In this document: positions 1 to 64,000 of the stretch, piece by piece | Layout: every line of letters begins with the position of its first letter | Position numbering within the stretch: the stretch's first letter is position 1 | From: Candidatus Spongiisociaceae bacterium | GTDB lineage: Bacteria; Actinomycetota; Acidimicrobiia; Spongiisociales; Spongiisociaceae | Direction of reading: 5' to 3' | Assembly (NCBI GenBank): GCA_965262915.1 | Contig: OZ253564.1 | Location: 576,001 to 640,000, forward strand | DNA: 64,000 nt | Translations under genes and position numbers: made by a program | The notes under the pieces: model-generated | What the model was told of the DNA's origin: nothing | Seen by the model: only the letters and a program-made list of their open reading frames with translations | The model's database searches: none

Positions 1-1
1 G

Positions 2-70
2 TTCTCCCTGGTGAACCTGGTCACCGATCTGCTCTACCCGGTTCTCAACCCGAAGGTGAGGCTCGAGTGA
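2..70 (+). CDS. 3' end of peptide/nickel ABC transporter permease (DppB/OppB-like), partial at window edge
   Basis: Reads FSLVNLVTDLLYPVLNPKVRLE*, the typical DppB C-terminus; the stop overlaps the next GTG (GTGA). Confidence 0.8.
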   Translation, partial: FSLVNLVTDLLYPVLNPKVRLE

Positions 71-975
71 CCGGAACAGGGACCGAGCAGGTGACCGCGC
101 GGGAGGTATCGATCGTCCGGACCACCCGCCGGGCGAGGGCCCGAAGGGTGCTCTCGACGATCCTTCATACCCGGCGGGCTCTGGTCGGACTCATCCTGGT
201 CCTGAGCATGGTGTTCGTGTCCGCCTTGGCGCCGATCCTCGCGCCCTACGATCCGGTGATTCCCGACCATGGTCCGCAGTTCGCTCCTCCCGGCTGGGAT
301 TTCCCCTTCGGCACCGACGACTTCGGGCGTGACATGTTGAGCCGGGTGATATGGGGGGGGAGGAAGGCCCTGGTCATCGCAGTGGCCGCGGTGTTGCTGG
401 CACTCATGGCCGGAGGCGTCCTCGGTCTGGTGGCTGGGTTCGTCGGGCGCAAGGTCGATCAGCTGATCATGAGGTTGATAGACATCCTGCAGGCCATACC
501 GTGGCTGGTACTGGCGCTCATGGTCGTGGCCTTCCTGGGTCCGGGTCTGTGGAATGTGATCATCGCCATAGCACTACCCGGAATACCCGGATATGCCCGA
601 CTGGTGAGGAGTTCGGTCCTCGAAGTGCGGGAACAGGACTACGTGACCGCCGCCCGGGCCATCGGCGACGGTCCCGTGTCCATCATGGTCCGGCAGGTTC
701 TTGCCAACAGCTTCGTTCCGGTTCTGGTGGTCATGACCCTCGGATTCGGCGGCACGCTCATCGCCGAGGCCGGCCTGAGCTTCGTGGGGCTCGGTACCCA
801 GCCGCCGGAGCCCAGCTGGGGAAGGATGCTGAGCGAATCCCGATCGTTCATCTCGGTGGCGCCTTGGACGGTGGTCTTCCCCGGTCTTGCCATCAGCTGG
901 GGTGTGATCGGCTTCAATATCCTGGGAGACGGGTTGAGGGACGCCCTCGACCCACGCATGCGGGACATCAGGTGA
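67..975 (+). CDS. Peptide ABC transporter permease (DppC/OppC-like)
   Basis: FGTDDFGRDMLSR, EAA-loop (YVTAARAIG), LSFVGLG..PP.PSWG, GDGLRDALDPR. Confidence 0.95.
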   Translation: MTGTGTEQVTAREVSIVRTTRRARARRVLSTILHTRRALVGLILVLSMVFVSALAPILAPYDPVIPDHGPQFAPPGWDFPFGTDDFGRDMLSRVIWGGRKALVIAVAAVLLALMAGGVLGLVAGFVGRKVDQLIMRLIDILQAIPWLVLALMVVAFLGPGLWNVIIAIALPGIPGYARLVRSSVLEVREQDYVTAARAIGDGPVSIMVRQVLANSFVPVLVVMTLGFGGTLIAEAGLSFVGLGTQPPEPSWGRMLSESRSFISVAPWTVVFPGLAISWGVIGFNILGDGLRDALDPRMRDIR

Positions 976-982
976 AACTGAT

Positions 983-2050
983 ATGACTGAGGCGGACACC
1001 ACGGCGGGCGACGGAACGGTACTGAGCGTCGAGGACCTGCGGGTCTACTTCCACACTCGCAGCGGGGTGGTACGCGCCGTCGACGGGATCGACCTGGATA
1101 TCCGGAAGGGTGAAGCGGTGGGACTGGTGGGCGAGTCCGGGTCCGGAAAGAGCCAGACCGCTCTGGCCGTCATGGGCCTGACGACGGCCCCCGGACGGAT
1201 CGAGTCCGGCAGGATCGTCTTCAATGGGATGGACCTGCGCCGCCAATCCGCCGAGGCCATCCGCAAGATCAGGGGACGGGACATGGCCATGATCTTCCAG
1301 GATCCCATGAGCAGCCTCAACCCGGTGCTGCGGGTCGGAGAGCAGGTAGCCGACGGGATGCGGGTCCATCAGCCGGGCCGTACCCGGGCCGGGGTGGTGT
1401 TCGACGAGTTGTCGGGACTGCACCGCCTCCGCAGGTTCGCCAGGAAGGTCAAGGCCACGGTGGTCGAGCTGTTCCGAAGGGTGCGGATACCGGGCGCCCG
1501 ACGGCGGGTGAGGAGCTTCCCCCACGAGTTCAGCGGCGGTCTCCGCCAGAGGGTGATGATCGCCGCCGGCCTGGCATGGAGCCCGTCGCTCCTGATCGCC
1601 GACGAACCCACCACCGCCCTGGACGTGACCATCGAGGCCCAGGTGCTGCGGCTGATCGCCGAACTCCAGCAGGAGATGGAGATGGGCCTGCTGCTGATCA
1701 CCCACGACATCGGGTTGGTAGCCGAGAATTGTGATCGGGTCTACGTCATGTACGCAGGCCGGATCGTGGAGGAGGCGCGGGTGCGGGACCTGTTCACGAA
1801 CCCCCGCCACCCCTACACCCGGGGACTGCTGGCCTCGACGCCGGACCTCGACGACGACCGGGAGTGGCTGGTGACGATGGAGGGGGCCATGCCGGACCTG
1901 ACCGAACCGTTCGCCGGGTGCGCCTTCTATGACCGGTGCCCCCACCGGCTCGACCCCCGTTGTGCCACGGAGCGGCCGCCTCTGCGGGAGGTCGACGACC
2001 ACCACCGGGTGGCCTGCTTCTACGACGTACCGGACCCGGCCCGTGCCTGA
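983..2050 (+). CDS. Peptide ABC transporter ATP-binding protein (DppD-like)
   Basis: GESGSGKS, FSGGLRQR, IADEPTTALD, HPYT and C-terminal Cys motif. Confidence 0.95.
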   Translation: MTEADTTAGDGTVLSVEDLRVYFHTRSGVVRAVDGIDLDIRKGEAVGLVGESGSGKSQTALAVMGLTTAPGRIESGRIVFNGMDLRRQSAEAIRKIRGRDMAMIFQDPMSSLNPVLRVGEQVADGMRVHQPGRTRAGVVFDELSGLHRLRRFARKVKATVVELFRRVRIPGARRRVRSFPHEFSGGLRQRVMIAAGLAWSPSLLIADEPTTALDVTIEAQVLRLIAELQQEMEMGLLLITHDIGLVAENCDRVYVMYAGRIVEEARVRDLFTNPRHPYTRGLLASTPDLDDDREWLVTMEGAMPDLTEPFAGCAFYDRCPHRLDPRCATERPPLREVDDHHRVACFYDVPDPARA

Positions 2051-2084
2051 CCGCCACGGGTTCGGCAGTCGGCGGAGGTCGTAG

Positions 2085-3149
<1,065 letters not shown>

Positions 3150-3150
3150 A

Positions 3151-4713
3151 ATGAACTTCGATGTCCTGATCAGGAATGGGGCCGTAATCGACGGATCCGG
3201 GAGATCTGCCCGGTCCGTTGACGTCGGGATAGCGGGAGGCGTCATAGAGGCGGTTGACCGGCTTGATGACGCTCAGTCCGAGGTGACCATCGAGGCCGAT
3301 GGGATGGTCGTCGCTCCGGGGTTCATCGATTCGCACGCTCACTCCGACGTGATGCTCCTCGCCGATCCCCAGCACGCTCCCAAGCTCCTCCAAGGGGTGA
3401 CGACCGAGGTGTTGGGACAGGACGGCCTCTCGTACGCCCCCCTTTCCGCCTCCAATCTGCAGCTCTACCGCCGTTACCTGGCCGGTCTCAACACCAGCCT
3501 GGACGTGGACTGGAACTGGTCGAGCGTCGCCGAGTACCGGGCGCGCTTCGACGGTCATGTGGCCATCAACACCGCCTACCTGATCCCCCACGGGGCAATC
3601 CGGCTGGAGGTCCTCGGCATGGAGGACGTGCCTCTGGTCGGCGAGGACCTGAGACGGGCTCAGCGTCTGGTCGAACAGGGTATGGAGGAGTGGGGGGTCG
3701 GGTTCTCCACCGGGCTGGGCTACTACCCGCAGGTCTATTCGGACACCAAGGAACTGGTGGAGTTGTGCCGCCCGGCCGTCGGAGGTGTCTTCGCCCCGCA
3801 CCTCCGGACCATCTTCCGGGGCGAGCCGTTCGACCCCGTGCAGGAGGCCCTCGATGTCAGCCGCAGGTCGGGGATCGCCCTACACCTCACCCACTTCGGT
3901 CCCGGTTGGGACATCTCGATGGTGGACCGGGCCAAGGCCGCCGGTCTCGATGTCACCTTCGACGCCTACCCGTACTTCTCGGGATCGAGCACCCTCATGG
4001 CCTTCCTACCTCCATGGGCGCAGGTGGGCGGACCCGACGACATCCTCGAGCGGTTGGCCGATCCGGTCCAGCGCAAGCGGATGGAGGGCGAGGTTGCAGG
4101 GGTGCGGATCGCCAACCGCATCAAGACATGGGGCGACATGATGATCAGCCACGCACCCTCGGCTGCCAACAGCCACCTGGTCGGGCTCACCATCCCGGAG
4201 GCGACCGAGGCTCGGGGGTTCGAGACGTGTGAGGAGTTTGTCTGCCAGATACTCCTCGAGGAGAACCTCGAAGTGGGCCACCGCATGCCCCCACCTGCCG
4301 ACGAGGTGGTCGAGGCCGGCAGCGAGAAGTACATGAAGCTACTCGAGCGGGAGGACTACGCGGTCAGCAGCGACAGCATCCTGGCAGGCGACAAACCCCA
4401 TCCGAGGGCGTACGGCACCTTCCCGAAGGTGCTCGGACCGCTGAGGAGGAGGTACGGCAACTCGCTCGAGTCGCTCGTCAACCGCATGACCGCCTTCCCG
4501 GCCTCCCGGTTCGGCCTTTCCGACCGTGGCCTCCTCCGCCCCGGCAAGGCGGCCGATGTGGTGGTCTTCGACCCGGACCTGGTCAACGACACGGCCACCT
4601 ACGACGAACCGAAAAGCTTCCCGGAGGGTATCGAGCACGTGCTCGTGAACGGGCAGGTCGCGGTGGAGGAGGGTGCCCCGACCGGGGTACTGGCCGGCCG
4701 GGCCCTACCGTAG
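3151..4713 (+). CDS. N-acyl-D-amino-acid deacylase (D-aminoacylase, amidohydrolase family)
   Basis: PGFIDSHAHSD, QGVTTEV.GQDG, PHPRAYGTFP, G..ADVVVFDP; ATG 3151 follows GGAGG. Confidence 0.9.
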   Translation: MNFDVLIRNGAVIDGSGRSARSVDVGIAGGVIEAVDRLDDAQSEVTIEADGMVVAPGFIDSHAHSDVMLLADPQHAPKLLQGVTTEVLGQDGLSYAPLSASNLQLYRRYLAGLNTSLDVDWNWSSVAEYRARFDGHVAINTAYLIPHGAIRLEVLGMEDVPLVGEDLRRAQRLVEQGMEEWGVGFSTGLGYYPQVYSDTKELVELCRPAVGGVFAPHLRTIFRGEPFDPVQEALDVSRRSGIALHLTHFGPGWDISMVDRAKAAGLDVTFDAYPYFSGSSTLMAFLPPWAQVGGPDDILERLADPVQRKRMEGEVAGVRIANRIKTWGDMMISHAPSAANSHLVGLTIPEATEARGFETCEEFVCQILLEENLEVGHRMPPPADEVVEAGSEKYMKLLEREDYAVSSDSILAGDKPHPRAYGTFPKVLGPLRRRYGNSLESLVNRMTAFPASRFGLSDRGLLRPGKAADVVVFDPDLVNDTATYDEPKSFPEGIEHVLVNGQVAVEEGAPTGVLAGRALP

Positions 4714-4864
4714 AAGCGAACTCGCAACAGGTGTTGAGACGCCTTATCGAGGCTTCGTGGAACGCCGGGAAATTGACGAATCCCAGACATCTCCATAGGC
4801 GAACCCCCCTCTGATTCGAGCCAGTGCAATACGGGCTTCCTTGGCCCACGGCTCTGGATTATGC

Positions 4865-6297
4865 GGCTCATCGGATTTCAGTGGGGAGTGACCGATGGGA
4901 GTAGGTCCCAGTTGGGTTTCCCCGCGTAGAGAAGGGCGCGGATTCGGTAGTTCGCGAAGTTGCGGAACCCGAACGCTGCTCGTTTGATCCGTTTGATGAG
5001 GTTGTTGAGGGCTTCGGTGGGTCCGTTGGTTACCTTCGAGATGTGCCAGTTGGTGATCTGGGGGGTCCAGCGGGCGATGGTACGACCCAGCTTGTTGATC
5101 TCGGGTGGGCAGGATTCGTGTTGGAGGTCGTCTGCGAGCTGGAGGGTGTATCGGAGAGCAAGGACCGGACTCTCGATCCCGTAGATGCCTCGTACCGTCT
5201 CTTTCGCGTGCCAGGCTGTGCGCACTTCCCCGTAGGGGTCACCAGCATCGAGGAGACCACGCAGCCGTATTTGACCCCGGTCGCTGATCCTCTCATGCGC
5301 AGCGGTTAGGAGCCGCCGTATCCGATACAGCGGGTCATCCTTGCGGCCTCGATGCCCGAGGGTTTCGTTTTGGACTCTTCGTCGTACCTCGTCGAGACGC
5401 TGGTTGGCGAGGCGGATGACGTGGAACGGGTCCGCTACCTGCAGCGCGTGCGGCAGCACCCTGTCATACGCCTTCCGATACGAACCGGACATGTCCAACA
5501 CCGCCCAGCGGATAGCCTCACACCATTCGGTGGGTTGTGACCGGAACCAGGCTGCGGCGCTTTCTGCTGTTCTACCAGGGACTATGTCGATCAGCTGGTG
5601 GCCGCCAACGTCGACGACAGAGGTGCACCAGACTTTGGTACGCCAACGGCCCCGACGCCAGAACAACGTCTCGTCCACTCCCACAGCTTCGACGGTCCCG
5701 ACCCGATCGGTGTCTGCTTCCAGCAGCGCTTCGCCCCAGCGGCCAACCTCTTTGTTCACCGTATGCCAATCACAACCAAGTTCTGCGGCGACCTCGTCGA
5801 CCGAACGGCCCCGCCCACCCACCTGGATGGTCACCCACCGGGCCGCTCGGGATGTCAACAACGCCCGTTGGGGACCAATCTTGGGGTCTTGTTCGATGAA
5901 CGATCTGAGCGCACAGTCGGGGTTCGGACATGTCCAGCGCCGTTTCCGCCACCGCAGCCGCACAGGCCGGCCGAACGCCGGTAAATCCACCAACACAACC
6001 GTCCGATAGCCCTTCGACCACACCGACCCGCCACAGGACTCACACAACGGCCGGGGCTTGCGGGACCGGATCACCACCTCCAACGGTGCCTCCTCGCCCG
6101 GGTCGTTGATCCCTACCAGATCAACCTCACCTAGGCCTACCAACTTCTCGCACATGCGCGTAGGATCAGCTTCCACAGGGGTCCTCCTGCCTCGGATGTC
6201 ATTACCAACACCCGATTATGGAGGACCCCTCCTCACTTCTGGTGGATTCCAACTCCCCCTGGCAGATCCCCTACTCCCCACTCATTTCCGAAGAGCC
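4865..6297 (-). mobile_element. ISL3-family insertion sequence, apparently complete (1433 bp)
   Basis: Imperfect terminal IRs starting GGCTCATCGG / GGCTCTTCGG; 8-bp target duplication GATTATGC at 4857-4864 and 6298-6305. Confidence 0.93.
4878..6176 (-). CDS. ISL3-family transposase
   Basis: Zn finger (CESC..CPNPDC), GVDET, LDMS, DPFHV, TNGPTEALNNLIKRIKR..FGFRN..NYR.R. Confidence 0.95.
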   Translation of the reverse strand: MEADPTRMCEKLVGLGEVDLVGINDPGEEAPLEVVIRSRKPRPLCESCGGSVWSKGYRTVVLVDLPAFGRPVRLRWRKRRWTCPNPDCALRSFIEQDPKIGPQRALLTSRAARWVTIQVGGRGRSVDEVAAELGCDWHTVNKEVGRWGEALLEADTDRVGTVEAVGVDETLFWRRGRWRTKVWCTSVVDVGGHQLIDIVPGRTAESAAAWFRSQPTEWCEAIRWAVLDMSGSYRKAYDRVLPHALQVADPFHVIRLANQRLDEVRRRVQNETLGHRGRKDDPLYRIRRLLTAAHERISDRGQIRLRGLLDAGDPYGEVRTAWHAKETVRGIYGIESPVLALRYTLQLADDLQHESCPPEINKLGRTIARWTPQITNWHISKVTNGPTEALNNLIKRIKRAAFGFRNFANYRIRALLYAGKPNWDLLPSVTPH

Positions 6298-6941
6298 GAT
6301 TATGCTCAGCAATCAGTTCAAGACCCTCGATGGCTCGTCGATCTTGGAACTCACCAACTTGCCGTATGACCACCTCACCTAAGCTAGGGCGCGCAGGATA
6401 GGAATCCTCTGGAGGATATCGGCGAAGTTCACGAGTAGCTCGAGGAGATGCTTTCGAATCGGTTCTGTATCAGGAGAGCGTATCCATGTTACTCGCACCT
6501 CTCCGCCAACATATCTGATAGTTGGCCCGATCGGTATCGGGTCACGTTCAGGTCTTCGATGCGGATGATTAGCACAGTACGTGTAGAAGGGCTTACCAAT
6601 CATCACATCTCTAATATCACAATATGGCTCTTGATCAGCTTGGTCCTTAGGGTAGCCGTGCCTGCCTTGATTCCTCCGATTGAACCAACAAGTACCACAG
6701 CAATCTGATCCCCCATTCGGCACTCTGTGATCCTCCTCTGAGCCAGCGATAGACTATAGCAGCGCGGGTAGCCCCCCGAAGCGGTCGAGTTCCTACGAAG
6801 GCCAGGCTTCGCGTTTCGTTGAGGAAGGGGTTGGACTTGCTCGAAGCGGCTATGCCCTAGGGTGGCCGATCCCAAGGGGCCGGTCGCAAGGGGAACGCCA
6901 CGATGTGCGGACCGAGCGAGCGTTACAACGCAAGACTCCGC

Positions 6942-7352
6942 TCATATCCAACTTTCTACGCGTAGATCAGCGAATTCGTGAAAGTCCTTCGCGTTCAACG
7001 TAACGAGTGTCAACCCATTGACGATGGCGATTGCTGCGATCTGTCCGTCGACGAAGGGAGGCGTCTTGCCTGAGGCGGTTAGTCTCGCCCTCTCTGTCGC
7101 ATGTCGGTCCGCAGCCTCCTGACCGTACTCGAGCACCGGGAAGACGGCTAGGACCACGCCCTCGATATATCGCTCGATGACGTCGCGCCGTTGCGAATGT
7201 GGCAACCGAGAACAGCCGAATCGCAGCTCGTGCCAGACCGGGGCAGGAATAGCGCTTTCATGGCCATGGTTGTGCAACCGTCGCACGATGGCGGCGTTCG
7301 GTCTGGCCCGCAGAGGTTCGGAGACCACGTTGGTGTCGAGTAGGTACTCCAC
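6942..7352 (-). CDS. vapC: VapC-family PIN-domain toxin
   Basis: YLLDTNVVSE, HELRFG, DGQIAAIA, LVTLNAKDF. Confidence 0.93.
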   Translation of the reverse strand: MEYLLDTNVVSEPLRARPNAAIVRRLHNHGHESAIPAPVWHELRFGCSRLPHSQRRDVIERYIEGVVLAVFPVLEYGQEAADRHATERARLTASGKTPPFVDGQIAAIAIVNGLTLVTLNAKDFHEFADLRVESWI

Positions 7353-7355
7353 TGC

Positions 7356-7637
7356 TCACAACCGGACGTCGCGCCCGGTTGTCTCTTGGCGCGCGACCGT
7401 GAACAGTTGGTCGGGATCGAGAGCTAGTTCTGTGAGATCCACATCGGCCGCAAACTCATCGTAGGCCTGGGTGAAGCCGCGGCGACTCGCGGTAAGCTGC
7501 TCGAAGTGTCGTTGTCCGATCAGCACGGCGACCGGGTTTCCCCGCCGAGTCAATTCGACAACCCCGCCGCCCTCTGCCTCTCGGATGAGCCTCGGCAGGT
7601 TGCGACGGGCCTCCGTTATCGAACGGCGATCATGCAT
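7356..7637 (-). CDS. Phd/YefM-family antitoxin
   Basis: SITEARRNLPRLIREAEGG..VELTRRGNPVAVL; directly upstream of vapC. Confidence 0.92.
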   Translation of the reverse strand: MHDRRSITEARRNLPRLIREAEGGGVVELTRRGNPVAVLIGQRHFEQLTASRRGFTQAYDEFAADVDLTELALDPDQLFTVARQETTGRDVRL

Positions 7638-7740
7638 GCTATCTCCTTCCTGGGAGCACGCCGATCAAGAATGGTTCTTCTCGCTCGATACTCCCTGACG
7701 AGGCAATCTGTCGGTGATCGATGGACACTGAGACTGCTCC

Positions 7741-7776
7741 CCTGTCTAGTGTACATATATATGTACACTAGACAGG
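7741..7776. promoter_or_regulatory. Perfect 36-bp palindrome, probable operator
   Basis: CCTGTCTAGTGTACATATATATGTACACTAGACAGG equals its reverse complement; it lies between the divergent TA operon and tRNA. Confidence 0.6.
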
Positions 7777-7846
7777 CGCCGGGGTCGCCACGCCTCTGTT
7801 GGAGGCCACCGATCATTGGATTAGGGAATAGACTGCTACCTGATCT

Positions 7847-7920
7847 GGGGGTGTAGCTCAGTCTGGCAGAGCGCCTGGTTTGCAACCAGGAGGCCGTCGG
7901 TTCGAATCCGATCACCTCCA
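7847..7920 (+). tRNA. tRNA-Ala(UGC), CCA not encoded
   Basis: Acceptor stem GGGGGTG/CACCTCC with G3:U70, D arm TAGCTCAGTCTGGCAGAGC, anticodon arm CCTGG-TTTGCAA-CCAGG, T loop GTTCGAATC. Confidence 0.97.
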
Positions 7921-8190
7921 CCCCGGCCTCCCGCCGGGGCATCCACGCGCATGGATGCCCTTGGTCTGTGACCTGTGCAAACCACACCGTCACCGGGCCG
8001 GTTGCCGAACACCCGCTGGAACCCGTCACTGCTAAGCCGATGGCCCCTACGACGGCCCCAGCGCGAACGAGTAGGGGTTTGTATGATTTGGTAATAGTGG
8101 TCGCTGATCGCTATCGACCTTCAGGAACCTGGTGGGCCGCTCTTTCCTGCGCCTTCTCGATTGGGAGTGGCGACTGCTAGGGTCCGCGGC

Positions 8191-8499
8191 ATGGGCGGCG
8201 AGATAGAATCCGTCAGGGTTGTCGAGGTCAAGGCGCTGGAGGAGTATCGGGTCTGGCTTCGATACAACGACGGTGTCGAGGGTGTGGTCGACCTGTCCGA
8301 CATGGTGGAGTACGAGCCGTTCGAGCCGTGGAAGGATAAAGAGTTCTTTGAGACGGCGGTGCGTGTCGACGAGTGGGGAAGCATCCGGTGGTCCGACGAC
8401 CTCGACTTCTGTCGCACTGCGCTGTACATGGAGATCACGGGCAAACCACCAGAAGAGGTGCTTACCGGGCGCCGCGAGAAGGCTCTCGTTGGCGCCTGA
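8191..8499 (+). CDS. DUF2442-family protein (putative antitoxin)
   Basis: VVEVKALEEYRVWLRYNDGVEGVVDL ... GSIRWSDDLDFC..ALY pattern. Confidence 0.8.
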   Translation: MGGEIESVRVVEVKALEEYRVWLRYNDGVEGVVDLSDMVEYEPFEPWKDKEFFETAVRVDEWGSIRWSDDLDFCRTALYMEITGKPPEEVLTGRREKALVGA

Positions 8500-8764
8500 G
8501 CTCTGTCGCCTCGGCGACGGGGACAACATCCGCATCACGATCAATTGGAGGGACCACCCACCGCCCCATGTTCATGCGGAGTTAAGGGGCAAGACCGACG
8601 CGACTGTGGGCATCGAGAGCCTGGCGATAGAGGACGGAACCCTCCCCAAGAAAGAGCGCGATCTGGTGATCGGATGGGTCACGCTCCGTCAAGCTGAACT
8701 GCGTGTAGCGTGGGAAATGGCGTCCCGGGGTATCAACCCGGGAAAGGTCGAGCCGTTGCGGTAA
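8489..8764 (+). CDS. DUF4160-family protein (putative toxin)
   Basis: PELCR...IRITINWRDHPPPHVHAE ... G.LP.K...LV..W.......L...W; the TTG start overlaps the upstream gene. Confidence 0.8.
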   Translation: MAPELCRLGDGDNIRITINWRDHPPPHVHAELRGKTDATVGIESLAIEDGTLPKKERDLVIGWVTLRQAELRVAWEMASRGINPGKVEPLR

Positions 8765-8796
8765 GTCGCCATCGGCCGCATGAACTAGGAGATGCC

Positions 8797-9975
8797 ATGC
8801 AGAGAGCAGTGGTCGTCGATGCTGTACGAACCCCGACCGGCAAGCGAAATGGCAAGCTCGAGGGGTACCACCCCGTCGATCTGGCGGCGATCACCCTGCG
8901 GGCCCTCGTGGAGCGGAACGACCTGGATGCCGGCCTCGTCGACGACGTGATCATGGGCTGCGTGATGCAGACCGGCGAGCAGGGCATCAACGTGGGCCGC
9001 AACGCAGCCCTGGCCGCCGGGTTCCCCGAGGAGGTGGTGGGCACCACCATCGACCGCCAGTGCGGGTCGGGCCAGCAGTCCTCGCACTTCGCCGCCCAGG
9101 GCGTGATGGCCGGTGCCTACGACGTGGTGATCGCGGCCGGCGTCGAGTCCATGACCCGGGTCCCGATGGGGATCACCGCCCAGCAGGGGCCGGGCAAACC
9201 GTTCGGTCCCCTGATGGTCGACCGCTACGCCCGCAGCCTCGTCCCCCAGGGCATCTCGGCGGAGATGGCCGCCGAGAAGTGGAGCCTCTCCCGGGAGTCC
9301 CTGGACCGGATCGCCTACGACTCCCACATGCGGGCCGTTCGGGCCACAGAGGAGGGCCGGTTCAGCAGGGAGATAGTGCCCGTCGAGGTGCCGATGAACG
9401 GGTCGACCGGGATGATGGTCACCGATGAGGGGATCCGGCCCGACACCTCCATGCAGGTGCTGGAGGATCTCCGGCCGGTCTTCAAGCCCGATGGTGTCGT
9501 CACAGCGGGGAACTCGTCTCAGATATCGGACGGCGCCGCCGCTGTGCTCGTGATGTCGGAGGCCAAGGCGGAGCAGCTCGGCCTGTCGCCGATGGCGCGC
9601 TACGTACAGTTCTCCCTGGCGGGGGTCGATCCGGTCTCCATGCTCACCGGGCCAGTGCCGGCCACCGCCCGCGTGCTGGAGAGGGCCGGCCTGACCGTCG
9701 ACGACATCGACCTCTTCGAGGTGAACGAGGCGTTCGCGTCGGTGGTGGGCTTGTGGTTGGCCGAGCACGGGGGAAGCGACCCGGACGCGCTGTGGGAACG
9801 GACCAACGTCAACGGCGGGGCCATCGCGCTGGGCCACCCGCTCGGCGGCACGGGCGCCAAGCTGACCGCCACGCTCGTCCACGAGATGGAGCGCCGCGAG
9901 GCCCGCTACGGTCTCCAGACCATGTGCGAAGGGGGAGGGATGGCCAATGCGATGATCCTCGAGAGGGTCTGCTAG
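8797..9975 (+). CDS. Thiolase (acetyl-CoA C-acyltransferase)
   Basis: DRQCGS, NEAFA, GGAIALGHPLG, TMCEGGG. Confidence 0.96.
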   Translation: MQRAVVVDAVRTPTGKRNGKLEGYHPVDLAAITLRALVERNDLDAGLVDDVIMGCVMQTGEQGINVGRNAALAAGFPEEVVGTTIDRQCGSGQQSSHFAAQGVMAGAYDVVIAAGVESMTRVPMGITAQQGPGKPFGPLMVDRYARSLVPQGISAEMAAEKWSLSRESLDRIAYDSHMRAVRATEEGRFSREIVPVEVPMNGSTGMMVTDEGIRPDTSMQVLEDLRPVFKPDGVVTAGNSSQISDGAAAVLVMSEAKAEQLGLSPMARYVQFSLAGVDPVSMLTGPVPATARVLERAGLTVDDIDLFEVNEAFASVVGLWLAEHGGSDPDALWERTNVNGGAIALGHPLGGTGAKLTATLVHEMERREARYGLQTMCEGGGMANAMILERVC

Positions 9976-10029
9976 CCGGCGGATGGGGACCGTCCACCGG
10001 CTGCCCGGCACGACTCGGAGCGGGTTGAA

Positions 10030-10275
10030 ATGACAGCCCTGAACATCATCATCGCACTTGGCATCGGCGTGGTCATCTGGACCGTGCTGATGACGGTGTT
10101 GCGGGCGGTGGCCAACCCGCCCCCCGAGGTGGACCCCGACGACGTGGTCGAGACCCGCCGCCGCTTCAGGTGCAGCCTGTGCGGTACCCAGGTAACGATG
10201 ACCGTCACCAATATCGCCGAGCCCAAGCCCCCGCGCCACTGCCGCGAGGAGATGGACGAGGTCCCGGCCGAGTGA
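10030..10275 (+). CDS. Small membrane-anchored protein with Zn-ribbon-like motif
   Basis: N-terminal hydrophobic helix, then CSLC...HC...M; strong GC3 bias. Confidence 0.75.
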   Translation: MTALNIIIALGIGVVIWTVLMTVLRAVANPPPEVDPDDVVETRRRFRCSLCGTQVTMTVTNIAEPKPPRHCREEMDEVPAE

Positions 10276-10319
10276 TAACCCGATCCGCACCCACCCCCGC
10301 CGGGTGCCCGTCCCCCGAG

Positions 10320-10569
10320 TTATCCACAGACCGGGGAAAACTCGGGGGATAAGCCACAACAGGCAACTCGGGGTTCAAGGACCGTTAACCCAGGAGAAAT
10401 GATTGTCCTGTTCGGACCCGGCATGGCGTTTGATATTGCTTAGTGTGCGGTACCGGCGTGTCCCCGTCAACCGCCCGGCGAGGGGACGGTTACTGCGAAT
10501 GTGGATAAGAGGGCGACCGATAGGTGCCGGCCTCGGGAAAACACAACTCGGGACAGCTCGTGTGGATAC
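10320..10569. promoter_or_regulatory. Cluster of DnaA boxes
   Basis: TTATCCACA at 10320 and TGTGGATAA at 10500 (both perfect), TGTGGATAC at 10561, GGGGGATAA at 10344, in a non-coding gap between convergent genes. Confidence 0.6.
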
Positions 10570-10694
10570 TGTGCTCGACAGGTGGTTCCGAGCAGCAGAC
10601 GAACAAGGAAGGCCTACAGGGCGATCAGCCCTCGGCCTATCCGCGCACCCCTCAGTACCTGTCCGAGAACCACCGGCTACCGGCTACCGGCCGG

Positions 10695-10940
10695 CTAGTG
10701 ATAGTTGGTGGTCATGAGGAAACCGATCCCCATGCATCCCAATCCGGCCATTAGCAGCCATGATGGCGTATCGAGGATGTAACGGGTCACGACCATCAGC
10801 ACGCCGAGAGCCATGAGGCCGAACATGGCGGCGACGTAGATCTTCGGTGACTGCTTGGCTCGCTTCCCCCCGGACGCGCTCTTGGGAGGTGTCGGACGGC
10901 GCACCGTTTTGGCCTTGCGGCGTCCCTTCGATTGAGGCAT
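10695..10940 (-). CDS. crgA: Cell division protein CrgA
   Basis: MPQSKGRRK basic N-terminus, SP..Y...MFGLM.LG, two TM helices, ends GFLMTTNYH; canonical position next to trpG and pknB. Confidence 0.9.
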   Translation of the reverse strand: MPQSKGRRKAKTVRRPTPPKSASGGKRAKQSPKIYVAAMFGLMALGVLMVVTRYILDTPSWLLMAGLGCMGIGFLMTTNYH

Positions 10941-11036
10941 GGTCGGAAGGCTAACCGGTTTGGGACCCTCATGCGCAACACGGAGCCTCCGGACCGGCTA
11001 CCGGCCGGCCGCCGGTCCGGTAACCTCGGAGGCATC

Positions 11037-11612
11037 ATGCGGGTTCTGGTGCTCGACAACTACGACAGCTTCACCTTCAACCTGGTGCAGTACCTGGGCG
11101 AGCTCGGAGCGGATCCCACCGTGGTGCGGAACGATCAGCTGGATGTGGAGGCGGCGTTCGCACTGGAACCGGACCGGTTGGTGATCTCACCGGGCCCGGG
11201 CCGCCCCGAGGATGCCGGTTACTCCGTCGCCTATATCGAGCGGTTCGCCGGAACGGTGCCCATCCTCGGCGTGTGCCTCGGTCACCAGGCCATAGTCACC
11301 GCCTTCGGAGGACGGGTGGACCTGGCGCCGCGTGTCATGCACGGTAAGACCTCGTCGGTCAGGCACGACGGCAAGGGGATGTTCGCCCGGCTCAGCAACC
11401 CCTTCGTCGCCACCCGCTACCACTCGCTGGCGGCGGTCCGGCTACCGGACGTGCTGGAGCCGTGTGCCTGGAGTGAGGATGATGTGGTGCAGGGGGTGCG
11501 GCACCGGGATCTCGACATCCACGGTGTGCAGTTCCACCCCGAGAGTGTGCTCACCATCGAAGGCATGGTGTTGCTCGAGAACTTCCTGCAGCCGGCCGAC
11601 GCCGACCGGTGA
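11037..11612 (+). CDS. trpG: Anthranilate/aminodeoxychorismate synthase component II (glutamine amidotransferase, TrpG/PabA)
   Basis: LDNYDSFTFNL, ISPGPG, GVCLGHQ, RYHSL, QFHPES. Confidence 0.93.
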   Translation: MRVLVLDNYDSFTFNLVQYLGELGADPTVVRNDQLDVEAAFALEPDRLVISPGPGRPEDAGYSVAYIERFAGTVPILGVCLGHQAIVTAFGGRVDLAPRVMHGKTSSVRHDGKGMFARLSNPFVATRYHSLAAVRLPDVLEPCAWSEDDVVQGVRHRDLDIHGVQFHPESVLTIEGMVLLENFLQPADADR

Positions 11613-11638
11613 CGCGGGCCCGCCACCGCCCCGCCGGG

Positions 11639-12508
11639 TCAGTCACCCTGGTGCAGGTCAGTCGGGTCGGACTCCACGTGGATCGACCGGGTGTGGGCGT
11701 GGTGCGGGTCCGCCGGTGCATGGTGCGGGTCGTCGAGGAGCAGGTGGGTGCCCTCCACGTTCAGCAGCCCTGCGCCGTACGCCTCGGTGAGGTGGGAGGC
11801 CCGGAGTACTTCGGAGGGAGGCCCGCTGGTCACCACCCGGCCCGCCAGCAGGACCACATGGTCGGCCCCCCAGGCCTCGTCGAGGTCGTGGGTGGTGAGA
11901 ACCACGGTGCAGCCGCGGGCGTGCTCGTCGCGGACCGTTTCCCTGATCGCCTGGATGGAGACCAGGTCGAGGCCGGTGGCCGGCTCGTCGAGGAGCAGGA
12001 TGTCGTGATCCTGTACCAGGCCTTGTGCCAGCAGCACGCGGTGCCGTTCCCCGCCGGAGAGGCGGGAGAGGTGGCGCTTGGCCAGGTGGTTTATCTCGGT
12101 TCGCTCCATCACCTCGTCCACCAACCGGCGATCCAGCCGGGAGAGGGGGCGCAAGGGTCCCTTCCCGGGATAGCGGCCCATGCTCACCACCTCGCGCACC
12201 GTGACGGGTAAGGACTGGTTGATCTTCGTATCCTGGAGGACGTAGGCGATCCGGTAAGGACGGCCGTTCGCCTTGCCCAAGGTCACCCGGCCCGAGGCGG
12301 GCGTCACCAGACCGGCTATCCCGTTGAGCAGCGTCGACTTGCCGGCTCCGTTAGGACCGATGAGGATGGTGACGGTTCCCGCCGGTACGACGAGGCTGGA
12401 GCGGTCGAGGACCAGGCGAGTTCCGTAGCGGAACACGGCATCGGTTATCGTCACCGCCGGCTCCCGATCACCGTCGGAATCCGGCAGCGGGTGGTGGACT
12501 CTGCTCAT
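11639..12508 (-). CDS. Metal (Zn/Mn) ABC transporter ATP-binding protein with His-rich tail
   Basis: GPNGAGKST, LSGGE, LLLDEPATGLD, TTHDL; C-terminal DDPHHAPADPHHAHTRSIH. Confidence 0.88.
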   Translation of the reverse strand: MSRVHHPLPDSDGDREPAVTITDAVFRYGTRLVLDRSSLVVPAGTVTILIGPNGAGKSTLLNGIAGLVTPASGRVTLGKANGRPYRIAYVLQDTKINQSLPVTVREVVSMGRYPGKGPLRPLSRLDRRLVDEVMERTEINHLAKRHLSRLSGGERHRVLLAQGLVQDHDILLLDEPATGLDLVSIQAIRETVRDEHARGCTVVLTTHDLDEAWGADHVVLLAGRVVTSGPPSEVLRASHLTEAYGAGLLNVEGTHLLLDDPHHAPADPHHAHTRSIHVESDPTDLHQGD

Positions 12509-14652
12509 CCCGTGTCTCCCGTGCTCTCGTCCTCGTTCCCGTCGTCGTTCTCGGGCTCGTCCACGGGGGCCCTGTACTTCCCGAGGACCGCCAGGACGGT
12601 TTCGCCCTCGAGCAGCTCGTCGCCCGGCTTCGGGGCTTGCCGAGCGACCCTTCCATCGAGTTCCGGCTCGGATACGGTAGCCGGCGAGATCGCCACCTCC
12701 AGGAGCAGTCCCCGCGCGGCCAGGGTCGCCTCCGCCTCGTCCTCGGTGGCCCCGGTGAGATCGGGTACCGCCACGTACCGCGGACCGATGGACTCGACGA
12801 CGGTGACCCGATCACCCAGGTCAATCGCGGTCCCGCCGGGCGGTTCGGTCCGGATCACGATCCCGGCGGCGACCTCGGAGCTGTTCTCCTGGTGGATCAC
12901 CGCCTCGAGGCCCAGTTCCTCGAGGCGGCTGGTTACCTCCCCGAGCGGCCGGCCGGACAGTTCCTCGAGTTCGACCCGGTCCGGAGCTTCGGACACCACG
13001 ATCTGTACCGTCCTCCCCGGGTTGATCTCGGAGCCGGCGGAGGGGGTCTGGCTGATCACGATGCCCCCTTCCACGTCGTTGTCGACGACGGTGCTGGTCT
13101 CCACGTCCAGCTCCAGGCCCTCCAGCAGCCCCTCGGCCCTGTCCCGAGTCCAGCCGATCACCCGCGGCATCTCTATAGGTTCCGGGCCGGCCGACACCAG
13201 CACTTCTACCGTGGATCCGCGGGGCGCGCCGGATTCTCCGGGCGGTGCCTGGCTGATCACCCGGCCCGCCCCCACCGACTCGTCGCGCGCCGTGAGGACC
13301 ACGACCACGAACCCCTGGCCCTCGAGCCGTCCCTTGGCCCGTTCCTCGGTGAATCCCACCACCGGGGGCACCAGAACGGGAGTGGGCCCGGCGGAGACCA
13401 CCATGGTCACGAACAAATCATCGGCCGGGTCCCCTGCCTCCGGGTCGGTGCGGATCACCGTTCCCGGCTCCAGGTCGCTCGCCTCGTTCACGGGCGTGAC
13501 CCGGAGCCCGGCATCCTGGAGCACCTGGCGGGCCAAGTCCTGCGGTCTCCCCACCACGTTCGGCACCTCGATGGTGGTGACCGGGGGGGACGTGGTGGGG
13601 GTCGTCGTCTCGGGCCTGAAGACGGAGAGCAGGTAGTAGACCCCGATCACCACCCCGGCGGCCAGCGCGATCGAGGTGATGACGAAAGGTAGTTGCGACG
13701 GCTGGCGGGGAGTGGCGTGCAACCTGCGGTACACCTCGTCGGGGGTGACGGTCGGCGGCGGGAGATCGGTTCTGCGGGAGACCTGGGCGGGGACGGGGGG
13801 CGGTTGGGCCGGCGCGGCCGACTGGAAGGTCCTTCCCTGCAGGAACAGCAGGAGGTCGCGGCGTATCCCGGCGGCTGACCTGTAGCGCCGGGCGGGGTCC
13901 TTCTCGAGGCTCCGCATCACGATGTTCTCGAGTTCGATCGGAACGTCGGGGTTGAGCCGCCCCGGAGGGGGAACCCCGGCCGTCACGTGCTGGTAGGCCA
14001 CCGAGACGGGCGTCTCCCCGCTGAACGGCGGGCGTCCCACCAGCATCTCGTAGAGCACCACCCCGAGGCTGTAGATGTCGGAGCGCTCGTCGGCCGGGTC
14101 GCCCCGGGCCTGCTCGGGGCTGAAGTAGCTGGCCGTACCGATCACGGAGCCGGCCTTGGTCAGGTCGTGGGAGTCGTCCCAGGCGCGGGCCACCCCGAAG
14201 TCGGTGACCTTGACCGTGCCGTCCGCCGCCAGCAGGACGTTGCCGGGTTTGATGTCGCGGTGGATCACGCGGTTGCGATGAGCCACCTCGAGGGCCGAGG
14301 CGACCTCGGCAGCGATTTCGGCCGCCCGCCGGGGGAGGAGACTCCCCTCGGACCTGACCACGTCCCGGAGCGACCGGCCCTTGATCAGCTCCATCACGAT
14401 GAAGTAGGTGCCGTCCTTCTCGCCCCAGTCGTAGATCGAAACGATGTTGGGGTGGCTGAGGTTGGCGGCCGCCTGGGCTTCCTTGCGGAACCGGGCCACG
14501 AAGGTGTCGGTATCGGCGTAGCGCTGGTGCAGGATCTTCACCGCCACCCGCCGGTCCAGCATCCGGTCGGTGGCCTCGAACACGTCCGCCATGCCGCCGC
14601 GCGCGATGTGCGCGGTCAACTCGTACCGCCCGAGTGATTGCGATGACTCCAT
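12505..14652 (-). CDS. pknB: PASTA-domain Ser/Thr kinase PknB (5 PASTA repeats)
   Basis: IARGGMADV, VAVK, HRDIKPGN, DFG, YFSPEQ, one TM helix and five V.VP.V.G-type PASTA repeats; start taken at ATG 14652. Confidence 0.95.
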   Translation of the reverse strand: MESSQSLGRYELTAHIARGGMADVFEATDRMLDRRVAVKILHQRYADTDTFVARFRKEAQAAANLSHPNIVSIYDWGEKDGTYFIVMELIKGRSLRDVVRSEGSLLPRRAAEIAAEVASALEVAHRNRVIHRDIKPGNVLLAADGTVKVTDFGVARAWDDSHDLTKAGSVIGTASYFSPEQARGDPADERSDIYSLGVVLYEMLVGRPPFSGETPVSVAYQHVTAGVPPPGRLNPDVPIELENIVMRSLEKDPARRYRSAAGIRRDLLLFLQGRTFQSAAPAQPPPVPAQVSRRTDLPPPTVTPDEVYRRLHATPRQPSQLPFVITSIALAAGVVIGVYYLLSVFRPETTTPTTSPPVTTIEVPNVVGRPQDLARQVLQDAGLRVTPVNEASDLEPGTVIRTDPEAGDPADDLFVTMVVSAGPTPVLVPPVVGFTEERAKGRLEGQGFVVVVLTARDESVGAGRVISQAPPGESGAPRGSTVEVLVSAGPEPIEMPRVIGWTRDRAEGLLEGLELDVETSTVVDNDVEGGIVISQTPSAGSEINPGRTVQIVVSEAPDRVELEELSGRPLGEVTSRLEELGLEAVIHQENSSEVAAGIVIRTEPPGGTAIDLGDRVTVVESIGPRYVAVPDLTGATEDEAEATLAARGLLLEVAISPATVSEPELDGRVARQAPKPGDELLEGETVLAVLGKYRAPVDEPENDDGNEDESTGDTG

Positions 14653-14902
14653 GGGTGACCCCGAATCTAGTGGGATGTCTGTGAAATGGCGTCGCCGCAT
14701 GCAAGCAGGACACGGCAAGTTGTCCTGCGAGCAGACCACTGGTTGGGAACGTCCCGGAAGTGGCGCGGCGTCGGGCCACCGCGGGTCGCGGCCCGACGCC
14801 GCCCCGCAGCCATCGCTCTCCTGGGAGGGTGGTCGCAAACCCCCCGTCGGCAGGACGGTCGATGACAGGAGGCCACGTCAGCGGACGGCGGACCAACCAC
14901 AG

Positions 14903-16045
14903 TCACCGTTCCTGACCACCCTCCTGATCCTGGTGGTCCAACCACGCGGCTATCACGGCGCGGCCGATCGAGGCGGCCTCGGAGGCCCCCGTGGCGTTTG
15001 CTCCGGTTTCCGTCATCGGCTCCACCACGACCGCCACCACTATGAGCGGCTCGCCGGCCGGCACGTATCCGGAGAACCAGACCTGCCGCCGACCGGTCGG
15101 CCCGGCGCCGCCGCCGGTCTCGCCGGCGCCCCGCACCTCACCCAACCGGGCGCTGTGGATCGCCAGCTGCTCCATCCGGTCGGCCAGGACGGCGGCATCG
15201 GCCGTGCTGATCGGCTCGCTATGGAGGACCGGAACGGTCTCGGATTCCAGGTTGGAATCGCCGTCGAACACCCTGGCTACCAGGTAGGGCGTCATCACCC
15301 GGCCCTCACGGGCGATCGCCGCGGTCCTCAGCGCGATCTCCAGAGCCGTGCTCGCGCCCGGTGCCGGATCCGGGCCGGGCAGGACGGGATCCTCGGGTAG
15401 GGGCTCCCCGGGGAGGGACCTCCCGGTGGCGCGGTTCTCGAGGGGCCGGGCGACATCCTCCTCGAGCGCCTCCCAGGCCGGGTCGGTATCCACGCCGATC
15501 AGGGAGTTGGGATCGAAGGTGGGTGAGCTGGCCATCGCCAGTATCTGGCCGGAGGCCGGTTCGAGTGCGACCACGGCCCCCCGCCGGTCGCCGAGGGCCC
15601 GGGCGGCGGTCTCCTGGAGACGGTGGTTCAGCGTGAGTTGGAGGGAGCGGGCCCGCAGGTCTTGGCCGAGGAGGGCGTTGATGATGCTCGAGACGGTCAG
15701 GTCGCGCCCCGATGTGAGCTTGGTGGCGTAGGAGGCCTCGATCCCGCTGTCGCCGAAGAGCAGCGACGAGAACCCGACGGTATGGGCGTAGAGGGATCCG
15801 TGGGGATATTCCCTCACGTAGTAACGGGGATCGGAGGGATCCGGCACGGACCGGGCCAGCACCTCGGTGTCGGCGGAGATTATCTGGCCCCTCTGGCGAC
15901 CGGATCGGGTGAGCATCACCCGGGAGTTGCGGGGGTCTTCCCGCAGGCCCTCGGCGGCGATGGTCTGCCAGTAGGTGACATCCAGGGCCAGCACCAGGAA
16001 GGCGATGAACAGGCAGAGGGAGACGCGCCGCATCGGGCCGTTCAT
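14903..16045 (-). CDS. pbpA: PbpA-like class B penicillin-binding protein, internally deleted and lacking catalytic motifs
   Basis: N-terminal half is typical (RGQII, REYPHGSLYAHTVGF, GIEASY, GAVVALEPASGQILAMASSPTFDPN, LENRA), but SxxK and SxN are absent and KTG reads ETG; 380 aa. Confidence 0.85.
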   Translation of the reverse strand: MNGPMRRVSLCLFIAFLVLALDVTYWQTIAAEGLREDPRNSRVMLTRSGRQRGQIISADTEVLARSVPDPSDPRYYVREYPHGSLYAHTVGFSSLLFGDSGIEASYATKLTSGRDLTVSSIINALLGQDLRARSLQLTLNHRLQETAARALGDRRGAVVALEPASGQILAMASSPTFDPNSLIGVDTDPAWEALEEDVARPLENRATGRSLPGEPLPEDPVLPGPDPAPGASTALEIALRTAAIAREGRVMTPYLVARVFDGDSNLESETVPVLHSEPISTADAAVLADRMEQLAIHSARLGEVRGAGETGGGAGPTGRRQVWFSGYVPAGEPLIVVAVVVEPMTETGANATGASEAASIGRAVIAAWLDHQDQEGGQER

Positions 16046-17334
16046 GCGCGTTCCTCGTGGCTCACCCGGGCGAGGAGGGCGAGGAGCAGGAAGCCGGCGG
16101 CCAGCGAGAAGGCGCCGTACGACATCAGGGGGGTGGGCATGCCCGTGGCCGGGAGCAGGCGGACAACCCCGGCTACTACGAGGACGGTCTGCAGACCGAG
16201 CACCAGCGACAGGCCGGCGGCCAGAAGCTTGCGGAACAGGTCCCGGGTTCGCAGGGCGATGCCGAAGCCGGTCGCCACCAGGAGGCCGTAGGCGGCCAGG
16301 ACCACGATGGAGCCCGCCAGGCCCAGTTCCTCCGCCACGGCGGCGAAAGCGAAGCCGGTGTCCGCTGCCGGGATCAGGTCGGGCCGGCCCAGCCCGAGGC
16401 CCGTTCCGGAGAGGCTCCCGGCGCCCAGAGCGAACAGACCCTGGACGATCTGGTAGCCGGCTCCCTCGTAGTGGGACCACGGGCGTAACCAGGCGGAGAT
16501 GCGGGGCTGGACGGAAGGGGACAGCAAGTAGGCGAGCGCCGCGCCGAAGACGAACAGTCCCAGCCCGGTGGCCAGGTAGGAAGGGCGGTTGGTGGCCATG
16601 TACAGCATGACCAGAAACACCCCGAACAGCAGGAGGGAGGCGCTGAGATCCCGCAGGTACACCAGCACGCCGAGACTCGCCACCCAGGCCACACCGATCG
16701 GTACCAGCCCGCGCGGATCCGGAAACCGGAGCTTTCCGAACTTCGGACCGGCCGCGCTCAGGGCCGTCTGATGCTCGGCCAGGTACCAGGCGAGGAAGAC
16801 CACCAGCAGCAACTTGGCTATCTCGCCGGGCTGGAGAGCCGTGTACGTGCTCCCCTGCCACCCGATCCAGAGCCGCGATCCGTTCATCTCCACCCCTTGC
16901 ACGGGGAAGGATCCGCCGGACGGGAGCAGCGGGAGCGCCGCCAGCACCGCCGCGGCGATGAGAATCCCGTATCGGTGGCGCCGGAGCGTGTCGAGACCCT
17001 TGGTCCGGACTGAATAGAGCCAGAGCGCCGCCAGCCCGGCGGTCACCAGGAGCCACCAGCGCTGGAGACCGGCCAGGTCCTTGTCGAGCCGGTAGATGAC
17101 CACGAAACCCACCGCCGTGATGGTTGCTCCCAGCGGGATGAGGAAAGGTACCGCCCGCGATGCCCAGGCGCGCACCGCGGCCAGGAGACCGCCGAATACC
17201 GCCGCGAAGACCAGGAAGGTCACGACCGGCCAGGCGTCGAGGTTCCTTCCCTCTGCGTAGTTGACCAGCAGAACGCCGAAACCCGCCAGTGCCGCCGCCG
17301 CCAATACGAGGACGGCCTCGGCGGTGCGGCTCAC
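16042..17334 (-). CDS. rodA: RodA/FtsW (SEDS) family protein with degenerate active-site motif
   Basis: Multi-TM; RLWI, LQPGEIAK, YQIVQGL..LG.G...GTGLGLG, EELG; the TDF motif reads TGF. Start uncertain (GTG 17334). Confidence 0.9.
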   Translation of the reverse strand: MSRTAEAVLVLAAAALAGFGVLLVNYAEGRNLDAWPVVTFLVFAAVFGGLLAAVRAWASRAVPFLIPLGATITAVGFVVIYRLDKDLAGLQRWWLLVTAGLAALWLYSVRTKGLDTLRRHRYGILIAAAVLAALPLLPSGGSFPVQGVEMNGSRLWIGWQGSTYTALQPGEIAKLLLVVFLAWYLAEHQTALSAAGPKFGKLRFPDPRGLVPIGVAWVASLGVLVYLRDLSASLLLFGVFLVMLYMATNRPSYLATGLGLFVFGAALAYLLSPSVQPRISAWLRPWSHYEGAGYQIVQGLFALGAGSLSGTGLGLGRPDLIPAADTGFAFAAVAEELGLAGSIVVLAAYGLLVATGFGIALRTRDLFRKLLAAGLSLVLGLQTVLVVAGVVRLLPATGMPTPLMSYGAFSLAAGFLLLALLARVSHEERA

Positions 17335-17416
17335 CGCGGCGAGCGGACCGGCGGCCGGGTCGTGGCCCGCCGTGCGGTGGAGTCCCGACCGGCTGTGAGC
17401 GGATCGGGGGCGGTCG

Positions 17417-18169
17417 TCATCGTCCGGCCTCCTCCGGCGTCCCGCCCTCGCCTTCGTCGATGCTCCTGTTGACCAGGACGACCACCGCCGACACGTTGTC
17501 GTGCCCGCCGGCATGGTTGGCCGCTTCGATCAACCCCCACACGGCGTCGGAGGGTGGTCCCTCCCCGAGGATGGCGGCTATCCGGTCGTCGGTCAGCATC
17601 GAGGTGAGGCCGTCCGAGCACAGGAGCAACCGGTCGCCGACCGCCAGGTTGGCGCTCCCGATGTCGACGGGGAGATCCTGGCCGAAGCCCAACGCCCGGG
17701 TCAGGTGGTGACGTTTCGGGTGTTGCCGGGCTTCCTCCTCGGTCAGGCGACCGGCGTCGACCTCCTCCTGGACGTAGGAGTGGTCGACGGTCAGCCGGGT
17801 GAGCTTGCCGGCGCGCAGCAGGTAGGCGCGGGTGTCCCCGACGTGTCCGAGGGCTACGCTGCCCGCCGGGCTCAGCTGGGCCATAGTGAGGGTGGTGCCC
17901 ATACCGACCAGATGGGGCTGCTGGAGCACGGCATCGAGGATGGCCGTGTTGGCCGCCCTGACCCGGAACCACGGAGCGCCTCCGGCAGCCACGGCGCTGT
18001 CCATCGCGATCCGGCTGGCCACCTCCCCGTCACGGTGACCGCCGAGGCCGTCGGCCACCGCTACGAGGACAGGTTCGGAGCTGTAGCCGTCGTGCTCGGG
18101 ATGGATGACATCCTCGTTGTTCTTCCGCATCCGGCCGCCGTGCGTCCCGGAGGCCCACACGAACTTCAT
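17417..18169 (-). CDS. pstP: PP2C-family Ser/Thr phosphatase (PstP-like, no TM or extracellular part)
   Basis: R.NNED, VADGLGGH..GEVAS, HVGDTRAY, LCSDGL, GGHDNVS. Confidence 0.92.
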   Translation of the reverse strand: MKFVWASGTHGGRMRKNNEDVIHPEHDGYSSEPVLVAVADGLGGHRDGEVASRIAMDSAVAAGGAPWFRVRAANTAILDAVLQQPHLVGMGTTLTMAQLSPAGSVALGHVGDTRAYLLRAGKLTRLTVDHSYVQEEVDAGRLTEEEARQHPKRHHLTRALGFGQDLPVDIGSANLAVGDRLLLCSDGLTSMLTDDRIAAILGEGPPSDAVWGLIEAANHAGGHDNVSAVVVLVNRSIDEGEGGTPEEAGR

Positions 18170-18579
18170 ATCACCTCCATGACTGTCTTGCCGACCTGAA
18201 CGGAGTCACCTGTGTTGAGTTGCAAGGGAGCCGTCACCCGCTTGCCGTTGACATAGGTGCCGTTGGTGCTGTCGAGGTCGTGGAGCGAGAGGATTCCGGT
18301 GTCGATGACCAGGCGCAGATGGAACTCGGAGGCGTAGGCGTCGTCGATGAGCACATCCGCCCCCTCGCTCCTTCCGAGGACCACCGGGTTGCGAACATCC
18401 ACCCGCAGGCCGGTCTGGGTGTCGCTGCGGACCACCGTCAGCCCCGATCCCGGGCGGATGCGAGCTCGGGGACGGCCCGTTCCCACGTGGGCGGCGATCG
18501 CCTTGGCGATCTGCCAGACGAACAGGTAGATGTAGGCCACAAAGATGAGCTTCAGCGAGACCAGGATGATGGCCGGCAT
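18166..18579 (-). CDS. fhaB: FHA-domain protein FhaB/FipA
   Basis: N-terminal TM helix, LGRS, D.YAS..H, DLDSTNGTYVNG. Confidence 0.9.
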   Translation of the reverse strand: MPAIILVSLKLIFVAYIYLFVWQIAKAIAAHVGTGRPRARIRPGSGLTVVRSDTQTGLRVDVRNPVVLGRSEGADVLIDDAYASEFHLRLVIDTGILSLHDLDSTNGTYVNGKRVTAPLQLNTGDSVQVGKTVMEVI

Positions 18580-18582
18580 CGC

Positions 18583-19254
18583 CTACAGGACCCTCAGCAG
18601 GTACCGCACCGTCCCGAAGGTCACCCGCGCCTCCGGCGCGACGGCGGTGGCATCCGGCGCCGGCTTACCCTCCACGAAGGTCCCGCCGGCCGAGCCCAGG
18701 TCGTGCACCCACACCCCCTCTCCCTCATACCAGACCAGGGCATGGTGGCGGCTCACCGAGTGGTGGGGGATCTCCACGTCGGTCTGCCCACCCCGCCCCA
18801 GCAGCGAACGGTTGAGGGTGATCTCGAGGGCCGGCCCCCGGCCCGTCAGCAGAGCCCACGCCGGGCGCCGCCCCTTCCTTTGCGATGCCCGCACCTCCGC
18901 CGTGCCCCTCTCCAGGGCGGGATCGGCCTCCACCCACACGCGCACCGGGCCTTCGAGCCGCCGGCCGCGCGCCATCGACATGGCCTCGGTCGCCACCTCC
19001 AGCTCGCGGGCCAGCCGTCGCGGGTTGGGCAGGCCGGCCAGGTCCCGCCGGTTGAGACGCAGGGCGAACCGGTTCGGGGCCACCGGCCCGTAGGGCCCCT
19101 GGCGGCAGGCCAGATCGGACTCACGGGTGATCTGGGCAGCTAGTTCGGCGGGGTGGATGCCACCTCTGAGAACCAGCCCCGCCGTCCCTACGGCTAGTTG
19201 AGCGAGTCTCATCTCGGATTCTTCCAAGTCCCGCACGAGCTTCACGCCCGGCAT
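18583..19254 (-). CDS. fhaA: FhaA (DUF3662 + FHA)
   Basis: IHPAELA, VAPNRF, LGRG...VSRHHA...DLGSAGGTFV; start uncertain (19212-19254). Confidence 0.82.
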   Translation of the reverse strand: MPGVKLVRDLEESEMRLAQLAVGTAGLVLRGGIHPAELAAQITRESDLACRQGPYGPVAPNRFALRLNRRDLAGLPNPRRLARELEVATEAMSMARGRRLEGPVRVWVEADPALERGTAEVRASQRKGRRPAWALLTGRGPALEITLNRSLLGRGGQTDVEIPHHSVSRHHALVWYEGEGVWVHDLGSAGGTFVEGKPAPDATAVAPEARVTFGTVRYLLRVL

Positions 19255-19592
19255 TCTACGCCACACCGCCGGTAATACCCCTGGACAGGACACCGGGTAT
19301 GGTCCCGGCCGGCGCCCGCCGGGTATCCCCCGTTTTTCAGCATTCTCCTAGTCGAGGACATCCGACCGGGAGGCACCCGCCCGGACAGGAGGGGAGACCG
19401 GTTCTCCGTATGCGGTCTCGACCCGCGGCCTACCGGCGGGCGACCGCCGCTACGGGCGGGCCGGGCGTTGATCCCCACCCGAACCGGGGAGGACGGGTTA
19501 CCGCGCTACCGGCCCGGCCCGCGCAGCAGAGCGCTGACCGACCCGGAAGGCGGCACCGGCCATCGGCGACCGTGCCGCGGGTCGCCGGTCTC

Positions 19593-20384
19593 TCAGTAGA
19601 GAGGCGAGCCCGGTCGGGCCGGTTCGCCCCCCCGGGCGTCGGCGATGGCCAGGTCGACGGCGACCCGGAAGGCGAGGATGTCCGTCACCACGGTGACCAT
19701 CCGGAACCCGCGGGCCAGGAGGTCGGCCGCGGTAGCCGGAGAGGCCTGTATGGCGGGTACCACGCCGTGGCGGTCGCAGGCCTCCACGATGTGGTCGAGC
19801 ATGGCCAGGAAGGGCTCGGCCTCGGTGCCCGGCCAGTACCCCATCGAGATGGCCAGGTCGGAAGGGCCGACGTAGGCGACGTCGATCCCGGGGACCGACA
19901 GGATGTTGTCGAGGTCGTCGATCGCCTCGAGCGTCTCGATCATCGGTACGCAGACGACTTCCTCGTTGGCCCGGTCGTAGTAATCGGAGCCTTCGACGGC
20001 GGCGGCCCGGGTCGCCCCGTAGCTGCGCTCGCCGACCGGCGGGTACCGGCACCCCGCAACCGCGGCGGTCGCCTCCTCGACCGAGTTGACCAGCGGGATG
20101 ATGACCCCGATGGCCCCTGCGTCGAGGGCGGTCGAGATGTTGGCGGCCGAGTTCTCCGGTACCCGGACGATGGGGGTGACACCTCCCAGGGCGATGGAAG
20201 GCAGCATGCGCACGACGTCGGAGTAGTCGATGAGCCCGTGCTGCATGTCGATACATACATAGTCGAGGTCGGCTGCAGCCGTGGACTCTGCGGTTAGCTG
20301 GCTGGGGATCGTAAGCCAACCGCCGATCGCGGGCTCGCCCGCTGCCCACCTGGCGCGGAGTGGATTAGGTCGCATAGCAGCCAT
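19593..20384 (-). CDS. HpcH/HpaI aldolase family protein
   Basis: IDMQHG, IVRVP, LDAGA.GVI.P, RYPP.G.RS.G, MIET, VGPSDL. Confidence 0.93.
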   Translation of the reverse strand: MAAMRPNPLRARWAAGEPAIGGWLTIPSQLTAESTAAADLDYVCIDMQHGLIDYSDVVRMLPSIALGGVTPIVRVPENSAANISTALDAGAIGVIIPLVNSVEEATAAVAGCRYPPVGERSYGATRAAAVEGSDYYDRANEEVVCVPMIETLEAIDDLDNILSVPGIDVAYVGPSDLAISMGYWPGTEAEPFLAMLDHIVEACDRHGVVPAIQASPATAADLLARGFRMVTVVTDILAFRVAVDLAIADARGGEPARPGSPLY

Positions 20385-20439
20385 GATGGCAGCCTGGTGG
20401 CCGAATACCTAGAGAAGACCGCTTGGCGTCGGCACTCTG

Positions 20440-20600
20440 TCTTGGAAACATACTCTGGTTCGCACTGGCCGGCGTGTAGCTGGCGATCGGGGCATGTGGT
20501 CGCCGACCTGCTTATGTTCACCATCATCGGTATTCCGGTCGCAGTAGCCCACTTCAGCTTGTGCGCCTCGCCTTCACCCCGTTCGGTATAGAGCTCAGGA
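20440..20600 (+). pseudogene. YccF-domain membrane protein remnant
   Basis: GHVVADLLMFTIIGIPVAVAHF then, after a frameshift, RLAFTPFGIEL; boundaries approximate. Confidence 0.6.
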
Positions 20601-20719
20601 ACGGGCCGTGCCCGTGCATGTCTCCCCGCTCGGAAACAGCATCGATCCCGACTTCCGCTACCACACTCGACCCATTGACGCCACGGCATTGCCGGTCTCG
20701 GCTGGATAGGGTTACGCGG

Positions 20720-22504
20720 ATGTTGATCTGCTACCTAGATGATCTGTTCCAAGGTTTTAGTGGTCATATGCGATCAGGGAGCGGGCCGGGCCGGGCCGTT
20801 GGGTGGTTTGGTTGTGCCAGATGACGGCGGTGAGGGCGAGTATGCGCTGTAGTACGCGTACGGCAACACCGGTTCGGGTGCGTCCTCCGTGGCGTTGGAG
20901 CCCGAGTTGGTCTTTGAGGGTGTCGTAGACCGATTCGATGGTTTGACGGAACGCTTTGAGGAGCTGTTTGCCCGCCCGTGGTGTTTCTGTTTGGTGGCGG
21001 GTCGGATGAGGCTGATCCCAGCCGTCTTGAGGTCTTCCTCAAAGGGGCCGCTCTTGTATCCCTTGTCCGCCATGAGCGTCTGGCCTTGGCGGGCTATTTG
21101 GGCGTGGGCCAACATGTGCAAGCAGATGTCGCGTTCGTCGGCTTTGGCGCCGGCGAGAGCGAACGTGATTGGTAAACCGGACGGTGTGGCGACGAGATGG
21201 AGACGCAGTCCCCAAAAGTAGCGGGAATGCGACGCGCAGTAGCCGTATTCGGCCCATCCTCCCAGGTCAGGGCGCTGGGCGGTCTGGCGGCTGCGGCCGC
21301 ATTCGACCGGGGTGGAATCCACTAGCCACAGATCGTCCCACCAACTCGGGGAGTCTCTGGCCAGCCACCGGATCACATGTTGGAGAAGCCCGGCGCTGCG
21401 GCGCAGCCGCTTGTTGTAGGCCGCCCGGGTGGGCAGATAGGGGAACCAGGGTCCCAGATGGGCGTGGGCGTAGCGCAGGAAACGGGCTTCGGTATCGAAT
21501 CTGAGCAGCACCCCGATCACCGCTAGGGTGACCAACTCGGCGTCGGACAGCTTGGGAGCGATCCCCACCGCGGGACGCTGGGGCGCCCATTCGGGGTGCT
21601 GGATCAACAGATCATCGACTGTCACGTATAGTGTGGTAGCGAGGGTGTCCAGGTCCGGGCCCATACCGGGTCCTTTCGGATCGGGGAAGGTTTGATACCC
21701 TGGATCTTGGACCCCTCAAGCCCCGAAACGGTGGATTTCGCCCCCGCACCCCTTGGAACTATTCATCTAGACGAATCGGGTAACACCGGTCGCCGACTCG
21801 ACGACCGCGGCCAGCCGTTCTATTTGATCGCCGCGGTGATGGTACGTGAAGACCGGGTACGTGAGATGACCGTCCGGCTCGACGAACTCGCCGCCCGGAC
21901 ACCGACGCGCGAAACACTTGTCGAGTACCATGGCTTTGAACTCTTCCATGGTTCGGGAGAATGGGAAGGGGTCTCCCCGCACCGACGAATCCGTGAGTAC
22001 GCCAAGGCCTTGTCCGTATTGTCGAAGGTGAATGCCGACGTCTTCCATGCATCAATCGACAAGCGGAAACTAGCTCGTAGGTATCGGGAGCCACCTCCTC
22101 CCCACCTGTTTGCCCTCCAGTTCCTCGCCGAGAAGCTCGAGCGATGGATCCGGGGTCAAGCGGACAGCCTGAGTCGCCGGGCTCTCCTAGTGGCAGACGA
22201 GAATCGCGAACACGAACAGTACTCCTTCGATCTGATACGGAGTATGCAGGAATCGGGGGGGCCGATTGGCACGGGTCTGGGAATAAATATCCCGCTTGGT
22301 CACATCATCGACAACATCTATTTCACTCCCTCGGAACGGAGCCGAGGAATCCAGCTAGCTGATCTGGTCGCGTTTGTGCTCAACCGCCACCAGAGGAACA
22401 AGTGCCGGCCGAGTAAGGATGTACGATCTGATGGCGCTGTGAGGGACTTGGTGGATGGTCAGGTCCAGCCGGCTGTCCGCGGATATCGAGTGCTCTGGCC
22501 ATAG
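20720..22504 (+). pseudogene. DUF3800-family (RNase H-like) gene interrupted after codon 6 by the IS982 element; body 21770-22504 intact
   Basis: Removing the IS restores ATG TTG ATC TGC TAC CTA GAC GAA TCG GGT (MLICYLDESG); LVADE and GIQLADLVA motifs present. Confidence 0.85.
20736..21769 (-). mobile_element. IS982-family element, copy 1 (transposase 20774-21664, frameshifted near 20990)
   Basis: IRs TAGATGATCTGTTCCAAGG / TAGATGAATAGTTCCAAGG; CTAG at both junctions; LVDSTPVECG, YCASHSRYFWG, ADKGY; C-terminus out of frame relative to copy 2. Confidence 0.9.
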
Positions 22505-22523
22505 AAGGTACCGTAGACAGCGA

Positions 22524-22550
22524 CCGAGGCCCGCAACTCGCGGGCCTCGG
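22524..22550. other. Perfect 11-bp hairpin downstream of DUF3800 (terminator or part of an ncRNA)
   Basis: CCGAGGCCCGC-AACTC-GCGGGCCTCGG; no U-tract on either strand. Confidence 0.5.
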
Positions 22551-22768
22551 CGAGGGGTGGACCGATGCGCCTCAGTGACCCGAAACGACTTACGGCCTCA
22601 GAGGTATTCTAACCCGTCGCCGTGACAAAGTCTCTAGATTGACGGGGTGTGCTCACGAACGTTGCGCTCCCGGGGGCTAGGGAAAGGCAAAGCAGCTTAG
22701 GCCGACGGCCCTTTCTGCCCTCTGGGGTGAGCCGAGACAGGACCCAGTCCATCACTAGCCGCGGGGGA

Positions 22769-23983
22769 TCAAAGGAGACCCTGTTGCCGTAGGTGATCGA
22801 GTCGGGAAGCTTGCAAGCCGAGCACCTCGTTGAGGACGGACTCGGTGTCGACGCCCAGCAGCGGCGCCGGGCGGGGGGCGGTCCGGGCTACCGACGAGAA
22901 GGCCATGGGCGTTCCCGGCACGGGGTAACGACCGATCCCCGGCTGGTCCACGTAGGACCACATCGGGTTGACGCCGGGCTGCACCCTGGGGTCTCCCTCC
23001 ACCAGTTCCCTCACCGTGCGGTACGGACCCCAGCAGATCCGGTACCGGTCGAGGACGCGGCTCACCTCGGCGGTGGTGTGCCGGCAGAACCATTCCTCCA
23101 GGATCGTGGCGATCCGCTCCCGGGCGGCGAACCGGTCCCCCTCGTCCGACAGGTCCACCCCCAGTTCGCCCTCCAGCCGGGCCATGGCGCCGGCGGTGCC
23201 GGTGGCCTCCACGAGGGAAGACCAGTGGCGGGGTGTGAGAGCGATGATCATGACCCGGCCGCCGTCGGAGGTGACGAAGTCCTTGCCGAAGGTGCCGTAT
23301 ACGTAGTTGCCATGGCGGCCGCGGTCCTCGTCGTTGATGACAACCTCCGCCACCTGCCCGAGGTGGCCGAGGGTGGCGAAGCCCACATCCGCCAGGGAGA
23401 GCTCGACCAGGCTGCCCTCGCCCGTCCGGGAACGGCGCCGCTCGGCGGCCAGCACCGCGGTGACCACCATGCCTCCCGCCACGAGGTCCCAGGCCGGGAG
23501 GACGTGGTTGACGGGCTCGCCGCCGACCCCGGTGATCCCGGGGTAGCCGGCGGCCGCGTTGACCGTGTAGTCGACCGCGATCGAGCCGTCCGGATTGCCC
23601 TTGAGGGCCACCATTATCAGATCGGGCCGGTCCTGCCGGAGATCCTCGTAGCGAAGCCAGCGCGGGGAGAGGTTGGTGATCAGGATGCCGGCGTCGTCGC
23701 CGGGTGCGGTGATGAGGCGGCGGACCAGCCGCCGACCCTCCTCCCGTCTGAGATCGAGGGTCACCGAACGTTTCCCCTTGTTCAGGCCCGCCCAGTAGAG
23801 ACCGGCGCCCCCGGCGGTGATGGGACGCCGCCGGTAGTCCAGGCCGCCCCCGGGCGGGTCCACCCTGATGACCTCCGCGCCCAGCTGCGCCAGGGTCATG
23901 CCTGCCAGCGGTACCGCGACGAACGCGGACAACTCCACGACCCGGAGACCGTCCAGAAGGCCCGCCGTTGTGCCTGACTCCAT
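22769..23983 (-). CDS. Family III CoA transferase, mesaconyl-CoA C1-C4 transferase (Mct)-like
   Basis: VVELSAFVAVP, GGGLDYRR, YWAGLNKGKRS, VDYTVNA, PVNHVLPAWD, HGNYVYGTFGKDF. Confidence 0.85.
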   Translation of the reverse strand: MESGTTAGLLDGLRVVELSAFVAVPLAGMTLAQLGAEVIRVDPPGGGLDYRRRPITAGGAGLYWAGLNKGKRSVTLDLRREEGRRLVRRLITAPGDDAGILITNLSPRWLRYEDLRQDRPDLIMVALKGNPDGSIAVDYTVNAAAGYPGITGVGGEPVNHVLPAWDLVAGGMVVTAVLAAERRRSRTGEGSLVELSLADVGFATLGHLGQVAEVVINDEDRGRHGNYVYGTFGKDFVTSDGGRVMIIALTPRHWSSLVEATGTAGAMARLEGELGVDLSDEGDRFAARERIATILEEWFCRHTTAEVSRVLDRYRICWGPYRTVRELVEGDPRVQPGVNPMWSYVDQPGIGRYPVPGTPMAFSSVARTAPRPAPLLGVDTESVLNEVLGLQASRLDHLRQQGLL

Positions 23984-24035
23984 CCCGGCATCCTACGATT
24001 AGCCGGCGCGATTACCGAACTGCCAAGGAGGATCC

Positions 24036-24404
24036 ATGCAGGAAGTCATAGGGGAAGGAACATACGACCCGGCCGACTACGAGGCCGAGTTGGCCGCCGC
24101 CCCGACCAACCACCAGGTGGGAACCAAGCTCGTCTTCGAGAACGACCGGGTGGGGGTATGGGAGATCAGACTCCAGCCCGGTGAGAGGGGCGCCTTCCAC
24201 ATCCACGACAGGCCGTACTTCTGGACGGTGGTGGACGCGGGGATCGGCCGGCAGCGCTCGGACGACGGTACCTATGCCGTGCGCCGCTACGAGGTGGGGG
24301 ACACCAGCTTCGGGAACCACTCCCGCGACGACTACATGATCCACGACTTCGAGAACTACGGCGACACCCAGATACGCTTCATCACCGTCGAGCTCTACGG
24401 TTGA
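24036..24404 (+). CDS. Cupin-domain protein
   Basis: VGTKLVFENDRV.VW...L.PGE...FH.H, IHDFENYG...IRF.TVE; AAGGAGG RBS. Confidence 0.85.
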   Translation: MQEVIGEGTYDPADYEAELAAAPTNHQVGTKLVFENDRVGVWEIRLQPGERGAFHIHDRPYFWTVVDAGIGRQRSDDGTYAVRRYEVGDTSFGNHSRDDYMIHDFENYGDTQIRFITVELYG

Positions 24405-24408
24405 GCCT

Positions 24409-26010
24409 GTGGCCCGCCCGCTGATGGCGGGCTTCGTATCCGGAGCGGACCTCCTCGCCGGGGCGGCCATGTCCAGGCTGGCCTCGGCGGGGGCCGACCT
24501 GATGTTCGGCGTTCCCGGAGGCGGTCCCAACATCGGCATGATCCGGAGGGGCGCCGATGCCGGCATACGGTTCGTCCTGACCCACGGGGAGACCGCCGCC
24601 TGCATCGCGGCCGGCGCCTACGGCAAGCTGACCGGATCGCCGGGCGTGGCGGGGGTGACGCGGGGGCCCGGAGTCACCTCGGCTGCCAACGGTATGGCCC
24701 AGGCCACACTCGACCGGTTCCCCCTGATCCTGCTGAGCGACGCGGTTCCGGCCGCGGAGCGGGGCTGGGCGGCCCACCAGCGGCTGGATCAGCAGCGGAT
24801 GATGGCGCCGCTCACCAAGTGGACCGGCGCCCTCGGGTCCGCGGAGCCGTCCCGGGTGATCGAACGGGCCGCCCGGCTGGCTGTGACCGCCCCGGCCGGA
24901 TCCGTCCACCTGGACTTCGATCCCACCGCTCCTGGCGACCTGCCTCCCGATCCCCCGCCTCCCACCGTCCTCGATCGCCGAGCCCTGGGGTCGGCCCGGG
25001 GGTTGGCTGCCGGGGCGCGCCGGCCGGTGTTCCTGGTGGGGGCAGAGGCCATTCCCCAAGCCCGGAAGGTGCGCTCGGTGGTCGAGAACCTGGGCGTCCC
25101 GGCCCTGGTGACCTACCAGGCGAAAGGGGTCGTCCCCGACACCTCGCCCAGCTACGGGGGCCTGTTCACCAACTCCATGTCCGAGCGGCAGTTGATCGAG
25201 CAGGCCGATCTCATCGTCGCGGTGGAGCTCGATCCGGTGGAGCCCCTGGCCCGTCCCTGGCCCTACACGACTCCGGTGCTGGCCCTGAACAGCCGGCCGC
25301 TCACCGATTCCTATTACCCGGTGGCCGTCGAGGTGATCGGTCCCGTCGATGCCGCCCTCGACGCCCTCGCGGAGTCGTTCTCGGCCACGTGGCCCGCCGG
25401 CGCCGGGCCCGACGCCAACGCCCTGGTCCTCGAGGCGCTCCGCGCCGAACGCCCGGGATTCTCGCCATTCGATCTCATGGAGGCGGTCGCCGATGCCGGC
25501 CCCGACGACCCGATCGTGACGGTCGACGCGGGCGCCCATTTCCTGGTCGTCATGCCCTACTGGCCGGTGAGCCGCCCCCTCGACCTGCTGATCTCGAACG
25601 GGCTCGCCACCATGGGGTTCGCCCTCCCGGCCGCCATCGGAGCCGCCCTGGCCCGGCCGGGGAGACCGGTGCTCTGCCTGACCGGTGACGGCGGGCTGGG
25701 AATGACCATGGCCGAACTGGAGACGCTGGCCAGGCTGGATCTCGACATCACCGTCGTGGTCTTCAACGACTCGACGCTCAGCCTCATCGACATCAAGCAG
25801 GGCTCCCCGAGCGCCGAGGGCGTGAACCCGGTCTGCTACGGGACCACCGACTTCGCCGCGGCCGCCCGGTCGATGGGGGTGCCGGGTCATGTGGCCGGGG
25901 GACCCGATGATGTCCGCAGGGCGCTGGCTGCCGGACGCGGCCCCCGGGTGATCGACGCCCGCATAAACCCCGAGGTCTACACCCACGTGATAGATACCGC
26001 CCGCGGTTGA
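24409..26010 (+). CDS. Thiamine-diphosphate-binding enzyme (acetolactate synthase-like)
   Basis: FGVPGGG, HGET, TRGPG, GSVHLD, GDGG...VFND. Confidence 0.9.
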   Translation: MARPLMAGFVSGADLLAGAAMSRLASAGADLMFGVPGGGPNIGMIRRGADAGIRFVLTHGETAACIAAGAYGKLTGSPGVAGVTRGPGVTSAANGMAQATLDRFPLILLSDAVPAAERGWAAHQRLDQQRMMAPLTKWTGALGSAEPSRVIERAARLAVTAPAGSVHLDFDPTAPGDLPPDPPPPTVLDRRALGSARGLAAGARRPVFLVGAEAIPQARKVRSVVENLGVPALVTYQAKGVVPDTSPSYGGLFTNSMSERQLIEQADLIVAVELDPVEPLARPWPYTTPVLALNSRPLTDSYYPVAVEVIGPVDAALDALAESFSATWPAGAGPDANALVLEALRAERPGFSPFDLMEAVADAGPDDPIVTVDAGAHFLVVMPYWPVSRPLDLLISNGLATMGFALPAAIGAALARPGRPVLCLTGDGGLGMTMAELETLARLDLDITVVVFNDSTLSLIDIKQGSPSAEGVNPVCYGTTDFAAAARSMGVPGHVAGGPDDVRRALAAGRGPRVIDARINPEVYTHVIDTARG

Positions 26011-26089
26011 GATCCGCCGGCCCGATGGCCTGGGCGCGGGGCGGTGGGAGTACGATCCGAGCGAACCGACCGACCAGGAGGTGCTACCA

Positions 26090-26611
26090 ATGGGAATCAG
26101 GCTCTATGAGTTTCTGGACGTATCCGGCGGGCTACAAGCAGGCCAGTTCGGTATCGGAGGTCGCAGGGAGATCGACAGCCTCAACGACTTGAACCCGATC
26201 TACAAGCAGCTCTTGGACGAGCGGGTGACGGCGGTGATGAGCGTCATAGCGGCCGACGGCCGGCCGAGCCTCACCGCGATGTGGTTCGACTACGAGGACG
26301 ACAAGGTGTTGGTCAATGTTGCCTCGCAGCGCAAGAAGACAGCCTGGATCAGGGCTAATCCCGAAGTCTCCCTGATCCTGATCAACCCGAAGAATCCGTA
26401 CCACTGGGTGTCGATGAAGGTGACAGCGGACCGGGAGATCTCCGAGGACGATCCAGGCGAGGGTGCCCGCGTCACCGCCCAGCTGGACGGGATCTGGACG
26501 AAGTACACGGGTGCGGAGCCGCCCTATGGCCTGAGAGATCCGTCCATCGACGAACGCCGGGTCCTGTTCGAGTGCCGGGTGGACAAGGTCTCGACCTTCG
26601 GGCAGCCCTGA
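26090..26611 (+). CDS. Pyridoxamine 5'-phosphate oxidase-like (PPOX, possibly F420-binding) protein
   Basis: DGRPSLTAMWF, R.K...IR.NP.VSL...P.NPY, ERRV; AGGAGG RBS. Confidence 0.82.
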   Translation: MGIRLYEFLDVSGGLQAGQFGIGGRREIDSLNDLNPIYKQLLDERVTAVMSVIAADGRPSLTAMWFDYEDDKVLVNVASQRKKTAWIRANPEVSLILINPKNPYHWVSMKVTADREISEDDPGEGARVTAQLDGIWTKYTGAEPPYGLRDPSIDERRVLFECRVDKVSTFGQP

Positions 26612-26648
26612 CAGAGGGCGCCGGCCGGCCCCCTCCCCGGGCGGCGCC

Positions 26649-27851
26649 GTGAGCGCGATGCCCAAGGTGGCCGTGGTGGGCGGATCGGTGGGCGGTCTCA
26701 CCGCGGCGCTGGTGCTGGCAGACCTCGGCTGCGACGTGGACGTGTACGAACGGTCCACGGCGGAGCTGGAGGCGCGCGGGGCCGGCATAGTCTTGCACCC
26801 GGTGACGGTCCGGTACTTCGAGGAGCACCGTCCGCTGGAGGTGGCCAGGGTGATGGTCCGTCTGCCCTGGCTCCGTTTCCTGGATCGCGTCGGCGCCACC
26901 CGCTACGAGGAGCGGAGGAACTACCGGTTCAGCTCCTGGAACACCATCTACCGGAACCTACTGGCCCATTTCGATCGTGACCGGTACCACCTCGGCTTCG
27001 AGATGACCGGTCTGGATCAGGACGCCGACCGGGCCACGGTCCACTTCGCCGATGGCGGCAAGGCCTCCGCCGACCTGGTGGTATGCGCCGACGGGGTCTC
27101 GTCGCTGGCAAGGGCCATACTCCAACCCCACATCGAGCCCCGCTACGCCGGGTACGTGGCGTGGCGAGGCACGATACCGGAGTCGGAGCTGTCGTCCTCC
27201 ACCGCTCAGCGGCTTGGCGATGCGATCACCTACCACCTCAGCGACGAGGGCCACATCCTCGTCTACCCCATCCCGGGCCTCGACGGCGAACTGGAACCGG
27301 GCCGCCGGGTGCAGGGCTTCGTCTGGTACCACAACTACGCCGACGGGATCGAGCTGGAGGATCTTCTGACCGACCGGACCGGGATCCGGCGCGAGGCTTC
27401 GGTTCCTCCCGGTCTGATGCGCGAGGAGTACGTGGCGTGGACCAAGGAGTACGCCGAAGCCCGCTTCCCCCCGGTGGTGACCGAAGTGGTGTCCAGGATC
27501 GCCAACCCGTTCGTCCAGGTCGTATTCGACGTGGCGGTGGATCGTATGGCCTTCGGACGGATCTGCCTGATCGGGGACGGCGCGATCTCGGTACGTCCCC
27601 ACGCCGGAGCCGGAACCGCCAAGGCCTGCGCCGATGCGTGGGCGCTGGGAGACGCGCTGAGGGATACGGAAGGGAACGTGGTCGCGGGCCTGGCTGCTTG
27701 GGAGCCGGGCCAGCTGGAGCTCGGCCATGCCCTGCTGGAGCGGGCCCGCTGGATCGGAGACGGCAGCCAGTTCCGCCACGACTGGACACCGGGCGACCCC
27801 CGCCTTCGTTTCGGTCTGTACGAAGCGGGCGATGCGGCCTTCCCCGAGTGA
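26649..27851 (+). CDS. FAD-dependent monooxygenase (2,6-dihydroxypyridine 3-hydroxylase-like)
   Basis: VVGGSVGGL, GAGIV, CADG, YAGYVAWRG, IGDGA...RPH.GAGTAKA..DA. Confidence 0.88.
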   Translation: MSAMPKVAVVGGSVGGLTAALVLADLGCDVDVYERSTAELEARGAGIVLHPVTVRYFEEHRPLEVARVMVRLPWLRFLDRVGATRYEERRNYRFSSWNTIYRNLLAHFDRDRYHLGFEMTGLDQDADRATVHFADGGKASADLVVCADGVSSLARAILQPHIEPRYAGYVAWRGTIPESELSSSTAQRLGDAITYHLSDEGHILVYPIPGLDGELEPGRRVQGFVWYHNYADGIELEDLLTDRTGIRREASVPPGLMREEYVAWTKEYAEARFPPVVTEVVSRIANPFVQVVFDVAVDRMAFGRICLIGDGAISVRPHAGAGTAKACADAWALGDALRDTEGNVVAGLAAWEPGQLELGHALLERARWIGDGSQFRHDWTPGDPRLRFGLYEAGDAAFPE

Positions 27852-28204
27852 CCGCGCCGGCGCCCGCCGACTGCCGGCCGGTGGCCCCACCCGCCAGATC
27901 GCGAGAAACGCGGTACGGCGCCCCCCTGCGGGGCCCGGCCCCCACCTCCACCACTCCGTACCGGATCACGGGCGACGCCGCGGGCTTGCCGCCGGCCGGA
28001 GCTTCTCGGCTGCCCGTAGCGGTCGCCCCCGTCGGGTGCAGGTCCTATCCGGACCGCTCCCTCCGGGGGGTGACCCCAAGATGATCGCCGCTTCCGGAAC
28101 CGCGGCGATGTTTGCGTTTTCGGTACTCCCAACTATGCCGCATGGGTGTGACATCGACAACCCCCTTGCCGCGCGCCTGGTGGATCTGCCGGTCCGGGAA
28201 GCCT

Positions 28205-29221
28205 ATGGATCCTGAAGTGCGGGCCGCGGCGCTGATATCCCATCGGGGACCCTTCGCCATGCAGGGGAAGGAGGCGTCCATGGGCCTGGAACTGTGGGCA
28301 CGCCTGGACGGTGCGGATCTGGAGCTGGTGGACGACCCGGCGCCTGCCTCGGTCACCGAGACCTACCACCGCTGGCTGCGGGACGATCGGATCCACGTGG
28401 TGCTCGGATCCTACGGGAGCGGCCTTGTGCGCCGGACGCTACCCGCGGTGGACGGGGCGGGGAAGGTGCTCTGGAACCATGGGGGCTCGGCCGACGACCT
28501 CACCCGTCCGGGGGTGGTGCAGGTCGTGGCGCCGGCGTCCGGTTACCTGGTGGGAGCGGTCAGGCTGTGCGCCCGCCTCGGTATCCCCCGCCTGGCCATA
28601 GTGACGGGGCGGGGACCCTTCGCCGCCTTCGTGGCCAGGGGCGCCCGTGACGAGGCCCGGCGGCTGGGTATCGAGGCCCGGATCGTGGCCGGTACGGACC
28701 GGCTCCCTGCGGTCGACGCGGCGGGGGCGGTGCTGGTCACCGCCGGGTTCCAGGAGGATGCGGCGGTAGTGGAGAGGATCCGGGCGGGCACGATCCGACC
28801 CGCCCTGCTGGGGTGCGTGGCTGCCGGGGTCCCGCAGTTCGCCGAGCGCCTGGGCCGGCACGCGGAGGGCGTTGTCGGCCCTACCCAGTGGACTCCCGCA
28901 ACGTCCGCTCCCGAGGTGGGGCCCTCCGGGGAGCGCTTCGGCCACCTCTACGAAGAGGCCTACGGGCGGCGTCCCGGATACGTGGCGGCCCAGGCAGCGG
29001 CTGCCGGGTTCCTGGGGGCCCGCGCCCACCGGCTCGGCATGGGGTACGACGGCATGCTCGCTTGGCGTTCCTCCACCCTGCTGGGCGGGTTCGCCCTCGA
29101 CGAACGGTGGCGGCAGGTCGGGTACGACGTCTCTACCATCCGCTGGCGCGGCGGCCGTATGGTGCTGGTCCCGACCGACCCCGGCCCCGGTGGCGGAGAG
29201 CACGCCCAGACAGGGGGGTAG
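28205..29221 (+). CDS. Branched-chain amino acid ABC substrate-binding-like protein, no evident signal peptide
   Basis: GPFAMQG.E...G..LW, LGSYGSG, LWNHGGS, EGVVGP.QW, F...Y...YG..P.Y.AAQ. Confidence 0.75.
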   Translation: MDPEVRAAALISHRGPFAMQGKEASMGLELWARLDGADLELVDDPAPASVTETYHRWLRDDRIHVVLGSYGSGLVRRTLPAVDGAGKVLWNHGGSADDLTRPGVVQVVAPASGYLVGAVRLCARLGIPRLAIVTGRGPFAAFVARGARDEARRLGIEARIVAGTDRLPAVDAAGAVLVTAGFQEDAAVVERIRAGTIRPALLGCVAAGVPQFAERLGRHAEGVVGPTQWTPATSAPEVGPSGERFGHLYEEAYGRRPGYVAAQAAAAGFLGARAHRLGMGYDGMLAWRSSTLLGGFALDERWRQVGYDVSTIRWRGGRMVLVPTDPGPGGGEHAQTGG

Positions 29222-29270
29222 CGCCGCTGCCGATGCGGTCCGGGCCGCCGTCGGCGTCCTCGCTAGACGG

Positions 29271-29436
29271 TCACCCGGAGAGGTCGAGTCGGTAGAACGC
29301 GACCGCGTTGGCGCCGAACAGGGCCTCCTCGACTGCGGCCTCGATCCCGCCCAGCACTTCCCGCAGGGCGGCGATCACGGACCCGTACGAGGCGGCCAGG
29401 TCGGGGGGCCGCCATCATGCCCGACAGCTTGCACCA
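29271..29436 (-). repeat. Degenerate duplicate of the 3' end of the amidohydrolase gene at 30857-31699
   Basis: 29302-29400 matches 30882-30980 (2 mismatches seen); 29414-29436 matches 31098-31120. Confidence 0.9.
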
Positions 29437-29629
29437 CCTGGCCGGATCGTGGCTGGGAAGAGCACGAATGGAAGCTCCCATGGGTGGCCCTTTTGGGATT
29501 GGCGTGTCCGGGGGCCGGTCGATGCGGGTGGTTTGGGTCGTGCGCCGTCGCGGGCGAGGCGAGTCGTCGTCTTCGTATTCATGCTATTTTGGCGCGACAG
29601 TCCGTGGGCGATGTTGCAGAGGAGGCGCT

Positions 29630-30298
29630 GTGGGTGATGTGATCGCCCTGTTGGATCGCGATGTGTACGGCATGGGCCAGGTGGATCGTCTGTTGGGCCT
29701 CTCCCGTGGTACTGCATATCGTTGGATCGATGGGTACGAGCGGCGAGGGCGGCGCTATGAGCCGTTGGTGAGGGCGGCGACCAGCGGTTCGGAGACTGTT
29801 ACATGGGGAGAGTTCGTGGAGGTACGTCTCATTTCTGAGTATCGACGCCAAGGAGTGTCGGTCTTCCGTATGCGCCCGGCGATCATGGCGCTTCGCGACG
29901 AGTTCAGCACGGACTATCCACTGGCCGCTGCACAACCGTTCTTGAGCGCTGAGGGCCGTGAATTGGTCCTGCGAGTGCAGCAGGAAACGAACTTGCGGCC
30001 TTCGCTTCGTTTCGTGGTTCGTAGTGGGCAGACCGTTCTGCCGTCCCTTGAGGTTTACCGTTTTCAGCAGGCCGCGGACTACGACGATGACATGGTGCGC
30101 CGGTTCCGTATCGCGGATAACGTTGTGATCGATCCCGAGTACGCGTCGGGCGAGCCGACTATCACGGGGCGCCGCCTGCGGGTAGCTACTGTTGCCGAGT
30201 CCATCGCAGCGGGTGAACAGCGAGAGGCTGTCGCGGAGATGTGGGATATCACACCCCAAGCCGTAGATGACGCTGTGCGCTGCTCCAACGTTGCATGA
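29630..30298 (+). CDS. HTH + DUF433 antitoxin (VapB45-like)
   Basis: VDRLLGL..GT..RWIDGY, VTWGEFVE, VIDP...SGEP.I.GRR; GAGGAGG RBS. Confidence 0.85.
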   Translation: MGDVIALLDRDVYGMGQVDRLLGLSRGTAYRWIDGYERRGRRYEPLVRAATSGSETVTWGEFVEVRLISEYRRQGVSVFRMRPAIMALRDEFSTDYPLAAAQPFLSAEGRELVLRVQQETNLRPSLRFVVRSGQTVLPSLEVYRFQQAADYDDDMVRRFRIADNVVIDPEYASGEPTITGRRLRVATVAESIAAGEQREAVAEMWDITPQAVDDAVRCSNVA

Positions 30299-30698
30299 GA
30301 TCAGGGGGTGTTTTCGCTGATGAGAACATCCTTCCGGTTGGGAGGAAGCTAGCGGAGCTACATGAAGTAGGAACCGTTCTCTATCCGGGGCACGAAGATA
30401 TCGCAGAACTGCCGCTGGGCGCGAAAGACACCGAAATATTCGGGGAGATCGGCGCGGACCGAAGAACCTGCTGTTTATCACCCGTGACAAGAAGATCAGA
30501 ACGCGGCCGATAGAGCGCGAGAAACTCCGTGATGCGAAAGTTCGAGCTGTCATCCTCACGGGACGGTCGAATATGACACAGGACGACATCGGCCATCTCA
30601 TCCTCGAGTTTTGGGATGAGATGGCCGAATTGGATGCTTCACGAAGCGGGCCATGCATCTTCTCCCTCACGACGCAAGGGCTTCGGGAGTTGTCCTAG
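30295..30698 (+). pseudogene. PIN-like (VapC45-like) toxin, frameshifted near 30460
   Basis: VFADEN...GAKDTE, then in a shifted frame LLFITRDKKIRTRPIE...GPCIFSLT..GLREL*. Confidence 0.8.
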
Positions 30699-30856
30699 TT
30701 CCGCTCAAACCACAAGACCGACTCGCGCCTAGTCCTGCAACCACGGATACGGAACCGCTTCGGCGTCTGAACCCAGGCGTCGGATAGATCAGGACACTGG
30801 TGTGCCGAGTCGGAAGGTCGTTCCAGATACCCGGGGGACACCAAAGACCTGGAACA

Positions 30857-31699
<843 letters not shown>

Positions 31700-31919
31700 T
31701 CGCGACCTCCCCGACGGTGCCTCCCCAGGCTACCCACCCGCCTGGCAAGGCAGCCGCCGAGAGCCCGGACCCACCCGCCCCGAGGTCCGGGTGTCCGTAA
31801 CCGATCCGCCATTGGGGTGCTGGACCGCGCTCACGGGGAAAAGCCGTCTCCGCGTTTGCGATCCGGCTCGGGTTTTCTCCTCCCGCCCCTACACTGTGGT
31901 TCGACAACCGATCGAGAGT

Positions 31920-32060
31920 CGTTCAAGCGCCTGGCCCCGGTCCCCGCCGGGGTGACGAGGAAGAGGGAGTATCGAAATACTCGGCGGATACCCTCTCGGC
32001 CGTCCACGGTCGTGACGGTGCGGGTCAAAAGCCCCGGGCAACCGGGGTGACAGAGCCCGG
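31920..32060 (+). ncRNA. glmS ribozyme (GlcN6P-activated self-cleaving riboswitch)
   Basis: Core A|GCGCC (31926-31931), P1 CCCCGG/CCGGGG, GACGAGG, GTATCGAA..TCGGCGGATAC with P2 AGAGGG/CCCTCT, P3, and P4 with a GCAA tetraloop; lies 5' of glmS; TACACT -10 at 31890. Confidence 0.93.
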
Positions 32061-32300
32061 CCGGTGTGGAACCCCCCGCGTGCGCGCACCCAGGCAGCAC
32101 GCCGGGGGACAGCGTGAGTCCGTGCCGGACGTTCTCCCGAGCGGGGAACCCCCGGTGCGGAGCGCAGGGCCAAGGGTGCCCTTTCGCACCCGGCTGCCCG
32201 CACCTCTCCGATCGGTCCCGGATCCGGGATCGGCAAGGCCCGGAACCTCCGGGGTGTCCGGAACAGCGGATGGACGAGCAGAGCCGGTTCGGAGGCGCGC

Positions 32301-34139
<1,839 letters not shown>

Positions 34140-34303
34140 CTGTCGGTTGTCCGTTGCCGGTTGCCAGTCGTAGGTAGCCTGTGGTGGAAGGTTCAGGTCT
34201 GTACTAGCCCGAGCGAGTCAGGTCGGCAAGATCTCAATGGGCTCAAGCGTTCCCTGCGCGTGAGATTGAGTGGCCAGTGACGACTCACACAACCGACACC
34301 CGA

Positions 34304-34387
34304 CACCTGGCACCTGGCACCTGGCACCTGGCACCTGGCACCTGGCACCTGGCACCTGGCACCTGGCACCTGGCACCTGGCACCTGG
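34304..34387 (+). repeat. Heptamer tandem repeat (CACCTGG)x12
   Basis: 12 perfect units preceded by degenerate CAACCGA CACCCGA; immediately upstream of acpS. Confidence 0.98.
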
Positions 34388-34408
34388 CCTCCGCCTACCC
34401 TGCGGGCC

Positions 34409-34798
34409 ATGCGCATCATCGGGCTGGGGGTCGACCTCGCCGACATATCCCGGATCGAGCGGCTGCTAGTCCGCTATCCCCGCTTCGCCCGGCGCTGTTT
34501 CACTTCTCACGAGCAGGAGTACGCCGAGCGGTTTGCCCGCCCGGCCCGCCGCTACGCCGCCCGCTTCGCCGGCAAGGAAGCGGTGATGAAGTCACTCGGC
34601 ACCGGGTACCGGCAGCTGCGCTGGACCGACATCGAGATCACAGGGGGCGGCAAGCCGACGGTGAACCTAACCGGAACCGCGGCAGCTCGGGCCGAGCAGC
34701 TCGGCGTTACCCATTTCGAGGTGGCCATCACCCACACGGACACCGACGCGCTGGTGTTCGCGGTGGCGCTAGGGGAGCACCGCGTCGGCGAAGGCTGA
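34409..34798 (+). CDS. acpS: Holo-[acyl-carrier-protein] synthase
   Basis: IIGLGVDL..I.RI, F...E, AARFAGKEAVMKSLGTG, GKP, ITH; TACCCT 7 nt upstream of the ATG suggests a leaderless transcript. Confidence 0.95.
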   Translation: MRIIGLGVDLADISRIERLLVRYPRFARRCFTSHEQEYAERFARPARRYAARFAGKEAVMKSLGTGYRQLRWTDIEITGGGKPTVNLTGTAAARAEQLGVTHFEVAITHTDTDALVFAVALGEHRVGEG

Positions 34799-34825
34799 CA
34801 CCGGATCGGAAAGGAGACCATGCCC

Positions 34826-37800
34826 TCAGGACCGTTCACCGGGCGTTGCCGGCGAGTCGCCCGAACTCCGGACTTCCTGGACACCCGCGGGCGAGGGTAG
34901 CGTCCACAACCTGCCCCAGCAGGCAACCGTGCCGTCGGTGCGAAGCCCGCAAGAGTGCTCGTATCCGCCGACGAGCATGGTGAACCGCCCTTCCGGTGGG
35001 TGCACCTGCTGACTGTACGTTTTGGCCCAGCAGACTACCGTGCCGTCGGTGCGTATCCCGCACCAGCGACGGAAACCGGCGGCAAGTGCGGTGAACCCCG
35101 TGGTCGGCGAGACCGGCGGTTCCGGGACGTGGGAACCGCAGCAGGTGACGGTTCCGTCTTCTCGGATCCCGCAACTGGCGCCGTCAGCGACACCTAGGGC
35201 GGTGAACCGGCCTTCCGGTGGTTCGGCCTGCCCGCTGAAGGGGCGGGTATTCAGCGGGTAAACCCCCGGTGACCCCATCAACCCCTGCACCCCGTCCGGC
35301 GGTGCCCGCCACTGCGACGAGCCCCAGCATGTGATCGTCTCATCCGTGCGGAGCCCGCAGGAGAAGCGGTCCCCGGCGGCGAGCTGGGTGAACCGGTCTT
35401 CCGGTGGGTACGTTCGGTCGCTACGGTCGTTGCCCCAGCAGGCGGCGGCGCCGTTACTTCGAAGCGCGCAGGCATGGTAGGGACCGGAGGTCAGCGCGGT
35501 GTATTCCCCGCGCGCCGAGTTGCGCCACTGGCCCAGGTGATCGCTCCAGTCCCAGCACTCGACATCGCCGCCGACCCTTATCCCGCAGTGCGCTCGCCCG
35601 ACCGCCGCTATGGCGGCGAACCGGCCTGCCGGTTCATATATCTGCTCGTAGCCCCAGCAGGCTACGGTCCCGTCGGTTCTGATCGCGCAGTTTCCGACTA
35701 TTGAGGTGAATTGGCCCTCCGGTTCATTTCCCTGCCGGTAGGGGTTGGAGTCCCAGCAATCGATGGTGCCGTCGGTTCTGATCCCGCAGGCTTCGGTTAT
35801 GAAGGTGAATCTGCCGTCCGGTTGGCCTCCCCACCCGGTGATGCTTATTCCGCAGCAGATCGCAGTGGCATCGACTCGTAACCCGCACGTATGGCGGTAG
35901 CCGGCGGCAAGGGCGGTGAACCGGCCGTCCGGGGCCGCGGAGTGCCGGTAGTCGTCGTCGCCCCAGCAGGTGACCTCACCGTCGGTGCGCAGCCCGCATG
36001 TGTACACCTCACCGGCGGTTAAGGAGGTGAACTGCCCGCCGGGTGCGTCGGCTTGTCCGAAGCGGTTGTCGCCCCAGCACGTGATGGCTCCGTCGGCGCC
36101 GAGCGCGCACGAGTGGTCACCTCCGGTGGTCACAGCGGTGAACGTCCCGGAGGGGGCGTTGAGCTGGTTCCAGTGGTTGTCGCCCCAGCAGGTGATGGTT
36201 CCGTCGGTGCCGAGCGCGCACGAGTGGTCACCTCCGGCGCTGACGCCTGTGAACGTTCCGGCGGGTGCCTTCGACTGGCCTGACCTGTTCCTGCCCCAGC
36301 AGTTGATGGTCCCTCTGGAGCGCAGCGCACAGGTGTGATGCCGACCGGCGTCCAGCGCGACGAACCGCTCGTCGGACACATCGAGTTGCCCGTACTGGTT
36401 CTTGCCCCAGCATGCGACGGTCTCGTCGGCGCGCAGCCCGCACGCGTGCTGGTGTCCTGCCGACACGGCACTGAACCTTCCGGGCGGCAGCGTCTGCTGG
36501 AGTAGATGTTGGTCCATCCAGTAGGGGCGTTCAGCCCTTCCCCAGCAGCTGATGGTTCCGTGGATCCGTATACCGCAGGTTTGGTTCACGCCTCCACTCA
36601 GGGCGATGAAAGGTCCCTCCGGCGTGCCGGCTTGGCCGCTGACATTGTTGCCCCAGCATGCCACGCTGCTGTCGGCCAAGAGCCCGCACGCGTGACCGGC
36701 GCCCGCGGACACCGCCGTGAACGGGCCCGCCCGCCCCGCATCCCCCGGCGGAGAGTGGGTTAGGTCGCGCACGCCTTCGGTGGGGGCTTCGACCAACAGG
36801 CCGCCCCAGCAACTGACCGTGCGGTCGGCTCGAAGCCCGCAGGAGTGGTCTCCTGCGGCGGTCAGAGCCGCAAAAGGTCCGTCTGGAACATCGAGTTGAC
36901 CGTGCGAGTCCCAGCCCCAGCAGGTGATCCTGCCGTCCGTGCGGAGCCCGCAGGAGTGGTGGGTGCCTACGGCGACGCCGCTGAACCGTCCGGAAGGGGC
37001 GTTCAACTGTCCGCGGCTGTTGCTGCCCCAGCAGGTGATCCTGCGGTCGGTGCGCAGTCCGCAGGTGTGGGTTTGACCGACGGCTATTGCTCTGAACCGC
37101 CCGTCAGGTGGTGTCGCTTGGCCGTTCTCGTTGTCGCCCCAGCATCTGACAGTGCCGCCGACGCGCAGTCCGCAGGTGAAGGTGGGGCCGGCGTCTATGG
37201 CGCCGAAGTAACCGCTGGGTGCCCGGGTCTGGCCGTTCTCGTTGTCGCCCCAGCAGGTGACTCCACCGGTGGTGCGGAGTCCGCAGGTGAAGGCGGCGCC
37301 GACCGTTATGGCTTTGAAGTGGCCGGCGGGTGCCCGGGTCTGGCCGTTCTCGTTGTCGCCCCAGCAGGTGACGGTGCCGCCGACGCGCAGCCCGCACGAG
37401 TGAGCAGGTCCCGTCGCCAGCGCAGTGAACGGTCCGACCCGTATGTTTGCTCTCTCGAGTTGTCCCCAGCAGACCGCGGCGCCGTCGGTCCGGATCCCGC
37501 ATGTGCGGCCGTCGCCCATGTCCAAGGTCGTGAAGCGTCCGCCGGGGGTGCGGTACCGGCTGGCATCGTCGTCCCCCCAGCAGTCCACGGAACCATCCAC
37601 TCTCAGACCGCACGAGTACTGGGTGCCGGAGGCCACGGAGGCGAAGTGCCCGCCCGAAGATCCGAATCCGGGCCTGCTCCACGCGTCTCCTCCCCAGCAG
37701 TCGATCGTGCCGTCCGGCCTCCGCCCGCACGAGAACCGGGCTCCCGCGGTTATTGCAGTGAATGGCCCGCCGGGCGCATCCAGTTGTCCGTTGCGGTTGC

Positions 37801-38119
37801 TGCCCCAACACAGGACGGATCCTTCGGTGCGAAACCCGCACACGTGGTCTTCGCCCACCGCAATCGAGCTGAACTCCCCGTACGCGAAGTCGGCATGGTC
37901 CGAGATTCTCCTGCTCCAGCAGGTGACGGAGCCGCCAGTCCGTATCCCGCACGACGTTTCCATGCCCGAGTCCAGCGCGGTGAACTTCCCGTCCGGCGGG
38001 TTCAGATTCCCGGAGGAGTTGTCGCCCCAGCACGTGATGGTACGGTCGGTGCGGATTCCACACGAGTAGGAATCACCGGCGGACACGGCGATGAATCTGC
38101 CGCCGGGTGGGTCGAGCAA
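34826..38119 (-). CDS. RCC1-like repeat protein (28 repeats), probably 5'-truncated
   Basis: Repeats F..VSAG..HSCGLR.DG.V.CWG.N..GQ...P.G; one more repeat lies upstream in frame (to about 38195) with no start codon or signal peptide; in-frame stop at 38240. Confidence 0.85.
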   Translation of the reverse strand: MLDPPGGRFIAVSAGDSYSCGIRTDRTITCWGDNSSGNLNPPDGKFTALDSGMETSCGIRTGGSVTCWSRRISDHADFAYGEFSSIAVGEDHVCGFRTEGSVLCWGSNRNGQLDAPGGPFTAITAGARFSCGRRPDGTIDCWGGDAWSRPGFGSSGGHFASVASGTQYSCGLRVDGSVDCWGDDDASRYRTPGGRFTTLDMGDGRTCGIRTDGAAVCWGQLERANIRVGPFTALATGPAHSCGLRVGGTVTCWGDNENGQTRAPAGHFKAITVGAAFTCGLRTTGGVTCWGDNENGQTRAPSGYFGAIDAGPTFTCGLRVGGTVRCWGDNENGQATPPDGRFRAIAVGQTHTCGLRTDRRITCWGSNSRGQLNAPSGRFSGVAVGTHHSCGLRTDGRITCWGWDSHGQLDVPDGPFAALTAAGDHSCGLRADRTVSCWGGLLVEAPTEGVRDLTHSPPGDAGRAGPFTAVSAGAGHACGLLADSSVACWGNNVSGQAGTPEGPFIALSGGVNQTCGIRIHGTISCWGRAERPYWMDQHLLQQTLPPGRFSAVSAGHQHACGLRADETVACWGKNQYGQLDVSDERFVALDAGRHHTCALRSRGTINCWGRNRSGQSKAPAGTFTGVSAGGDHSCALGTDGTITCWGDNHWNQLNAPSGTFTAVTTGGDHSCALGADGAITCWGDNRFGQADAPGGQFTSLTAGEVYTCGLRTDGEVTCWGDDDYRHSAAPDGRFTALAAGYRHTCGLRVDATAICCGISITGWGGQPDGRFTFITEACGIRTDGTIDCWDSNPYRQGNEPEGQFTSIVGNCAIRTDGTVACWGYEQIYEPAGRFAAIAAVGRAHCGIRVGGDVECWDWSDHLGQWRNSARGEYTALTSGPYHACALRSNGAAACWGNDRSDRTYPPEDRFTQLAAGDRFSCGLRTDETITCWGSSQWRAPPDGVQGLMGSPGVYPLNTRPFSGQAEPPEGRFTALGVADGASCGIREDGTVTCCGSHVPEPPVSPTTGFTALAAGFRRWCGIRTDGTVVCWAKTYSQQVHPPEGRFTMLVGGYEHSCGLRTDGTVACWGRLWTLPSPAGVQEVRSSGDSPATPGERS

Positions 38120-38720
38120 TCCATCCCGGGTCCAGCCCCAGCAGTCCAGAGTGCCGTTTGTCCGGATCCCGCAAGTGTGGAGGAAGCCTGCGCGCGACGG
38201 TGTCGGGTTCCGGCTGGTTGGTGTGTCCGTGCCAACGTACTATGGCGCCCTCGAGACCGAACCTGGCCGGCACCGAACAACGGTAGTCGTTGTAGCGGAC
38301 CTGCTCCCGGTGGGTGTCCAGGTAGGGATCGTCCCACCGGTCCACCGCCAGGCGGTCACCACGGTGGTTCCACAACCCCGCCGGGTGGGGGCGGCGTCGC
38401 AGGGTCGAAGGTCGAAGACCTGCTCGGGCGGCCAGACCCTCAACGTTGACCGGGGCTGCCACATCACCGCACCATCCCGACCAGCCCCACCACACCGCAT
38501 ATGTGGCCCGGTCCGTATGCGACCACCCTCACCCGATACGGCCCCCCGAATCACGGTCATAAACAATCCCTCCACCTCAGCCACCAAACGCCGGTACCGC
38601 ACCGGGCAACGGGCCACCCCACAAGAAGGCGTCCTCCACCCCCACAGCCACCACCAGACCCGCCAGCACCAACCCTGCTCGATCCAACCGGCCTTCGGTA
38701 TCGGGGGTTAGCGGAATATC

Positions 38721-39755
38721 TAGATGGTTAGTTCCAAGGTTTTGGTGGTCATATGCGATGAGGGAGCGTGCTGGGCCTGGTCGTTGGGTGGTTTCGTTGT
38801 GCCAGATGACGGTGGTGAGGGCGAGTATCGGTTGGAGGACAGGTGCCACAACACCCGCTTTGGTGCGTCCGCCGTGACGTTCGAGATCGAGTTGGCCCTT
38901 GAAGGTTTGGAAGATCGATTCGATGATGTGGCGGAAGGGTCGGAGGAACCGCTGGCCGCTTCTGGGCGCTTCTGTTTTTGTGGCGGGGCGGATGAGGGTC
39001 ATGTGGGCCTCGTTGAGGTCTTCCTCGAAGCTGGCGCTTCGGTATCCTTTGTCCGCCATGAGAGTTTGGCCCGCTCGGGCTAGGCGGGCGTGGGCGATCA
39101 TTTCTGTGGCGATGTCGCGTTCGTCCGCTTTGGCCGGCGCCAGCGCGAAGGCTATCGGCAGTCCCGATGGGGTGGCCACCAGGTGGAAGCGCAGCCCCCA
39201 GAAGTAGCGGGAGTGGGAGGCGCAGTAGCCGTATTCGGCCCATCCCCCCAGGTCAGAGCGTTGTTGGGTTGTGCGGCTGCGTCCGCACTCGACGGGCGTG
39301 GAGTCCACCAACCACAGGTCGTCATGCCACGACGGGCAGTCCCGGGCCAGCCAGGCGATGATGTGTTGCATCGTGAGGCCGAGGCGGCGTAGCCGCCTGT
39401 TGTAGGCGGATCGGGTAGGCAGATACGGGAACCATGGTTTGAGATGGGCGTGCGCGTAGCGCAAGAAACGGGCCTCGGAAGTGTATCTGAGCAGCGACTG
39501 GATCACCGCCAGGGTGACCAACTCGGCGTCGGACAGCTTGGGAGCGATCCCCACCGCGGGTCGCTCCGGCACCCACTCGGGATGCTGGATCAACAGATCA
39601 TCAACCGTCACATATACTGTGGTAGCAAGGGTGTCCAGGTCCGGGTTCATACCAGGTCCTCCGGGATCGGGGAAGTTTTTTCACCCCGGATTCTGGACAC
39701 CCCCACCCCCAAAACGGTGGATTATCCACCCACACCCCTTGGAACTACTCATCTA
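38721..39755 (-). mobile_element. IS982-family element, copy 2 (transposase starts at 39650; stop codon lost)
   Basis: IRs TAGATGGTTAGTTCCAAGG / TAGATGAGTAGTTCCAAGG; CTAG junctions; the TAA after AYDH in copy 1 is CAA here, so the ORF reads through to 38577. Confidence 0.9.
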
Positions 39756-39857
39756 GACGAGTTGTAACCGTTTGGTCCATCGATACCGTCCGGCGCTAAC
39801 CCGAAGAACCTCCACCCGGTGGTGATGCCCGTCTTATTACATGCTACGATAGGGGTG

Positions 39858-40139
39858 GTGATAAAGAGCTACAGCCACCGAGGACTCAGAAGGGCACACC
39901 AACGCGGCAACTACCACCAAGTCAACGCCGCCTACGCCAACCGGATCGCCCGAGTGATCGCCACCCTGCAGGCAGCAACCAAACCCTCAGACCTCGACAT
40001 CCCCGGATACCGGCTCCATCCACTCAAAGGCAACCTGGAAGGGTTCTGGAGCATCAGAGTTTCCGCCAACTGGCGGATCACCTTCCGGATGGACGGAGTC
40101 CACGTCGTAGACGTGGACCTAGTCGACTACCACAACTAG
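39858..40139 (+). CDS. higB: HigB (RelE/ParE-family) toxin
   Basis: IKS..HRGL, DL..PGYRLHPLKG...GFWSIRVSANWRITFR, VDLVDYH. Confidence 0.92.
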   Translation: MIKSYSHRGLRRAHQRGNYHQVNAAYANRIARVIATLQAATKPSDLDIPGYRLHPLKGNLEGFWSIRVSANWRITFRMDGVHVVDVDLVDYHN

Positions 40140-40151
40140 GAGCGAACACCG

Positions 40152-40460
40152 ATGCCCATGATGAAAGACCCCCCACATCCTGGCGGCACCATCAAAGAGG
40201 ACTGCATCGAGGCCGAAGGTCTCACTGTCACCGAAGCAGCCCGCATCCTCGGTGTAACCCGTCCCACACTCTCCCGCGTCCTCAACGGCCGCGGTGGGAT
40301 CTCACCAGAAATGGCAATCCGCTTCGAGAAGATCGGATGGTCCAACGCCGAGTTCTGGATGCGTCTCCAAACGTACTACGACCTCGCCCAAGCACGCCTC
40401 AACGAAGACCGGATCAACGTCGAGCCCTACCAACCCGCAGCCGCAGCCGCGGGCTCCTAG
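40152..40460 (+). CDS. higA: HigA antitoxin (Xre HTH)
   Basis: [44 protein letters not shown]. Confidence 0.95.
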
Positions 40461-40682
40461 ACCCGGGGGGACGTCGAATCGGCGTCCTCTGCCGTAGGTA
40501 AGGGGTAGCCCTTACCTCGTCGGTCACGGTCGATGGCCATGCAGGGCAAGGGCTATCTCGATGACCAGAACCGGGCGGGTCTCCCTGCGAGGAGGTTCCG
40601 CCAGGCCGTGAGCCTCACCGCTATGTGACGCAATACATCACGGGTCGGGGGCGGTTTCGGGGGTGGCGTAGGTTTGGTTCAG

Positions 40683-41947
<1,265 letters not shown>

Positions 41948-42116
41948 GGTTTGCCCGACGTGCGGACAATCTCCACCGCATCACGTTTGAACTCATCGGA
42001 GCACTTGCGTCTCGGTCGACTCCCTCCCAACAGGACTCCTTCCCCACACGCTGCGTCCATTCTCGGACATCAAACGCGCTCTTTGTGGAAGCGTCCGGCC
42101 ACCGGGGGGAACTCCA
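41948..42116 (-). mobile_element. Left end and start of orfA of a second IS3 element, interrupted by the IS51-like element
   Basis: IR TGGAGTTCCCCCCGGTGGCCGGAC at 42116; RRKCSDEFKRDAVEIVRTSGKP abuts the other IRL. Confidence 0.75.
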
Positions 42117-42129
42117 CCCGGAGTACGGC

Positions 42130-43090
42130 TCATTTTGGGTGTTGTGGGTTGGTGGTGGGGCTGGTGTTGGTTCGGCCTTGTTGGAGGATCCAGTGGCGGA
42201 ATGCTTGGACTTCGGGTCTTTGTCTGGAGGCTGTGGTGGTGATGAGGCAGCAGCGTTCGGGGGTGTCGGCTTGGTGGTTGAGGACGGGGACCAGTGTTCC
42301 GTTTTCGAGTTCGGGGGCGATTAGGACGGGGCGGCCGATCGCGGCGCCGAGCCCGTGGGTGGCAGCGTCGATGACCATGCTGTACAGGCGGAAACCTGAC
42401 GCCTGGGTGAGGTCGGGGGAGGGCTGCTTTTGGCATGCGGACCAGTAAGCCCAGTCGGTGTCCCACCCTAGGTCGTATAGCAGGGGCCAGCCCTGGAGGT
42501 CGGCGGGGCTGTTGGGCCGACCACGAGCCGCGAGCAGGGTGGGGCTGCACACGGCGGTCAGGTGTTCTTGGTAGAGCGTTTCCTCGATTAGGGTGTCTTG
42601 GCGTCTGGCGACGGGGCGTGGCGCCGCGGTCACGCCGGTGTACGCGATCCAGGCGTCGAAGTCGCGTCGGTCGGGGTCGACACCGCGATGGTCGGTTTCT
42701 AACTCGATCGCTATACCCGGATGGGTTGCTTCGAGATCTGCGAGCCTTGGCACCAGCCATTTCTCGGCGACTGCTTCAACCGACACGATCCGAACATGGC
42801 GCGGCTGGTGGCTTAGCCGTTCGGTGACGCCGTGAACGTCGACGAGGATGCGCTGCACTTCCTTGAGGTAGACCCGGCCGAGGTGGTTGAGGACCACACT
42901 GCGGTGGTGGCGGTCGAAGAGTTGGACACCGAGATGCTCTTCGAGGTCCGGACACGGTAGGCAACAGCCGCGGCGGTGACACTTAGTTCGGCCGCGGCGC
43001 GAGCGAAGCTCTGGCAGCGGGCGGCTGCCTCGAAGAAGCGCAGGCTTTCGAGCGGGGGCAAACGCAAAGAGAGGTCTCGAACGTCGGGGA
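42130..43090 (-). pseudogene. LysR-family (GcvA-like) regulator, frameshifted near 42945
   Basis: LPPLESLRFFEAAAR..SF..AA.EL.VT..AV in one frame; LEEHLGVQLFDR...WLVPRL...GLGAA...L.PV in another. Confidence 0.85.
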
Positions 43091-43650
43091 CGGATCTGGC
43101 GGACCTGATTATGCCACAAAGCGTCCTAACCACCCCACAGATGGGATAGGCCTACTAGCGCGTAGCACAAGATGTATTATGTCTATACGGGTGTGCACAA
43201 CCACTCTACAATTTGATAGACGCCCCCTCGTAACACTAAGACCCATGATTCTGTGTATGGCCACTTCCGGCTTGCTCCAGGCAAAACAGTCGGCGGGTTC
43301 AGGCTGGGTCTTGGACTATTCGAGGCGGCCGTTCTATCGACCTTGCCTACAGTCACCCCACCCAGACATAAGGGATAATTGTGTCACTGATTAGCACGAG
43401 AGTCTTTATGCCTAATCGGAACAGGTATCCGCTATCAGTTTTGGTAGTCTTCTGACGGATATTAGGGGGCGGTCAGCAGTGCTGCCTTCGGCTCAGTCAA
43501 CAGGACCTGATCAGGCGGGAGCCGACGAGCCCCCACGGAACCGCGCAGGGCTAACTCGTAGTAGTCCGCCGATAAGCGGCTGGATCGTATCCTCAGTCGT
43601 GTAACGGAGTATCCCGACTGTCTTGCAAGACACGGATAGAGAAGAAAGGG

Positions 43651-44120
43651 TTGTTGATAGCCAAAAGGATTGTGCTCTTGTTAGCTGCTCTGACACTGGT
43701 TGCCGGGGCGTGCGGCGGAGCCGAAGAAACCACCACAGATACAGGGCCGGTGACGGTGTCCACCACTGCTGGTTCTACGGCTGAAACGGTTGAAGCCACA
43801 ACCACCGAGGTAACGGTGGATCTGAGCCAAGCGGGTACTCTTGCCGAGGTTCAGGCCCGCGGTTCTCTGCGTTGTGGCGTTTCGACCAGCGCAATCGGCT
43901 TCGCCGAGCCTCAGGACGACGGTTCCTTCAAGGGATTCGACGCCGACTACTGCCGGGCCGTGGCTGCGGCGGTTCTCGGTGATGCCAACGCGGTGGGGTT
44001 CGTCGGTACCACAGCCGCTGAGCGCTTCAACGTTCTGGCCGCCGGTGAGATCGATGTGCTGTTCCGTAACACCACCTGGACGCAGAGCCGGGACACGGAG
44101 ATCGGCGGCGACTTCGGACT
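43651..44120 (+). pseudogene. AapJ/BztA-like amino acid ABC substrate-binding lipoprotein, 3'-truncated
   Basis: Lipobox LVAGAC, TLAEVQARG.L.CGV, GFDADYCRAVAAA, RNTTWT.SRD; similarity stops after about 155 aa. Confidence 0.85.
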
Positions 44121-44840
44121 CGAACCGCACAGTACCCCTATCATCCCAGGTCAGCAGCTTTTGACTTCAGGAGATTGTTACTTCGGGTGTTATATCGTGA
44201 TCGAGTGAAACCCCCTAATTTGCGGTCCCACGCTGCTACGCGGCATTCGTCGACGCCCATCAGTCCGCACATTTGCAGCGCCCGGCCCAGGTCCATCCCA
44301 CTCGCGGCGATCGCTTTGAACGCTACGGCACGTCCGGCGAGGTCGTGTGCGTAGGTTGGAGGTGAAGTCGAACCGGACATCGGTGGTATCCAGCTTGGCG
44401 GCGAATTCGTCGCCGCCAGACGCTCTATCCGCAGCCTGGCGTTCTCCCGCTCCAGTTCCCCGAGTCGTCCCCGCTCACTGCAAGTGAGCCCTTCCGCTCA
44501 GCCCTGTTGATCTCATCCTGACCTACCCAGTTGCCCAGGGTGTGCGCCGAGCTGCGCCGCCGTGGTCGGCGGGTGAACCACAAACGTGTCGAGCGGCTGA
44601 CGAAGCGCCACCACCTCCCGGGTTTCGTGCCCCACAAGCTCGCAGTGCGGCACCTTCTGAGGCACGGACCTACCAGCGCCTCCGATCCGGGGCTGCTTGA
44701 GCGCTTGGAGGTCAGCCGGGCGCAAGCCACCCAGGTGCTCCGCCGCCTCGAAGACGCCGAGTTCGTGTACGCATTCCAGGACAGAGGGGAGTCGGCCGTC
44801 CCCGAAAGCTGTACGCAACTCGTCTCAGCCACGAGGAGAC

Positions 44841-45156
44841 TGGAGTTCCCCCCATGGGCTGGACACTTGGTTTATGCGGCCGTGTGATGGTAGTAGTTGT
44901 CCTCCCATTCGTTCGGTGGCTGTTGCCCGATCGTGGAGTGAAGCCGGCGGGGGTTGTACCAGGCTTCGATCCAGTACCGGATCGATAGGCGGGCCTGGCG
45001 GCGGCTTCGGTAGTCGGCTCGGTTGACGAGTTCCTTCTTGAGGGTGCCGAGAAACGACTCGGCGGCGGCGTTGTCCCAGCACACCCCGATCCGTCCCACC
45101 GACTGTGCGATGCCATATGCCCGGCACAGCTGGGCGGTGGCCCTCAAGGTGAATTG
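44841..45156 (-). mobile_element. 3' part of an IS3 element (integrase C-terminus and right IR)
   Basis: QFT...QSVGRIGVCWDNAAAESF..TLKKE...WYN.RRLHSTIG; IR TGGAGTTCCCCCCATGGGCTGGAC at 44841 resembles the IR at 42116. Confidence 0.85.
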
Positions 45157-45431
45157 CCCGGGTTCAAGGGGTCGTTGCAACACTGCCTTGTTTGAGGGAG
45201 TGTAGGTTGGAGTTCCCCCCGGTGGCCGGACGAGACGCGTGATTTCACGCCGTGGCTGGCTGAGAACCTGGACCTGTTGGGGGAGGAACTCGGGCCGGGT
45301 TTGGAGGCTGTCGGGAGTCGGATCCAAACCGTTTTGTGCCTTTCGTGAAGGGAATCTGGGGAGTTACGACCCTCTATTCGGGCCCTGGGGTGGTACCAGG
45401 CTACCGGTTGCCTTCACAGAAGGGGCATTCC
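45157..45431 (+). repeat. 275-bp inverted repeat, right copy
   Basis: Reverse complement of 40683-40957. Confidence 0.93.
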
Positions 45432-45870
45432 GTGAACAGAACCTTGAACTCCCCTTGGCGCGTCCGGCAGCGATGCTGGTAGCCGGATGGGACCTCCCCA
45501 TAGCAAACCCCGCCCGGGGCTAACCGTCGAGATAGCCCTTGCTATGTGTGGCTTATCGACCGTAGTCAGATGAGGTGGGTGCTACTCCAGGCTTGCGGCA
45601 GAGGACACCGACCGGGCCACCTCGGTGAATGTGTCACCAGCCTCGTACCGATCCCAAATTGTTGTCTGCTCCACAGTGTTCATATGACGGCCCATCACAA
45701 CACCTCCAACTCATCCCAGCCGGTATTTCCAGCCCAGGGTGTTGCGTTGACCCTCTGAGGCCACAGAGTCCTTGTCTATTGCTTTGTCCAAGGCTCGCGA
45801 TCACGGCATTGTTGAATGGCTGGCGAGCCAGTGTCATCCTATACTCCAGGTCTTAACCACGGAGTAAAGA

Positions 45871-45987
45871 AGCAAATACCGTCACATTCCAACAATCTAA
45901 TTATGGATAAGCACATGCCGTCACATTCCAACAATCTAATTATGGATAGGCAAATGTTGTCACATTCCAACAATCTAATTATGGAAT
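45871..45987 (+). repeat. AT-rich 39-bp tandem repeat x3
   Basis: Identical 27-bp core GTCACATTCCAACAATCTAATTATGGA at 45881, 45920 and 45959. Confidence 0.95.
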
Positions 45988-46298
45988 AGACAAAGAGATT
46001 TTATGTCTAAATGGCCTTGTCTTTTCGCCAGCAGTTTGCTGAAATAGACGGATGTACTTGGGTCGATACCCTGATGGATCTGCAGTCTTGATGTCGCCCA
46101 ACGGTTTCGGTCTGCGGCTGTTGGCTGTCGCCCGGATTCGTCTTTGGGTGAAGAGGTATAACTGGACAATTGCTGGGGTTTGTCGACGTTGGCTGCGCCT
46201 GAGGCGGCGCGCCCGCGTCGGGACCTGCGGCGCGGACTCTGCGCCCGATGGTCTTGAGGACACGCCGACGTTGCCAGAGCCGACGCGGGGGCCGGCCG

Positions 46299-46892
46299 GT
46301 GGACATCGTTGCTGATCTCGCCGTGATCGGCGCCGCCTCGGTGCTGTTGCTCAGCGGATCCTCCAAGATCGCGCGGCCTCGCCCCATCACGACCACCCTG
46401 GTGATGCTTTGGAACACCGCCACCAGACAGGCCCGGTCAGCTGCCTCGCCTCGGCTCGGGCTGATGCTGGGAGTCGGCGAGATGGGCCTCGCCGCCGTCG
46501 TTGCGACGGTGCGGTCCTGGCCGGCGGGCCTAGTCCTTGTGCTCTTCGCAGCGGGATTGGCGGCCGCGGGGGTGATGGGAGTGCTGAGCGGCGGCGAGGT
46601 ACCGTGCGCCTGCTTCGGCAAGGGCGACCGGACCCTGGGCTACGGGCACATCCTGCAGCTTCCGTTGTGGATCTTCGCAGCGTGGGCGGTGGCCCAGGGC
46701 GGAACCCTGTTCAGCGCGGGCACACGTCTCGAGCAGACGCTGGCAATGCTCGCAGTGTGCACCGCCCTCTCGACAGCGTTGCAGGTTGCGAGAGCATGGC
46801 GAGCGGTCTACCCGATCGCGCGGCAGCGCAGGAAGGGCGCGGCTGAGGCTGCGGTCCTGCCGCCGGCCGGTGCGGGGGTCTCCTCGTGGTAG
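46299..46892 (+). CDS. MauE/DoxX-family redox membrane protein
   Basis: LLLSG.SKI, GE..LA, VPCACFG (the CxCFG motif of MauE), several TM helices; start at GTG 46299 or ATG 46248. Confidence 0.8.
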   Translation: MDIVADLAVIGAASVLLLSGSSKIARPRPITTTLVMLWNTATRQARSAASPRLGLMLGVGEMGLAAVVATVRSWPAGLVLVLFAAGLAAAGVMGVLSGGEVPCACFGKGDRTLGYGHILQLPLWIFAAWAVAQGGTLFSAGTRLEQTLAMLAVCTALSTALQVARAWRAVYPIARQRRKGAAEAAVLPPAGAGVSSW

Positions 46893-47506
46893 TCGCCGCC
46901 CTGATCATCTCGATTGCGGCCCTGCTCCTGAGCGGGTTCGTCGCGCTGGCTGTAATGGAGGTGGTCGCCGAGAGGCCAGCCGGTCCGAGACAGCCTGCCG
47001 AGGACTCCATCGAGGAGTTCGAGCTGTCACCGGCAGTGGCCGGGACCTCGGCCAGCTCGCACGGGCTGCCCGATCGGATCGACGGCGCCTCCGCACACCT
47101 TGTGCTCGTGATCTCGCCTCGGTGCTCGATGTGCAAGAAGCTGGCCCTCTCCTTCGACGGGAAGATTCCAGCCCATCTCACGGTCGTGGTGGCCGCGACG
47201 GACGCCGTCCGCATGAGGAAATGGGCCGCCGAGAGCGGGCTGTCGCTGCGGAGGACGGTGTTCGACGACGACATGACCATCGTGAACGGGCTCGAGGTGT
47301 CCTCTAGCCCGACAGTCGTGGGGTTCGTCAACGGCACGGTCGCGTTCGTCGCAGGAGTTGGCGGCCGCCGAGCTCTGGATGACCTGCTGGAGCAACGCAT
47401 TGCGATTCTCGAGCAGGTTCCGAGCGTCGACGCCCCCGAGGAGACAGATGCCGCCGTGTCGGATACCGGCGACGGCTCGCGGGGGAGCCGGACCCGTGGT
47501 CCTTGA
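46886..47506 (+). CDS. Membrane-anchored thioredoxin-like protein (MauD/TlpA-like)
   Basis: N-terminal TM helix, LVLVISPRCSMCKKL (CxxC), V.SSP.VV cis-Pro loop. Confidence 0.78.
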   Translation: MVVAALIISIAALLLSGFVALAVMEVVAERPAGPRQPAEDSIEEFELSPAVAGTSASSHGLPDRIDGASAHLVLVISPRCSMCKKLALSFDGKIPAHLTVVVAATDAVRMRKWAAESGLSLRRTVFDDDMTIVNGLEVSSSPTVVGFVNGTVAFVAGVGGRRALDDLLEQRIAILEQVPSVDAPEETDAAVSDTGDGSRGSRTRGP

Positions 47507-48194
47507 GTTCGTGTCGGCTGTCGGTCTGTTCCTGGGCGGATATCTGCAGAGACACAGTCCTTGAGGCGTCTCCTTCGTGGGCCAGTTCGGCCCCACGTTT
47601 GCGACGAGCAGAGGCATTCGACGGGTGTCTCGCAGCGGTGTCTACGTGCTGGGCGCCCTGCTGTCCTCGGGGATGTTCATTCTCGCGGTCGACATGACAG
47701 CGGGGCACTTCTCTCGAGATGTCCTAGGCGGCGACCGGTCCCGGGCCGCGGCGCTCGTCCTGGTGAGCGTGCTGATCCTCATCGACGCGATCCGGCTGTG
47801 GGGCGGACGCTCCACCTCCTTCGGACCGAACCGGCAGACCCCCTACGCCTGGCGAGCGAGAGGCTGGCCGGGCGTTCTCGGCTGGGGCCTCGACACCGGG
47901 GTTCCGCTCACGACGATTAGGACATCGTCGCTTCCCGTGCTGGGCGTGGTGCTGGTGGCCACCGGACACGGCGGCCCGCTGCACGGCCTGGCCTACGGCT
48001 CGGGCCTGGCGGTCGGCCTTCTCGGCGGAGTGGTTGCGATGTCGCCGCGCGGCGACATCCGAAGCGTGATGGCCGAACTGCTGCGGCGCCGCCGCGCTCT
48101 GAGGCCGGTCATGGTGACGGTGGCTCCGTCCGCGCTGATGATCGGCGTGCTCGTGACCGCCGCGCTGGCGGCGCCCGGCACGGCGGCACCATGA
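47496..48194 (+). CDS. MauF/CcdA-like multi-pass membrane protein with in-frame UGA at codon 23 (putative selenocysteine)
   Basis: RBS GGGGGAG and GTG 47496; reads MVLEFVSAVGLFLGGYLQRHSP[TGA]GVSFVGQF... in one frame; RQTP..W...GWGLDTG..TT; hairpin at 47577-47596. Confidence 0.7.
47565..47606 (+). promoter_or_regulatory. Candidate bacterial SECIS element
   Basis: Upper stem GTGGGCC/GGCCCCAC (one bulge), loop AGTTC 19 nt after the UGA, lower stem CGTC/GACG. Confidence 0.6.
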
Positions 48195-51100
48195 GGCGGG
48201 CTGGGATCCGCGCGGGGCCCGCGGCAGGGGTTGCCGGGCGAGTCCGCCGGGTGTTGTCCGGGCTGGTGCTTGCCGCGGTGGTCGCAGCCGGGATCGGACC
48301 CGGGGGGTCTTGGGCTCAAGTGGGCGACGGCGACGATGAGGGTCGTCATGACGGCTTCGATGATGTGGTCTCGGGTGTGCACGCGTCGGCGATTGATGCT
48401 CTGGCCCAGTTGGGGGTCTTCGAGGGCACCGAGTGCGGCGAGGGGCTGTTCTGTCCCGACGAGCCCATCCGGCGCTGGGTGATGGCGGTGTGGCTGGTGC
48501 GCGTCCTCGAGACGCCGTTGCCCGAGGCCGGCGCGTCGCGCTTCTCTGACGTGGACCCCCAGCAGTGGTGGTCGCGCCATGTGGAGGCCCTGGCCGATCT
48601 GGAGATCACCGCAGGCTGCTCGCGATCGCCGGCCCGGTACTGCCCCGACGAGGTGGTCAGCCGGGCCCAGATGGCGTCGTTCCTGGCCCGGGCGTTCCAC
48701 TTGGAGCCCTCCGAGGAGGGTGAGCGCTTCAGCGACGTGTCGGGCGGCGTGCATGCGGCGAACATCGACGCGCTGGCCGCGAGCGGTATCACCGCAGGCT
48801 GCGCTACCGACCCGGCGCGCTATTGCCCGACCAGGGCCACCACCCGCGCCCAGATGGCATCGTTCCTCAAACGGGCCCGCACCATGTTCATAGGCCCCTG
48901 CCCGACCGAGGCCACAGACGACACCGGCACCACCACACCAAGCACCGGGTCGCCCCCAAGCACCGGGTCGCCCCCAAGCACCGGGTCGCCCCCAAGCACC
49001 GGGTCGCCCCCAAGCACCGGGTCGCCCCCAAGCACCGGGTCGCCCCCAAGCACCGGGTCGCCCCCAAGCACCGGGTCGCCCCCAAGCACCAGGCCTGGTG
49101 TGGTGGTGCCGGGTGCGCCACGCGGTGTGGTGGTGGCGCCGGATGATGGGGAATTGTTGGTGTCCTGGTCGGCGCCGAGCGAGCTGGTGGGCGTGTCGTC
49201 GGTGACCTATGTGGTGGAGTGGCGCTTGGACACCCAGCCCTTTGGCGGGGGGCGCCGGTTGTTGGGTGTGTCGGAGGAGTCCGCGACGATCTCGGGGTTG
49301 GTGAACGGCGCGATGTACGCCGTGCGTGTGTCGGCGGTCTTGTCGGGAAGCCGGGGGCCATGGTCCGAGCCGGTGCCGGGCGCGCCCGGGCGGGTGCTGG
49401 GCGCGCCCCGTGAACTCGTGACCGAGAGGGGCGATCGGGAGTTGGGGTTGTCTTGGGAGCCGCCGGGTGATCCGGGAGGCTTGGAGCCGGGAGACTTCCT
49501 CGCGCCTGAGTACTATGTCGTGCAGTGGGCCGTGGAGGGCGAGTCCTACAGCCTGGACCGCCTGCTCGAGGTGACGGAGACCTCCGCGACGATCACAGGG
49601 CTGGACAACGGCACCCTCTACAGAGTGCGGGTCGCCGCGGTGCGGGTCGTCGCGGTGCCCGTTGCGAGCCCGGAGCTGTGGTCGGAGGCCACTGGCGTGC
49701 CTGCGGTCCCGCCGGACGCGCCCAGCGGCCTGATGGCCGCGGCCGGCGATCAACAGCTGATGCTGTCGTGGGTGTCGGGCGAGTCGGGAGGCTTGCCGGT
49801 AACCGAGCAGCGGCTGCAGTGGCGCTCGAACTCGCAGTTCTTCAGCGAGGACCGGCAACTCGTCATCGGCGACGACACCTCCGCGACGATCACAGGGCTG
49901 GACAACGGCACCCGCTATTGGGTGCGGGTGGCCGCGGTGAGCGGTGCCGGGGTCTCGGACTGGTCCCCTCATGCGTCGGGCCGCCCCGCGACGCGGCCGG
50001 GGGCGCCCGGCGGTCTGGAGGCGACCCGGGACAACCAGTCCTTGGTGCTGTCCTGGGACCGGCCGGCGGACAGCGGCGGGGCGGTGTCGTTGAGCTATGT
50101 GGTGCAGTGGCGCTCGGACGCCCAGTCCTTCAGTGCGGCACGCGAACTGGAGGCGGCGGACACGTTCGCGACGGTGACCTCGCTGGTGAACGGCACGGTC
50201 CACTGGGTGCGTGTCGCGGCCGTCAACGACGACGCGGACGCGGGCCGGGGGGCATGGTCCGAGCCGGTGTCGCGCACCCCGGCCACGAGGCCCGGGGCGC
50301 CACGGCGTGTGGCGGCGACTCGCGGCGACGGGTCTTTGGCTGTGACCTGGGCTGCGCCGGCCGAGTCGGGCGGCGCAGCGGTGGAGGGCTATGTGGTGCA
50401 GTGGCGCTCGGACGCCCAGTCCTTCAGCACGGCCCGCCAGCGGACCACCACTTCGACGTCGGCGACCGTGCCTGGGCTGGTGAACGGCACCACCTACACG
50501 GTGCGGGTCGCCGCGGTCAACAACGTCGGCGCCGGGGCGTGGTCCGAGCCGGTGTCGCGCACCCCGGCCACGAGGCCCGGGGCGCCACGGCGTGTGGCGG
50601 CGACTCGCGGCGACGGGTCTTTGGCTGTGACCTGGGCTGCGCCGGCCGAGTCGGGCGGCGCAGCGGTGGAGGGCTATGTGGTGCAGTGGCATGCCAGCGG
50701 CCAGTCCTTCAGCACGGCCCGCCAGCGGACCACCACTTCGATGTCGGCGACCGTGCCTGGGCTGGTGAACGGCACCGCCTACTGGGTGCGGGTCGCCGCG
50801 GTCAACAACGTCGGCGCCGGGGCGTGGTCCGAGCCGGTGTCGCGCACCCCGGCGACGAGGCCGGGGGCGCCGGTGATCGAAGCGGTCGACGGGGGCAGCG
50901 GCCGGCTCGTGGTTCGCTGGGCCGCGCCCGCGAACGGCGGGTTTCCGGTGAGGAGCTACCAGCTTCAGTGGAAAACTGACAGCCAGACCTTCAGCACGGC
51001 CCGCCAGCGGACCACCACTTCGACGTCGGCGACCGTGCCTGGGCTGGTGAACGGCACCGCCTACTGGGTGCGGGTCGCCGCGGTCAACAACGTCGGCGCG

Positions 51101-54100
51101 GGGGCGTGGTCCGAGCCGGTGTCGGGCATCCCGGCGTCGGCGCCGGGGGCGCCACGCGACCTGGTCGTGACACCCGGCAACGGCCAGCTCGGACTGTCCT
51201 GGCAGCCGCCCGGCGACACCGGCGACGTCGCGGTCGAGTACGTGGTGCAGTGGCGCTCGGGATCCGAGCAATACAGCTCGGCCCGCAGCCAGACCACCGG
51301 CGAGGACTACGCCACGGTCACGGGGCTGGCCAACGGCACCGCCTACTGGGTGCAGGTCACCGCGAACAGCTCCGCGGGCGCGGGGGGCTCCACGGAGGCC
51401 ACCAACGTCGTTCCACGCACCACCCCGTCGGCGCCGCTGCGCCTGGAGGCCACCGTCGGCGACGGCTCACTTGCCCTGCAATGGCAGCCGCCGTCCAGCG
51501 ACGGCGGCGACAGCGTCAGCGGCTACATCGTCCAGTGGAGGGCCGACGGCGAGGACTACGCCACGACCCGCCAACTCGATGCGGCGGGCACGTCCGCGGC
51601 GATAACCGGGCTGGCCAACGGCACCCCCCACACCGTTCGGGTCGCCGCGGTCAACGCGGCGGGCGCCGGGGCATGGTCTACTGAGGCCACGAAGACCCCC
51701 GCAGGCGTGCCGGACGCGCCCCGCGAGGTCACCGCCGCGAGCGGCGACCGGGCCCTGGACGTGTCCTGGGAGCCACCCCCGAACAACGGCTCAGAGATCA
51801 AGCACTATGTGGTCCAATGGAAGGCGGGCGGCGACTACAGCACGGCCCGCCAGCGGACCACCACTTCGACGTCGGCGACCGTGCCTGGGCTGGTGAACGG
51901 CACCGCCTACTGGGTGCGGGTCGCCGCGGTCAACAACGTCGGCGCCGGGGCGTGGTCCGAGCCGGTGTCGCGCACCCCGGCGACGAGGCCGGGGGCGCCG
52001 GTGATCGAAGCGGTCGACGGGGGCAGCGGCCGGCTCGTGGTTCGCTGGGCCGCGCCCGCGAACGGCGGGTCTCCGGTGAGGAGCTACCAGCTTCAGTGGA
52101 AAACTGACAGCCAGACCTTCAGCACGGCCCGCCAGCGGACCACCACTTCGACGTCGGCGACCGTGCCTGGGCTGGTGAACGGCACCGCCTACTGGGTGCG
52201 GGTCGCCGCGGTCAACAACGTCGGCGCGGGGGCGTGGTCCGAGCCGGTGTCGGGCATCCCGGCGTCGGCGCCGGGGGCGCCACGCGACCTGGTCGTGACA
52301 CCCGGCAACGGCCAGCTCGGACTGTCCTGGCAGCCGCCCGGCGACACCGGCGACGTCGCGGTCGAGTACGTGGTGCAGTGGCGCTCGGGATCCGAGCAAT
52401 ACAGCTCGGCCCGCAGCCAGACCACCGGCGAGGACTACGCCACGGTCACGGGGCTGGCCAACGGCACCGCCTACTGGGTGCAGGTCACCGCGAACAGCTC
52501 CGCGGGCGCGGGGGGCTCCACGGAGGCCACCAACGTCGTTCCACGCACCACCCCGTCGGCGCCGCTGCGCCTGGAGGCCACCGTCGGCGACGGCTCACTT
52601 GCCCTGCAATGGCAGCCGCCGTCCAGCGACGGCGGCGACAGCGTCAGCGGCTACATCGTCCAGTGGAGGGCCGACGGCGAGGACTACGCCACGACCCGCC
52701 AACTCGATGCGGCGGGCACGTCCGCGGCGATAACCGGGCTGGCCAACGGCACCCCCCACACCGTTCGGGTCGCCGCGGTCAACGCGGCGGGCGCCGGGGC
52801 ATGGTCTACTGAGGCCACGAAGACCCCCGCAGGCGTGCCGGACGCGCCCCGCGAGGTCACCGCCGCGAGCGGCGACCGGGCCCTGGACGTGTCCTGGGAG
52901 CCACCCCCGAACAACGGCTCAGAGATCAAGCACTATGTGGTCCAATGGAAGGCGGGCGGCGACTACAGCACGGCCCGCCAGCTGGAGGCGGCGGGCAACA
53001 CGGCGACGGTGACCGCTCTGGTGAACGGCACCGCCTACTGGGTGCGGGTCGCCGCGGTCAACAACGTCGGCGCCGGGCCGTGGTCCACCGAGGCCACGAA
53101 GACCGCCGCCACCGTGCCGAGCGCGCCCCGCAACCTGACAGTCGAACGCCGCAACTCGGCCCTGGCCGCGACGTGGACCGCGCCCGCCTCAACCGGCGGC
53201 CTGGCGATCGAGGAGTACCAGATTCAGTGGACGACCGACCCCAGCGACTACGGACCGGACAAGGAGGGCACCGTGACAGGCACGACGGCGACGCTCCCCT
53301 TCCTGGTCAACGGCACCGAATACATGGTGCGGGTCGCGGCGGTCAACGGCATCGGCGCCGGGGCATGGTCCACCCAGGAGTCAGGCACTCCCTCCCCTCC
53401 CCCGACGGTGCCGGGGCGGCCCGAGATCGACGCGGTGGACGCTGCGGACCGCCGGCTGGTGGTGCGCTGGAGCCCGCCCGCGAACGACGGCGGCGACGAC
53501 ATCACCGGCTACATAGTGCGCTGGCGCACCCAACTCGGCTCCTACAACGCCGCCAACACGCACCCGGGGATCGGCGCGTCGGTATCGAGCGACACGATCG
53601 ACGAGCTGGACAAGAACACCCGGTACTGGGTACAGGTTGCCGCGGTCAACGGCATCGGCGCCGGGCGGTGGTCCGACGCTGTGTCGGCCACCATCCCGAT
53701 GACCGCGCCGGGCGCGCCTCTCGGCCTGGCGGTCGCTGGAGGCGACGCCGAGCTCCAGCTGTCATGGAGGCAGCCCCACGACACCGGAGGCGCCCAGCCC
53801 CTCACCTACGTCGTGCAATGGCGCTCCGGCGACCAGCAATACGACACGACACGCCAACAGACGACCGTCTCGACGTCAGCGACGATCACGGGGCTCGACA
53901 ACGGCACCCGATACTGGGTGAAGGTCACCGCGACCAACGCCGAGGGGTCCACACCCGGCGTCGAACGCGACGGCACCCCGCTGACCGGGCCCGGCCCACC
54001 CACGATGGTCGAGTTCACAAGCGACCCCATGGCGCCGGGCCGGCTGGTGCTGTCGTGGGCCGCTCCCGACGACAACGGCGGAACCGCCCTCACCGGATAC

Positions 54101-56704
54101 ATGGTGCGCTGGAGAGTCCACGGCGAGCGCGACCACGAAGAGGATCGTGTGGGCGCCGCGAGCCTCAGCCACCGGATCGACGGGCTGGTCAGCGGCACCA
54201 GGTACTGGGCACAGGTCCGCGCCTTCAACCGGGTCGGCAACGGGCCGTGGTCAGACCTCCTGTCCACGGTGCCGCTCGCCGTGCCGGGCGCGCCCCGAAC
54301 CGTCGCAGCAGAAGCCCGCGACGCGGGTCTCGGAGTGACCTGGCAGGCTCCTGCCAGCGACGGCGGCGACCCGATCACCGAATACAAGATCCAATGGAAA
54401 ACCACCTCCGGCGCGTTCGGCGCGGCCGCCGCCGTGGACGCCGCCACACACCTCCATGAGATCACCGCGCTCACCAACAACACCCGCTACGTCGTGCAGG
54501 TCGTGGCGGTAAACTCCCAAGGCGACGGCAGCGCCGCCCAGATCCACGCCACGCCGCTGCCGCCCACTGTCCCCGGACCGCCCATCATCGCCGCCGTGGT
54601 GCCTCGCGAGGGGGGAGTCACGGTCCAGTGGCTGCCGCCTCCCGACGACGGCAGAGCGCCCGTGAGCTCCTACCGGCTGAGCTGGCCCGGCGGCCACGCC
54701 GAGATCACCGACCCGACCGACCTCAGCCATGACATCGTCGGACTGGACTTCGCCCTCGACTCCGTGATCAGGATCTCCGCGGTCAACTCCCAGGGCGAGG
54801 GAACCCCCGCCGCGGTCAGGGCCCGCTCCAATCAGGTCCCGGGCCCGCCGCAACGCGTGCTCATCGCTGAGGACGACGGCAGCCTCGTCGTGCGGTGGAA
54901 ACCGCCCGGCGTCGTGTCGGCGTTCGTCGCCTCATACAGCGGGTTCGTGGTCACCGAGTACCTGGTGCAGTGGAAGACAAGCGGCCAGGAATACAGCACC
55001 GACCGCCAGGCCACGGTCACACCGGACTCCATCCCGGACAACTCCTACGGGGTCTACACGATCACGGGCCTCAACAACGGCTCGGACTACTCGGTGCGCG
55101 TCATCGCGGTCAACGAGGGCCGCCGGGGGCCGCCCGGGGAGGTGTCGGGTCGGCCGAGGCCGGCAGTGGAGGGCGCACCGCCTCGTGTCGTCGCCTACAA
55201 CTACGGCGAACGCACGGGTGAACTCTGGGTGGATTGGTGGCCGGCCATACGAGAACACGACGGGGTGCAGGCCTCCATCTACGAGCTGCGTTGGGGGCCT
55301 GCCGGCCAGGCGAGCAGTCCCTCCGGATACCCGAGGATCCCCGTGGGGCCCCGCGTCATCGACGTCGGCTCTGACGCAGTGGGCACCGTGCTCCGCGTGC
55401 GGGTGAGAGCAGTCTATGGTGGCACGTTCGGGCCGTGGGCCGAGACGCTGGTCGCGGTGGCGGCGCCTCCGACCATCCCGCAGCGACTCACTGCGACCCC
55501 CGGCGACGGCAGTGCATCGTTGCAGTGGGATCCGCCCGAGTCCGACAGGGGGTCGCCGATCTCTGCGTATGTGGTGATCGTGAACGAGGTCGACGACATC
55601 GAAGACCAGGCGTCCGTCGTCGTGACCGGCGAGAGCTACGAGATGACCGGGCTTGAGAACGGCCGGACATACACGCTTCATGTAGCGGCGCTCAACAACG
55701 TGGGCATCGGATATCGCAATGAAGTGATGGTGACGCCCAACGGCGAGATCGACGGGCCGAGCGTGCCCGGCGCGCCGGAGGACGTGGTGGTGGTGCCCGG
55801 CGACGGTTCGCTGGCGGTGTCGTGGGCGGCGCCGGCCGATCACGGCGGGGCCGCCGCCAGCGCGTACCAGGTGAGCTGGGAGGCGGCCGGGCAGCCCGGC
55901 ACAGCCCAGCAGGCCGATGTGGGCGCGGCGTTGAGCCATGTGATCACTGGCCTGGTCAACGGCACCGACTATGCGGTGGAGGTGACCGCAGCCAACTCCG
56001 CCGGGACGGGGCAGGCAGCGGCGGTGACAGCTGCGCCCGCGGCGGCGGGGGCGCAGCCGGGCGCGCCGGGCGGGATCGTGGTGGTGCCCGGCGACGGCAT
56101 GCTGTTGGTGTCATGGCATGCGGCGACCGACAGCACCGGGGCCGCCGCCAGCAGGTACGAGGTGAGCTGGGAGGCGGCCGGGCAGCCCGGCACAGCCCAG
56201 CAGGCCGATGTGGGCGCGGCGTTGAGCCATGTGATCACTGGCCTGGTCAACGGCACCGACTATGTGGTGGAGGTGACCGCAGCCAACTCCGCCGGCAAGG
56301 GACCGGCCATAGTGACGCGGGCGGTGCCCACCGGGGTGCCGAGCGCGCCCCGCGGAGTGGTCGCCGCGCGCAGCACGGTCGTGGCCGGCACGGCCAGGAT
56401 CCTGCTGAACTGGCTTCCGCCCGACGACAACGGCGGCACCAAGATCACCGCCTACCGGGTGTCATGGCGCGCCGACGGCGAGAGCTACGACGACTCGCAG
56501 TGCTCGCACCGCCGAGCCGATACCACCGCCACGGGCCACCCCATCGGCGACTTGGACGCCGACACCACTTACCACGTTCGGGTGGCCGCCATCAACGCCG
56601 CGGGGCCCGGCCCCGCAACCGAGATAACGATCCCGCCCGGGAACACTGCGGCAGCTGACAGGAGGCACACAGAATGGGCATCGCCAGACACTCGGAACAG
56701 ATGA
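48191..56704 (+). CDS. Giant secreted surface protein: signal peptide, three SLH-like repeats, Ser/Thr/Pro linker, 26 fibronectin type III domains
   Basis: F.DV...H...I.ALA..G(I/V)..GC...YCP....RAQMASFL repeats; PGAP...L.VSW..P...Y.VQW...GL.NGT.Y.VRVAAVN..G.G.WS repeats. Confidence 0.93.
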   Translation: MRRAGIRAGPAAGVAGRVRRVLSGLVLAAVVAAGIGPGGSWAQVGDGDDEGRHDGFDDVVSGVHASAIDALAQLGVFEGTECGEGLFCPDEPIRRWVMAVWLVRVLETPLPEAGASRFSDVDPQQWWSRHVEALADLEITAGCSRSPARYCPDEVVSRAQMASFLARAFHLEPSEEGERFSDVSGGVHAANIDALAASGITAGCATDPARYCPTRATTRAQMASFLKRARTMFIGPCPTEATDDTGTTTPSTGSPPSTGSPPSTGSPPSTGSPPSTGSPPSTGSPPSTGSPPSTGSPPSTRPGVVVPGAPRGVVVAPDDGELLVSWSAPSELVGVSSVTYVVEWRLDTQPFGGGRRLLGVSEESATISGLVNGAMYAVRVSAVLSGSRGPWSEPVPGAPGRVLGAPRELVTERGDRELGLSWEPPGDPGGLEPGDFLAPEYYVVQWAVEGESYSLDRLLEVTETSATITGLDNGTLYRVRVAAVRVVAVPVASPELWSEATGVPAVPPDAPSGLMAAAGDQQLMLSWVSGESGGLPVTEQRLQWRSNSQFFSEDRQLVIGDDTSATITGLDNGTRYWVRVAAVSGAGVSDWSPHASGRPATRPGAPGGLEATRDNQSLVLSWDRPADSGGAVSLSYVVQWRSDAQSFSAARELEAADTFATVTSLVNGTVHWVRVAAVNDDADAGRGAWSEPVSRTPATRPGAPRRVAATRGDGSLAVTWAAPAESGGAAVEGYVVQWRSDAQSFSTARQRTTTSTSATVPGLVNGTTYTVRVAAVNNVGAGAWSEPVSRTPATRPGAPRRVAATRGDGSLAVTWAAPAESGGAAVEGYVVQWHASGQSFSTARQRTTTSMSATVPGLVNGTAYWVRVAAVNNVGAGAWSEPVSRTPATRPGAPVIEAVDGGSGRLVVRWAAPANGGFPVRSYQLQWKTDSQTFSTARQRTTTSTSATVPGLVNGTAYWVRVAAVNNVGAGAWSEPVSGIPASAPGAPRDLVVTPGNGQLGLSWQPPGDTGDVAVEYVVQWRSGSEQYSSARSQTTGEDYATVTGLANGTAYWVQVTANSSAGAGGSTEATNVVPRTTPSAPLRLEATVGDGSLALQWQPPSSDGGDSVSGYIVQWRADGEDYATTRQLDAAGTSAAITGLANGTPHTVRVAAVNAAGAGAWSTEATKTPAGVPDAPREVTAASGDRALDVSWEPPPNNGSEIKHYVVQWKAGGDYSTARQRTTTSTSATVPGLVNGTAYWVRVAAVNNVGAGAWSEPVSRTPATRPGAPVIEAVDGGSGRLVVRWAAPANGGSPVRSYQLQWKTDSQTFSTARQRTTTSTSATVPGLVNGTAYWVRVAAVNNVGAGAWSEPVSGIPASAPGAPRDLVVTPGNGQLGLSWQPPGDTGDVAVEYVVQWRSGSEQYSSARSQTTGEDYATVTGLANGTAYWVQVTANSSAGAGGSTEATNVVPRTTPSAPLRLEATVGDGSLALQWQPPSSDGGDSVSGYIVQWRADGEDYATTRQLDAAGTSAAITGLANGTPHTVRVAAVNAAGAGAWSTEATKTPAGVPDAPREVTAASGDRALDVSWEPPPNNGSEIKHYVVQWKAGGDYSTARQLEAAGNTATVTALVNGTAYWVRVAAVNNVGAGPWSTEATKTAATVPSAPRNLTVERRNSALAATWTAPASTGGLAIEEYQIQWTTDPSDYGPDKEGTVTGTTATLPFLVNGTEYMVRVAAVNGIGAGAWSTQESGTPSPPPTVPGRPEIDAVDAADRRLVVRWSPPANDGGDDITGYIVRWRTQLGSYNAANTHPGIGASVSSDTIDELDKNTRYWVQVAAVNGIGAGRWSDAVSATIPMTAPGAPLGLAVAGGDAELQLSWRQPHDTGGAQPLTYVVQWRSGDQQYDTTRQQTTVSTSATITGLDNGTRYWVKVTATNAEGSTPGVERDGTPLTGPGPPTMVEFTSDPMAPGRLVLSWAAPDDNGGTALTGYMVRWRVHGERDHEEDRVGAASLSHRIDGLVSGTRYWAQVRAFNRVGNGPWSDLLSTVPLAVPGAPRTVAAEARDAGLGVTWQAPASDGGDPITEYKIQWKTTSGAFGAAAAVDAATHLHEITALTNNTRYVVQVVAVNSQGDGSAAQIHATPLPPTVPGPPIIAAVVPREGGVTVQWLPPPDDGRAPVSSYRLSWPGGHAEITDPTDLSHDIVGLDFALDSVIRISAVNSQGEGTPAAVRARSNQVPGPPQRVLIAEDDGSLVVRWKPPGVVSAFVASYSGFVVTEYLVQWKTSGQEYSTDRQATVTPDSIPDNSYGVYTITGLNNGSDYSVRVIAVNEGRRGPPGEVSGRPRPAVEGAPPRVVAYNYGERTGELWVDWWPAIREHDGVQASIYELRWGPAGQASSPSGYPRIPVGPRVIDVGSDAVGTVLRVRVRAVYGGTFGPWAETLVAVAAPPTIPQRLTATPGDGSASLQWDPPESDRGSPISAYVVIVNEVDDIEDQASVVVTGESYEMTGLENGRTYTLHVAALNNVGIGYRNEVMVTPNGEIDGPSVPGAPEDVVVVPGDGSLAVSWAAPADHGGAAASAYQVSWEAAGQPGTAQQADVGAALSHVITGLVNGTDYAVEVTAANSAGTGQAAAVTAAPAAAGAQPGAPGGIVVVPGDGMLLVSWHAATDSTGAAASRYEVSWEAAGQPGTAQQADVGAALSHVITGLVNGTDYVVEVTAANSAGKGPAIVTRAVPTGVPSAPRGVVAARSTVVAGTARILLNWLPPDDNGGTKITAYRVSWRADGESYDDSQCSHRRADTTATGHPIGDLDADTTYHVRVAAINAAGPGPATEITIPPGNTAAADRRHTEWASPDTRNR
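48941..49090 (+). repeat. 18-bp coding tandem repeat x8.3 (STGSPP linker)
   Basis: Perfect AGCACCGGGTCGCCCCCA units. Confidence 0.97.
50711..52982 (+). repeat. 1128-bp near-perfect tandem duplication (4 FN3 domains per unit)
   Basis: Identical shadow ORFs at 51106/52234 and 51061/52189, offset 1128; two substitutions seen. Confidence 0.92.
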
Positions 56705-57102
56705 CAGGACGCGCCAAGCACACAGCCGACAGGACGCGCCGAGCATGGCCGACAGGACGCGCCAAGCACACAGCCGACCGGCCCCACCGACCGGACCGTC
56801 GAGCGTTCCTGCGTTGCGCCAGCGGGGCCGCGCTGTCGATTCTGGCGGTGGGAGCGCGAGCCGCACTGCATCCCCGGCCCGCGTCGGCAGGCCCCGCGGC
56901 GTCGTGTTGCGGTCTCGCGCGAGACGCCAATGCGTGGTGCCCGTACTTCTGCGGAGAGATCGGCGGAGGATTCAGCTGTTGGGCATGCAACAACGGGGCG
57001 TGCCTGTGCTGTGAGTGCATCCCCGGCGGGCTGGCCAGCTGCTTCTATTTCTTTGCGAGCTGCTCCTACAGCACTGGGTGCTGCGAGAGGGCGGCCGATT
57101 AG
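56701..57102 (+). CDS. Tat-exported cysteine-rich miniprotein (14 Cys in a predicted 70-aa mature part)
   Basis: ATGA overlap with the FN3 gene; DRRAFL twin-arginine motif, hydrophobic stretch, PASA cleavage site; SCC...WCPYFC...CWAC....CLCCEC...C...C...GCC. Confidence 0.85.
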   Translation: MTGRAKHTADRTRRAWPTGRAKHTADRPHRPDRRAFLRCASGAALSILAVGARAALHPRPASAGPAASCCGLARDANAWCPYFCGEIGGGFSCWACNNGACLCCECIPGGLASCFYFFASCSYSTGCCERAAD

Positions 57103-57188
57103 GCACCGAGCGACACCGGAGGCGACTGTGGACTCAACAGACCGACCAACATCAGGCGCCCGGGCGCGCGGGCTCCGCGGGGGCGACC

Positions 57189-57599
57189 ATGACTGACTCG
57201 AACAAGACCACCCGTCCAAGGCCCGGGAGCCTCGGCTCCCAAGAGTTCGTGGACTTCCTGGCGCAAGTGCGCCGCGACCCGCGCCGGACACCGGCGCCCT
57301 CGCCCATCAACGCCGCCGCCGTCGAGTTGGGCACCTACGAGTCCGACGCTGGCGAGGGCCATGTATGGGTGCGCATAGACAGCACCGGCGAGACCGTGCG
57401 AGCCGCGCTCGACGGCTTCCTGCCCGAGTATCGCCTCGAGCGCGGTGACGAGCTGGGAGCAACAGTTGTGGACGGCGCCTGGCGGACGATCCCCACCGTG
57501 AAGTACACAATCAGGCACTCCGACCGGATCGATTTCTGGACCAAGAACCGCCGGACCGGGGGCTTTCGCCAGCTCGCCACGAGCAGCTACGAGCAGTAG
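57189..57599 (+). CDS. Hypothetical protein (136 aa), probable last gene of the operon
   Basis: ATG after GGGG; GC3-biased; beta-rich-looking core; no family recognised. Confidence 0.65.
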   Translation: MTDSNKTTRPRPGSLGSQEFVDFLAQVRRDPRRTPAPSPINAAAVELGTYESDAGEGHVWVRIDSTGETVRAALDGFLPEYRLERGDELGATVVDGAWRTIPTVKYTIRHSDRIDFWTKNRRTGGFRQLATSSYEQ

Positions 57600-57609
57600 C
57601 GACCAGAAG

Positions 57610-58764
57610 CGTTTACACCACCACAACCGCCCGAGATCAAGCAAGCTGACCGGGCCTGGTTCCGGGTGGCGAAGCTGGTCCGGTCTAGGAGTTCGGTCTC
57701 GAGGGTGGCGAAGAAGGACTCGGCGACCGCGTTGTCGTAGGCGTCGCCTCGGCGGCCAGGTCTGTGTCCCGCCCGTTGAGGATCCGTAGACGGGCTAGGA
57801 GCTCGTCGGTGATAGTGGTCCACATGAGCCGATCCGCGTTGCGCCACGCGTAGTCGGCCAGCACCCGGGCATCTTTGGGGTCGGTCTTGGCCGCTCCTGC
57901 GTAGAGCTCCGCGGCTCGGCGCATCGCCAGGCCGGTGACATAAGCCACCGGCATCTGACACTCGGCGGCCACCCCCAAGGCCAGCACAGCCGCAGACGAG
58001 GTCGAGTCAACCACCAGCGGCGGGCTGCCATGACCTGCTGCGTCGTCGATCAACCGCCGGATAGCCCCCTCGTCGTTGGGAACCGGACGGGCGAACAACG
58101 GCTCGCCTCGAGCCGACACCGCACAGGCATAATGCTTGCCTTTGGCGACATCAACACCGACGAACACCTCAGGGGCGGGCTGTGGGCAATCACCCACTCG
58201 GCAGGTCCCTTCCGGTCGGGAATACGTATGCCGATAACTCAGGACACCAACGCCTCAACCACATCTGCGAACCAGCCCCTCACTTCGGTGCATGTGATGG
58301 CGATCAGAGGTCGCAGGCACCCAACCACGGCGGGTGGAATCACACCCTAGGCCATCTCGGTGACAGGGGAATTAAGCCCAGCCCGCCGCGGCGAGTAACC
58401 GGCCCCGATGCTCACACACCAGAGCTACCCAACAAGGTAAAGGGGAATTTCAATGATCGCCATCACCCGTCTCCAGCTCGGCAATCCGACGACGAGCGGC
58501 CCAAAGTTCCCCTTGTTCCGTCGAGGTCGCACCGGGCTTCAGGCCAAGGTCAACAACGTCCTGGCGTCGCCAGTTGTAAATCGTCTGCCTCGGACACACC
58601 AAGATCGACAGACAAGGACGCCACCGACCTTCCGGCCGCTAACAGATCCAGAACTCTGCGACGGAACTCGGGTGGATATCGATACGGCACCAAGACCCCT
58701 CCTTTTGCGGGTCAGCACACCACCAATTTCAAATATCCCGACTCCACGAAAGTGGGTCACCATC
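57610..58764 (-). mobile_element. Nested remnant: IS3 element (left end 58764, frameshifted orfA 58450-58691, integrase tail 57640-57745) containing a truncated IS110 (transposase N-terminus 57745-58197 plus upstream non-coding end)
   Basis: YPPEFRRRVLDL..QTIYNWRRQD; VFVGVDVAK...AKTDPKDA (IS110 DEDD domain); YDNAVAESFFATLETELL. Confidence 0.8.
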
Positions 58765-58824
58765 ACACTCTCCGAGGAACCCGGTGCGGTTCAGAGACCT
58801 TATGGAGATCTTTCCCGTCGGGGT

Positions 58825-61800
58825 CTATGCCTTGTCTTTGGTGATGGTGATCGTGTCGCCGCTGGGGGTTACTGATTGGACGGTGATGGTGTAGCCACCG
58901 ATGGTGACGCTCTGTCCCTGGGTGAGTATGGGGTAATCGTTTACTTGTGCGTTGCCGGTGTCACCCGCCATTTTTAGGGGGAGACGACGTGTGGCGAGGG
59001 CAGCGTCGACGGTGTACACGAGAACTCCTTCGGTCGCTAACGCGGTGTCGTAGCCGAGTTTGTGTCGGGACTCCATAACGATCGCTTTGTGTCTCGAGAT
59101 GGGTATGGCAGCCATTGCTGTGCCGGTGCCGGGGTTGGCAACGGGGCTGAGGGTCACGGTCGCTTCGGTTCCGGTCACGCAGCGAATCTGGGCGGGTTCG
59201 AGCCAGCCGAGCTGCCAGCGGCTCCAAGCCAGCATTTCTGATCCCCCGGTGTAGGTGGAGTACGGGGCGCTGTCGCGGGTGAGGAAGCGAGCTTGCAGTC
59301 CCATGAGACCGAACCCTGTGGTTACCCATTTCTGACCCTCGGGAGGGTTGGGTAGCTTGTGGTCGGAGGTTGGGTAGAGATCCAAGAGTCCGAGATTGTG
59401 GGCGAGTTCGTGCGCTGCCGTGTGACCCCACGAGGTTGGCTTCCCAGGTTCTGGCCTCGGTTGGGAGTTGATAAGGGTGATGCTCTGGATGGTTCCTTCG
59501 TCTGTGCGGACTTTGTGTAATCCTGCTATTGCTGACCAGAAGTGGGAACCGGGCATCACGACCATCATGATGTCGTGTCCGGCAAAGTCGAGGTCGGGGT
59601 CGGCTAACCTGGCGGCCTCGTCGACGACGTACGTTTCGGGCTCCGTAGTACCTCCGCCAACGTAGTGGTCATAGTTGTGTTCGGGTCTGAGCCAGCGGTG
59701 CAGGGGGTTGAACTCGACATCTAGTTTCCCGTAGCTGGCCGCCTCGAGGTATTCCTCTGCGTAGGGGAGGCCGAGCGTGGCCTCGTCATGACTGGTATGG
59801 GCTGCCTCCTTGTCGGGGAAGTCCACGAAGATAACCGCCACCCGCAGGAGACCGGTGGAGGTTGGGGCCCATCCGGGCAGAGGAAACCCTGCCGTGGCAC
59901 CTGAGGTGCCCACCGGTTGGCACATGCCCGGGTCCGGTCCGTCGGCCCAGACAGCATATCGAACATTCGCCGGCACAGAAACAACCGGTGCTCGACCCCA
60001 GCAGACGACAGCACCATCGGGGCGTAGCCCACAAGAGTACCCATCGGAATACCCGCTCTTTTTGACTGAGACCGCTTCGAACCGTCCCGTGGGAGGCTGA
60101 GCCTGCCCGACCAAGTTGCCCCAGCAGATAACAGCACCACCGGTACGTAGCCCACAGGAATACCGATCACCGGCCGCCACTGCAATAAACATCCCATCCG
60201 GCGGGGTGGCCTCACCTGAACCGTTGGCACCCCAACAAGCCACCGTACCGTCGAGACGCAGCCCACAAGAATGCGAACCACCAGCCGAAACAGCAGTAAA
60301 CCGACCATCCGGCGGGGTGGCCTGACCCAAACCCTTCGACCCCCAGCAGGCCACCGTACCGTCGACGCGTACCCCACAAGAATGCGAACCACCAGCCGCT
60401 ACCGCGGTGAACGTCCCATCCGGCGGGGTGGCCTGACCCGAACCGTTGTACCCCCAGCAGGCGACGGTGCCGTCGAGGCGTACCCCACATGAATGCCCAC
60501 TACCGGCCGAAACAGAAGCGAACCGACCGTCCGGCGGGGTGGCCTGACCCAAACCGTTGTACCCCCAGCAGGCCACCGTACCGTCGACGCGTACCCCACA
60601 AGAGTGCGAACCACCAGCCGCGACTGCGGTGAACGTCCCATCCGGCGGGGTGGCCTGACCCGAACCGTTGGCACCCCAGCAGGCCACCGTACCGTCGACG
60701 CGTACCCCACATGAATGCAAATTACCGACAGAACTGGTGACGAACACACCGTCGGGCGGTTCCGGCTCACCGGACCAGTCGAAACCCCAGCACACAACAC
60801 TTCCACCGGCGCGTACCCCACATGAATGCAAATTACCGGCCGAAACAGCAGTAAACCGACCGTCCGGCGGGTCGGCCTGACCGTTTTCGTTAGCCCCCCA
60901 GCACACAACCGTCCCGTCGGTACGCAGCCCGCACATATGCCGGCTAGTGCCCGAGACAGTGCTGAACCGTCCCTCGGGTGGGTCGAACAGACCCCAGCAC
61001 TCAACACCGGCATCGGTGCGCAGCCCGCACGAATGGGCATTGCCCGTGGCAACGTCGGTGAACTTGCCCTCCGGCGGGTCGGCCTGACCGTTTTCGTTAG
61101 CCCCCCAGCACACAACCGTCCCGTCCGTGCGTATCCCACACGTATGAACGACACTCGTGGCAACGTCGGTGAACTTGCCCTCCGGCGGGTCGGCCTGACC
61201 GTTTTCGTTAGCCCCCCAGCAGACAACCGTCCCGTCCGTGCGTATCCCACACGTGTAATATCTACCCGCCGAAACGGAGACGAAGGTCCCCTCCGGGACA
61301 CCGGTCCGAGAAAATGGGGATCCCCAGCAGGCAACAGTACCGTCGGTGCGTATCCCGCACGAATGGTCCCAGCCCGACGAGATGACGGTGAACTCACCTT
61401 GCGGCGGTTCGGCCTGACCCTGAGTGTTCTCACCCCAACAAACGACCGTGCCGTCGGCGAGCAGCCCACACGAATGAAAACCACCCGCAGCCACCTCGAC
61501 GAACCGTTCCCCCGACGGCTCGAGGTCAAGTGTGAGTGCCCGGGTAAGGAATGTGGCCATCTGCGCTCGGGTGGTGTCCCGCCCCGGGCAGTAGCGGAGG
61601 GGTTCTGTCCTACACCCTGCCGTGACACCCGAAGCGGCCAATGCATCAATATTCGCCGCGTGGACACCGCCCTCAACATCTGCGAACCCCGCCGACGGTG
61701 CCGAAGACAGCCCGAACGCGCGGACCAGAAACGACGCCATCCGAGCACGATTAACCGTCTCGGTAGGACAAAACCTCGCTGGCTTCGTCGCGCAACCCGC

Positions 61801-62679
61801 CGTAACACCCAGATCCGCCAGACGCTCCACATAAGGCGCCCACCACTGCGACTCGTCCACATCCGCGAACCGCGACGACCCCACCGACGCCGGGTCGGCC
61901 CCGTCGAGGATACGCACCAGCCACACCGCCATCACCCAACGCTGCACCGGAACCGTCGGACAGAACTCCCCCGGCCCGCATTCGGTCCCCTCAAACACCC
62001 CATCAGCCGCAAGGGTGCTGATCGCCGCCTCATGGGTAGAGCCCTCCACATCCCAAAAGTCCCCCGAAGTACCCACGTCGGTAGCCGGCGGCGCCGTAGT
62101 AGGAGCAGTAGCCGGAGAGGTAGTGGCTGATCCTCCTCCTACCTCTTCGATCAGCCACCCCCCACCAGACTGCCTAGAAGCCACAAACGTGTACTCCACC
62201 CCATTCACCGACGCAGCCCGAAGCTCGATACGCTGCCCCGACGTGAAAAACAACAGACGTCCAGAACCCGAATCGTCCACCCGGAACTCCACGTCGGTAC
62301 CCGGATACCTACACGACCCACCCGGCTCCACCACCAACCCCACATAACAATCACCACCCCCCTGCGCCAACACCCCAACCGCCAACACCCCAACCGCCAA
62401 CACCCCAGAAGCCACCACCCCAAGCACCCCGACAACGCCAAACGGGAACGCCCCCGACATGGAAAAGAACTGTGACCGTCGCACCGACCGGCCCTTCCGT
62501 CGAGAACCCCCACCAACCCGACGGGAACCAAGCCCTACCATGCCCACAACCTTCCGAACTTCCATAACCACAGAAACCCGCTTTCTTCTCACACCCACAC
62601 ACCCGGAAGTGAGAACGGCGACGAAGCGGCGCGCAATCCAACCGTCCCTCACCGTTGCACCCGGCCCCCGGTCACTCAT
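58825..62679 (-). CDS. Secreted protein: SLH-like repeats, 14 RCC1-like repeats and M6-like zinc metalloprotease domain
   Basis: Same Cys-containing SLH-like module as the FN3 protein; HSCG.R.DG.V.CWG repeats; VIFVDFPD, AHELAHNLGLLDLY, AWSRWQLGWL, GVLVYTVD. The true start may be downstream (about 62460-62560). Confidence 0.88.
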   Translation of the reverse strand: MSDRGPGATVRDGWIARRFVAVLTSGCVGVRRKRVSVVMEVRKVVGMVGLGSRRVGGGSRRKGRSVRRSQFFSMSGAFPFGVVGVLGVVASGVLAVGVLAVGVLAQGGGDCYVGLVVEPGGSCRYPGTDVEFRVDDSGSGRLLFFTSGQRIELRAASVNGVEYTFVASRQSGGGWLIEEVGGGSATTSPATAPTTAPPATDVGTSGDFWDVEGSTHEAAISTLAADGVFEGTECGPGEFCPTVPVQRWVMAVWLVRILDGADPASVGSSRFADVDESQWWAPYVERLADLGVTAGCATKPARFCPTETVNRARMASFLVRAFGLSSAPSAGFADVEGGVHAANIDALAASGVTAGCRTEPLRYCPGRDTTRAQMATFLTRALTLDLEPSGERFVEVAAGGFHSCGLLADGTVVCWGENTQGQAEPPQGEFTVISSGWDHSCGIRTDGTVACWGSPFSRTGVPEGTFVSVSAGRYYTCGIRTDGTVVCWGANENGQADPPEGKFTDVATSVVHTCGIRTDGTVVCWGANENGQADPPEGKFTDVATGNAHSCGLRTDAGVECWGLFDPPEGRFSTVSGTSRHMCGLRTDGTVVCWGANENGQADPPDGRFTAVSAGNLHSCGVRAGGSVVCWGFDWSGEPEPPDGVFVTSSVGNLHSCGVRVDGTVACWGANGSGQATPPDGTFTAVAAGGSHSCGVRVDGTVACWGYNGLGQATPPDGRFASVSAGSGHSCGVRLDGTVACWGYNGSGQATPPDGTFTAVAAGGSHSCGVRVDGTVACWGSKGLGQATPPDGRFTAVSAGGSHSCGLRLDGTVACWGANGSGEATPPDGMFIAVAAGDRYSCGLRTGGAVICWGNLVGQAQPPTGRFEAVSVKKSGYSDGYSCGLRPDGAVVCWGRAPVVSVPANVRYAVWADGPDPGMCQPVGTSGATAGFPLPGWAPTSTGLLRVAVIFVDFPDKEAAHTSHDEATLGLPYAEEYLEAASYGKLDVEFNPLHRWLRPEHNYDHYVGGGTTEPETYVVDEAARLADPDLDFAGHDIMMVVMPGSHFWSAIAGLHKVRTDEGTIQSITLINSQPRPEPGKPTSWGHTAAHELAHNLGLLDLYPTSDHKLPNPPEGQKWVTTGFGLMGLQARFLTRDSAPYSTYTGGSEMLAWSRWQLGWLEPAQIRCVTGTEATVTLSPVANPGTGTAMAAIPISRHKAIVMESRHKLGYDTALATEGVLVYTVDAALATRRLPLKMAGDTGNAQVNDYPILTQGQSVTIGGYTITVQSVTPSGDTITITKDKA

Positions 62680-62936
62680 TCGTCACCGGCCTCCGGCAGG
62701 TACTTCTTGCGTGTCAGCCACAGAATCGCCGAACCAAGCGTCAGAGGCCCGAAGATGACTACGCCCACCCAGAGGGCAAGTGCGATCCCTAAAGCCTGGC
62801 CGAACGAGCACGCGGGATGATCGGAGGGTGCGCAATCCGGTGTCGCCAGCCCCAACCACAAGGTAGGGCCAACCGCGAGAGCCGCGAAGACCAGCGTCGT
62901 AATGGACCACACGAAGCGGGCCGGGTTCCGCCTCAT
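62676..62936 (-). CDS. Small two-TM protein with a Cys-pair loop
   Basis: TM-DCAPSDHPAC-TM-RKK; the stop overlaps the next ATG (ATGA). Confidence 0.65.
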   Translation of the reverse strand: MRRNPARFVWSITTLVFAALAVGPTLWLGLATPDCAPSDHPACSFGQALGIALALWVGVVIFGPLTLGSAILWLTRKKYLPEAGDE

Positions 62937-62965
62937 CCCATCCGGTACCGTCCCCGGTGCGTTTC

Positions 62966-63200
62966 TCACCGTCTCGTGCGCCACACCACAGCCGCCGTCG
63001 TAGTCAACGAACCAGCCACCACCGCCAGGGCCCAAACCCACAACCTCACGAACGCGACCGCCATCTCGCACTCACCATCACCGGGAAAGCACTCCCCCGA
63101 CGTTCCGGAAGTGACCACCAGACCAGCCACGACCGCAAACCCAGTCACCACAGCCAACAACAACCGTCACCACCGCCCTAACCCGGCTCCGCTCAGCCAC
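62966..63200 (-). pseudogene. Second two-TM protein with a Cys-pair loop, probably frameshifted near its start
   Basis: TM-ECFPGDGEC-TM-RTRR; the N-terminus MAERSRVRAVVTVVV is in another frame across a GTT run. Confidence 0.45.
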
Positions 63201-63443
63201 CGTCAAGCTCCGGGTTCCGCCCGAGCCAGCCAGCCACAAGCCGCACACAGGCACCCTCATCGAGGATCGCCACCTCGACCGGCCCCATGGTCTCAACACG
63301 CCGTGATCCGGCCCCGCACGTGCATGTCACCGGGTAGGAGCAACCCACAACATGTGCACTCCCGCGTCGGTGGCGATGATCCTCACCCACGTTCCCCGCC
63401 GCTAGGCCATCGGCCGGCATACCCGCCGGTGGAACACTTGTTG

Positions 63444-64000
63444 TTAGGTCCAGCATTCGATGCTTGGCAGGTGTTGGGGTAGTGCGGGTAGTCGTATCGT
63501 TATCCCTTCGATGTCTGTTCCCTCAACGGTGAGGATGACTGCTTCTTGGTAGCTGGTCGTGATGCCTTCACCGTTGTAATACCCTGCGCAGGCACCTTCC
63601 GGGGCGGCGTACACGTCTAGACGGTATAAGCCGTCGGGTACGCGTATGACGAACGTGCCGTCCGATCCGGTTTGAACCCAGCGGCTGTTGTCAGTGTTGT
63701 CGCTCTGCCAAGCCCACAGGCCCACGCCGGCTACCGGTCGACCGTCGGGGTCGACGATTACTCCCCGAATTGCTGGGGGGAAGACGACCAGTGGTGGGAG
63801 CGGCGGTGGGAGCTGTGTGATGAACGGGGAGCTGCGGAGGATGGCTTTTTCGTCGTCACGCAGATACGTGTCCGGATAGGCCTCATAGCCGTAAGACATC
63901 ATCGACAGGGAGTCACATGTTGGCAGGCCCTCGTCGCATCCCGGCGGGTGATAATCCACAGCCAGCGCATGGGTGAGTTCATGCGCCAGCCCACCCATCC
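63444..64000 (-). CDS. 3' part of a zinc metallopeptidase with a carboxypeptidase-regulatory-like beta domain (partial)
   Basis: LAHELTHAL...H, SMMSYG Met-turn, IRGVIVDPDGRPV...T.SDGTF.I.VPDG.Y.L. Confidence 0.75.
   Translation of the reverse strand, partial: MGGLAHELTHALAVDYHPPGCDEGLPTCDSLSMMSYGYEAYPDTYLRDDEKAILRSSPFITQLPPPLPPLVVFPPAIRGVIVDPDGRPVAGVGLWAWQSDNTDNSRWVQTGSDGTFVIRVPDGLYRLDVYAAPEGACAGYYNGEGITTSYQEAVILTVEGTDIEGITIRLPALPQHLPSIECWT

Follow-up and report, generated by a model that had tools for sequence, protein, structure and literature searches.

A probable MauE/MauF-based thiol redox module with a putative selenocysteine-containing MauF, linked to a 14-cysteine mini-protein and a giant FN3 protein in Acidimicrobiia

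A compact cluster of six genes in a Candidatus Spongiisociaceae bacterium brings together a MauE-family membrane protein, a thioredoxin-like protein and a MauF homologue that almost certainly carries selenocysteine (Sec) with a giant FN3 surface protein, a cysteine-rich mini-protein and a small OB-like protein. We consider it likely that the cluster encodes a complete thiol/selenol redox module which works outside the cytoplasm and serves specifically exported clients rich in cysteine. The window, i.e., the whole stretch of DNA analysed, comprises 64,000 nucleotides of contig OZ253564.1 (assembly GCA_965262915.1, positions 576,001 to 640,000), and all positions given here are window positions. 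Within 46299-57599, the six genes point in the same direction:

46299..46892, + strand: gene 1, MauE-like membrane protein, probable DsbB-like disulfide generator (PF07291; invariant CACFG, Lys in TM1, Glu in TM2)
46886..47506, + strand: gene 2, membrane-anchored thioredoxin-like protein with SPxCxxC, tentative MauD analogue (translation, conserved motifs, weak profile matches)
47496..48194, + strand: gene 3, MauF-family polytopic membrane protein of 232 aa with predicted Sec at residue 23 (hhalign against Paracoccus MauF)
47562..47564, + strand: in-frame TGA, almost certainly read as Sec (SP-U-G)
47577..47596, + strand: SECIS-like hairpin GUGGGCC-AGUUC-GGCCCCAC
48191..56704, + strand: secreted wall protein of 2837 aa with SLH-like repeats and FN3 domains (Pfam fn3, SLH)
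56701..57102, + strand: twin-arginine precursor, 133 aa with ATG start, of a ~70-aa mini-protein with 14 Cys (alignment of 11 copies)
57189..57599, + strand: small OB-like protein, 136 aa with ATG start, without signal peptide (AF2 model, Foldseek)

Open reading frame analysis found four overlapping junctions, all of which had been claimed in a preliminary description of this DNA and are real (46886/46892, 47496/47506, ATGA at 48191-48194 and ATGA at 56701-56704). Its gene list, i.e., a CxCFG membrane protein, a CxxC thioredoxin, a membrane protein with SP[UGA]G, a 2837-aa SLH/FN3 protein and a twin-arginine Cys-rich peptide, was likewise borne out. The SP[UGA]G motif was pointed out there without drawing out the selenocysteine site, which is the most informative feature of the cluster. 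As called, genes 1 and 3 span 46248..46892 and 47577..48194, while the other four frames are those listed; the start of gene 1 at 46299 taken in that description is a GTG at codon 18 of the called frame, where the homologues also begin.

The frame of gene 3 runs back from 47577 to GTG 47496 through the TGA at 47562-47564, which lies in the motif HSP-TGA-GVSF. This site is TGA in all 13 module copies, whereas their genuine terminal stops vary (TAG in 6, TGA in 3, TAA in 1), and the reading frame is kept in all 13. Third-position variation (0.52-0.55) exceeds that of positions 1 and 2 alike upstream of the TGA, in the next four codons and downstream, i.e., coding periodicity continues through the site. 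A Cys codon occupies it in the Cys-form relatives G174, G155 and G184 and in MauF. The genome has tRNA-SeC, selA, selB and a Sec-containing selD, and selB scored above the cut-off in 5/5 other TGA-MauF genomes tested. In a sample of the phylum Actinomycetota, 61 of 401 genomes gave a MauF-family match, and the 63 matches comprised 49 with an in-frame TGA, 12 without a stop and two with TAG only, the Sec form being commoner than the Cys form. In published genomes, the TGA lies at [S/G]P-TGA-G in every one of the 41 flagged places, and TGC or TGT stands at the site in each of the four non-TGA places checked. The invariant TGA, the unbroken periodicity, the Sec machinery and the 41 sample sites argue that MauF is a widespread unannotated selenoprotein in Actinomycetota, the gene-3 protein almost certainly included. 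A literature search found no paper linking MauF or MauE to selenium or selenocysteine.

A hairpin with GU in its loop follows the UGA codon at a distance of 12 nt. All 11 sequences retain it, 89.6% of cells being paired; a similar hairpin, with a GGUUC instead of an AGUUC loop, is present in selD of the same genome. Since the gene-3 hairpin overlaps conserved codons (VGQFGP), its conservation could come from protein coding alone. Covariation among the 11 sequences was not significant (205 of 500 shuffles scored as high), and an Rfam search round the TGA returned no family match, only a chance sRNA match at E 5.9. If the TGA were a true stop, a 22-codon micro-ORF would be translated apart and gene 3 would start at GTG 47577, as suggested by the annotation of 33/33 database homologues from just past the TGA and by a GTG or TTG four codons on in 12 of 13 copies. 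We regard this as extremely improbable, because the following Val codon is GTA, no start codon, in G010, the TGA aligns with the Cys of the Cys-form relatives and MauF, the frame is kept in the 41 other TGA-flagged places as well as in the module copies, and the constancy of the site, the periodicity through it and the Sec machinery all speak for readthrough. The selenoprotein family appears in databases only as N-terminally truncated hypothetical proteins, which affects annotation and estimates of selenium use.

By profile comparison, gene 3 is a MauF homologue. A family profile built from Sec and Cys forms matched Paracoccus MauF in hhalign at 98.7% (E 2.7e-16, 168 columns), with the TGA codon placed under the Cys of MauF TWSPCG, and the Cys-form relative P0045 shares 36% identity over 180 aa with Paracoccus kondratievae MauF (E 6e-20). 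The window protein compared directly with MauF reached only E 3e-4 over 33 residues round the motif, and searches with the Sec and Cys forms gave nothing above noise in Pfam or NCBIfam, there being no family model in NCBIfam release 20 or Pfam. The conserved SPCG Cys that follows the first helix of MauF is absent from gene 3, where TGA (Sec) stands in its place; this is a chemical equivalent, not a loss. To our knowledge, MauF has been without an assigned function ever since the first descriptions of mau clusters. Where Sec and Cys alternate at a site, the residue can be taken as redox-catalytic; this gives MauF a testable chemical function, and Sec-MauF is the first chemical clue to its role.

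Gene 1 belongs to the MauE family, as its translation matches Pfam MauE PF07291 with 30.1 bits (cut-off 27; E 6.9e-7; residues 22-148). Its motif is PCACFG, and C103-A-C-F-G, K23 and E61 are invariant in 9/9 module copies. According to the available part of a preprint, the MauE proteins of two species could take over the role of DsbB in E. coli, CxC mutants were dead, the CxC-F-G motif with a conserved Lys and Glu was tied to activity, and MauE has a thioredoxin-family partner and mostly occurs without MauA (10.64898/2026.03.05.709764). By description, K23 in TM1 and E61 in TM2 would correspond to the conserved Lys and Glu of that preprint. The same text mentions that another group had proposed MauE to be a reductase, which speaks against reading it as an oxidase.

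Gene 2 encodes a CxxC protein (motif PRCSMC) with an N-terminal membrane anchor, a hydrophobic helix, and a conserved cis-Pro-like SSP motif; S77, P78, C80, C83 and S140-S141-P142 are invariant in 11/11 copies. It matched MauD weakly in hhalign (31%, E 5e-4) and TIGR01126 pdi_dom weakly as well (E 0.058), its profile found PDI in the PDB only at E about 0.5, there was no Pfam match and nothing in NCBIfam rose above noise. The MauE/MauD/MauF labels given in the preliminary description hold in outline, with MauE passing its Pfam cut-off and MauF the profile comparison, while gene 2 may be a MauD analogue through a weak link.

A methylamine dehydrogenase cluster was rejected because the genome lacks the light subunit, the heavy subunit and MauG. 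Across the 5.06-Mb genome (96.4% complete), Me-amine-dh_L (PF02975), Me-amine-dh_H (PF06433) and CCP_MauG had no Pfam match at E<=1, which extends to the whole genome the absence of MauB and MauG first noted for the window. The MauF-family gene thus has no mauA and mauB beside it as it would in a methylamine dehydrogenase cluster, and the possibility that the peptide is simply MauA, with mauB and mauG elsewhere in the genome, falls away. The mini-protein gave no Me-amine-dh_L match at E<=0.1, and BLASTP against Paracoccus MauA reached only E 1.8.

The gene set stays together in relatives. The FN3 gene, the OB-like gene, the peptide, the thioredoxin and the MauF-like gene were present in 11/11 related Acidimicrobiia loci and MauE was detected in nine of them; at every locus the module genes lie on one strand, in seven gene orders, with the window counted. 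The arrangement is more than chance, and its recurrence in seven orders argues for one functional unit. Distribution is patchy. The gene-3 protein found matches in 10 of 401 genomes of the order, the source genome G000 included (six Sec forms, one of them degraded, three Cys forms and one partial); within the family, 3 of the 28 genomes besides the source matched. A tblastn search of the Cys-form genomes G174 and G184 detected neither MauE nor the thioredoxin near MauF, so that not every MauF belongs to such a module. The source genome encodes a separate DsbB and a separate CcdA/DsbD_TM protein which, together with the few carriers in the order, suggests that the module is dedicated rather than housekeeping.

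The giant protein has a signal peptide, three Cys-paired SLH-like repeats, a linker of eight PSTGSP units and about 25 FN3 domains; Pfam recognised 25 fn3 stretches and one SLH (E 7.6e-9), and Cys residues lie at 82/88, 143/151, 204/212, 237 and 2771. The mini-protein precursor is a predicted Tat substrate, with the twin-arginine motif DRRAFLR, a hydrophobic stretch and an A-x-A cleavage site. Among 11 copies, R38 never varies, and R33, R34, F36 and L37 hardly do. One Cys lies in the signal and 14 lie past the predicted cleavage site, in the pattern CC..WCP..C..CW.C..C.CCEC..C..C.Y..CC, and all 14 are invariant in the 11 aligned copies. The peptide is lineage-restricted, with three database matches only, no convincing paralogue in the source genome and, in 61 relatives including G000, one clear homologue (G002, E 5.5e-16). 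Seven further matches (E 5.8e-4 to 0.01) were set aside as short or stop-bearing. Pfam, NCBIfam and PDB profile searches matched the mini-protein to no metal-binding or toxin family, the PDB sequences yielding only signal-peptide-like noise. Conserved linkage hints that the FN3 protein might display or deliver the peptide.

The last gene encodes a protein with nothing above noise in Pfam and NCBIfam and only 17 representatives among 1.84 billion proteins. Its model has an OB-like beta-barrel core at residues ~45-133 (AF2 pLDDT 82), and Foldseek matched it to the OB-fold proteins IF1, PAN N-domain and CusF at E about 1e-2 and to Mop-type OB folds; matches to unnamed viral clusters in a protein atlas (best score 0.87) were not used. 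Complex prediction with the pre-peptide gave a score of 0.32 against 0.01 for the best control, where the mark is reached by 58/80 solved complexes and 2/110 mismatched pairs, and by scores of 0.60 or below in only 7 of those 80 and in both mismatches, so that most predictions of this strength are false, except where there was good prior reason to expect the pairing. Contacts agreed by at least 37% between runs, with a partner pLDDT of at least 55. The OB-like protein is possibly an escort of the pre-peptide.

We hypothesize that MauE works in the membrane as a DsbB-like oxidase, probably linked to quinone, that makes disulfides at its CxC active site and would hand them to the thioredoxin-like protein. 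The latter would oxidise the 14-Cys mini-protein, with up to seven disulfides, and probably also the Cys pairs of the giant protein, one in each of its three SLH-like repeats. MauF, whose single conserved redox residue is Sec here and lies at a kink past the first transmembrane helix, would join them as a third catalyst. Its task would most likely be to undo or rearrange incorrect disulfides, or else to pass electrons between itself and MauE/MauD in one direction or the other. Before Tat export, the precursor may be held by the OB-like protein.

MauF could also have another role. Acting on the reducing side like CcdA, MauF would pass electrons outward and keep the thioredoxin reduced as an isomerase, with MauE oxidising the clients directly or via another partner. 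Clients with 12-14 Cys need isomerisation, Foldseek ranked CcdA (5vkv) first for the MauF model, if with a weak match (prob 0.77, E 0.26, TM 0.37), and the SP-C/U-G motif after helix 1 presumably resembles the conserved Cys motif of CcdA/DsbD. We nevertheless find this arrangement rather doubtful. The MauF family has one conserved redox residue only and thus cannot alone work as a CcdA-like relay, which takes two cysteines, neither the Sec nor the Cys form matched Pfam DsbD_TM (PF02683) even at E<=10, and the genome already has its separate CcdA homologue. Structure comparison of the MauF model ranked NqrE best (Z 6.3) and RnfA at Z 6.0, values which for helical bundles may reflect merely a shared arrangement, and CcdA was not among the matches listed.

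The proposed oxidation of the mini-protein meets another difficulty, as a Tat signal normally marks folding before export and would suit a cofactor-binding protein at least as well. The mini-protein could instead be a binder of a metal or cluster (Fe-S, Cu or Zn thiolate) that receives its load in the cytoplasm and leaves the cell already folded through Tat, an idea that we hold to be improbable. MauE/D/F would then, with the same low probability, maintain the right thiol state or build the site once outside, and the OB-like protein would be a loading or proofreading chaperone. The conserved twin-arginine signal, 14 Cys in ~70 residues with C-x-CC-E-C and CxxC-like spacings, the CusF and Mop-type folds and the weak complex score agree with it, while the lack of a matching metal-binding family and the disulfide-forming kind of the module enzymes do not. 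Moreover, MauA, the model client of MauE/D/F, is likewise a twin-arginine protein that ends with disulfides, as far as the available part of the source goes. Finally, a small, Cys-dense, secreted and lineage-restricted peptide, with two paralogous copies on one 168,568-bp contig and a patchy gene set among relatives, might be an antimicrobial or host-directed toxin-like product, with the small protein conferring immunity on the producer or escorting the peptide, and with the FN3 protein as an unrelated linked adhesin. This seems quite unlikely, since genes for a transporter, a protease or a typical membrane immunity protein are absent from the module, the peptide resembles no known toxin family, and the strict FN3 linkage (11/11 loci) argues that both products act together.

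Returning to the dedicated redox module, we lean slightly towards a broader view. MauF would be a catalytic membrane selenol/thiol oxidoreductase and, in most carrying Actinomycetota, a selenoprotein cut short at the UGA by gene callers. MauE/MauD/MauF would together make up a disulfide machine of three parts that depends partly on selenium and has been recruited time and again for the folding of Cys-dense secreted proteins peculiar to single lineages; in sponge-associated Acidimicrobiia, its client would be the 14-Cys mini-protein, which would work with the giant FN3 protein of the wall, possibly where the cell meets its host.

The closest known arrangement is the mau cluster, which on the Paracoccus kondratievae plasmid NZ_CP045074.1 has the order mauF-B-E-D-A-amicyanin-J-G. 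There too, the three helper families, with C-x-C-F in MauE, lie beside a small exported client, MauA, which has a twin-arginine leader and many Cys. In contrast, the cluster described here has no dehydrogenase subunits, MauG, amicyanin or MauJ, would serve an unrelated mini-protein, has Sec instead of Cys in MauF and a thioredoxin only weakly MauD-like, and adds the giant SLH/FN3 protein and the OB-like protein. It shares CxC-F-G, Lys, Glu and a thioredoxin-family partner with the MauE-centred DsbB-like pathway, whereas the available text of the preprint treats MauE as a generalist and contains no mention of MauF or selenium (10.64898/2026.03.05.709764); here a probably client-specific module stands beside a housekeeping DsbB, and MauF would extend the pathway by a third component. 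With CcdA/DsbD, MauF shares a small polytopic membrane architecture and a redox residue at a helix break, but has one such residue rather than two. Bacterial thiol-oxidoreductase-like selenoproteins in the available part of Zhang et al. 2006 (PMC1794560) likewise show Sec/Cys pairs at a redox site and dependence on selABCD, as well as a UGA with downstream hairpin, for which the gene-3 hairpin is a candidate counterpart; MauF differs from them as an integral membrane protein whose Sec form outnumbers its Cys form in the sampled Actinomycetota. The six-gene system would add new clients, the 14-Cys mini-protein and the FN3 giant. The record titles of the carriers name sponge-associated lineages, in which eukaryote-like surface proteins are suspected host-interaction factors.

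The six genes of the module are all encoded on the plus strand. On re-reading of the ORFs, the four gene overlaps given in the preliminary description proved exact, and its sequence motifs were recovered, including the 14 Cys within about 70 residues of the peptide.

Genes of the module (coordinates in the window, strand, description)
46248/46299..46892, +, gene 1, MauE: ORF with PCACFG, Pfam MauE
46886..47506, +, gene 2, thioredoxin-like: ORF with PRCSMC
47496..48194, +, gene 3, MauF with predicted Sec: ORF with in-frame TGA at 47562-47564, HSP-TGA-GVSF
48191..56704, +, FN3/SLH giant, 2837 aa: ORF with Pfam fn3 and SLH
56701..57102, +, 14-Cys mini-protein precursor: ORF with DRRAFLR twin-arginine leader
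57189..57599, +, OB-like last ORF

Pfam agreed with the naming of gene 1 as MauE (30.1 bits against a cut-off of 27) and with the FN3/SLH make-up of the giant protein, in which it found 25 fn3 stretches and an SLH domain. The assignment of gene 2 as a MauD-like thioredoxin held in part: the CxxC thioredoxin features (SPxCxxC), an SSP motif and an N-terminal hydrophobic helix are kept in all 11 copies, while the alignment with MauD is weak. Pfam and NCBIfam hold no family for the thioredoxin-like protein, the gene-3 membrane protein, the peptide or the last ORF.

The gene set stays together in 11 related loci, which were obtained by scanning species-representative genomes with the gene-3 alignment and come from Acidimicrobiales/Acidimicrobiia MAGs, including Candidatus Aldehydirespirator, Spongiisociaceae and Poriferisodalis; the contigs of three of these loci are also those of genomes G002, G285 and G391. 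By tblastn, the FN3 repeats, the small OB-like protein, the peptide, the thioredoxin and gene 3 were each present in 11 of 11 loci and MauE in nine, with no MauE match in L048 or L050. The module genes lie on one strand in every locus, and seven different gene orders were counted with the window; G002, from the same genus, has all six genes in a different order. The set is thus kept while its order is shuffled, which is good evidence that the six genes form one functional unit. Its distribution is patchy, as the gene-3 protein query matched 10 of 401 genomes of the order, this one included.

IS-type transposase genes are located just upstream of the module, between the upstream RCC1 gene and MauE, and may be related to the shuffled gene orders.

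Mobile-element genes upstream of the module
38577-39650, - (sign given for the group), DDE transposase
40919-41575, - (sign given for the group), IS3-type integrase (rve)
44872-45327, -, rve-like fragment, judged by eye only

The module is flanked by two giant RCC1-repeat proteins, at 34826-38119 (-) with 17 RCC1_2 stretches and at 58825-62679 (-) with 12 stretches and an SLH domain, which are further eukaryote-like surface proteins. A same-genus copy (L041, G007:C12:20000-39900) looks degraded, with a second in-frame TGA in MauF, a split thioredoxin match and a MauE match limited to the C-terminal half; the peptide, FN3 and OB-like genes were not detected in its vicinity. In a distant same-family genome (L042, G010:C1:118500-138400), only a weak peptide-like ORF lies directly upstream of Sec-MauF (TQLFSP-TGA-GLSF). 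In another actinobacterial family (L061, G428:C14:88911-92603), the ORF before Sec-MauF has 27 Cys in 217 aa and the ORF after it is thioredoxin-like with CxxC, suggesting that a different client is served there in the same way.

Gene 3 is, as read from its sequence, a MauF with a predicted selenocysteine. All 33 database homologues are annotated from a start just past the stop (MGQFGPTF or M[SA]FVGQFGPTF), and the 22 codons ahead of it are conserved in frame. All 13 copies, from the window, the 11 loci and G010, have TGA as the in-frame stop, and the stops that end these genes are mixed (TAG 6, TGA 3, TAA 1). The copies differ from one another more at codon position 3 (mean pairwise difference 0.52-0.55) than at positions 1 and 2, and this excess was alike in the 15 codons upstream, in the four codons from the TGA to the annotated GTG, and downstream. 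At the TGA site, three genomes belonging to another genus carry WSPCGVSM without a stop, the Cys form of the gene. The genome encodes tRNA-SeC, selB and selA, and its selD (C1:4560939-4561865, outside the window) itself contains Sec at GAG-TGA-ACK; selB scored above the cut-off in all five other carriers tested. A hairpin, GUGGGCC-AGUUC-GGCCCCAC, begins 12 nt past the gene-3 UGA codon and resembles the one about 27 nt after the selD UGA codon (GGCGCA-GGUUC-UGCGCC). All 11 sequences retain it, but it overlaps conserved codons and shows no significant covariation (205 of 500 shuffles as high); it is consistent with the selenocysteine reading and not proof of it. In the G010 copy, one G-C pair of the hairpin is changed to A-U.

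The kinship of gene 3 with MauF, suggested in the preliminary description, was established through the Cys form. More than 460 database relatives of this form are hypothetical or unnamed, save one labelled 'MFS family permease', and no model in Pfam or NCBIfam release 20 matches the family. Searched against plasmids by tblastn, the Cys form gave weak matches to annotated Paracoccus MauF genes, and it shares 36% identity over 180 aa with P. kondratievae MauF (E 6e-20). A profile built from 11 Sec forms and 21 Cys forms matched Paracoccus MauF at 98.7% probability (E 2.7e-16), placing the TGA position under the Cys of TWSPCG. Across the phylum, 61 of 401 sampled genomes had a MauF-family match; the 63 matches, whose tallies include seven unpublished genomes, comprised 49 with an in-frame TGA, 12 with no stop and two with TAG only, so the predicted Sec form is the commoner MauF in this sample. 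The present genome aside, published genomes gave 41 TGA-flagged places, every one with the TGA at [S/G]P-TGA-G; the four non-TGA places checked had TGC or TGT at the site.

Among known systems, the mauF-E-D-A part of the mau clusters comes closest, sharing with the module the helper families and a Tat-type Cys-rich client. The module differs in its new client, the lack of a dehydrogenase, the added FN3 and OB-like genes and the predicted Sec in MauF. Our literature searches found no paper tying MauF or MauE to selenocysteine; supplements or papers that were not covered could still do so. Methylamine dehydrogenase was considered and rejected: the window lies within a single 5.06-Mb contig (96.4% complete), and the MADH light chain, heavy chain and MauG models gave zero matches at E<=1 in the whole genome, which extends the absence of MauB and MauG first noted for the window. 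The peptide, already suspected to be something other than MauA, has no resemblance to Paracoccus MauA. A DsbB-family gene and a CcdA/DsbD_TM gene are encoded elsewhere in the genome, in which no VKOR was found; therefore, the module is an additional redox set, distinct from the housekeeping one.

According to a 2026 preprint, the MauE proteins of two species can stand in for DsbB in E. coli and require their CxC motif; F-G after CxC is conserved, as is a Lys/Glu pair, the disulfides are probably passed on by MauE to a partner of the thioredoxin family, for instance MauD, and MauA occurs in only 10.2% of MauE-bearing species (10.64898/2026.03.05.709764). The module MauE has all of these sequence features (CxC, F-G, Lys/Glu). 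Taken together, they lead us to a three-step reading, in which MauE would generate disulfides, the thioredoxin would deliver them to the mini-protein and to the SLH Cys pairs, and MauF would act as a third redox-active partner (oxidising, isomerising or electron-relaying). The replacement of Cys by Sec argues that this MauF residue is catalytic. The AF2 model of MauF (pLDDT 77) consists of helices only, and a break at S21-P22 separates helix 2-20 from helix 22-37; the Arg-rich loops of the protein (38-47, 102-125 and 184-204) suggest, by the positive-inside rule, that Sec23 is at the outer face. In one variant, MauF would serve the reducing side in a CcdA-like manner, which we regard as less likely than not. 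The nearest structural neighbours of the model, all of them weak, were CcdA in Foldseek (prob 0.77, E 0.26) and NqrE (Z 6.3) and RnfA (Z 6.0) in VIA; each is a small membrane electron-transfer protein, but kinship is not established by these scores. The client of the three-step pathway could possibly be a metal-binding or a toxin-like mini-protein, and with either client the redox machinery would still be made up of MauE, the thioredoxin-like protein and MauF.

The mini-protein is constant in its twin-arginine motif and its 14 Cys, which all 11 copies retain. In the window, a 25-nt tandem repeat (56703-56778, 3.1 copies) lengthens the n-region of its signal (TGRAKHTADR twice), and the leaders of the other copies are much shorter. 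Two diverged 14-Cys copies (P0171 and P0172) come from one 168,568-bp metagenomic contig, thus the client gene can be duplicated. The last ORF is modelled as an OB-like barrel (pLDDT 82) of a very small family, with 17 representatives in 1.84 billion proteins. Its predicted complex with the peptide precursor scored 0.32 against 0.01 for the best control, weakly supporting the pair; at least 37% of contacts are shared between runs, with partner pLDDT of at least 55. Among 80 solved pairs 58 reached the mark for such scores, as did 2 of 110 mismatched pairs, and scores of at most 0.60 at the mark included only 7 of the 80 solved pairs and both mismatches.

In the FN3 giant, the SLH-like repeats hold three Cys pairs, and two further Cys, at 237 and 2771, stand alone. 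The PSTGSP linker from the SLH-like region to the FN3 array is encoded by a perfect 18-nt tandem repeat (48938-49090, 8.5 copies); the array itself has a 282-nt period at 50094-52388. Near-identical internal duplications on the kilobase scale, e.g., the repeated spurious ORFs 51106-51684 and 52234-52812, were also observed; the sequence of this gene suggests recent repeat expansion.

Follow-up and report, generated by a model that had tools for sequence, protein, structure and literature searches.

MauF is a membrane helper of methylamine dehydrogenase maturation and is encoded in the gene order mauF-mauB-mauE-mauD-mauA. To our knowledge its function is not known, and the protein is sparsely mentioned in the literature searched. 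Its chain of about 277 residues bears the motif W-S-P-C-G-Y-S-S after the first conserved hydrophobic helix. The second group of systems relevant to this locus is formed by the bacterial selenoprotein genes that depend on SelB and a SECIS element, the prototype of which is fdhF of Escherichia coli. These genes contain an in-frame UGA followed by a hairpin within the coding sequence, with G-U in the loop of the hairpin. The pairing of selenocysteine (Sec) with Cys at one position of related proteins usually marks a redox-active catalytic residue.

For the partner proteins of MauF, the main text of a recent preprint describes a disulfide pathway centred on MauE. The CXC site of MauE allows it to complement dsbB in E. 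coli, CXC-FG is the active site of MauE, and the distribution of MauE is decoupled from that of MADH markers (bioRxiv 10.64898/2026.03.05.709764). In that pathway MauE acts as a substitute for DsbB and MauD is DsbA-like. The main text of the preprint contains no occurrence of either 'MauF' or 'selen', and a selenium-bearing third membrane component would therefore lie outside the pathway as published there.

The window analysed here is a stretch of 64,000 nucleotides from a Candidatus Spongiisociaceae bacterium (contig OZ253564.1, positions 576,001 to 640,000), and the features that concern this work are the following:

46248..46892, + strand: gene of a MauE-family membrane protein (Pfam PF07291, MauE), with the motif PCACFG (CXC, then F-G)
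46886..47506, + strand: gene of a membrane-anchored thioredoxin-like (MauD-like) protein, with the motif SPRCSMC
47481..47487, + strand: Shine-Dalgarno-like GGGGGAG, 8 nt 5' of the GTG start, as read from the sequence
47496..48194, + strand: predicted selenoprotein gene for a MauF-like membrane protein, 232 codons plus a TGA stop in a continuous frame
47562..47564, + strand: in-frame UGA, read here as selenocysteine (residue 23); TGA in 16/16 homologous loci
47576..47597, + strand: SECIS-like hairpin (RNAfold), 8 bp with one bulged base and the apical loop AGUUC at 47584-47588
48191..56704, + strand: gene of a giant wall protein of 2837 aa, with 25 fn3 stretches and an SLH domain (Pfam)

Judged from comparative sequence evidence, 47496-48194 is most likely a real selenoprotein gene. 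It would form one gene, encoding a polytopic membrane protein of 232 residues, and its codon 23, a UGA, would be decoded as selenocysteine by the SelB/tRNA-Sec system, directed by a hairpin that begins 12 nt after the UGA. This Sec would stand in for the invariant Cys of MauF within the motif W/H/Y-S-P-(C/U)-G. To the reading as a whole (one gene, Sec decoding through SelB, tRNA-Sec and hairpin, a MauF-like family and a presumed role in a redox module) a probability of about 0.8 is assigned. The original prediction had found this gene split in the list of open reading frames, and the description of the split is correct in all its parts. The two pieces, 47358..47564 (+, 68 aa) and 47577..48194 (+, 205 aa), share one frame, and the TGA at 47562-47564 is the sole stop between them. 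The GTG at 47496, served by a good ribosome-binding site (GGGGGAG), overlaps the stop (47504-47506) of the upstream frame 46886..47506. The read-through product has the context ...YLQRHSP-U-GVSFVGQFGP..., with U as residue 23 and no other Cys in 232 residues.

All four genes of the locus (MauE, MauD-like, selenoprotein and giant wall protein) overlap start-to-stop, the ATG of the last one overlapping the stop of the selenoprotein gene (ATGA), and the selenoprotein gene is translationally coupled to the other three. The MauE-family assignment is based on PF07291 (E 6.9e-7, 30.1 bits vs a cut-off of 27); in a tblastn comparison the MauE of the window gave no plasmid match. The MauD-like protein has weak Pfam thioredoxin matches (E 0.16 and 0.26) and matches Paracoccus MauD around the CxxC (BLASTP, E 1e-4), and its SPxCxxC is kept in 12/12 homologue rows (11 non-redundant). 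The upstream C-A-C-F-G MauE and the CxxC gene thus fit the pair of the MauE-centred pathway.

The family of the candidate protein is probably, rather than certainly, a distant relative of MauF, as far as profile comparisons can tell. With hhalign, the family profile matched Paracoccus MauF with 72.2% probability (P 3.4e-5, 130 columns) and a profile of six MauF proteins with 89.7% (P 1.8e-6, 137 columns). The MauF set comprised WP_011750949.1 from plasmid 1 of Paracoccus denitrificans PD1222 and five annotated proteins from Paracoccus, Methylobacterium and Indioceanicola plasmids. Three other membrane proteins taken as controls, CcdA and MauE included, gave 2.0%, 0.1% and 0.4%. Pairwise BLASTP between the family and MauF is not significant (E 0.21), and the relationship is therefore graded as distant and probable; among the 72 profile-search matches in the protein collection there is no protein named MauF. 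In the hhalign alignment the column of U23 coincides with the invariant Cys79 of MauF, in the motif WSPCG. The Cys/UGA pairing that the original prediction had advised looking for is thus found at the family level.

Several other traits are common to MauF and the candidate family. The conserved motifs follow the same order, namely G-G-x-L-x-x-[WHY]-S-P-[C/U]-G, R-[AQ]-Q-[VT]-P and a Y/W-G-L-[SD]-[LT]-G block, and the family has [HYF]-S-P-U-[GS]-x-[SA]-F at the place of the MauF motif after the first helix. Both genes lie beside a MauE-family gene and a MauD-type gene for a CxxC thioredoxin-like protein, and neither protein is represented by a Pfam or NCBIfam model. The differences are also clear: the candidate has Sec in place of Cys, is shorter (232 residues), does not contain the N-terminal extension of about 55 residues of MauF, and is encoded in the order MauE-MauD-like-MauF-like. 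The light and heavy chains of methylamine dehydrogenase (PF02975 and PF06433), both detected on the Paracoccus plasmid as positive controls, were not found in the genome, which is 96% complete; the protein is therefore classed as a MauF-like relative and not as MauF proper. Since a Sec/Cys pair is usually catalytic, Cys79 of Paracoccus MauF is singled out and the role of MauF becomes directly testable. In this sense, the UGA gene hints at which residue does the work in a helper protein that has long lacked an explanation.

The original prediction had compared the SP-U site with the SPC motif of both MauF and CcdA/DsbD-type proteins. The match to the Cys of WSPCG in MauF stands, and the kinship with CcdA/DsbD is not supported. 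There are likenesses to the latter, such as S-P-C after the first hydrophobic helix (SFVSPCVLP in the CcdA of the same genome), a similar size and a polytopic helical membrane architecture. However, CcdA/DsbD proteins have two conserved membrane-embedded Cys, one per repeat, whereas the candidate family has the Sec alone, with no conserved Cys column in 19 or 61 aligned members. The hhalign probability against the genome's own CcdA was only 2.0%, and none of 61 members matched PF02683 (DsbD_TM) in Pfam at E up to 1. The CcdA structure 5vkv scored Foldseek E 0.56 and TM 0.33 against the model and was not among the top 50 VIA-align wide rows.

Neither the read-through protein nor any of 61 family members had a match in Pfam or NCBIfam, and a sequence profile search of the PDB gave 0 matches at E up to 10. 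In the PDB fold search the best Foldseek E was 0.31, and the best VIA-align wide Z of 5.1 is at the level of helical-bundle noise. No known fold is therefore assigned from these searches, a result that does not by itself make the fold a new one. The AlphaFold2 model of the selenoprotein is all helical (pLDDT 93.1, pTM 0.88) and places residue 23 at the proline kink that separates the first hydrophobic helix from the helix that follows. The loop after the Sec (residues 18-46) contains five Arg and zero acidic residues, which by the positive-inside rule suggests a position on the cytoplasmic side; from such a position, the Sec would not easily exchange directly with a thioredoxin domain on the extracytoplasmic side.

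As for the function, the Sec may be the redox residue of this MauF-like protein. Its selenol would be the redox-active nucleophile of a module made of MauE (DsbB-like, CXC), the MauD-like protein (CxxC) and the MauF-like protein, and could form transient Se-S bonds with the MauE or MauD-like partner, the task of the module being to form or isomerise disulfides in exported proteins. The client might be the giant wall protein encoded in the same transcript, with the Cys pairs of its SLH domains, and not methylamine dehydrogenase. The giant wall protein has 7 Cys in its first 240 residues, six of which are arranged as three C-x(5-7)-C pairs within SLH-like repeats, and homologous N-termini are found near the selenoprotein gene in L026/L027, L028 and L030. 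A protein with SLH domains and Cys pairs accompanies the gene in only 4/14 loci, and its role as client of the module is a possible one.

A different role for a genuinely decoded Sec is rather unlikely, and is the alternative that survives best. The Sec would then not be a thiol-disulfide partner; it would bind a metal, or act on a quinone or a small compound of sulfur or selenium, and R113, Q114, D133, R142 and Y167 would form the substrate site. These five residues are invariant, and invariant polar residues cluster in RQTP and WGLDTG. The option is also favoured by the fact that the protein has one redox residue and lacks a conserved second Cys, and by the fold searches described above (Z 5.1; E 0.31). 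In the flanks, a Trx-like homologue is present within the examined flanks of 11/13 non-redundant loci, while MauE is present in those of only 7/13 and absent from those of the other 6/13. Against it, the gene is tightly linked and translationally coupled to genes of CxxC and CXC proteins, one database protein is a natural fusion of the selenoprotein family to a MauE domain (PF07291, E 3e-14), and the protein is related to MauF, in whose cluster MauE and MauD serve disulfide formation. A thiol-disulfide role of the Sec is thus the reading preferred here.

A broader proposal would be that MauF-type proteins supply a third catalytic part that the MauE/MauD disulfide pathway has so far lacked. They would be a membrane-embedded single-chalcogen relay whose one Cys carries redox equivalents between the membrane/quinone side and the exported thioredoxin-like partner. 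In the present family this relay would use Sec throughout, would be detached from methylamine dehydrogenase and would serve SLH wall proteins. This proposal is put forward tentatively, with the odds somewhat against it. If true, it would reveal a selenium-dependent machine for oxidative folding in the envelope of these Acidimicrobiia. The MauE-based disulfide pathway would gain a third membrane component, apparently used outside methylotrophy.

Evidence for the decoding of the UGA comes from its conservation. The TGA occurs at the same column in 16/16 readable homologous loci (37-100% identity), and TAA or TAG never does; it is flanked by the motif S-P-TGA-G/S-x-S/A-F-V/L-G-Q-F. Loci without a readable upstream part or without the N-terminal motif were left out (L032, which has no readable motif, and L034 and L035, from metagenomes). 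Given that both the TGA and its flanking motif are conserved in all the readable loci, the feature exceeds chance. Homologues of 37-56% identity keep TGA, and not TGC, TGG or another codon, which excludes a recent nonsense mutation. The 17 codons before the TGA evolve as coding sequence, with mean pairwise divergences of 0.335/0.225/0.529 at codon positions 1/2/3, and synonymous codon differences upstream of the TGA number 459 in frame vs 94 and 71 in the other frames. A start codon lies 20-24 codons 5' of the TGA in 16/16 loci.

This same evidence bears on the view that there are two cistrons, that is, a conserved hydrophobic mini-ORF of 22 codons ending at a plain TGA and a main protein starting at GTG 47577, with the hairpin regulating initiation. 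Gene callers choose this start in most database entries, 24/85 entries begin with an N-terminus of the MGQF or MSFVGQF type, GTG or TTG occupies the supposed start codon in 13/16 loci, and GAGG within TGAGGC (47563-47566), 10 nt 5' of GTG 47577, could act as a ribosome-binding site. However, the supposed start is replaced by GTC in L022 and L033 and by GTA in L018 while the motif and the TGA stay, and L033 has TGAAGC, so that the GAGG is absent there. The four codons between the TGA and the annotated start also evolve in a codon-like manner (0.236/0.069/0.519, means for positions 1/2/3). In addition, both parts keep the same frame and identical spacing, with TGA, in 16/16 loci, while the true terminal stops vary (TGA 4, TAG 6 and TAA 2 in 12 non-redundant complete genes). 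Finally, the stem of the hairpin hides the supposed start codon, and in MauF the Cys belongs to the same chain as the homologous N-terminal helix. Two cistrons are thus quite improbable, and a single gene crossing the UGA is preferred.

With regard to the hairpin, a bSECISearch-type model of the bacterial SECIS has a G among the first two positions of the loop, and the distance between UGA and loop has to be suitable. The candidate fits this type of element, with a stem-loop just 3' of the UGA. As the original prediction stated, the loop AGUUC begins at a distance of 19 nt from the UGA, and its second position is G. The stem is not a perfect one: the arms, 47576-47583 and 47589-47597 in the RNAfold structure, form 8 bp, and one base of the 3' arm is bulged. 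A lower stem CGUC/GACG is also predicted in the window; it is not kept in other loci and was dropped from the hairpin model. The fold of the single sequence is unexceptional (z-score -1.38; 23/200 shuffles fold at least as well), and an Rfam scan of 47450-47700 gave no match beyond a chance snoRNA row (E 6.5).

Over 14 loci the bases of the loop hardly vary, and pairing holds in 89.8% of cells. One pair shows compensatory changes of G-C to C-G or A-U, in 3 loci. This covariation is thin, with double changes in 3 cells at that one pair, a count matched by 14/500 shuffles, and the covarying pair fails in 6/14 sequences under one fixed structure. Compared with synonymous recodings, the hairpin is more stable in the expected direction in 14/14 loci, weakly so, with the observed values at the 1.4-29th percentile; the peptide VGQFGP alone favours the hairpin, its synonymous recodings averaging -7 kcal/mol. 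The apex also resembles that of the SECIS of selD in the same genome (GCGCA-GGUUC-UGCGC), GGUUC there vs AGUUC here, and the UGA-to-loop distance is 33 nt in selD vs 19 nt in the MauF-like gene. As a side observation, the hexamer CAGUUC is also found 28 nt after the UGA of an FdhA-like gene of this genome (expectation 0.014 per 40 nt). In predicted folds it is not clearly an apical loop, and it was set aside as SECIS evidence.

The modest statistical support for the hairpin leaves some room for a read-through of the UGA without Sec, through near-cognate insertion of Trp, Cys or Arg or a local recoding signal. This option, still less probable than two cistrons, is opposed by the complete and intact Sec machinery that the original prediction had proposed to look for and that is present in the genome: selA (434 bits), selB (333 bits), selD (390 bits) and a tRNA-Sec (tca). 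The UGA is used in the genome's own selD, which carries an in-frame TGA in the motif GAGUACK, and in the FdhA-like gene, a second textbook selenoprotein gene (CNRTUHAPS). Moreover, TGA is a true stop of both the MauF-like gene and the upstream gene, so the genetic code is not reassigned, and at the aligned position MauF has Cys, as is usual for a counterpart of Sec. The gene selA is present in all 14 host genomes checked (that of the window and 13 others). Co-occurrence of the family with selA carries no information as a test, since 58/61 relatives have selA anyway (unpublished genomes G032 and G043 included). Decoding of the UGA as Sec is accordingly the reading retained; the refuting conditions named in the original prediction were all checked, and none of them applied. 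A pseudogene with a nonsense mutation, or a TGA produced by assembly error, finds some support in L017, a relative with a draft genome, a second TGA and an apparent frameshift. It is practically refuted, since independent assemblies have the TGA at the same column in 16/16 loci and the sequence on either side of it is under purifying selection.

The family is not among the 119 selenoprotein families in Table 1 of PMC13188914, and matches none of the Pfam/NCBIfam models that serve as identifiers there; it may be listed in the supplementary data of deep-Sep, of BSepDB or of the Actinomarina preprint. Relative to that 2026 inventory it is a new selenoprotein family. No Cys form was found inside the family, either among the 33 + 85 database matches or in a search with the N-terminal 60 residues, and a Sec-only family of this kind is uncommon among bacterial selenoproteins. 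Its members come mostly from metagenome-assembled genomes of Acidimicrobiia. In a survey at the class level it was present in only 2/401 sampled genomes, the second being the source of L032.

It is important to note that automated annotation truncates the gene, as anticipated. In the databases the family was found as 33 clusters formed at 90% identity and as 85 representatives at the 50% level, and 0/33 and 0/85 of them cover the part before the TGA; the N-terminal 60 residues alone retrieved 1 match, itself truncated. This amounts to a systematic annotation error, in which all the database entries found are devoid of the first helix and of the probable catalytic residue. In the read-through product, the tryptic peptide across the UGA would be HSP-U-GVSFVGQFGPTFATSR.

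The gene at window positions 47496-48194 belongs to a row of four genes, in which each start overlaps the previous stop:

46248-46892, MauE gene, with the motif PCACFG
46886-47506, gene for a membrane-anchored thioredoxin-like protein, with the motif SPRCSMC
47496-48194 (+), selenoprotein gene
48191-56704 (+), gene for a giant protein of 2837 residues, with SLH and 25 fibronectin type III (fn3) stretches

In the ORF list, the selenoprotein gene is divided into ORFs 47358..47564 and 47577..48194, which have one + strand frame in common and are separated by a single stop, the TGA at 47562-47564. The GTG at 47496, with GGGGGAG (47481-47487) ahead of it, overlaps the end of the upstream ORF 46886..47506, whose stop is the TGA at 47504-47506. 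The read-through product comprises 232 residues (...GGYLQRHSP-U-GVSFVGQFGPTF...) and, U23 aside, is devoid of Cys. The original prediction of a gene split by one TGA, provided with its own ribosome-binding site and start, and encoding a protein without other Cys, agrees with the sequence in all these respects.

When 61 related genomes were searched in six frames, the gene was located in four (the window's own genome, G000, together with G002, G007 and G010), all with the in-frame TGA; a fifth match was weak and partial, and the TGA region lies outside it. Scanning a single genome per species added 11 further loci in metagenome-assembled genomes of Acidimicrobiia (Ca. Aldehydirespirator, Ca. 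Spongiisociaceae, Ca. Poriferisodalis, and Acidimicrobiales), and a metagenome scan provided one more readable locus, L033. The motif S-P-TGA-[G/S]-x-[S/A]-F-[V/L]-G-Q-F is found in 16 of 16 loci, always with a start codon 20-24 codons upstream of the TGA and, in five loci, with a stop just 5′ of that start. A recent nonsense mutation, considered in the original prediction, is thus not borne out by the homologues, and the conservation of TGA and frame rules out a pseudogene. The set becomes 14 loci when redundancy is removed (L016 is the same as L025, and L026 is near-identical to L027). The internal stop is TGA in every locus; the terminal stops of the 12 non-redundant complete genes are TGA (4), TAG (6), and TAA (2).

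The TGA could also be the end of a mini-ORF, with translation restarting separately at the downstream GTG. However, the start codon selected by gene callers (GTG 47577) is replaced by GTC in L022 and L033 and by GTA in L018 (L028 has TTG), and L033 lacks the GAGG that might act as a ribosome-binding site. The pattern of divergence around the TGA also argues against a restart: among the 14 loci, mean pairwise divergence at codon positions 1, 2, and 3 is 0.335, 0.225, and 0.529 in the 17 codons before the TGA, and 0.236, 0.069, and 0.519 in the four codons that separate the TGA from the annotated start; synonymous codon differences upstream of the TGA number 459 in frame versus 94 and 71 in the other two frames. 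The conserved UGA lies within a continuous, selected frame and is most likely read through. One copy, L017 (G007:C12, - strand, around 1951-1998 and downstream, in a draft genome), keeps the Sec TGA and the motif, but its frame breaks about 20 codons past the TGA, with a stop 78 codons past it; the cause is either decay of this copy or a mistake in the assembly.

In a collection of 5.8 billion proteins, the 33 matches (134-206 residues) all begin past the TGA, and an exhaustive search gave 85 representatives, none of which aligns to query residues before 26; the N-terminus is exactly MGQF or of the MSFVGQF type in 24 of the 85. With residues 1-60 alone as query, the single match was a truncated near-identical entry. 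Therefore, the family is systematically truncated, as had been anticipated for automated annotation. No Cys form was seen among the 33 matches, the 85 representatives, or in the residues 1-60 search. Three distant members (P0068, P0100, and P0114; 211-215 aa) have long, unrelated annotated N-termini without the GQF motif; they may lack the Sec helix, or their starts may have been mis-called.

The genome has a complete Sec machinery: selA (434 bits), selB (333 bits), selD (390 bits), and a tRNA-Sec with anticodon tca (selC), all four of which had been proposed as a check. The selD gene has its own in-frame TGA in GAGUACK, so that SelD is itself a selenoprotein, and an FdhA-like molybdopterin gene contains a UGA in CNRTUHAPS. 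Among its relatives, selA is found in 58 of 61 (a tally that takes in the unpublished genomes G032 and G043) and in 10 of 10 further host genomes. Since selA is near-universal in the order, its presence in all 14 hosts checked is a matter of consistency and not a test. Molybdopterin loci lie outside the window at G000:C1:1892217-1893479 (+) and G000:C1:4719437-4720816 (-); the second molybdopterin-family match has an internal TAG and may represent two genes, a disrupted gene, or another arrangement.

The UGA is followed by a hairpin whose loop begins 19 nt past it, as originally predicted:

47576-47597 (+), hairpin with the loop AGUUC (47584-47588) and an 8-bp stem with one bulged base (RNAfold)

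It can be likened to the loop of E. coli fdhF and to SelB's GpU contact. Folded alone (45 nt), the window hairpin is not unusual for such G+C-rich sequence (z-score -1.38; 23 of 200 shuffles fold equally well), and therefore the case is not carried by the single sequence. Across the 14 aligned loci, there is little variation in the loop or in most of the stem, and 89.8% of cells pair under a single fixed structure. At column pair 18-33, G-C is replaced by C-G in two cases and by A-U in one, a double-change count matched by 14 of 500 shuffles. This pair is unpaired in six sequences under the fixed structure; by inspection, the bulge in these lies at the third base of the Pro codon instead of that of the Gly codon, so that about seven pairs are retained. 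The hairpin is conserved, and its independent statistical support is modest. A hairpin is already favored by the peptide VGQFGP (mean of synonymous recodings about -7 kcal/mol); in 14 of 14 loci the native sequence is more stable than this mean, yet only at the 1.4-29th percentile. The genome's selD (L005, G000:C1:4560939-4561865, -) also has a hairpin after its UGA, GCGCA-GGUUC-UGCGC, with an apex similar to AGUUC; it can also be described as a 7-bp GGCGCAG-GUU-CUGCGCC beginning 26 nt past the UGA.

Pfam and NCBIfam models match none of 61 family members. A confident AlphaFold2 model (pLDDT 93.1, pTM 0.88; 61 aligned sequences) is all helical, with a break at S21-P22 and U23 opening the second helix; nothing convincing was found among solved structures (Foldseek best E 0.31; VIA-align best Z 5.1; no hits in a PDB profile search). 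The original prediction had placed HSP-U-GVS at the redox-Cys position of MauF and of CcdA-type proteins. The CcdA part did not hold: the genome's own CcdA contains SFVSPCVLP, but scores 2.0% in hhalign (P 0.025, 16 columns). The MauF part is supported as probable. With reference to the mau cluster annotated on plasmid 1 of Paracoccus denitrificans PD1222 (mauR-mauF-mauB-MauE-mauD-mauA; MauF ...GGLLSTWSPCGYSS...), the family profile scored 72.2% against one MauF (P 3.4e-5, 130 columns) and 89.7% against six from three genera (P 1.8e-6, 137 columns), in comparison with 0.1% for the genome's own MauE (P 0.57, 10 columns) and 0.4% for Paracoccus MauE (P 0.17, 40 columns). U23 sits opposite the invariant Cys79 of MauF, and RQTP opposite AQVP. 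Pairwise BLASTP with MauF was not significant (E 0.21) and the profile search of the protein collection contained no MauF-named protein; therefore, the relationship is distant, and homology with Sec on the invariant Cys is probable rather than certain. Authentic MauF (L038:3738-4571; alignment A4) has no Pfam or NCBIfam match either; its C-terminal half aligns weakly with the second half of CcdA (hhalign 21.7%).

The selenoprotein gene is linked to genes for CXC and CxxC proteins. Of 13 non-redundant loci, 11 have the thioredoxin-like gene nearby and 7 have MauE; all copies of the former keep SPxCxxC, and the thioredoxin-like protein is similar to Paracoccus MauD in the CxxC region (E 1e-4). 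In the fusion protein P0116 (368 aa), the family core (25-157) is joined to a MauE domain (177-299; PF07291, E 3e-14) with a CSCFGG motif. The ATG of the giant protein gene overlaps the selenoprotein stop (ATGA), and similar N-termini are encoded near the selenoprotein gene in L026/L027, L028, and L030. This protein has an Arg-rich signal-like N-terminal region and a stretch of repeated STGSPP units; each of its three SLH-like repeats contains one C-x(5-7)-C pair. In contrast to the Paracoccus mau cluster, the gene order is different and there is no MauA-like client; light and heavy chains of methylamine dehydrogenase were not found in the genome with models that detect both on the Paracoccus plasmid.

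Sec insertion would be SelB-dependent, and the selenol may act as the nucleophile exchanging with the CxxC of the MauD-like protein or the CXC of MauE, the giant wall protein being the putative client. The loop after Sec (residues 18-46) contains five Arg and no acidic residues, which suggests a cytoplasmic-side or membrane-embedded Sec; a CcdA-like relay would fit such a position better than direct extracellular contact. According to a 2026 preprint (bioRxiv 10.64898/2026.03.05.709764), whose main text mentions neither MauF nor selenium, MauE replaces DsbB in E. coli via its CXC site, usually followed by F-G.

The MauF-like family is a new family among bacterial selenoproteins, and it points to Cys79 as the probable catalytic residue of MauF. 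It is missing from the 119 families in Table 1 of a 2026 review (PMC13188914), and no model identifier given there matches it. Full-text literature searches, covering MauE-linked and transmembrane bacterial selenoproteins, selenocysteine in sponge Acidimicrobiia, and MauF, yielded nothing on the family; the BSepDB main text mentions neither Acidimicrobiia, membrane, nor MauE, and its supplements may list the family. Just 5′ of the operon lies insertion-sequence debris:

40919-41575 (-), ORF with HTH_21 and rve integrase
44872-45327 (-), transposase C-terminal-like ORF (by eye)
43651-44208 (+), truncated solute-binding-protein-like ORF

The upstream neighborhood of the operon has probably been rearranged in the window genome.

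Follow-up and report, generated by a model that had tools for sequence, protein, structure and literature searches.

A rare cysteine-rich miniprotein family with twin-arginine leaders, encoded beside MauE and a predicted OB-fold partner in Acidimicrobiia

The locus and the precursor gene

In the window (the whole 64,000-nt stretch analyzed), genes coupled by overlaps (46886/46892, 48191/48194, and 56674/56704) form an operon that includes a gene for a cysteine-rich secreted miniprotein and ends in transposase debris. Its features are as follows.

46248..46892, + strand: MauE-family membrane protein, 214 aa (PF07291, 30.1 bits against a cut-off of 27, E = 6.9e-7)
46886..47506, + strand: membrane-anchored thioredoxin-like protein with SPRCSMCKK (CxxC), 206 aa; 7-nt overlap with the end of the MauE gene
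47577..48194, + strand: membrane protein "memb3," 205 aa, Cys-free, with about four hydrophobic segments; stop codon overlapping the giant gene's ATG
48191..56704, + strand: giant surface protein, 2837 aa, with signal peptide, SLH domains, PSTGSP linker, and about 25 FN3 domains
56660..56665, + strand: Shine-Dalgarno sequence AGGAGG, 8 nt ahead of ATG 56674 (direct reading)
56674..57102, + strand: precursor of the Cys-rich miniprotein, 142 aa, sharing 31 nt with the 3′ end of the giant gene
56703..56775, + strand: tandem array of three units (25, 23, and 25 nt), core GACAGGACGCGCC, within the leader n-region
56797..56814, + strand: twin-arginine motif RRAFLR, residues 42–47 (R42 and R43 kept in at least 90% of alignment rows)
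56890..57099, + strand: mature 70-aa domain after ASA↓G, with 14 Cys and invariant W31 and E42 (alignment and AF2 model)
57189..57599, + strand: cytoplasmic partner, 136 aa, N-terminal helix and OB-like β-barrel, no signal peptide
57590..58197, − strand: transposase debris, with fragments of rve_3 and of the IS110 DEDD N-terminus (Pfam)

Metagenome contigs accumulate and diverge from 57618 onward, which is what a multi-copy element would produce.

The miniprotein gene is real: its frame is open and encodes a Tat leader followed by the 70-aa mature part, and its third codon position has the highest GC (0.76), as in the neighboring genes. The last 70 residues are those quoted in a preliminary description of this DNA, with the 14 Cys and two Trp counted there. 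That description started the protein at a coupled ATG, 56701, which does overlap the TGA of the upstream gene and lies in frame with ATG 56674; the likelier start by sequence, however, is ATG 56674, which stands behind AGGAGG and is equivalent in position to the start called in a 99%-identical relative (P0001). The leader combines DRRAFLR, a hydrophobic stretch (top 15-residue Kyte-Doolittle mean of 1.74, at FLRCASGAALSILAV), and ASA↓G. Its earlier assignment to the Tat pathway holds: both RRxFLR and AxA reach 90% conservation or more in the family alignment, Pfam TAT_signal matches 8 of 37 members, and TatC is found in the genome. Tat export of a 14-Cys domain needing seven disulfides is nevertheless odd for a Tat substrate.

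The mature domain, its family, and its operon

Cys occupies mature positions 6, 7, 17, 21, 30, 33, 38, 40, 41, 43, 51, 58, 64, and 65, and Trp positions 16 and 31. The peptide belongs to a rare, previously undescribed family, with three relatives among 5.8 billion clustered proteins and 22 cluster representatives at E ≤ 0.001 (11 of them at E ≤ 1e-10) among 1.84 billion proteins. In a 37-row alignment, eleven Cys, a single Trp, and a single Glu never vary (37/37); the invariant residues listed by position are A3, C7, C17, C21, C33, C38, C40, C43, C51, C58, C65, W31, and E42. Loss of the Cys spacing in homologs had been named beforehand as an observation that would speak against the peptide, and the spacing is kept. 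C30 and C41 are replaced jointly in 9/37 rows and never singly, as two disulfide-bonded Cys would be, and the replacements are bulky aromatic or aliphatic residues. W16 is substituted in 8/37 rows, leaving one conserved Trp of the two. C64 is absent in 8/37 members, which leaves these with an odd Cys count (13 or 11), so a pure all-disulfide picture is insufficient.

The AF2 model of the mature domain (pLDDT 84.8, pTM 0.71) consists of a helix and three strands. A fold search of the PDB with this model gave no match (best Foldseek E of 1.2), and the best hit of a VIA fold search was a glyoxalase half-domain at Z 3.5; the knottin- or defensin-like fold proposed earlier is therefore not borne out, the model being confident and without a PDB match. 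A search of the PDB with the family profile gave RNase 4 as its best match (E = 0.35) and did not find the light chain of methylamine dehydrogenase (MADH).

The product of 46248..46892 is MauE, the sole PF07291 match above cut-off in the genome, with a CAC-FG motif (Cys120 and Cys122, in ...VPCACFGKGDR...). According to a recent preprint, CXC plus F-G is the MauE active site, and MauE substitutes for DsbB, requires its CXC motif, and acts as an oxidase, not a reductase (bioRxiv 10.64898/2026.03.05.709764). By family, then, the protein is a DsbB-like disulfide generator that would serve in oxidation here. The overlapping gene encodes a protein with a single N-terminal hydrophobic helix and two Cys in all, at 80 and 83. 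Its thioredoxin fold is putative: Pfam Thioredoxin (E = 0.16) and Thioredoxin_2 (E = 0.26) match weakly, both below threshold, pdi_dom is the lone NCBIfam match (E = 0.058, with no MauD model listed), and a profile of 11 homologs, in which S-P-x-C-x-x-C and a later S-S-P are invariant, matches PDI/thioredoxin proteins around the CxxC only (E = 0.11–0.97). For memb3, Pfam gave nothing at E ≤ 1 and the best NCBIfam match was not significant (E = 0.14), and none of its 47 homologs has a Pfam domain or an informative name. The giant protein matches fn3 in 25 stretches and SLH at E = 7.6e-9; its Cys are paired in the SLH domains, with a lone Cys237 after the SLH region and a lone Cys2771 in the last FN3 domain.

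This gene set recurs across Acidimicrobiia in varying order. Among 13 neighborhoods (the window, L026, L029, L030, L032, L033, L036, L037, L039, L043, L044, L047, and L059), the partner is present in 13/13, the giant SLH/FN3 gene, adjacent to the peptide, in 12/13, and MauE, the thioredoxin-like protein, and memb3 in 11/13 each. L030 has MauE as a fragment only and no match to the thioredoxin-like protein or memb3, L036 has no MauE match, and L059 has no giant, its contig ending 53 nt past the partner. Within 401 genomes of the order, clear matches to the peptide (E ≤ 1.7e-15) occur in four, the partner in those same four, and the MauE subtype in those four plus one partial copy; a MauE subtype as patchy as the peptide and partner (5/401 vs. 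4/401) suggests a private copy linked to its substrate.

In one genome there are three giant-partner-peptide triads, between which nucleotide identity is 400–401/408 for the partner, 115–120 of 120–123 for the signal region, and 160–172/198 for the mature region (41–46/66 aa). Hypervariability is thus localized to the mature peptide, on a fixed Cys framework. The three giants are mostly 90–100% identical per 60-column window; in the last window, which is the C-terminal FN3 domain with its variable Cys-bounded loop, identity is 42–49/57.

The partner matches no Pfam family and no NCBIfam model at E ≤ 10, and its top 15-residue hydropathy is 0.49. Its model (pLDDT 79.5) resembles OB-fold proteins (aIF1A, Z 8.3, rmsd 3.4 over 75 aligned residues; IF1, TM 0.72), with weaker structural matches to CusF (E = 0.018) and HypC (Z 6.4). 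The partner is predicted to bind the mature domain: the modeled complex has an ipSAE of 0.72 (runs of 0.32, 0.74, and 0.72), against 0.00 for the best of three controls, and reaches a mark attained by 116/157 solved complexes and 2/215 mismatched pairs, a calibration that is rough here because the alignments were self-made. Contacts agree between the runs to at least 52%, and the partner has a pLDDT of at least 70. On the precursor, the predicted interface covers residues 78–136, in the mature domain, and lists no leader residue (36–77); it is centered on the strand of invariant W31 and the region of invariant partner P102, the tightest predicted pairs being peptide W103/A104/C105 against partner residues 101–105.

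A candidate maturation and display system and its alternatives

We consider it probable, with considerable room for doubt, that the peptide is a diversifying, disulfide-locked secreted or surface miniprotein of an undescribed family with a dedicated maturation system. The precursor would be translated from ATG 56674 and directed by its twin-arginine leader to the Tat translocase, while its Cys-rich domain would be held in the cytoplasm by the small OB-fold protein encoded alongside, either a private chaperone that confers a folded, export-competent shape or a co-exported rider. Outside the membrane, up to seven disulfides would be made by MauE, as a DsbB-like quinone-linked oxidase, and the anchored CxxC thioredoxin-like protein, as a DsbA/MauD-like carrier. 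The finished domain would be an outward-facing, fast-diversifying module acting with the C-terminal end of the SLH-anchored FN3 fiber, where its likeliest role would be that of a ligand or effector bound to the tip; only the adjacency of the genes and their parallel variability suggest this tie. A generic chaperone fits less neatly with the predicted interface, which takes in almost all of the mature domain and with it positions that differ between paralogs with near-identical partners.

Tat substrates with private cytoplasmic chaperones or hitchhikers are known (TorD, NapD, HybE, and HypC; HybO-HybC co-export). The present locus resembles these systems in placing a small signal-less protein, predicted to bind, beside a Tat substrate, and in the HypC-like OB-fold chaperones among the weak fold matches of the partner; it differs in that the predicted interface involves the mature domain and no signal-peptide residue, the substrate has no known cofactor, and the partner has no sequence relation to the TorD, NapD, HybE, or HypC families. 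In small size and dense Cys framework the peptide resembles knottins, CS-αβ defensins, granulins, and conotoxins, and with conotoxins it shares a conserved signal and a hypervariable mature part; unlike all of these, it is bacterial, apparently Tat-exported by its motif, and MauE-linked, and none of them matches its predicted fold of a helix and three strands.

In venom peptides, too, the signal is conserved and the mature region hypervariable while the Cys framework stays fixed, and the same pattern here could mark a secreted toxin or bacteriocin, a Cys-rich effector, antimicrobial or contact-delivered, that the giant fiber shows to its targets and that the OB-fold protein, as an immunity protein, neutralizes in the producer until export (cf. 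barstar/barnase). Such a reading would draw on the predicted cytoplasmic binder, on a patchy, mobile-looking distribution (4/401 genomes), and on the position of the module directly downstream of a giant surface protein that varies most in its C-terminal domain, an arrangement reminiscent of polymorphic toxin loci. Cognate immunity proteins are, however, expected to co-vary with their toxins. The peptides of the three triads differ at 20–25/66 residues, yet their partners are paralogs with 98% DNA identity, which argues against immunity. The invariance of the two elements at the interface center also tells against a toxin, as does the lack of a toxin match, whether by family or by fold, in searches of libraries other than PADLOC and PHROGs, and we regard this reading as unlikely.

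The disulfide-locked miniprotein that we favor has a close precedent in mau clusters, where MauA, a small extracytoplasmic protein rich in Cys and made with a long leader of twin-arginine type, is encoded with MauE and a CxxC thioredoxin-like protein (MauD) needed for its maturation. Descent from MauA had been suggested in the preliminary description, and the part of that idea that stands is the presence in the operon of MauE and of a CxxC protein in the place of MauD. The peptide could on these grounds be a divergent MauA-like small subunit, carrying a TTQ- or CTQ-like cofactor or another covalent cross-link and forming with the OB-fold protein a small extracytoplasmic redox enzyme; its long Tat-type leader, its invariant Trp and Glu with Cys on their flanks, and the odd Cys count of 8/37 members would all suit such an enzyme. 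The sole hint of MauA kinship is a PF02975 cluster at rank 14 of a language-model feature search (Atlas; score 0.93, 7 hits in the set), and its 161/256 shared features fall below the 170 given as typical of true family members. Against kinship, PF02975 matches 0/37 family members at E ≤ 10 and nothing at E ≤ 1 in a six-frame search of the genome (96% complete), where MauG and MauB are also unmatched (although the MauB control matched in no genome); the profile search of the PDB gave no MADH light chain and put RNase 4 first; W16, the second Trp, is not conserved; and the operon has no radical-SAM or flavoprotein gene. The mature peptide has 70 aa against about 130 for MauA, the CxxC protein lacks the NCBIfam MauD model, and the OB-fold protein, memb3, and the giant SLH/FN3 protein set the operon apart from mau clusters. 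By sequence, the peptide is not detectable as MauA and appears not to be a methylamine dehydrogenase subunit; a MauA-like enzyme is highly unlikely.

MauE outside mau clusters has precedent. In the preprint, MauA is found in only 10.2% of the species that carry MauE, the two being unlinked in most, and MauE is a multi-pass membrane protein with CXC then F-G in a loop, as here; unlike the generalist MauE portrayed there, the present subtype is co-distributed with the peptide and partner (bioRxiv 10.64898/2026.03.05.709764). The decRiPPter study presents candidate RiPP families with mauE (one also with mauD) in Streptomyces, in which MauE genes likewise adjoin short precursors with at least eight Cys outside any mau cluster; the Cys-rich precursor displayed there (61 aa) differs in having no twin-arginine leader and another Cys pattern, and an OB-fold partner, memb3, or an SLH/FN3 giant is not part of that study's account of these families (PMC7794033).

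A metal- or cluster-binding protein, whose Cys would ligate Fe-S, Zn, or Cu in the cytoplasm with thiols kept reduced by the neighboring redox proteins, would explain the use of Tat, a common export route for cofactor-loaded proteins. Eleven invariant Cys within about 60 residues, and the OB-fold metallochaperones CusF (E = 0.018) and HypC (Z 6.4) among the weak matches of the partner, are in keeping with metal binding. The pairwise loss of C30 and C41 (9/37), with its bulky replacements, fits a disulfide and not a four-ligand metal site, however, and the ferredoxin, HiPIP, metallothionein, and Csp families are all unmatched. The preprint also shows MauE to be an oxidase and not a reductase (bioRxiv 10.64898/2026.03.05.709764), and the chance that the Cys bind metal is remote.

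The leader repeats

The repeats noted in the leader are confirmed by TRF (period 25, 3.1 copies, score 117, at 56703–56778) and by the 13-mer GACAGGACGCGCC, which occurs exactly three times in the 64 kb (56703, 56728, and 56751; 0.42 expected), a count reached in 1/100 shuffles. The units translate as TGRAKHTA, DRTRRAWP, and TGRAKHTA, units 1 and 3 are identical at 25/25 positions, and there is also a fourth copy, degenerate and overlapping the Shine-Dalgarno region. The repeats are a local duplication just ahead of the Tat motif.

The preliminary description pointed out, correctly, that no unit length is a multiple of 3; the higher-order repeat, however, has a spacing of 48 nt, or 16 codons, and is in frame. 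Its idea of phase variation, in which gain or loss of one 23–25-nt unit would switch translation of the precursor off and on or swap a long for a short leader, is the least probable of the readings weighed here. Recombination between units 1 and 3 is possible because they are identical and the lengths are not multiples of 3. ATG 56745 in unit 2, in another frame, reads MADRTR, resembling the MADR N-termini inside P0002 and P0003, and would enter frame upon a 25-nt loss. The contigs of run X8 break within the repeats, with additional short contigs there. Against switching, contigs from three of four studies (X2, X4, and X7) run without a gap from 56400 to 57359 or beyond, although contigs drop rare variants; no joints were reported in any run; three long units are not a slippage-prone short repeat; and the 99%-identical P0001 (three member sequences, two contigs) has the same leader. 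In-frame leader duplications of other kinds occur in the relatives P0003, L036, and P0017, which points to tolerated duplication rather than switching.

The peptide gene and its conserved neighbourhood

The peptide is encoded in an operon on a single strand, with stops and starts that overlap or are closely spaced. Its companion genes were first seen at homologous loci and then sought in the window, where they were found upstream of the gene for the giant protein.

Genes of the window operon (window coordinates, strand, description)
46248..46892, +, MauE (PF07291, 30.1 bits against a cut-off of 27; CACFG motif)
46886..47506, +, membrane-anchored CxxC protein with sub-threshold thioredoxin matches
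47577..48194, +, memb3, a membrane protein without assigned family or Cys
48191..56704, +, giant protein of 2837 aa with SLH domains and 25 FN3 stretches (Pfam)
56674..57102, +, peptide precursor (translation, homologue searches)
57189..57599, +, partner, a signal-less protein of 136 aa

The frame at 56674..57102 (+) is open and encodes 142 residues; its third codon position has the highest GC content (0.76), a pattern shared with the neighbouring genes. An AGGAGG at 56660–56665 stands 8 nt ahead of the ATG at 56674. The preliminary description had placed the start at ATG 56701, which is in frame and overlaps the TGA of the upstream gene but lacks a ribosome-binding site comparable to that of ATG 56674. 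Translation confirms the 70-residue mature sequence and the placement of the 14 Cys claimed there, with Trp at mature positions 16 and 31.

The features sought in a Tat substrate were an S/T-R-R-x-F-L-K motif, a moderately hydrophobic h-region, an AxA site and a Tat translocase in the genome. The Tat leader proposed earlier holds: the precursor runs from a basic n-region through DRRAFLR and a hydrophobic stretch (top 15-residue hydropathy 1.74) to ASA-G and the 70-residue mature part. In the family alignment, conservation of both RR and the AxA site is 90% or more, the TAT_signal model matches 8 of the 37 family members (best E 0.0039), and TatC is present in the genome (204.8 bits). Judged by sequence, the peptide qualifies as a Tat substrate, and its export is predicted.

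A word-indexed search returned P0001, a protein 99% identical to the peptide and with the same leader, plus two relatives on one 168-kb contig; an exhaustive HMMER search of 1.84 billion representatives returned 22 proteins at E ≤ 0.001, 11 of these at E ≤ 1e-10. The proteins from these searches and the genes read from fetched loci make up the 37-row family alignment. Two plasmid matches of the mature peptide (tblastn, E 2–4) were taken as chance. No model for the family exists in Pfam, against which the 37 members were run, or in NCBIfam; Pfam and NCBIfam searches with the peptide and the partner gave a single row, CU044_5270 (E 4.7), and literature searches on MauE-linked Cys-rich, twin-arginine proteins turned up neither the family nor the six-gene module.

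Homologous loci were sought with a degenerate DNA pattern that represents the core of the family; it misses members such as that of locus L026 because it demands C-N at one position. In species-representative genomes 11 of 19 stretches proved real, all 11 in Acidimicrobiia MAGs, and the other eight (L031, L034, L035, L038, L040, L041, L045 and L046) are chance pattern matches in short or unrelated frames; in JGI metagenomes one of 11 stretches (L059) is real. The real stretches, with duplicates counted once, form 13 neighbourhoods together with the window and L026. The partner is encoded in all 13, the SLH/FN3 giant in 12, and MauE, the CxxC protein and memb3 in 11 each, with a gene order that varies between loci. 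The exceptions are L030, with a MauE fragment only and no CxxC or memb3 match; L036, where the MauE match is absent; L047, a third triad of giant, partner and peptide genes on a contig that holds the module's other genes elsewhere; and L059, in which the giant is absent and the contig ends 53 nt past the partner. At L059:3639–5268, in place of the giant, two ORFs resemble by eye an ECF sigma factor and an anti-sigma factor.

Clear peptide matches (E ≤ 1.7e-15) occur in four of the order's 401 genomes; the other 33 of 37 matches (E 1.9e-4 to 0.01, many with internal stops) were treated collectively as noise. The partner is present in the same four genomes, and MauE of the window type in these four and as one partial copy. 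Because its distribution tracks peptide and partner, window-type MauE is taken to belong to the module and not to be the order's housekeeping oxidase. Four uncharacterised families, the miniprotein, the OB-fold binder, memb3 and the CxxC protein, travel together here.

Two module subtypes can be discerned. In the first, which comprises the window, L028, L036 and set a of L029, the partner is extended at its N terminus by an additional segment, TRPRxxSLGSxEFLxFL, and longer loops mark the peptides of L036 and L028. Both subtypes lie 7 kb apart in one genome, and L029 has two sets. Directly after the window operon, at 57590–58700, lie truncated transposase genes (an rve_3 fragment, an IS110 DEDD N-terminal part and an HTH_Tnp_1 fragment), and from 57618 on there are many loose contig ends and a much higher metagenome depth, as at a multi-copy element. 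Two overlapping ORFs at 40919–41913 (−) resemble by eye OrfA/OrfB of an IS3-family element.

Predicted partner binding, variation and the proposed pathway

The partner is modelled (pLDDT 79.5) as an N-terminal helix and an OB-type β-barrel. It resembles aIF1A (Z 8.3, rmsd 3.4, 75 aligned), IF1 (TM 0.72, rmsd 2.6), the PAN N-domain (Z 7.4) and HypC (Z 6.4), middling Z values that indicate a common fold only; against BFVD it gave only weak OB/IF1-like rows, at E of at least 1.4e-3. Prediction of the partner–peptide complex reached an ipSAE of 0.72 (runs 0.32, 0.74 and 0.72) against 0.00 for the best of three controls; the same mark was attained in 116 of 157 solved complexes and, among mismatched pairs, in 2 of 215, a rough guide here, own alignments having been used. 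At least 52% of contacts are common to the runs, with a partner pLDDT of at least 70. The predicted interface takes in peptide residues 78–136, the mature domain, with leader residues absent from the listing, and the tightest predicted contacts join the invariant W103-A104-C105 strand to partner residues 101–105, beside the invariant P102. The prediction supports binding of the mature domain by the partner. We know of no similar solved complex.

One genome carries three giant–partner–peptide triads, and comparison of these copies locates the variation. Partner genes are identical at 400–401 of 408 nt and signal-peptide regions at 115–120 of 120–123 nt; mature regions agree at only 160–172 of 198 nt (41–46 of 66 aa), with all Cys retained. 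The three giants are mostly 90–100% identical per 60-column alignment block, and in the last block, which covers the C-terminal FN3 domain, at 42–49 of 57 positions, with a Cys-bounded loop that is wholly different. Variation is therefore concentrated in the far end of the wall-anchored fibre and in the mature miniprotein, and the intervening partner gene is conserved. The two variable parts may be in contact, or both may be exposed to the surroundings of the cell. A conserved signal joined to a mature part that varies strongly over a fixed Cys scaffold is familiar in animal venoms and, to our knowledge, rare in bacteria. Such venom-like variation would fit a toxin encoded beside its immunity protein, but an invariant partner does not: its near-invariance points to a generic chaperone and away from a cognate immunity protein, and we regard the toxin reading as distinctly unlikely.

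On balance, the locus probably encodes a private oxidative-folding system for a diversifying, exported Cys-rich miniprotein that is used at the cell surface with the giant fibre. Translation would begin at 56674, and the OB-fold partner would hold the reduced Cys-rich domain in the cytoplasm until Tat carries the peptide out, with or without the partner. The leader would be cleaved after ASA, the CxxC protein would make the disulfides and be re-oxidised by MauE, and the product would act at the surface jointly with the giant SLH/FN3 fibre, where adhesion, recognition or antagonism may be its final activity. Within this scheme the presence of the Tat motif, the identity of MauE and the linkage of the genes are established, binding of the partner is predicted by modelling, and the parts in oxidation, the association with the fibre tip and the final activity are inferred. 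Private oxidative folding of a small Cys-rich exported protein is known; the OB-fold binder, memb3, the proposed link to a giant fibre and the unusual pattern of variation are new. Tat is a pathway for folded proteins, and the system poses for Tat biology the puzzle of why and how a disulfide-needing domain goes through it. It may also explain how giant SLH/FN3 fibres are decorated in little-known Acidimicrobiia, which are known largely from metagenome-assembled genomes.

A bolder form of this proposal, which we consider unlikely but worth stating, is a new kind of actinobacterial surface appendage, an SLH-anchored fibre with a separately exported hypervariable miniprotein at its tip. The fibre, about 100 nm long as estimated from about 25 FN3 domains, would be anchored to the wall through its SLH domains, and its variable last FN3 domain would bear the miniprotein with up to seven disulfides. 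The miniprotein would cross via Tat as a pre-formed heterodimer with the signal-less OB-fold protein (hitchhiking), be locked outside by the private MauE–thioredoxin pair, and perhaps be joined covalently to the giant, whose lone distal Cys would form the bond with the odd Cys that some members carry; the tip pair would diversify like venom peptides or phage receptor-binding proteins.

The full-length giants examined (the window giant and its homologues in L026, L028, L029, L036, L037, L043 and L047) have paired Cys in the SLH region, one unpaired Cys right behind it (residue 237 of the window giant) and a further unpaired Cys in a distal FN3 domain (residue 2771 of the window giant); some giants have an added Cys pair flanking the variable loop of the last FN3 domain. 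The giant gene (48191–56704) contains a long internal near-identical duplication in which multi-FN3 runs recur (for example the block starting PVIEAVDGGSGRLVVRW), and about eight PSTGSP units come after the SLH region. Another large surface protein (58825–62679, −; 1284 aa) has an SLH domain and 12 RCC1 repeats, and its C-terminal part, read in translation, contains a putative HELAHNLG zinc-peptidase-like motif.

Cysteine framework, proposed oxidation and comparison with MauA

Every row of the 37-row alignment keeps the same eleven Cys as well as W31 and E42 (mature numbering). C30 and C41 are replaced jointly in nine rows and never singly; this joint loss is therefore read as that of a disulfide pair, C30–C41, the sole connectivity that we infer from the alignment. 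C64 is absent in 8 of 37 rows, which leaves 13 or 11 Cys, an odd count. The mature peptide is modelled as a helix (residues 17–23) and three strands (pLDDT 84.8, pTM 0.71). A fold search with this model gave no Foldseek match at E ≤ 0.001 (best 1.2) and no VIA match at Z ≥ 5 (best 3.5), a result that proves neither a new fold nor the lack of a known one; the preliminary description had suggested a knottin/defensin-like miniprotein, and no knottin or CS-αβ defensin-like fold is among the Foldseek and VIA matches. The best match of the family profile among PDB sequences, RNase 4 (E 0.35), was taken as chance. If the scaffold folds as predicted, it would offer peptide engineering a new and compact framework rich in disulfides.

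The MauE of the window (33.2 bits in the genome scan) carries CAC-FG, the CXC-F-G loop motif; a search for MauE on plasmids found none. According to a preprint of 2026, MauE substitutes for DsbB in E. coli, depends on a CXC motif that F-G usually follows, and is mostly found without MauA (bioRxiv 10.64898/2026.03.05.709764). MauE is currently gaining recognition as a DsbB analogue, and the peptide is a candidate for a natural substrate, unconnected with methylamine metabolism, on which a private MauE-type pair would carry out oxidative folding. A thioredoxin fold would be expected to bring a CxxC and a cis-Pro loop. The second member of the pair, the CxxC protein, starts with a single helix and contains two Cys in all, and its homologues share an invariant S-P-x-C-x-x-C and a later S-S-P (11 of 11 rows). 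Its matches are weak (Pfam Thioredoxin, E 0.16; NCBIfam pdi_dom, E 0.058), and its profile matched PDI in the PDB around the motif only (E 0.11–0.97); we read the protein as a putative DsbA/MauD-like thioredoxin-fold carrier.

The preliminary description also offered derivation from MauA, the light chain of methylamine dehydrogenase (MADH; PF02975), in which two conserved Trp form the cofactor TTQ, and the neighbourhood gives this some substance, since a MauE above the PF07291 cut-off and a CxxC protein are encoded in the operon of the peptide. In the language-model Atlas, moreover, a PF02975 cluster is a look-alike (rank 14, score 0.93), with 161 shared features, under the 170 typical of true family members. 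The peptide itself fails the MauA sequence and Trp tests: PF02975 matches none of the 37 family members at E ≤ 10 (the window peptide has no Pfam match of any kind at that level) and has no match at E ≤ 1 in a six-frame search of the genome. Of the two Trp, W31 is present in all 37 rows, but W16 gives way to Y, S, G or A in eight. A scan with PF02975 of 401 genomes of the phylum gave none over its cut-off. In the genome, 96% complete, MauG (PF03150), which serves TTQ synthesis, has no match at E ≤ 0.01, with a control that rang in 4 of 14 genomes, and the heavy chain MauB (PF06433) has none either, a weak negative since its control rang nowhere. As to the MADH light-chain fold, no MADH chain is among the matches listed by Foldseek or VIA-align. 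On the HMM, Trp, MauG and MauB results, a MauA-like cofactor subunit is very unlikely.

As proposed, the window system works like MauA–MauE–MauD of the mau clusters. The Streptomyces candidates from decRiPPter are likewise Cys-rich candidate precursors linked to MauE; the one Cys-rich Streptomyces precursor shown there lacks a Tat leader and spaces its Cys differently (PMC7794033). A RiPP of this kind would have a short Cys-rich precursor beside mauE and a leader recognised by tailoring enzymes. The window has such a precursor in an operon with MauE; its leader is a Tat signal with a signal-peptidase site, and the window operon encodes no tailoring enzyme beyond the redox pair. Because the peptide fails the MauA sequence and Trp tests and the Streptomyces precursor shown differs in leader and Cys pattern, we place the window system in neither group. 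Metal binding by the Cys, as an alternative to their oxidation, is disfavoured by the pairwise loss of C30 and C41 and has at best a slender chance of being right.

Leader repeats

The repeats in the leader DNA are the least important part of the finding. The three units reported in the preliminary description are recovered by TRF (period 25, 3.1 copies, score 117); units 1 and 3 are identical, and the 13-mer core of the units occurs three times in the 64 kb against 0.42 expected. A 40-nt repeat (D1) recurs at a spacing of 48 nt, or 16 codons, with four mismatches in the 15 nt that follow an identical 25 nt (40 nt at 90%) and a divergence that grows further on; a simple 48-nt tandem duplication fits this poorly, the copies matching fully only over the first 25 nt. 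A degenerate copy covers the Shine–Dalgarno region.

Phase variation, in which gain or loss of a unit would switch the frame of the precursor, rests on frame arithmetic that is correct, and loss of 25 nt would bring ATG 56745, within unit 2, into frame with the Tat motif (this ATG opens a MADRTR frame resembling the MADR N-termini inside the relatives P0002 and P0003); nevertheless, contigs of three of four metagenome runs, which come from as many different studies, span the repeats with 0 gaps, no joints are reported in any run (contig-level data, which cannot reveal rare variants), and the leader of P0001 is that of the window, so that we give the idea hardly any credence. Contigs of the fourth run break inside the repeats and are ambiguous.

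P0003 has an in-frame leader duplication of 16 residues that includes the RRAFLR motif, and in L036 (9695–10123) and the relative P0017 a second, degenerate RRPF motif stands ahead of the real one; because these three have other in-frame leader duplications, the n-region appears to tolerate them. In run X8, the contig has an extra G behind 56649, where the giant gene is a few codons from its end and the ribosome-binding site of the peptide gene is about to begin; this G would alter the C-terminal tail of the giant.
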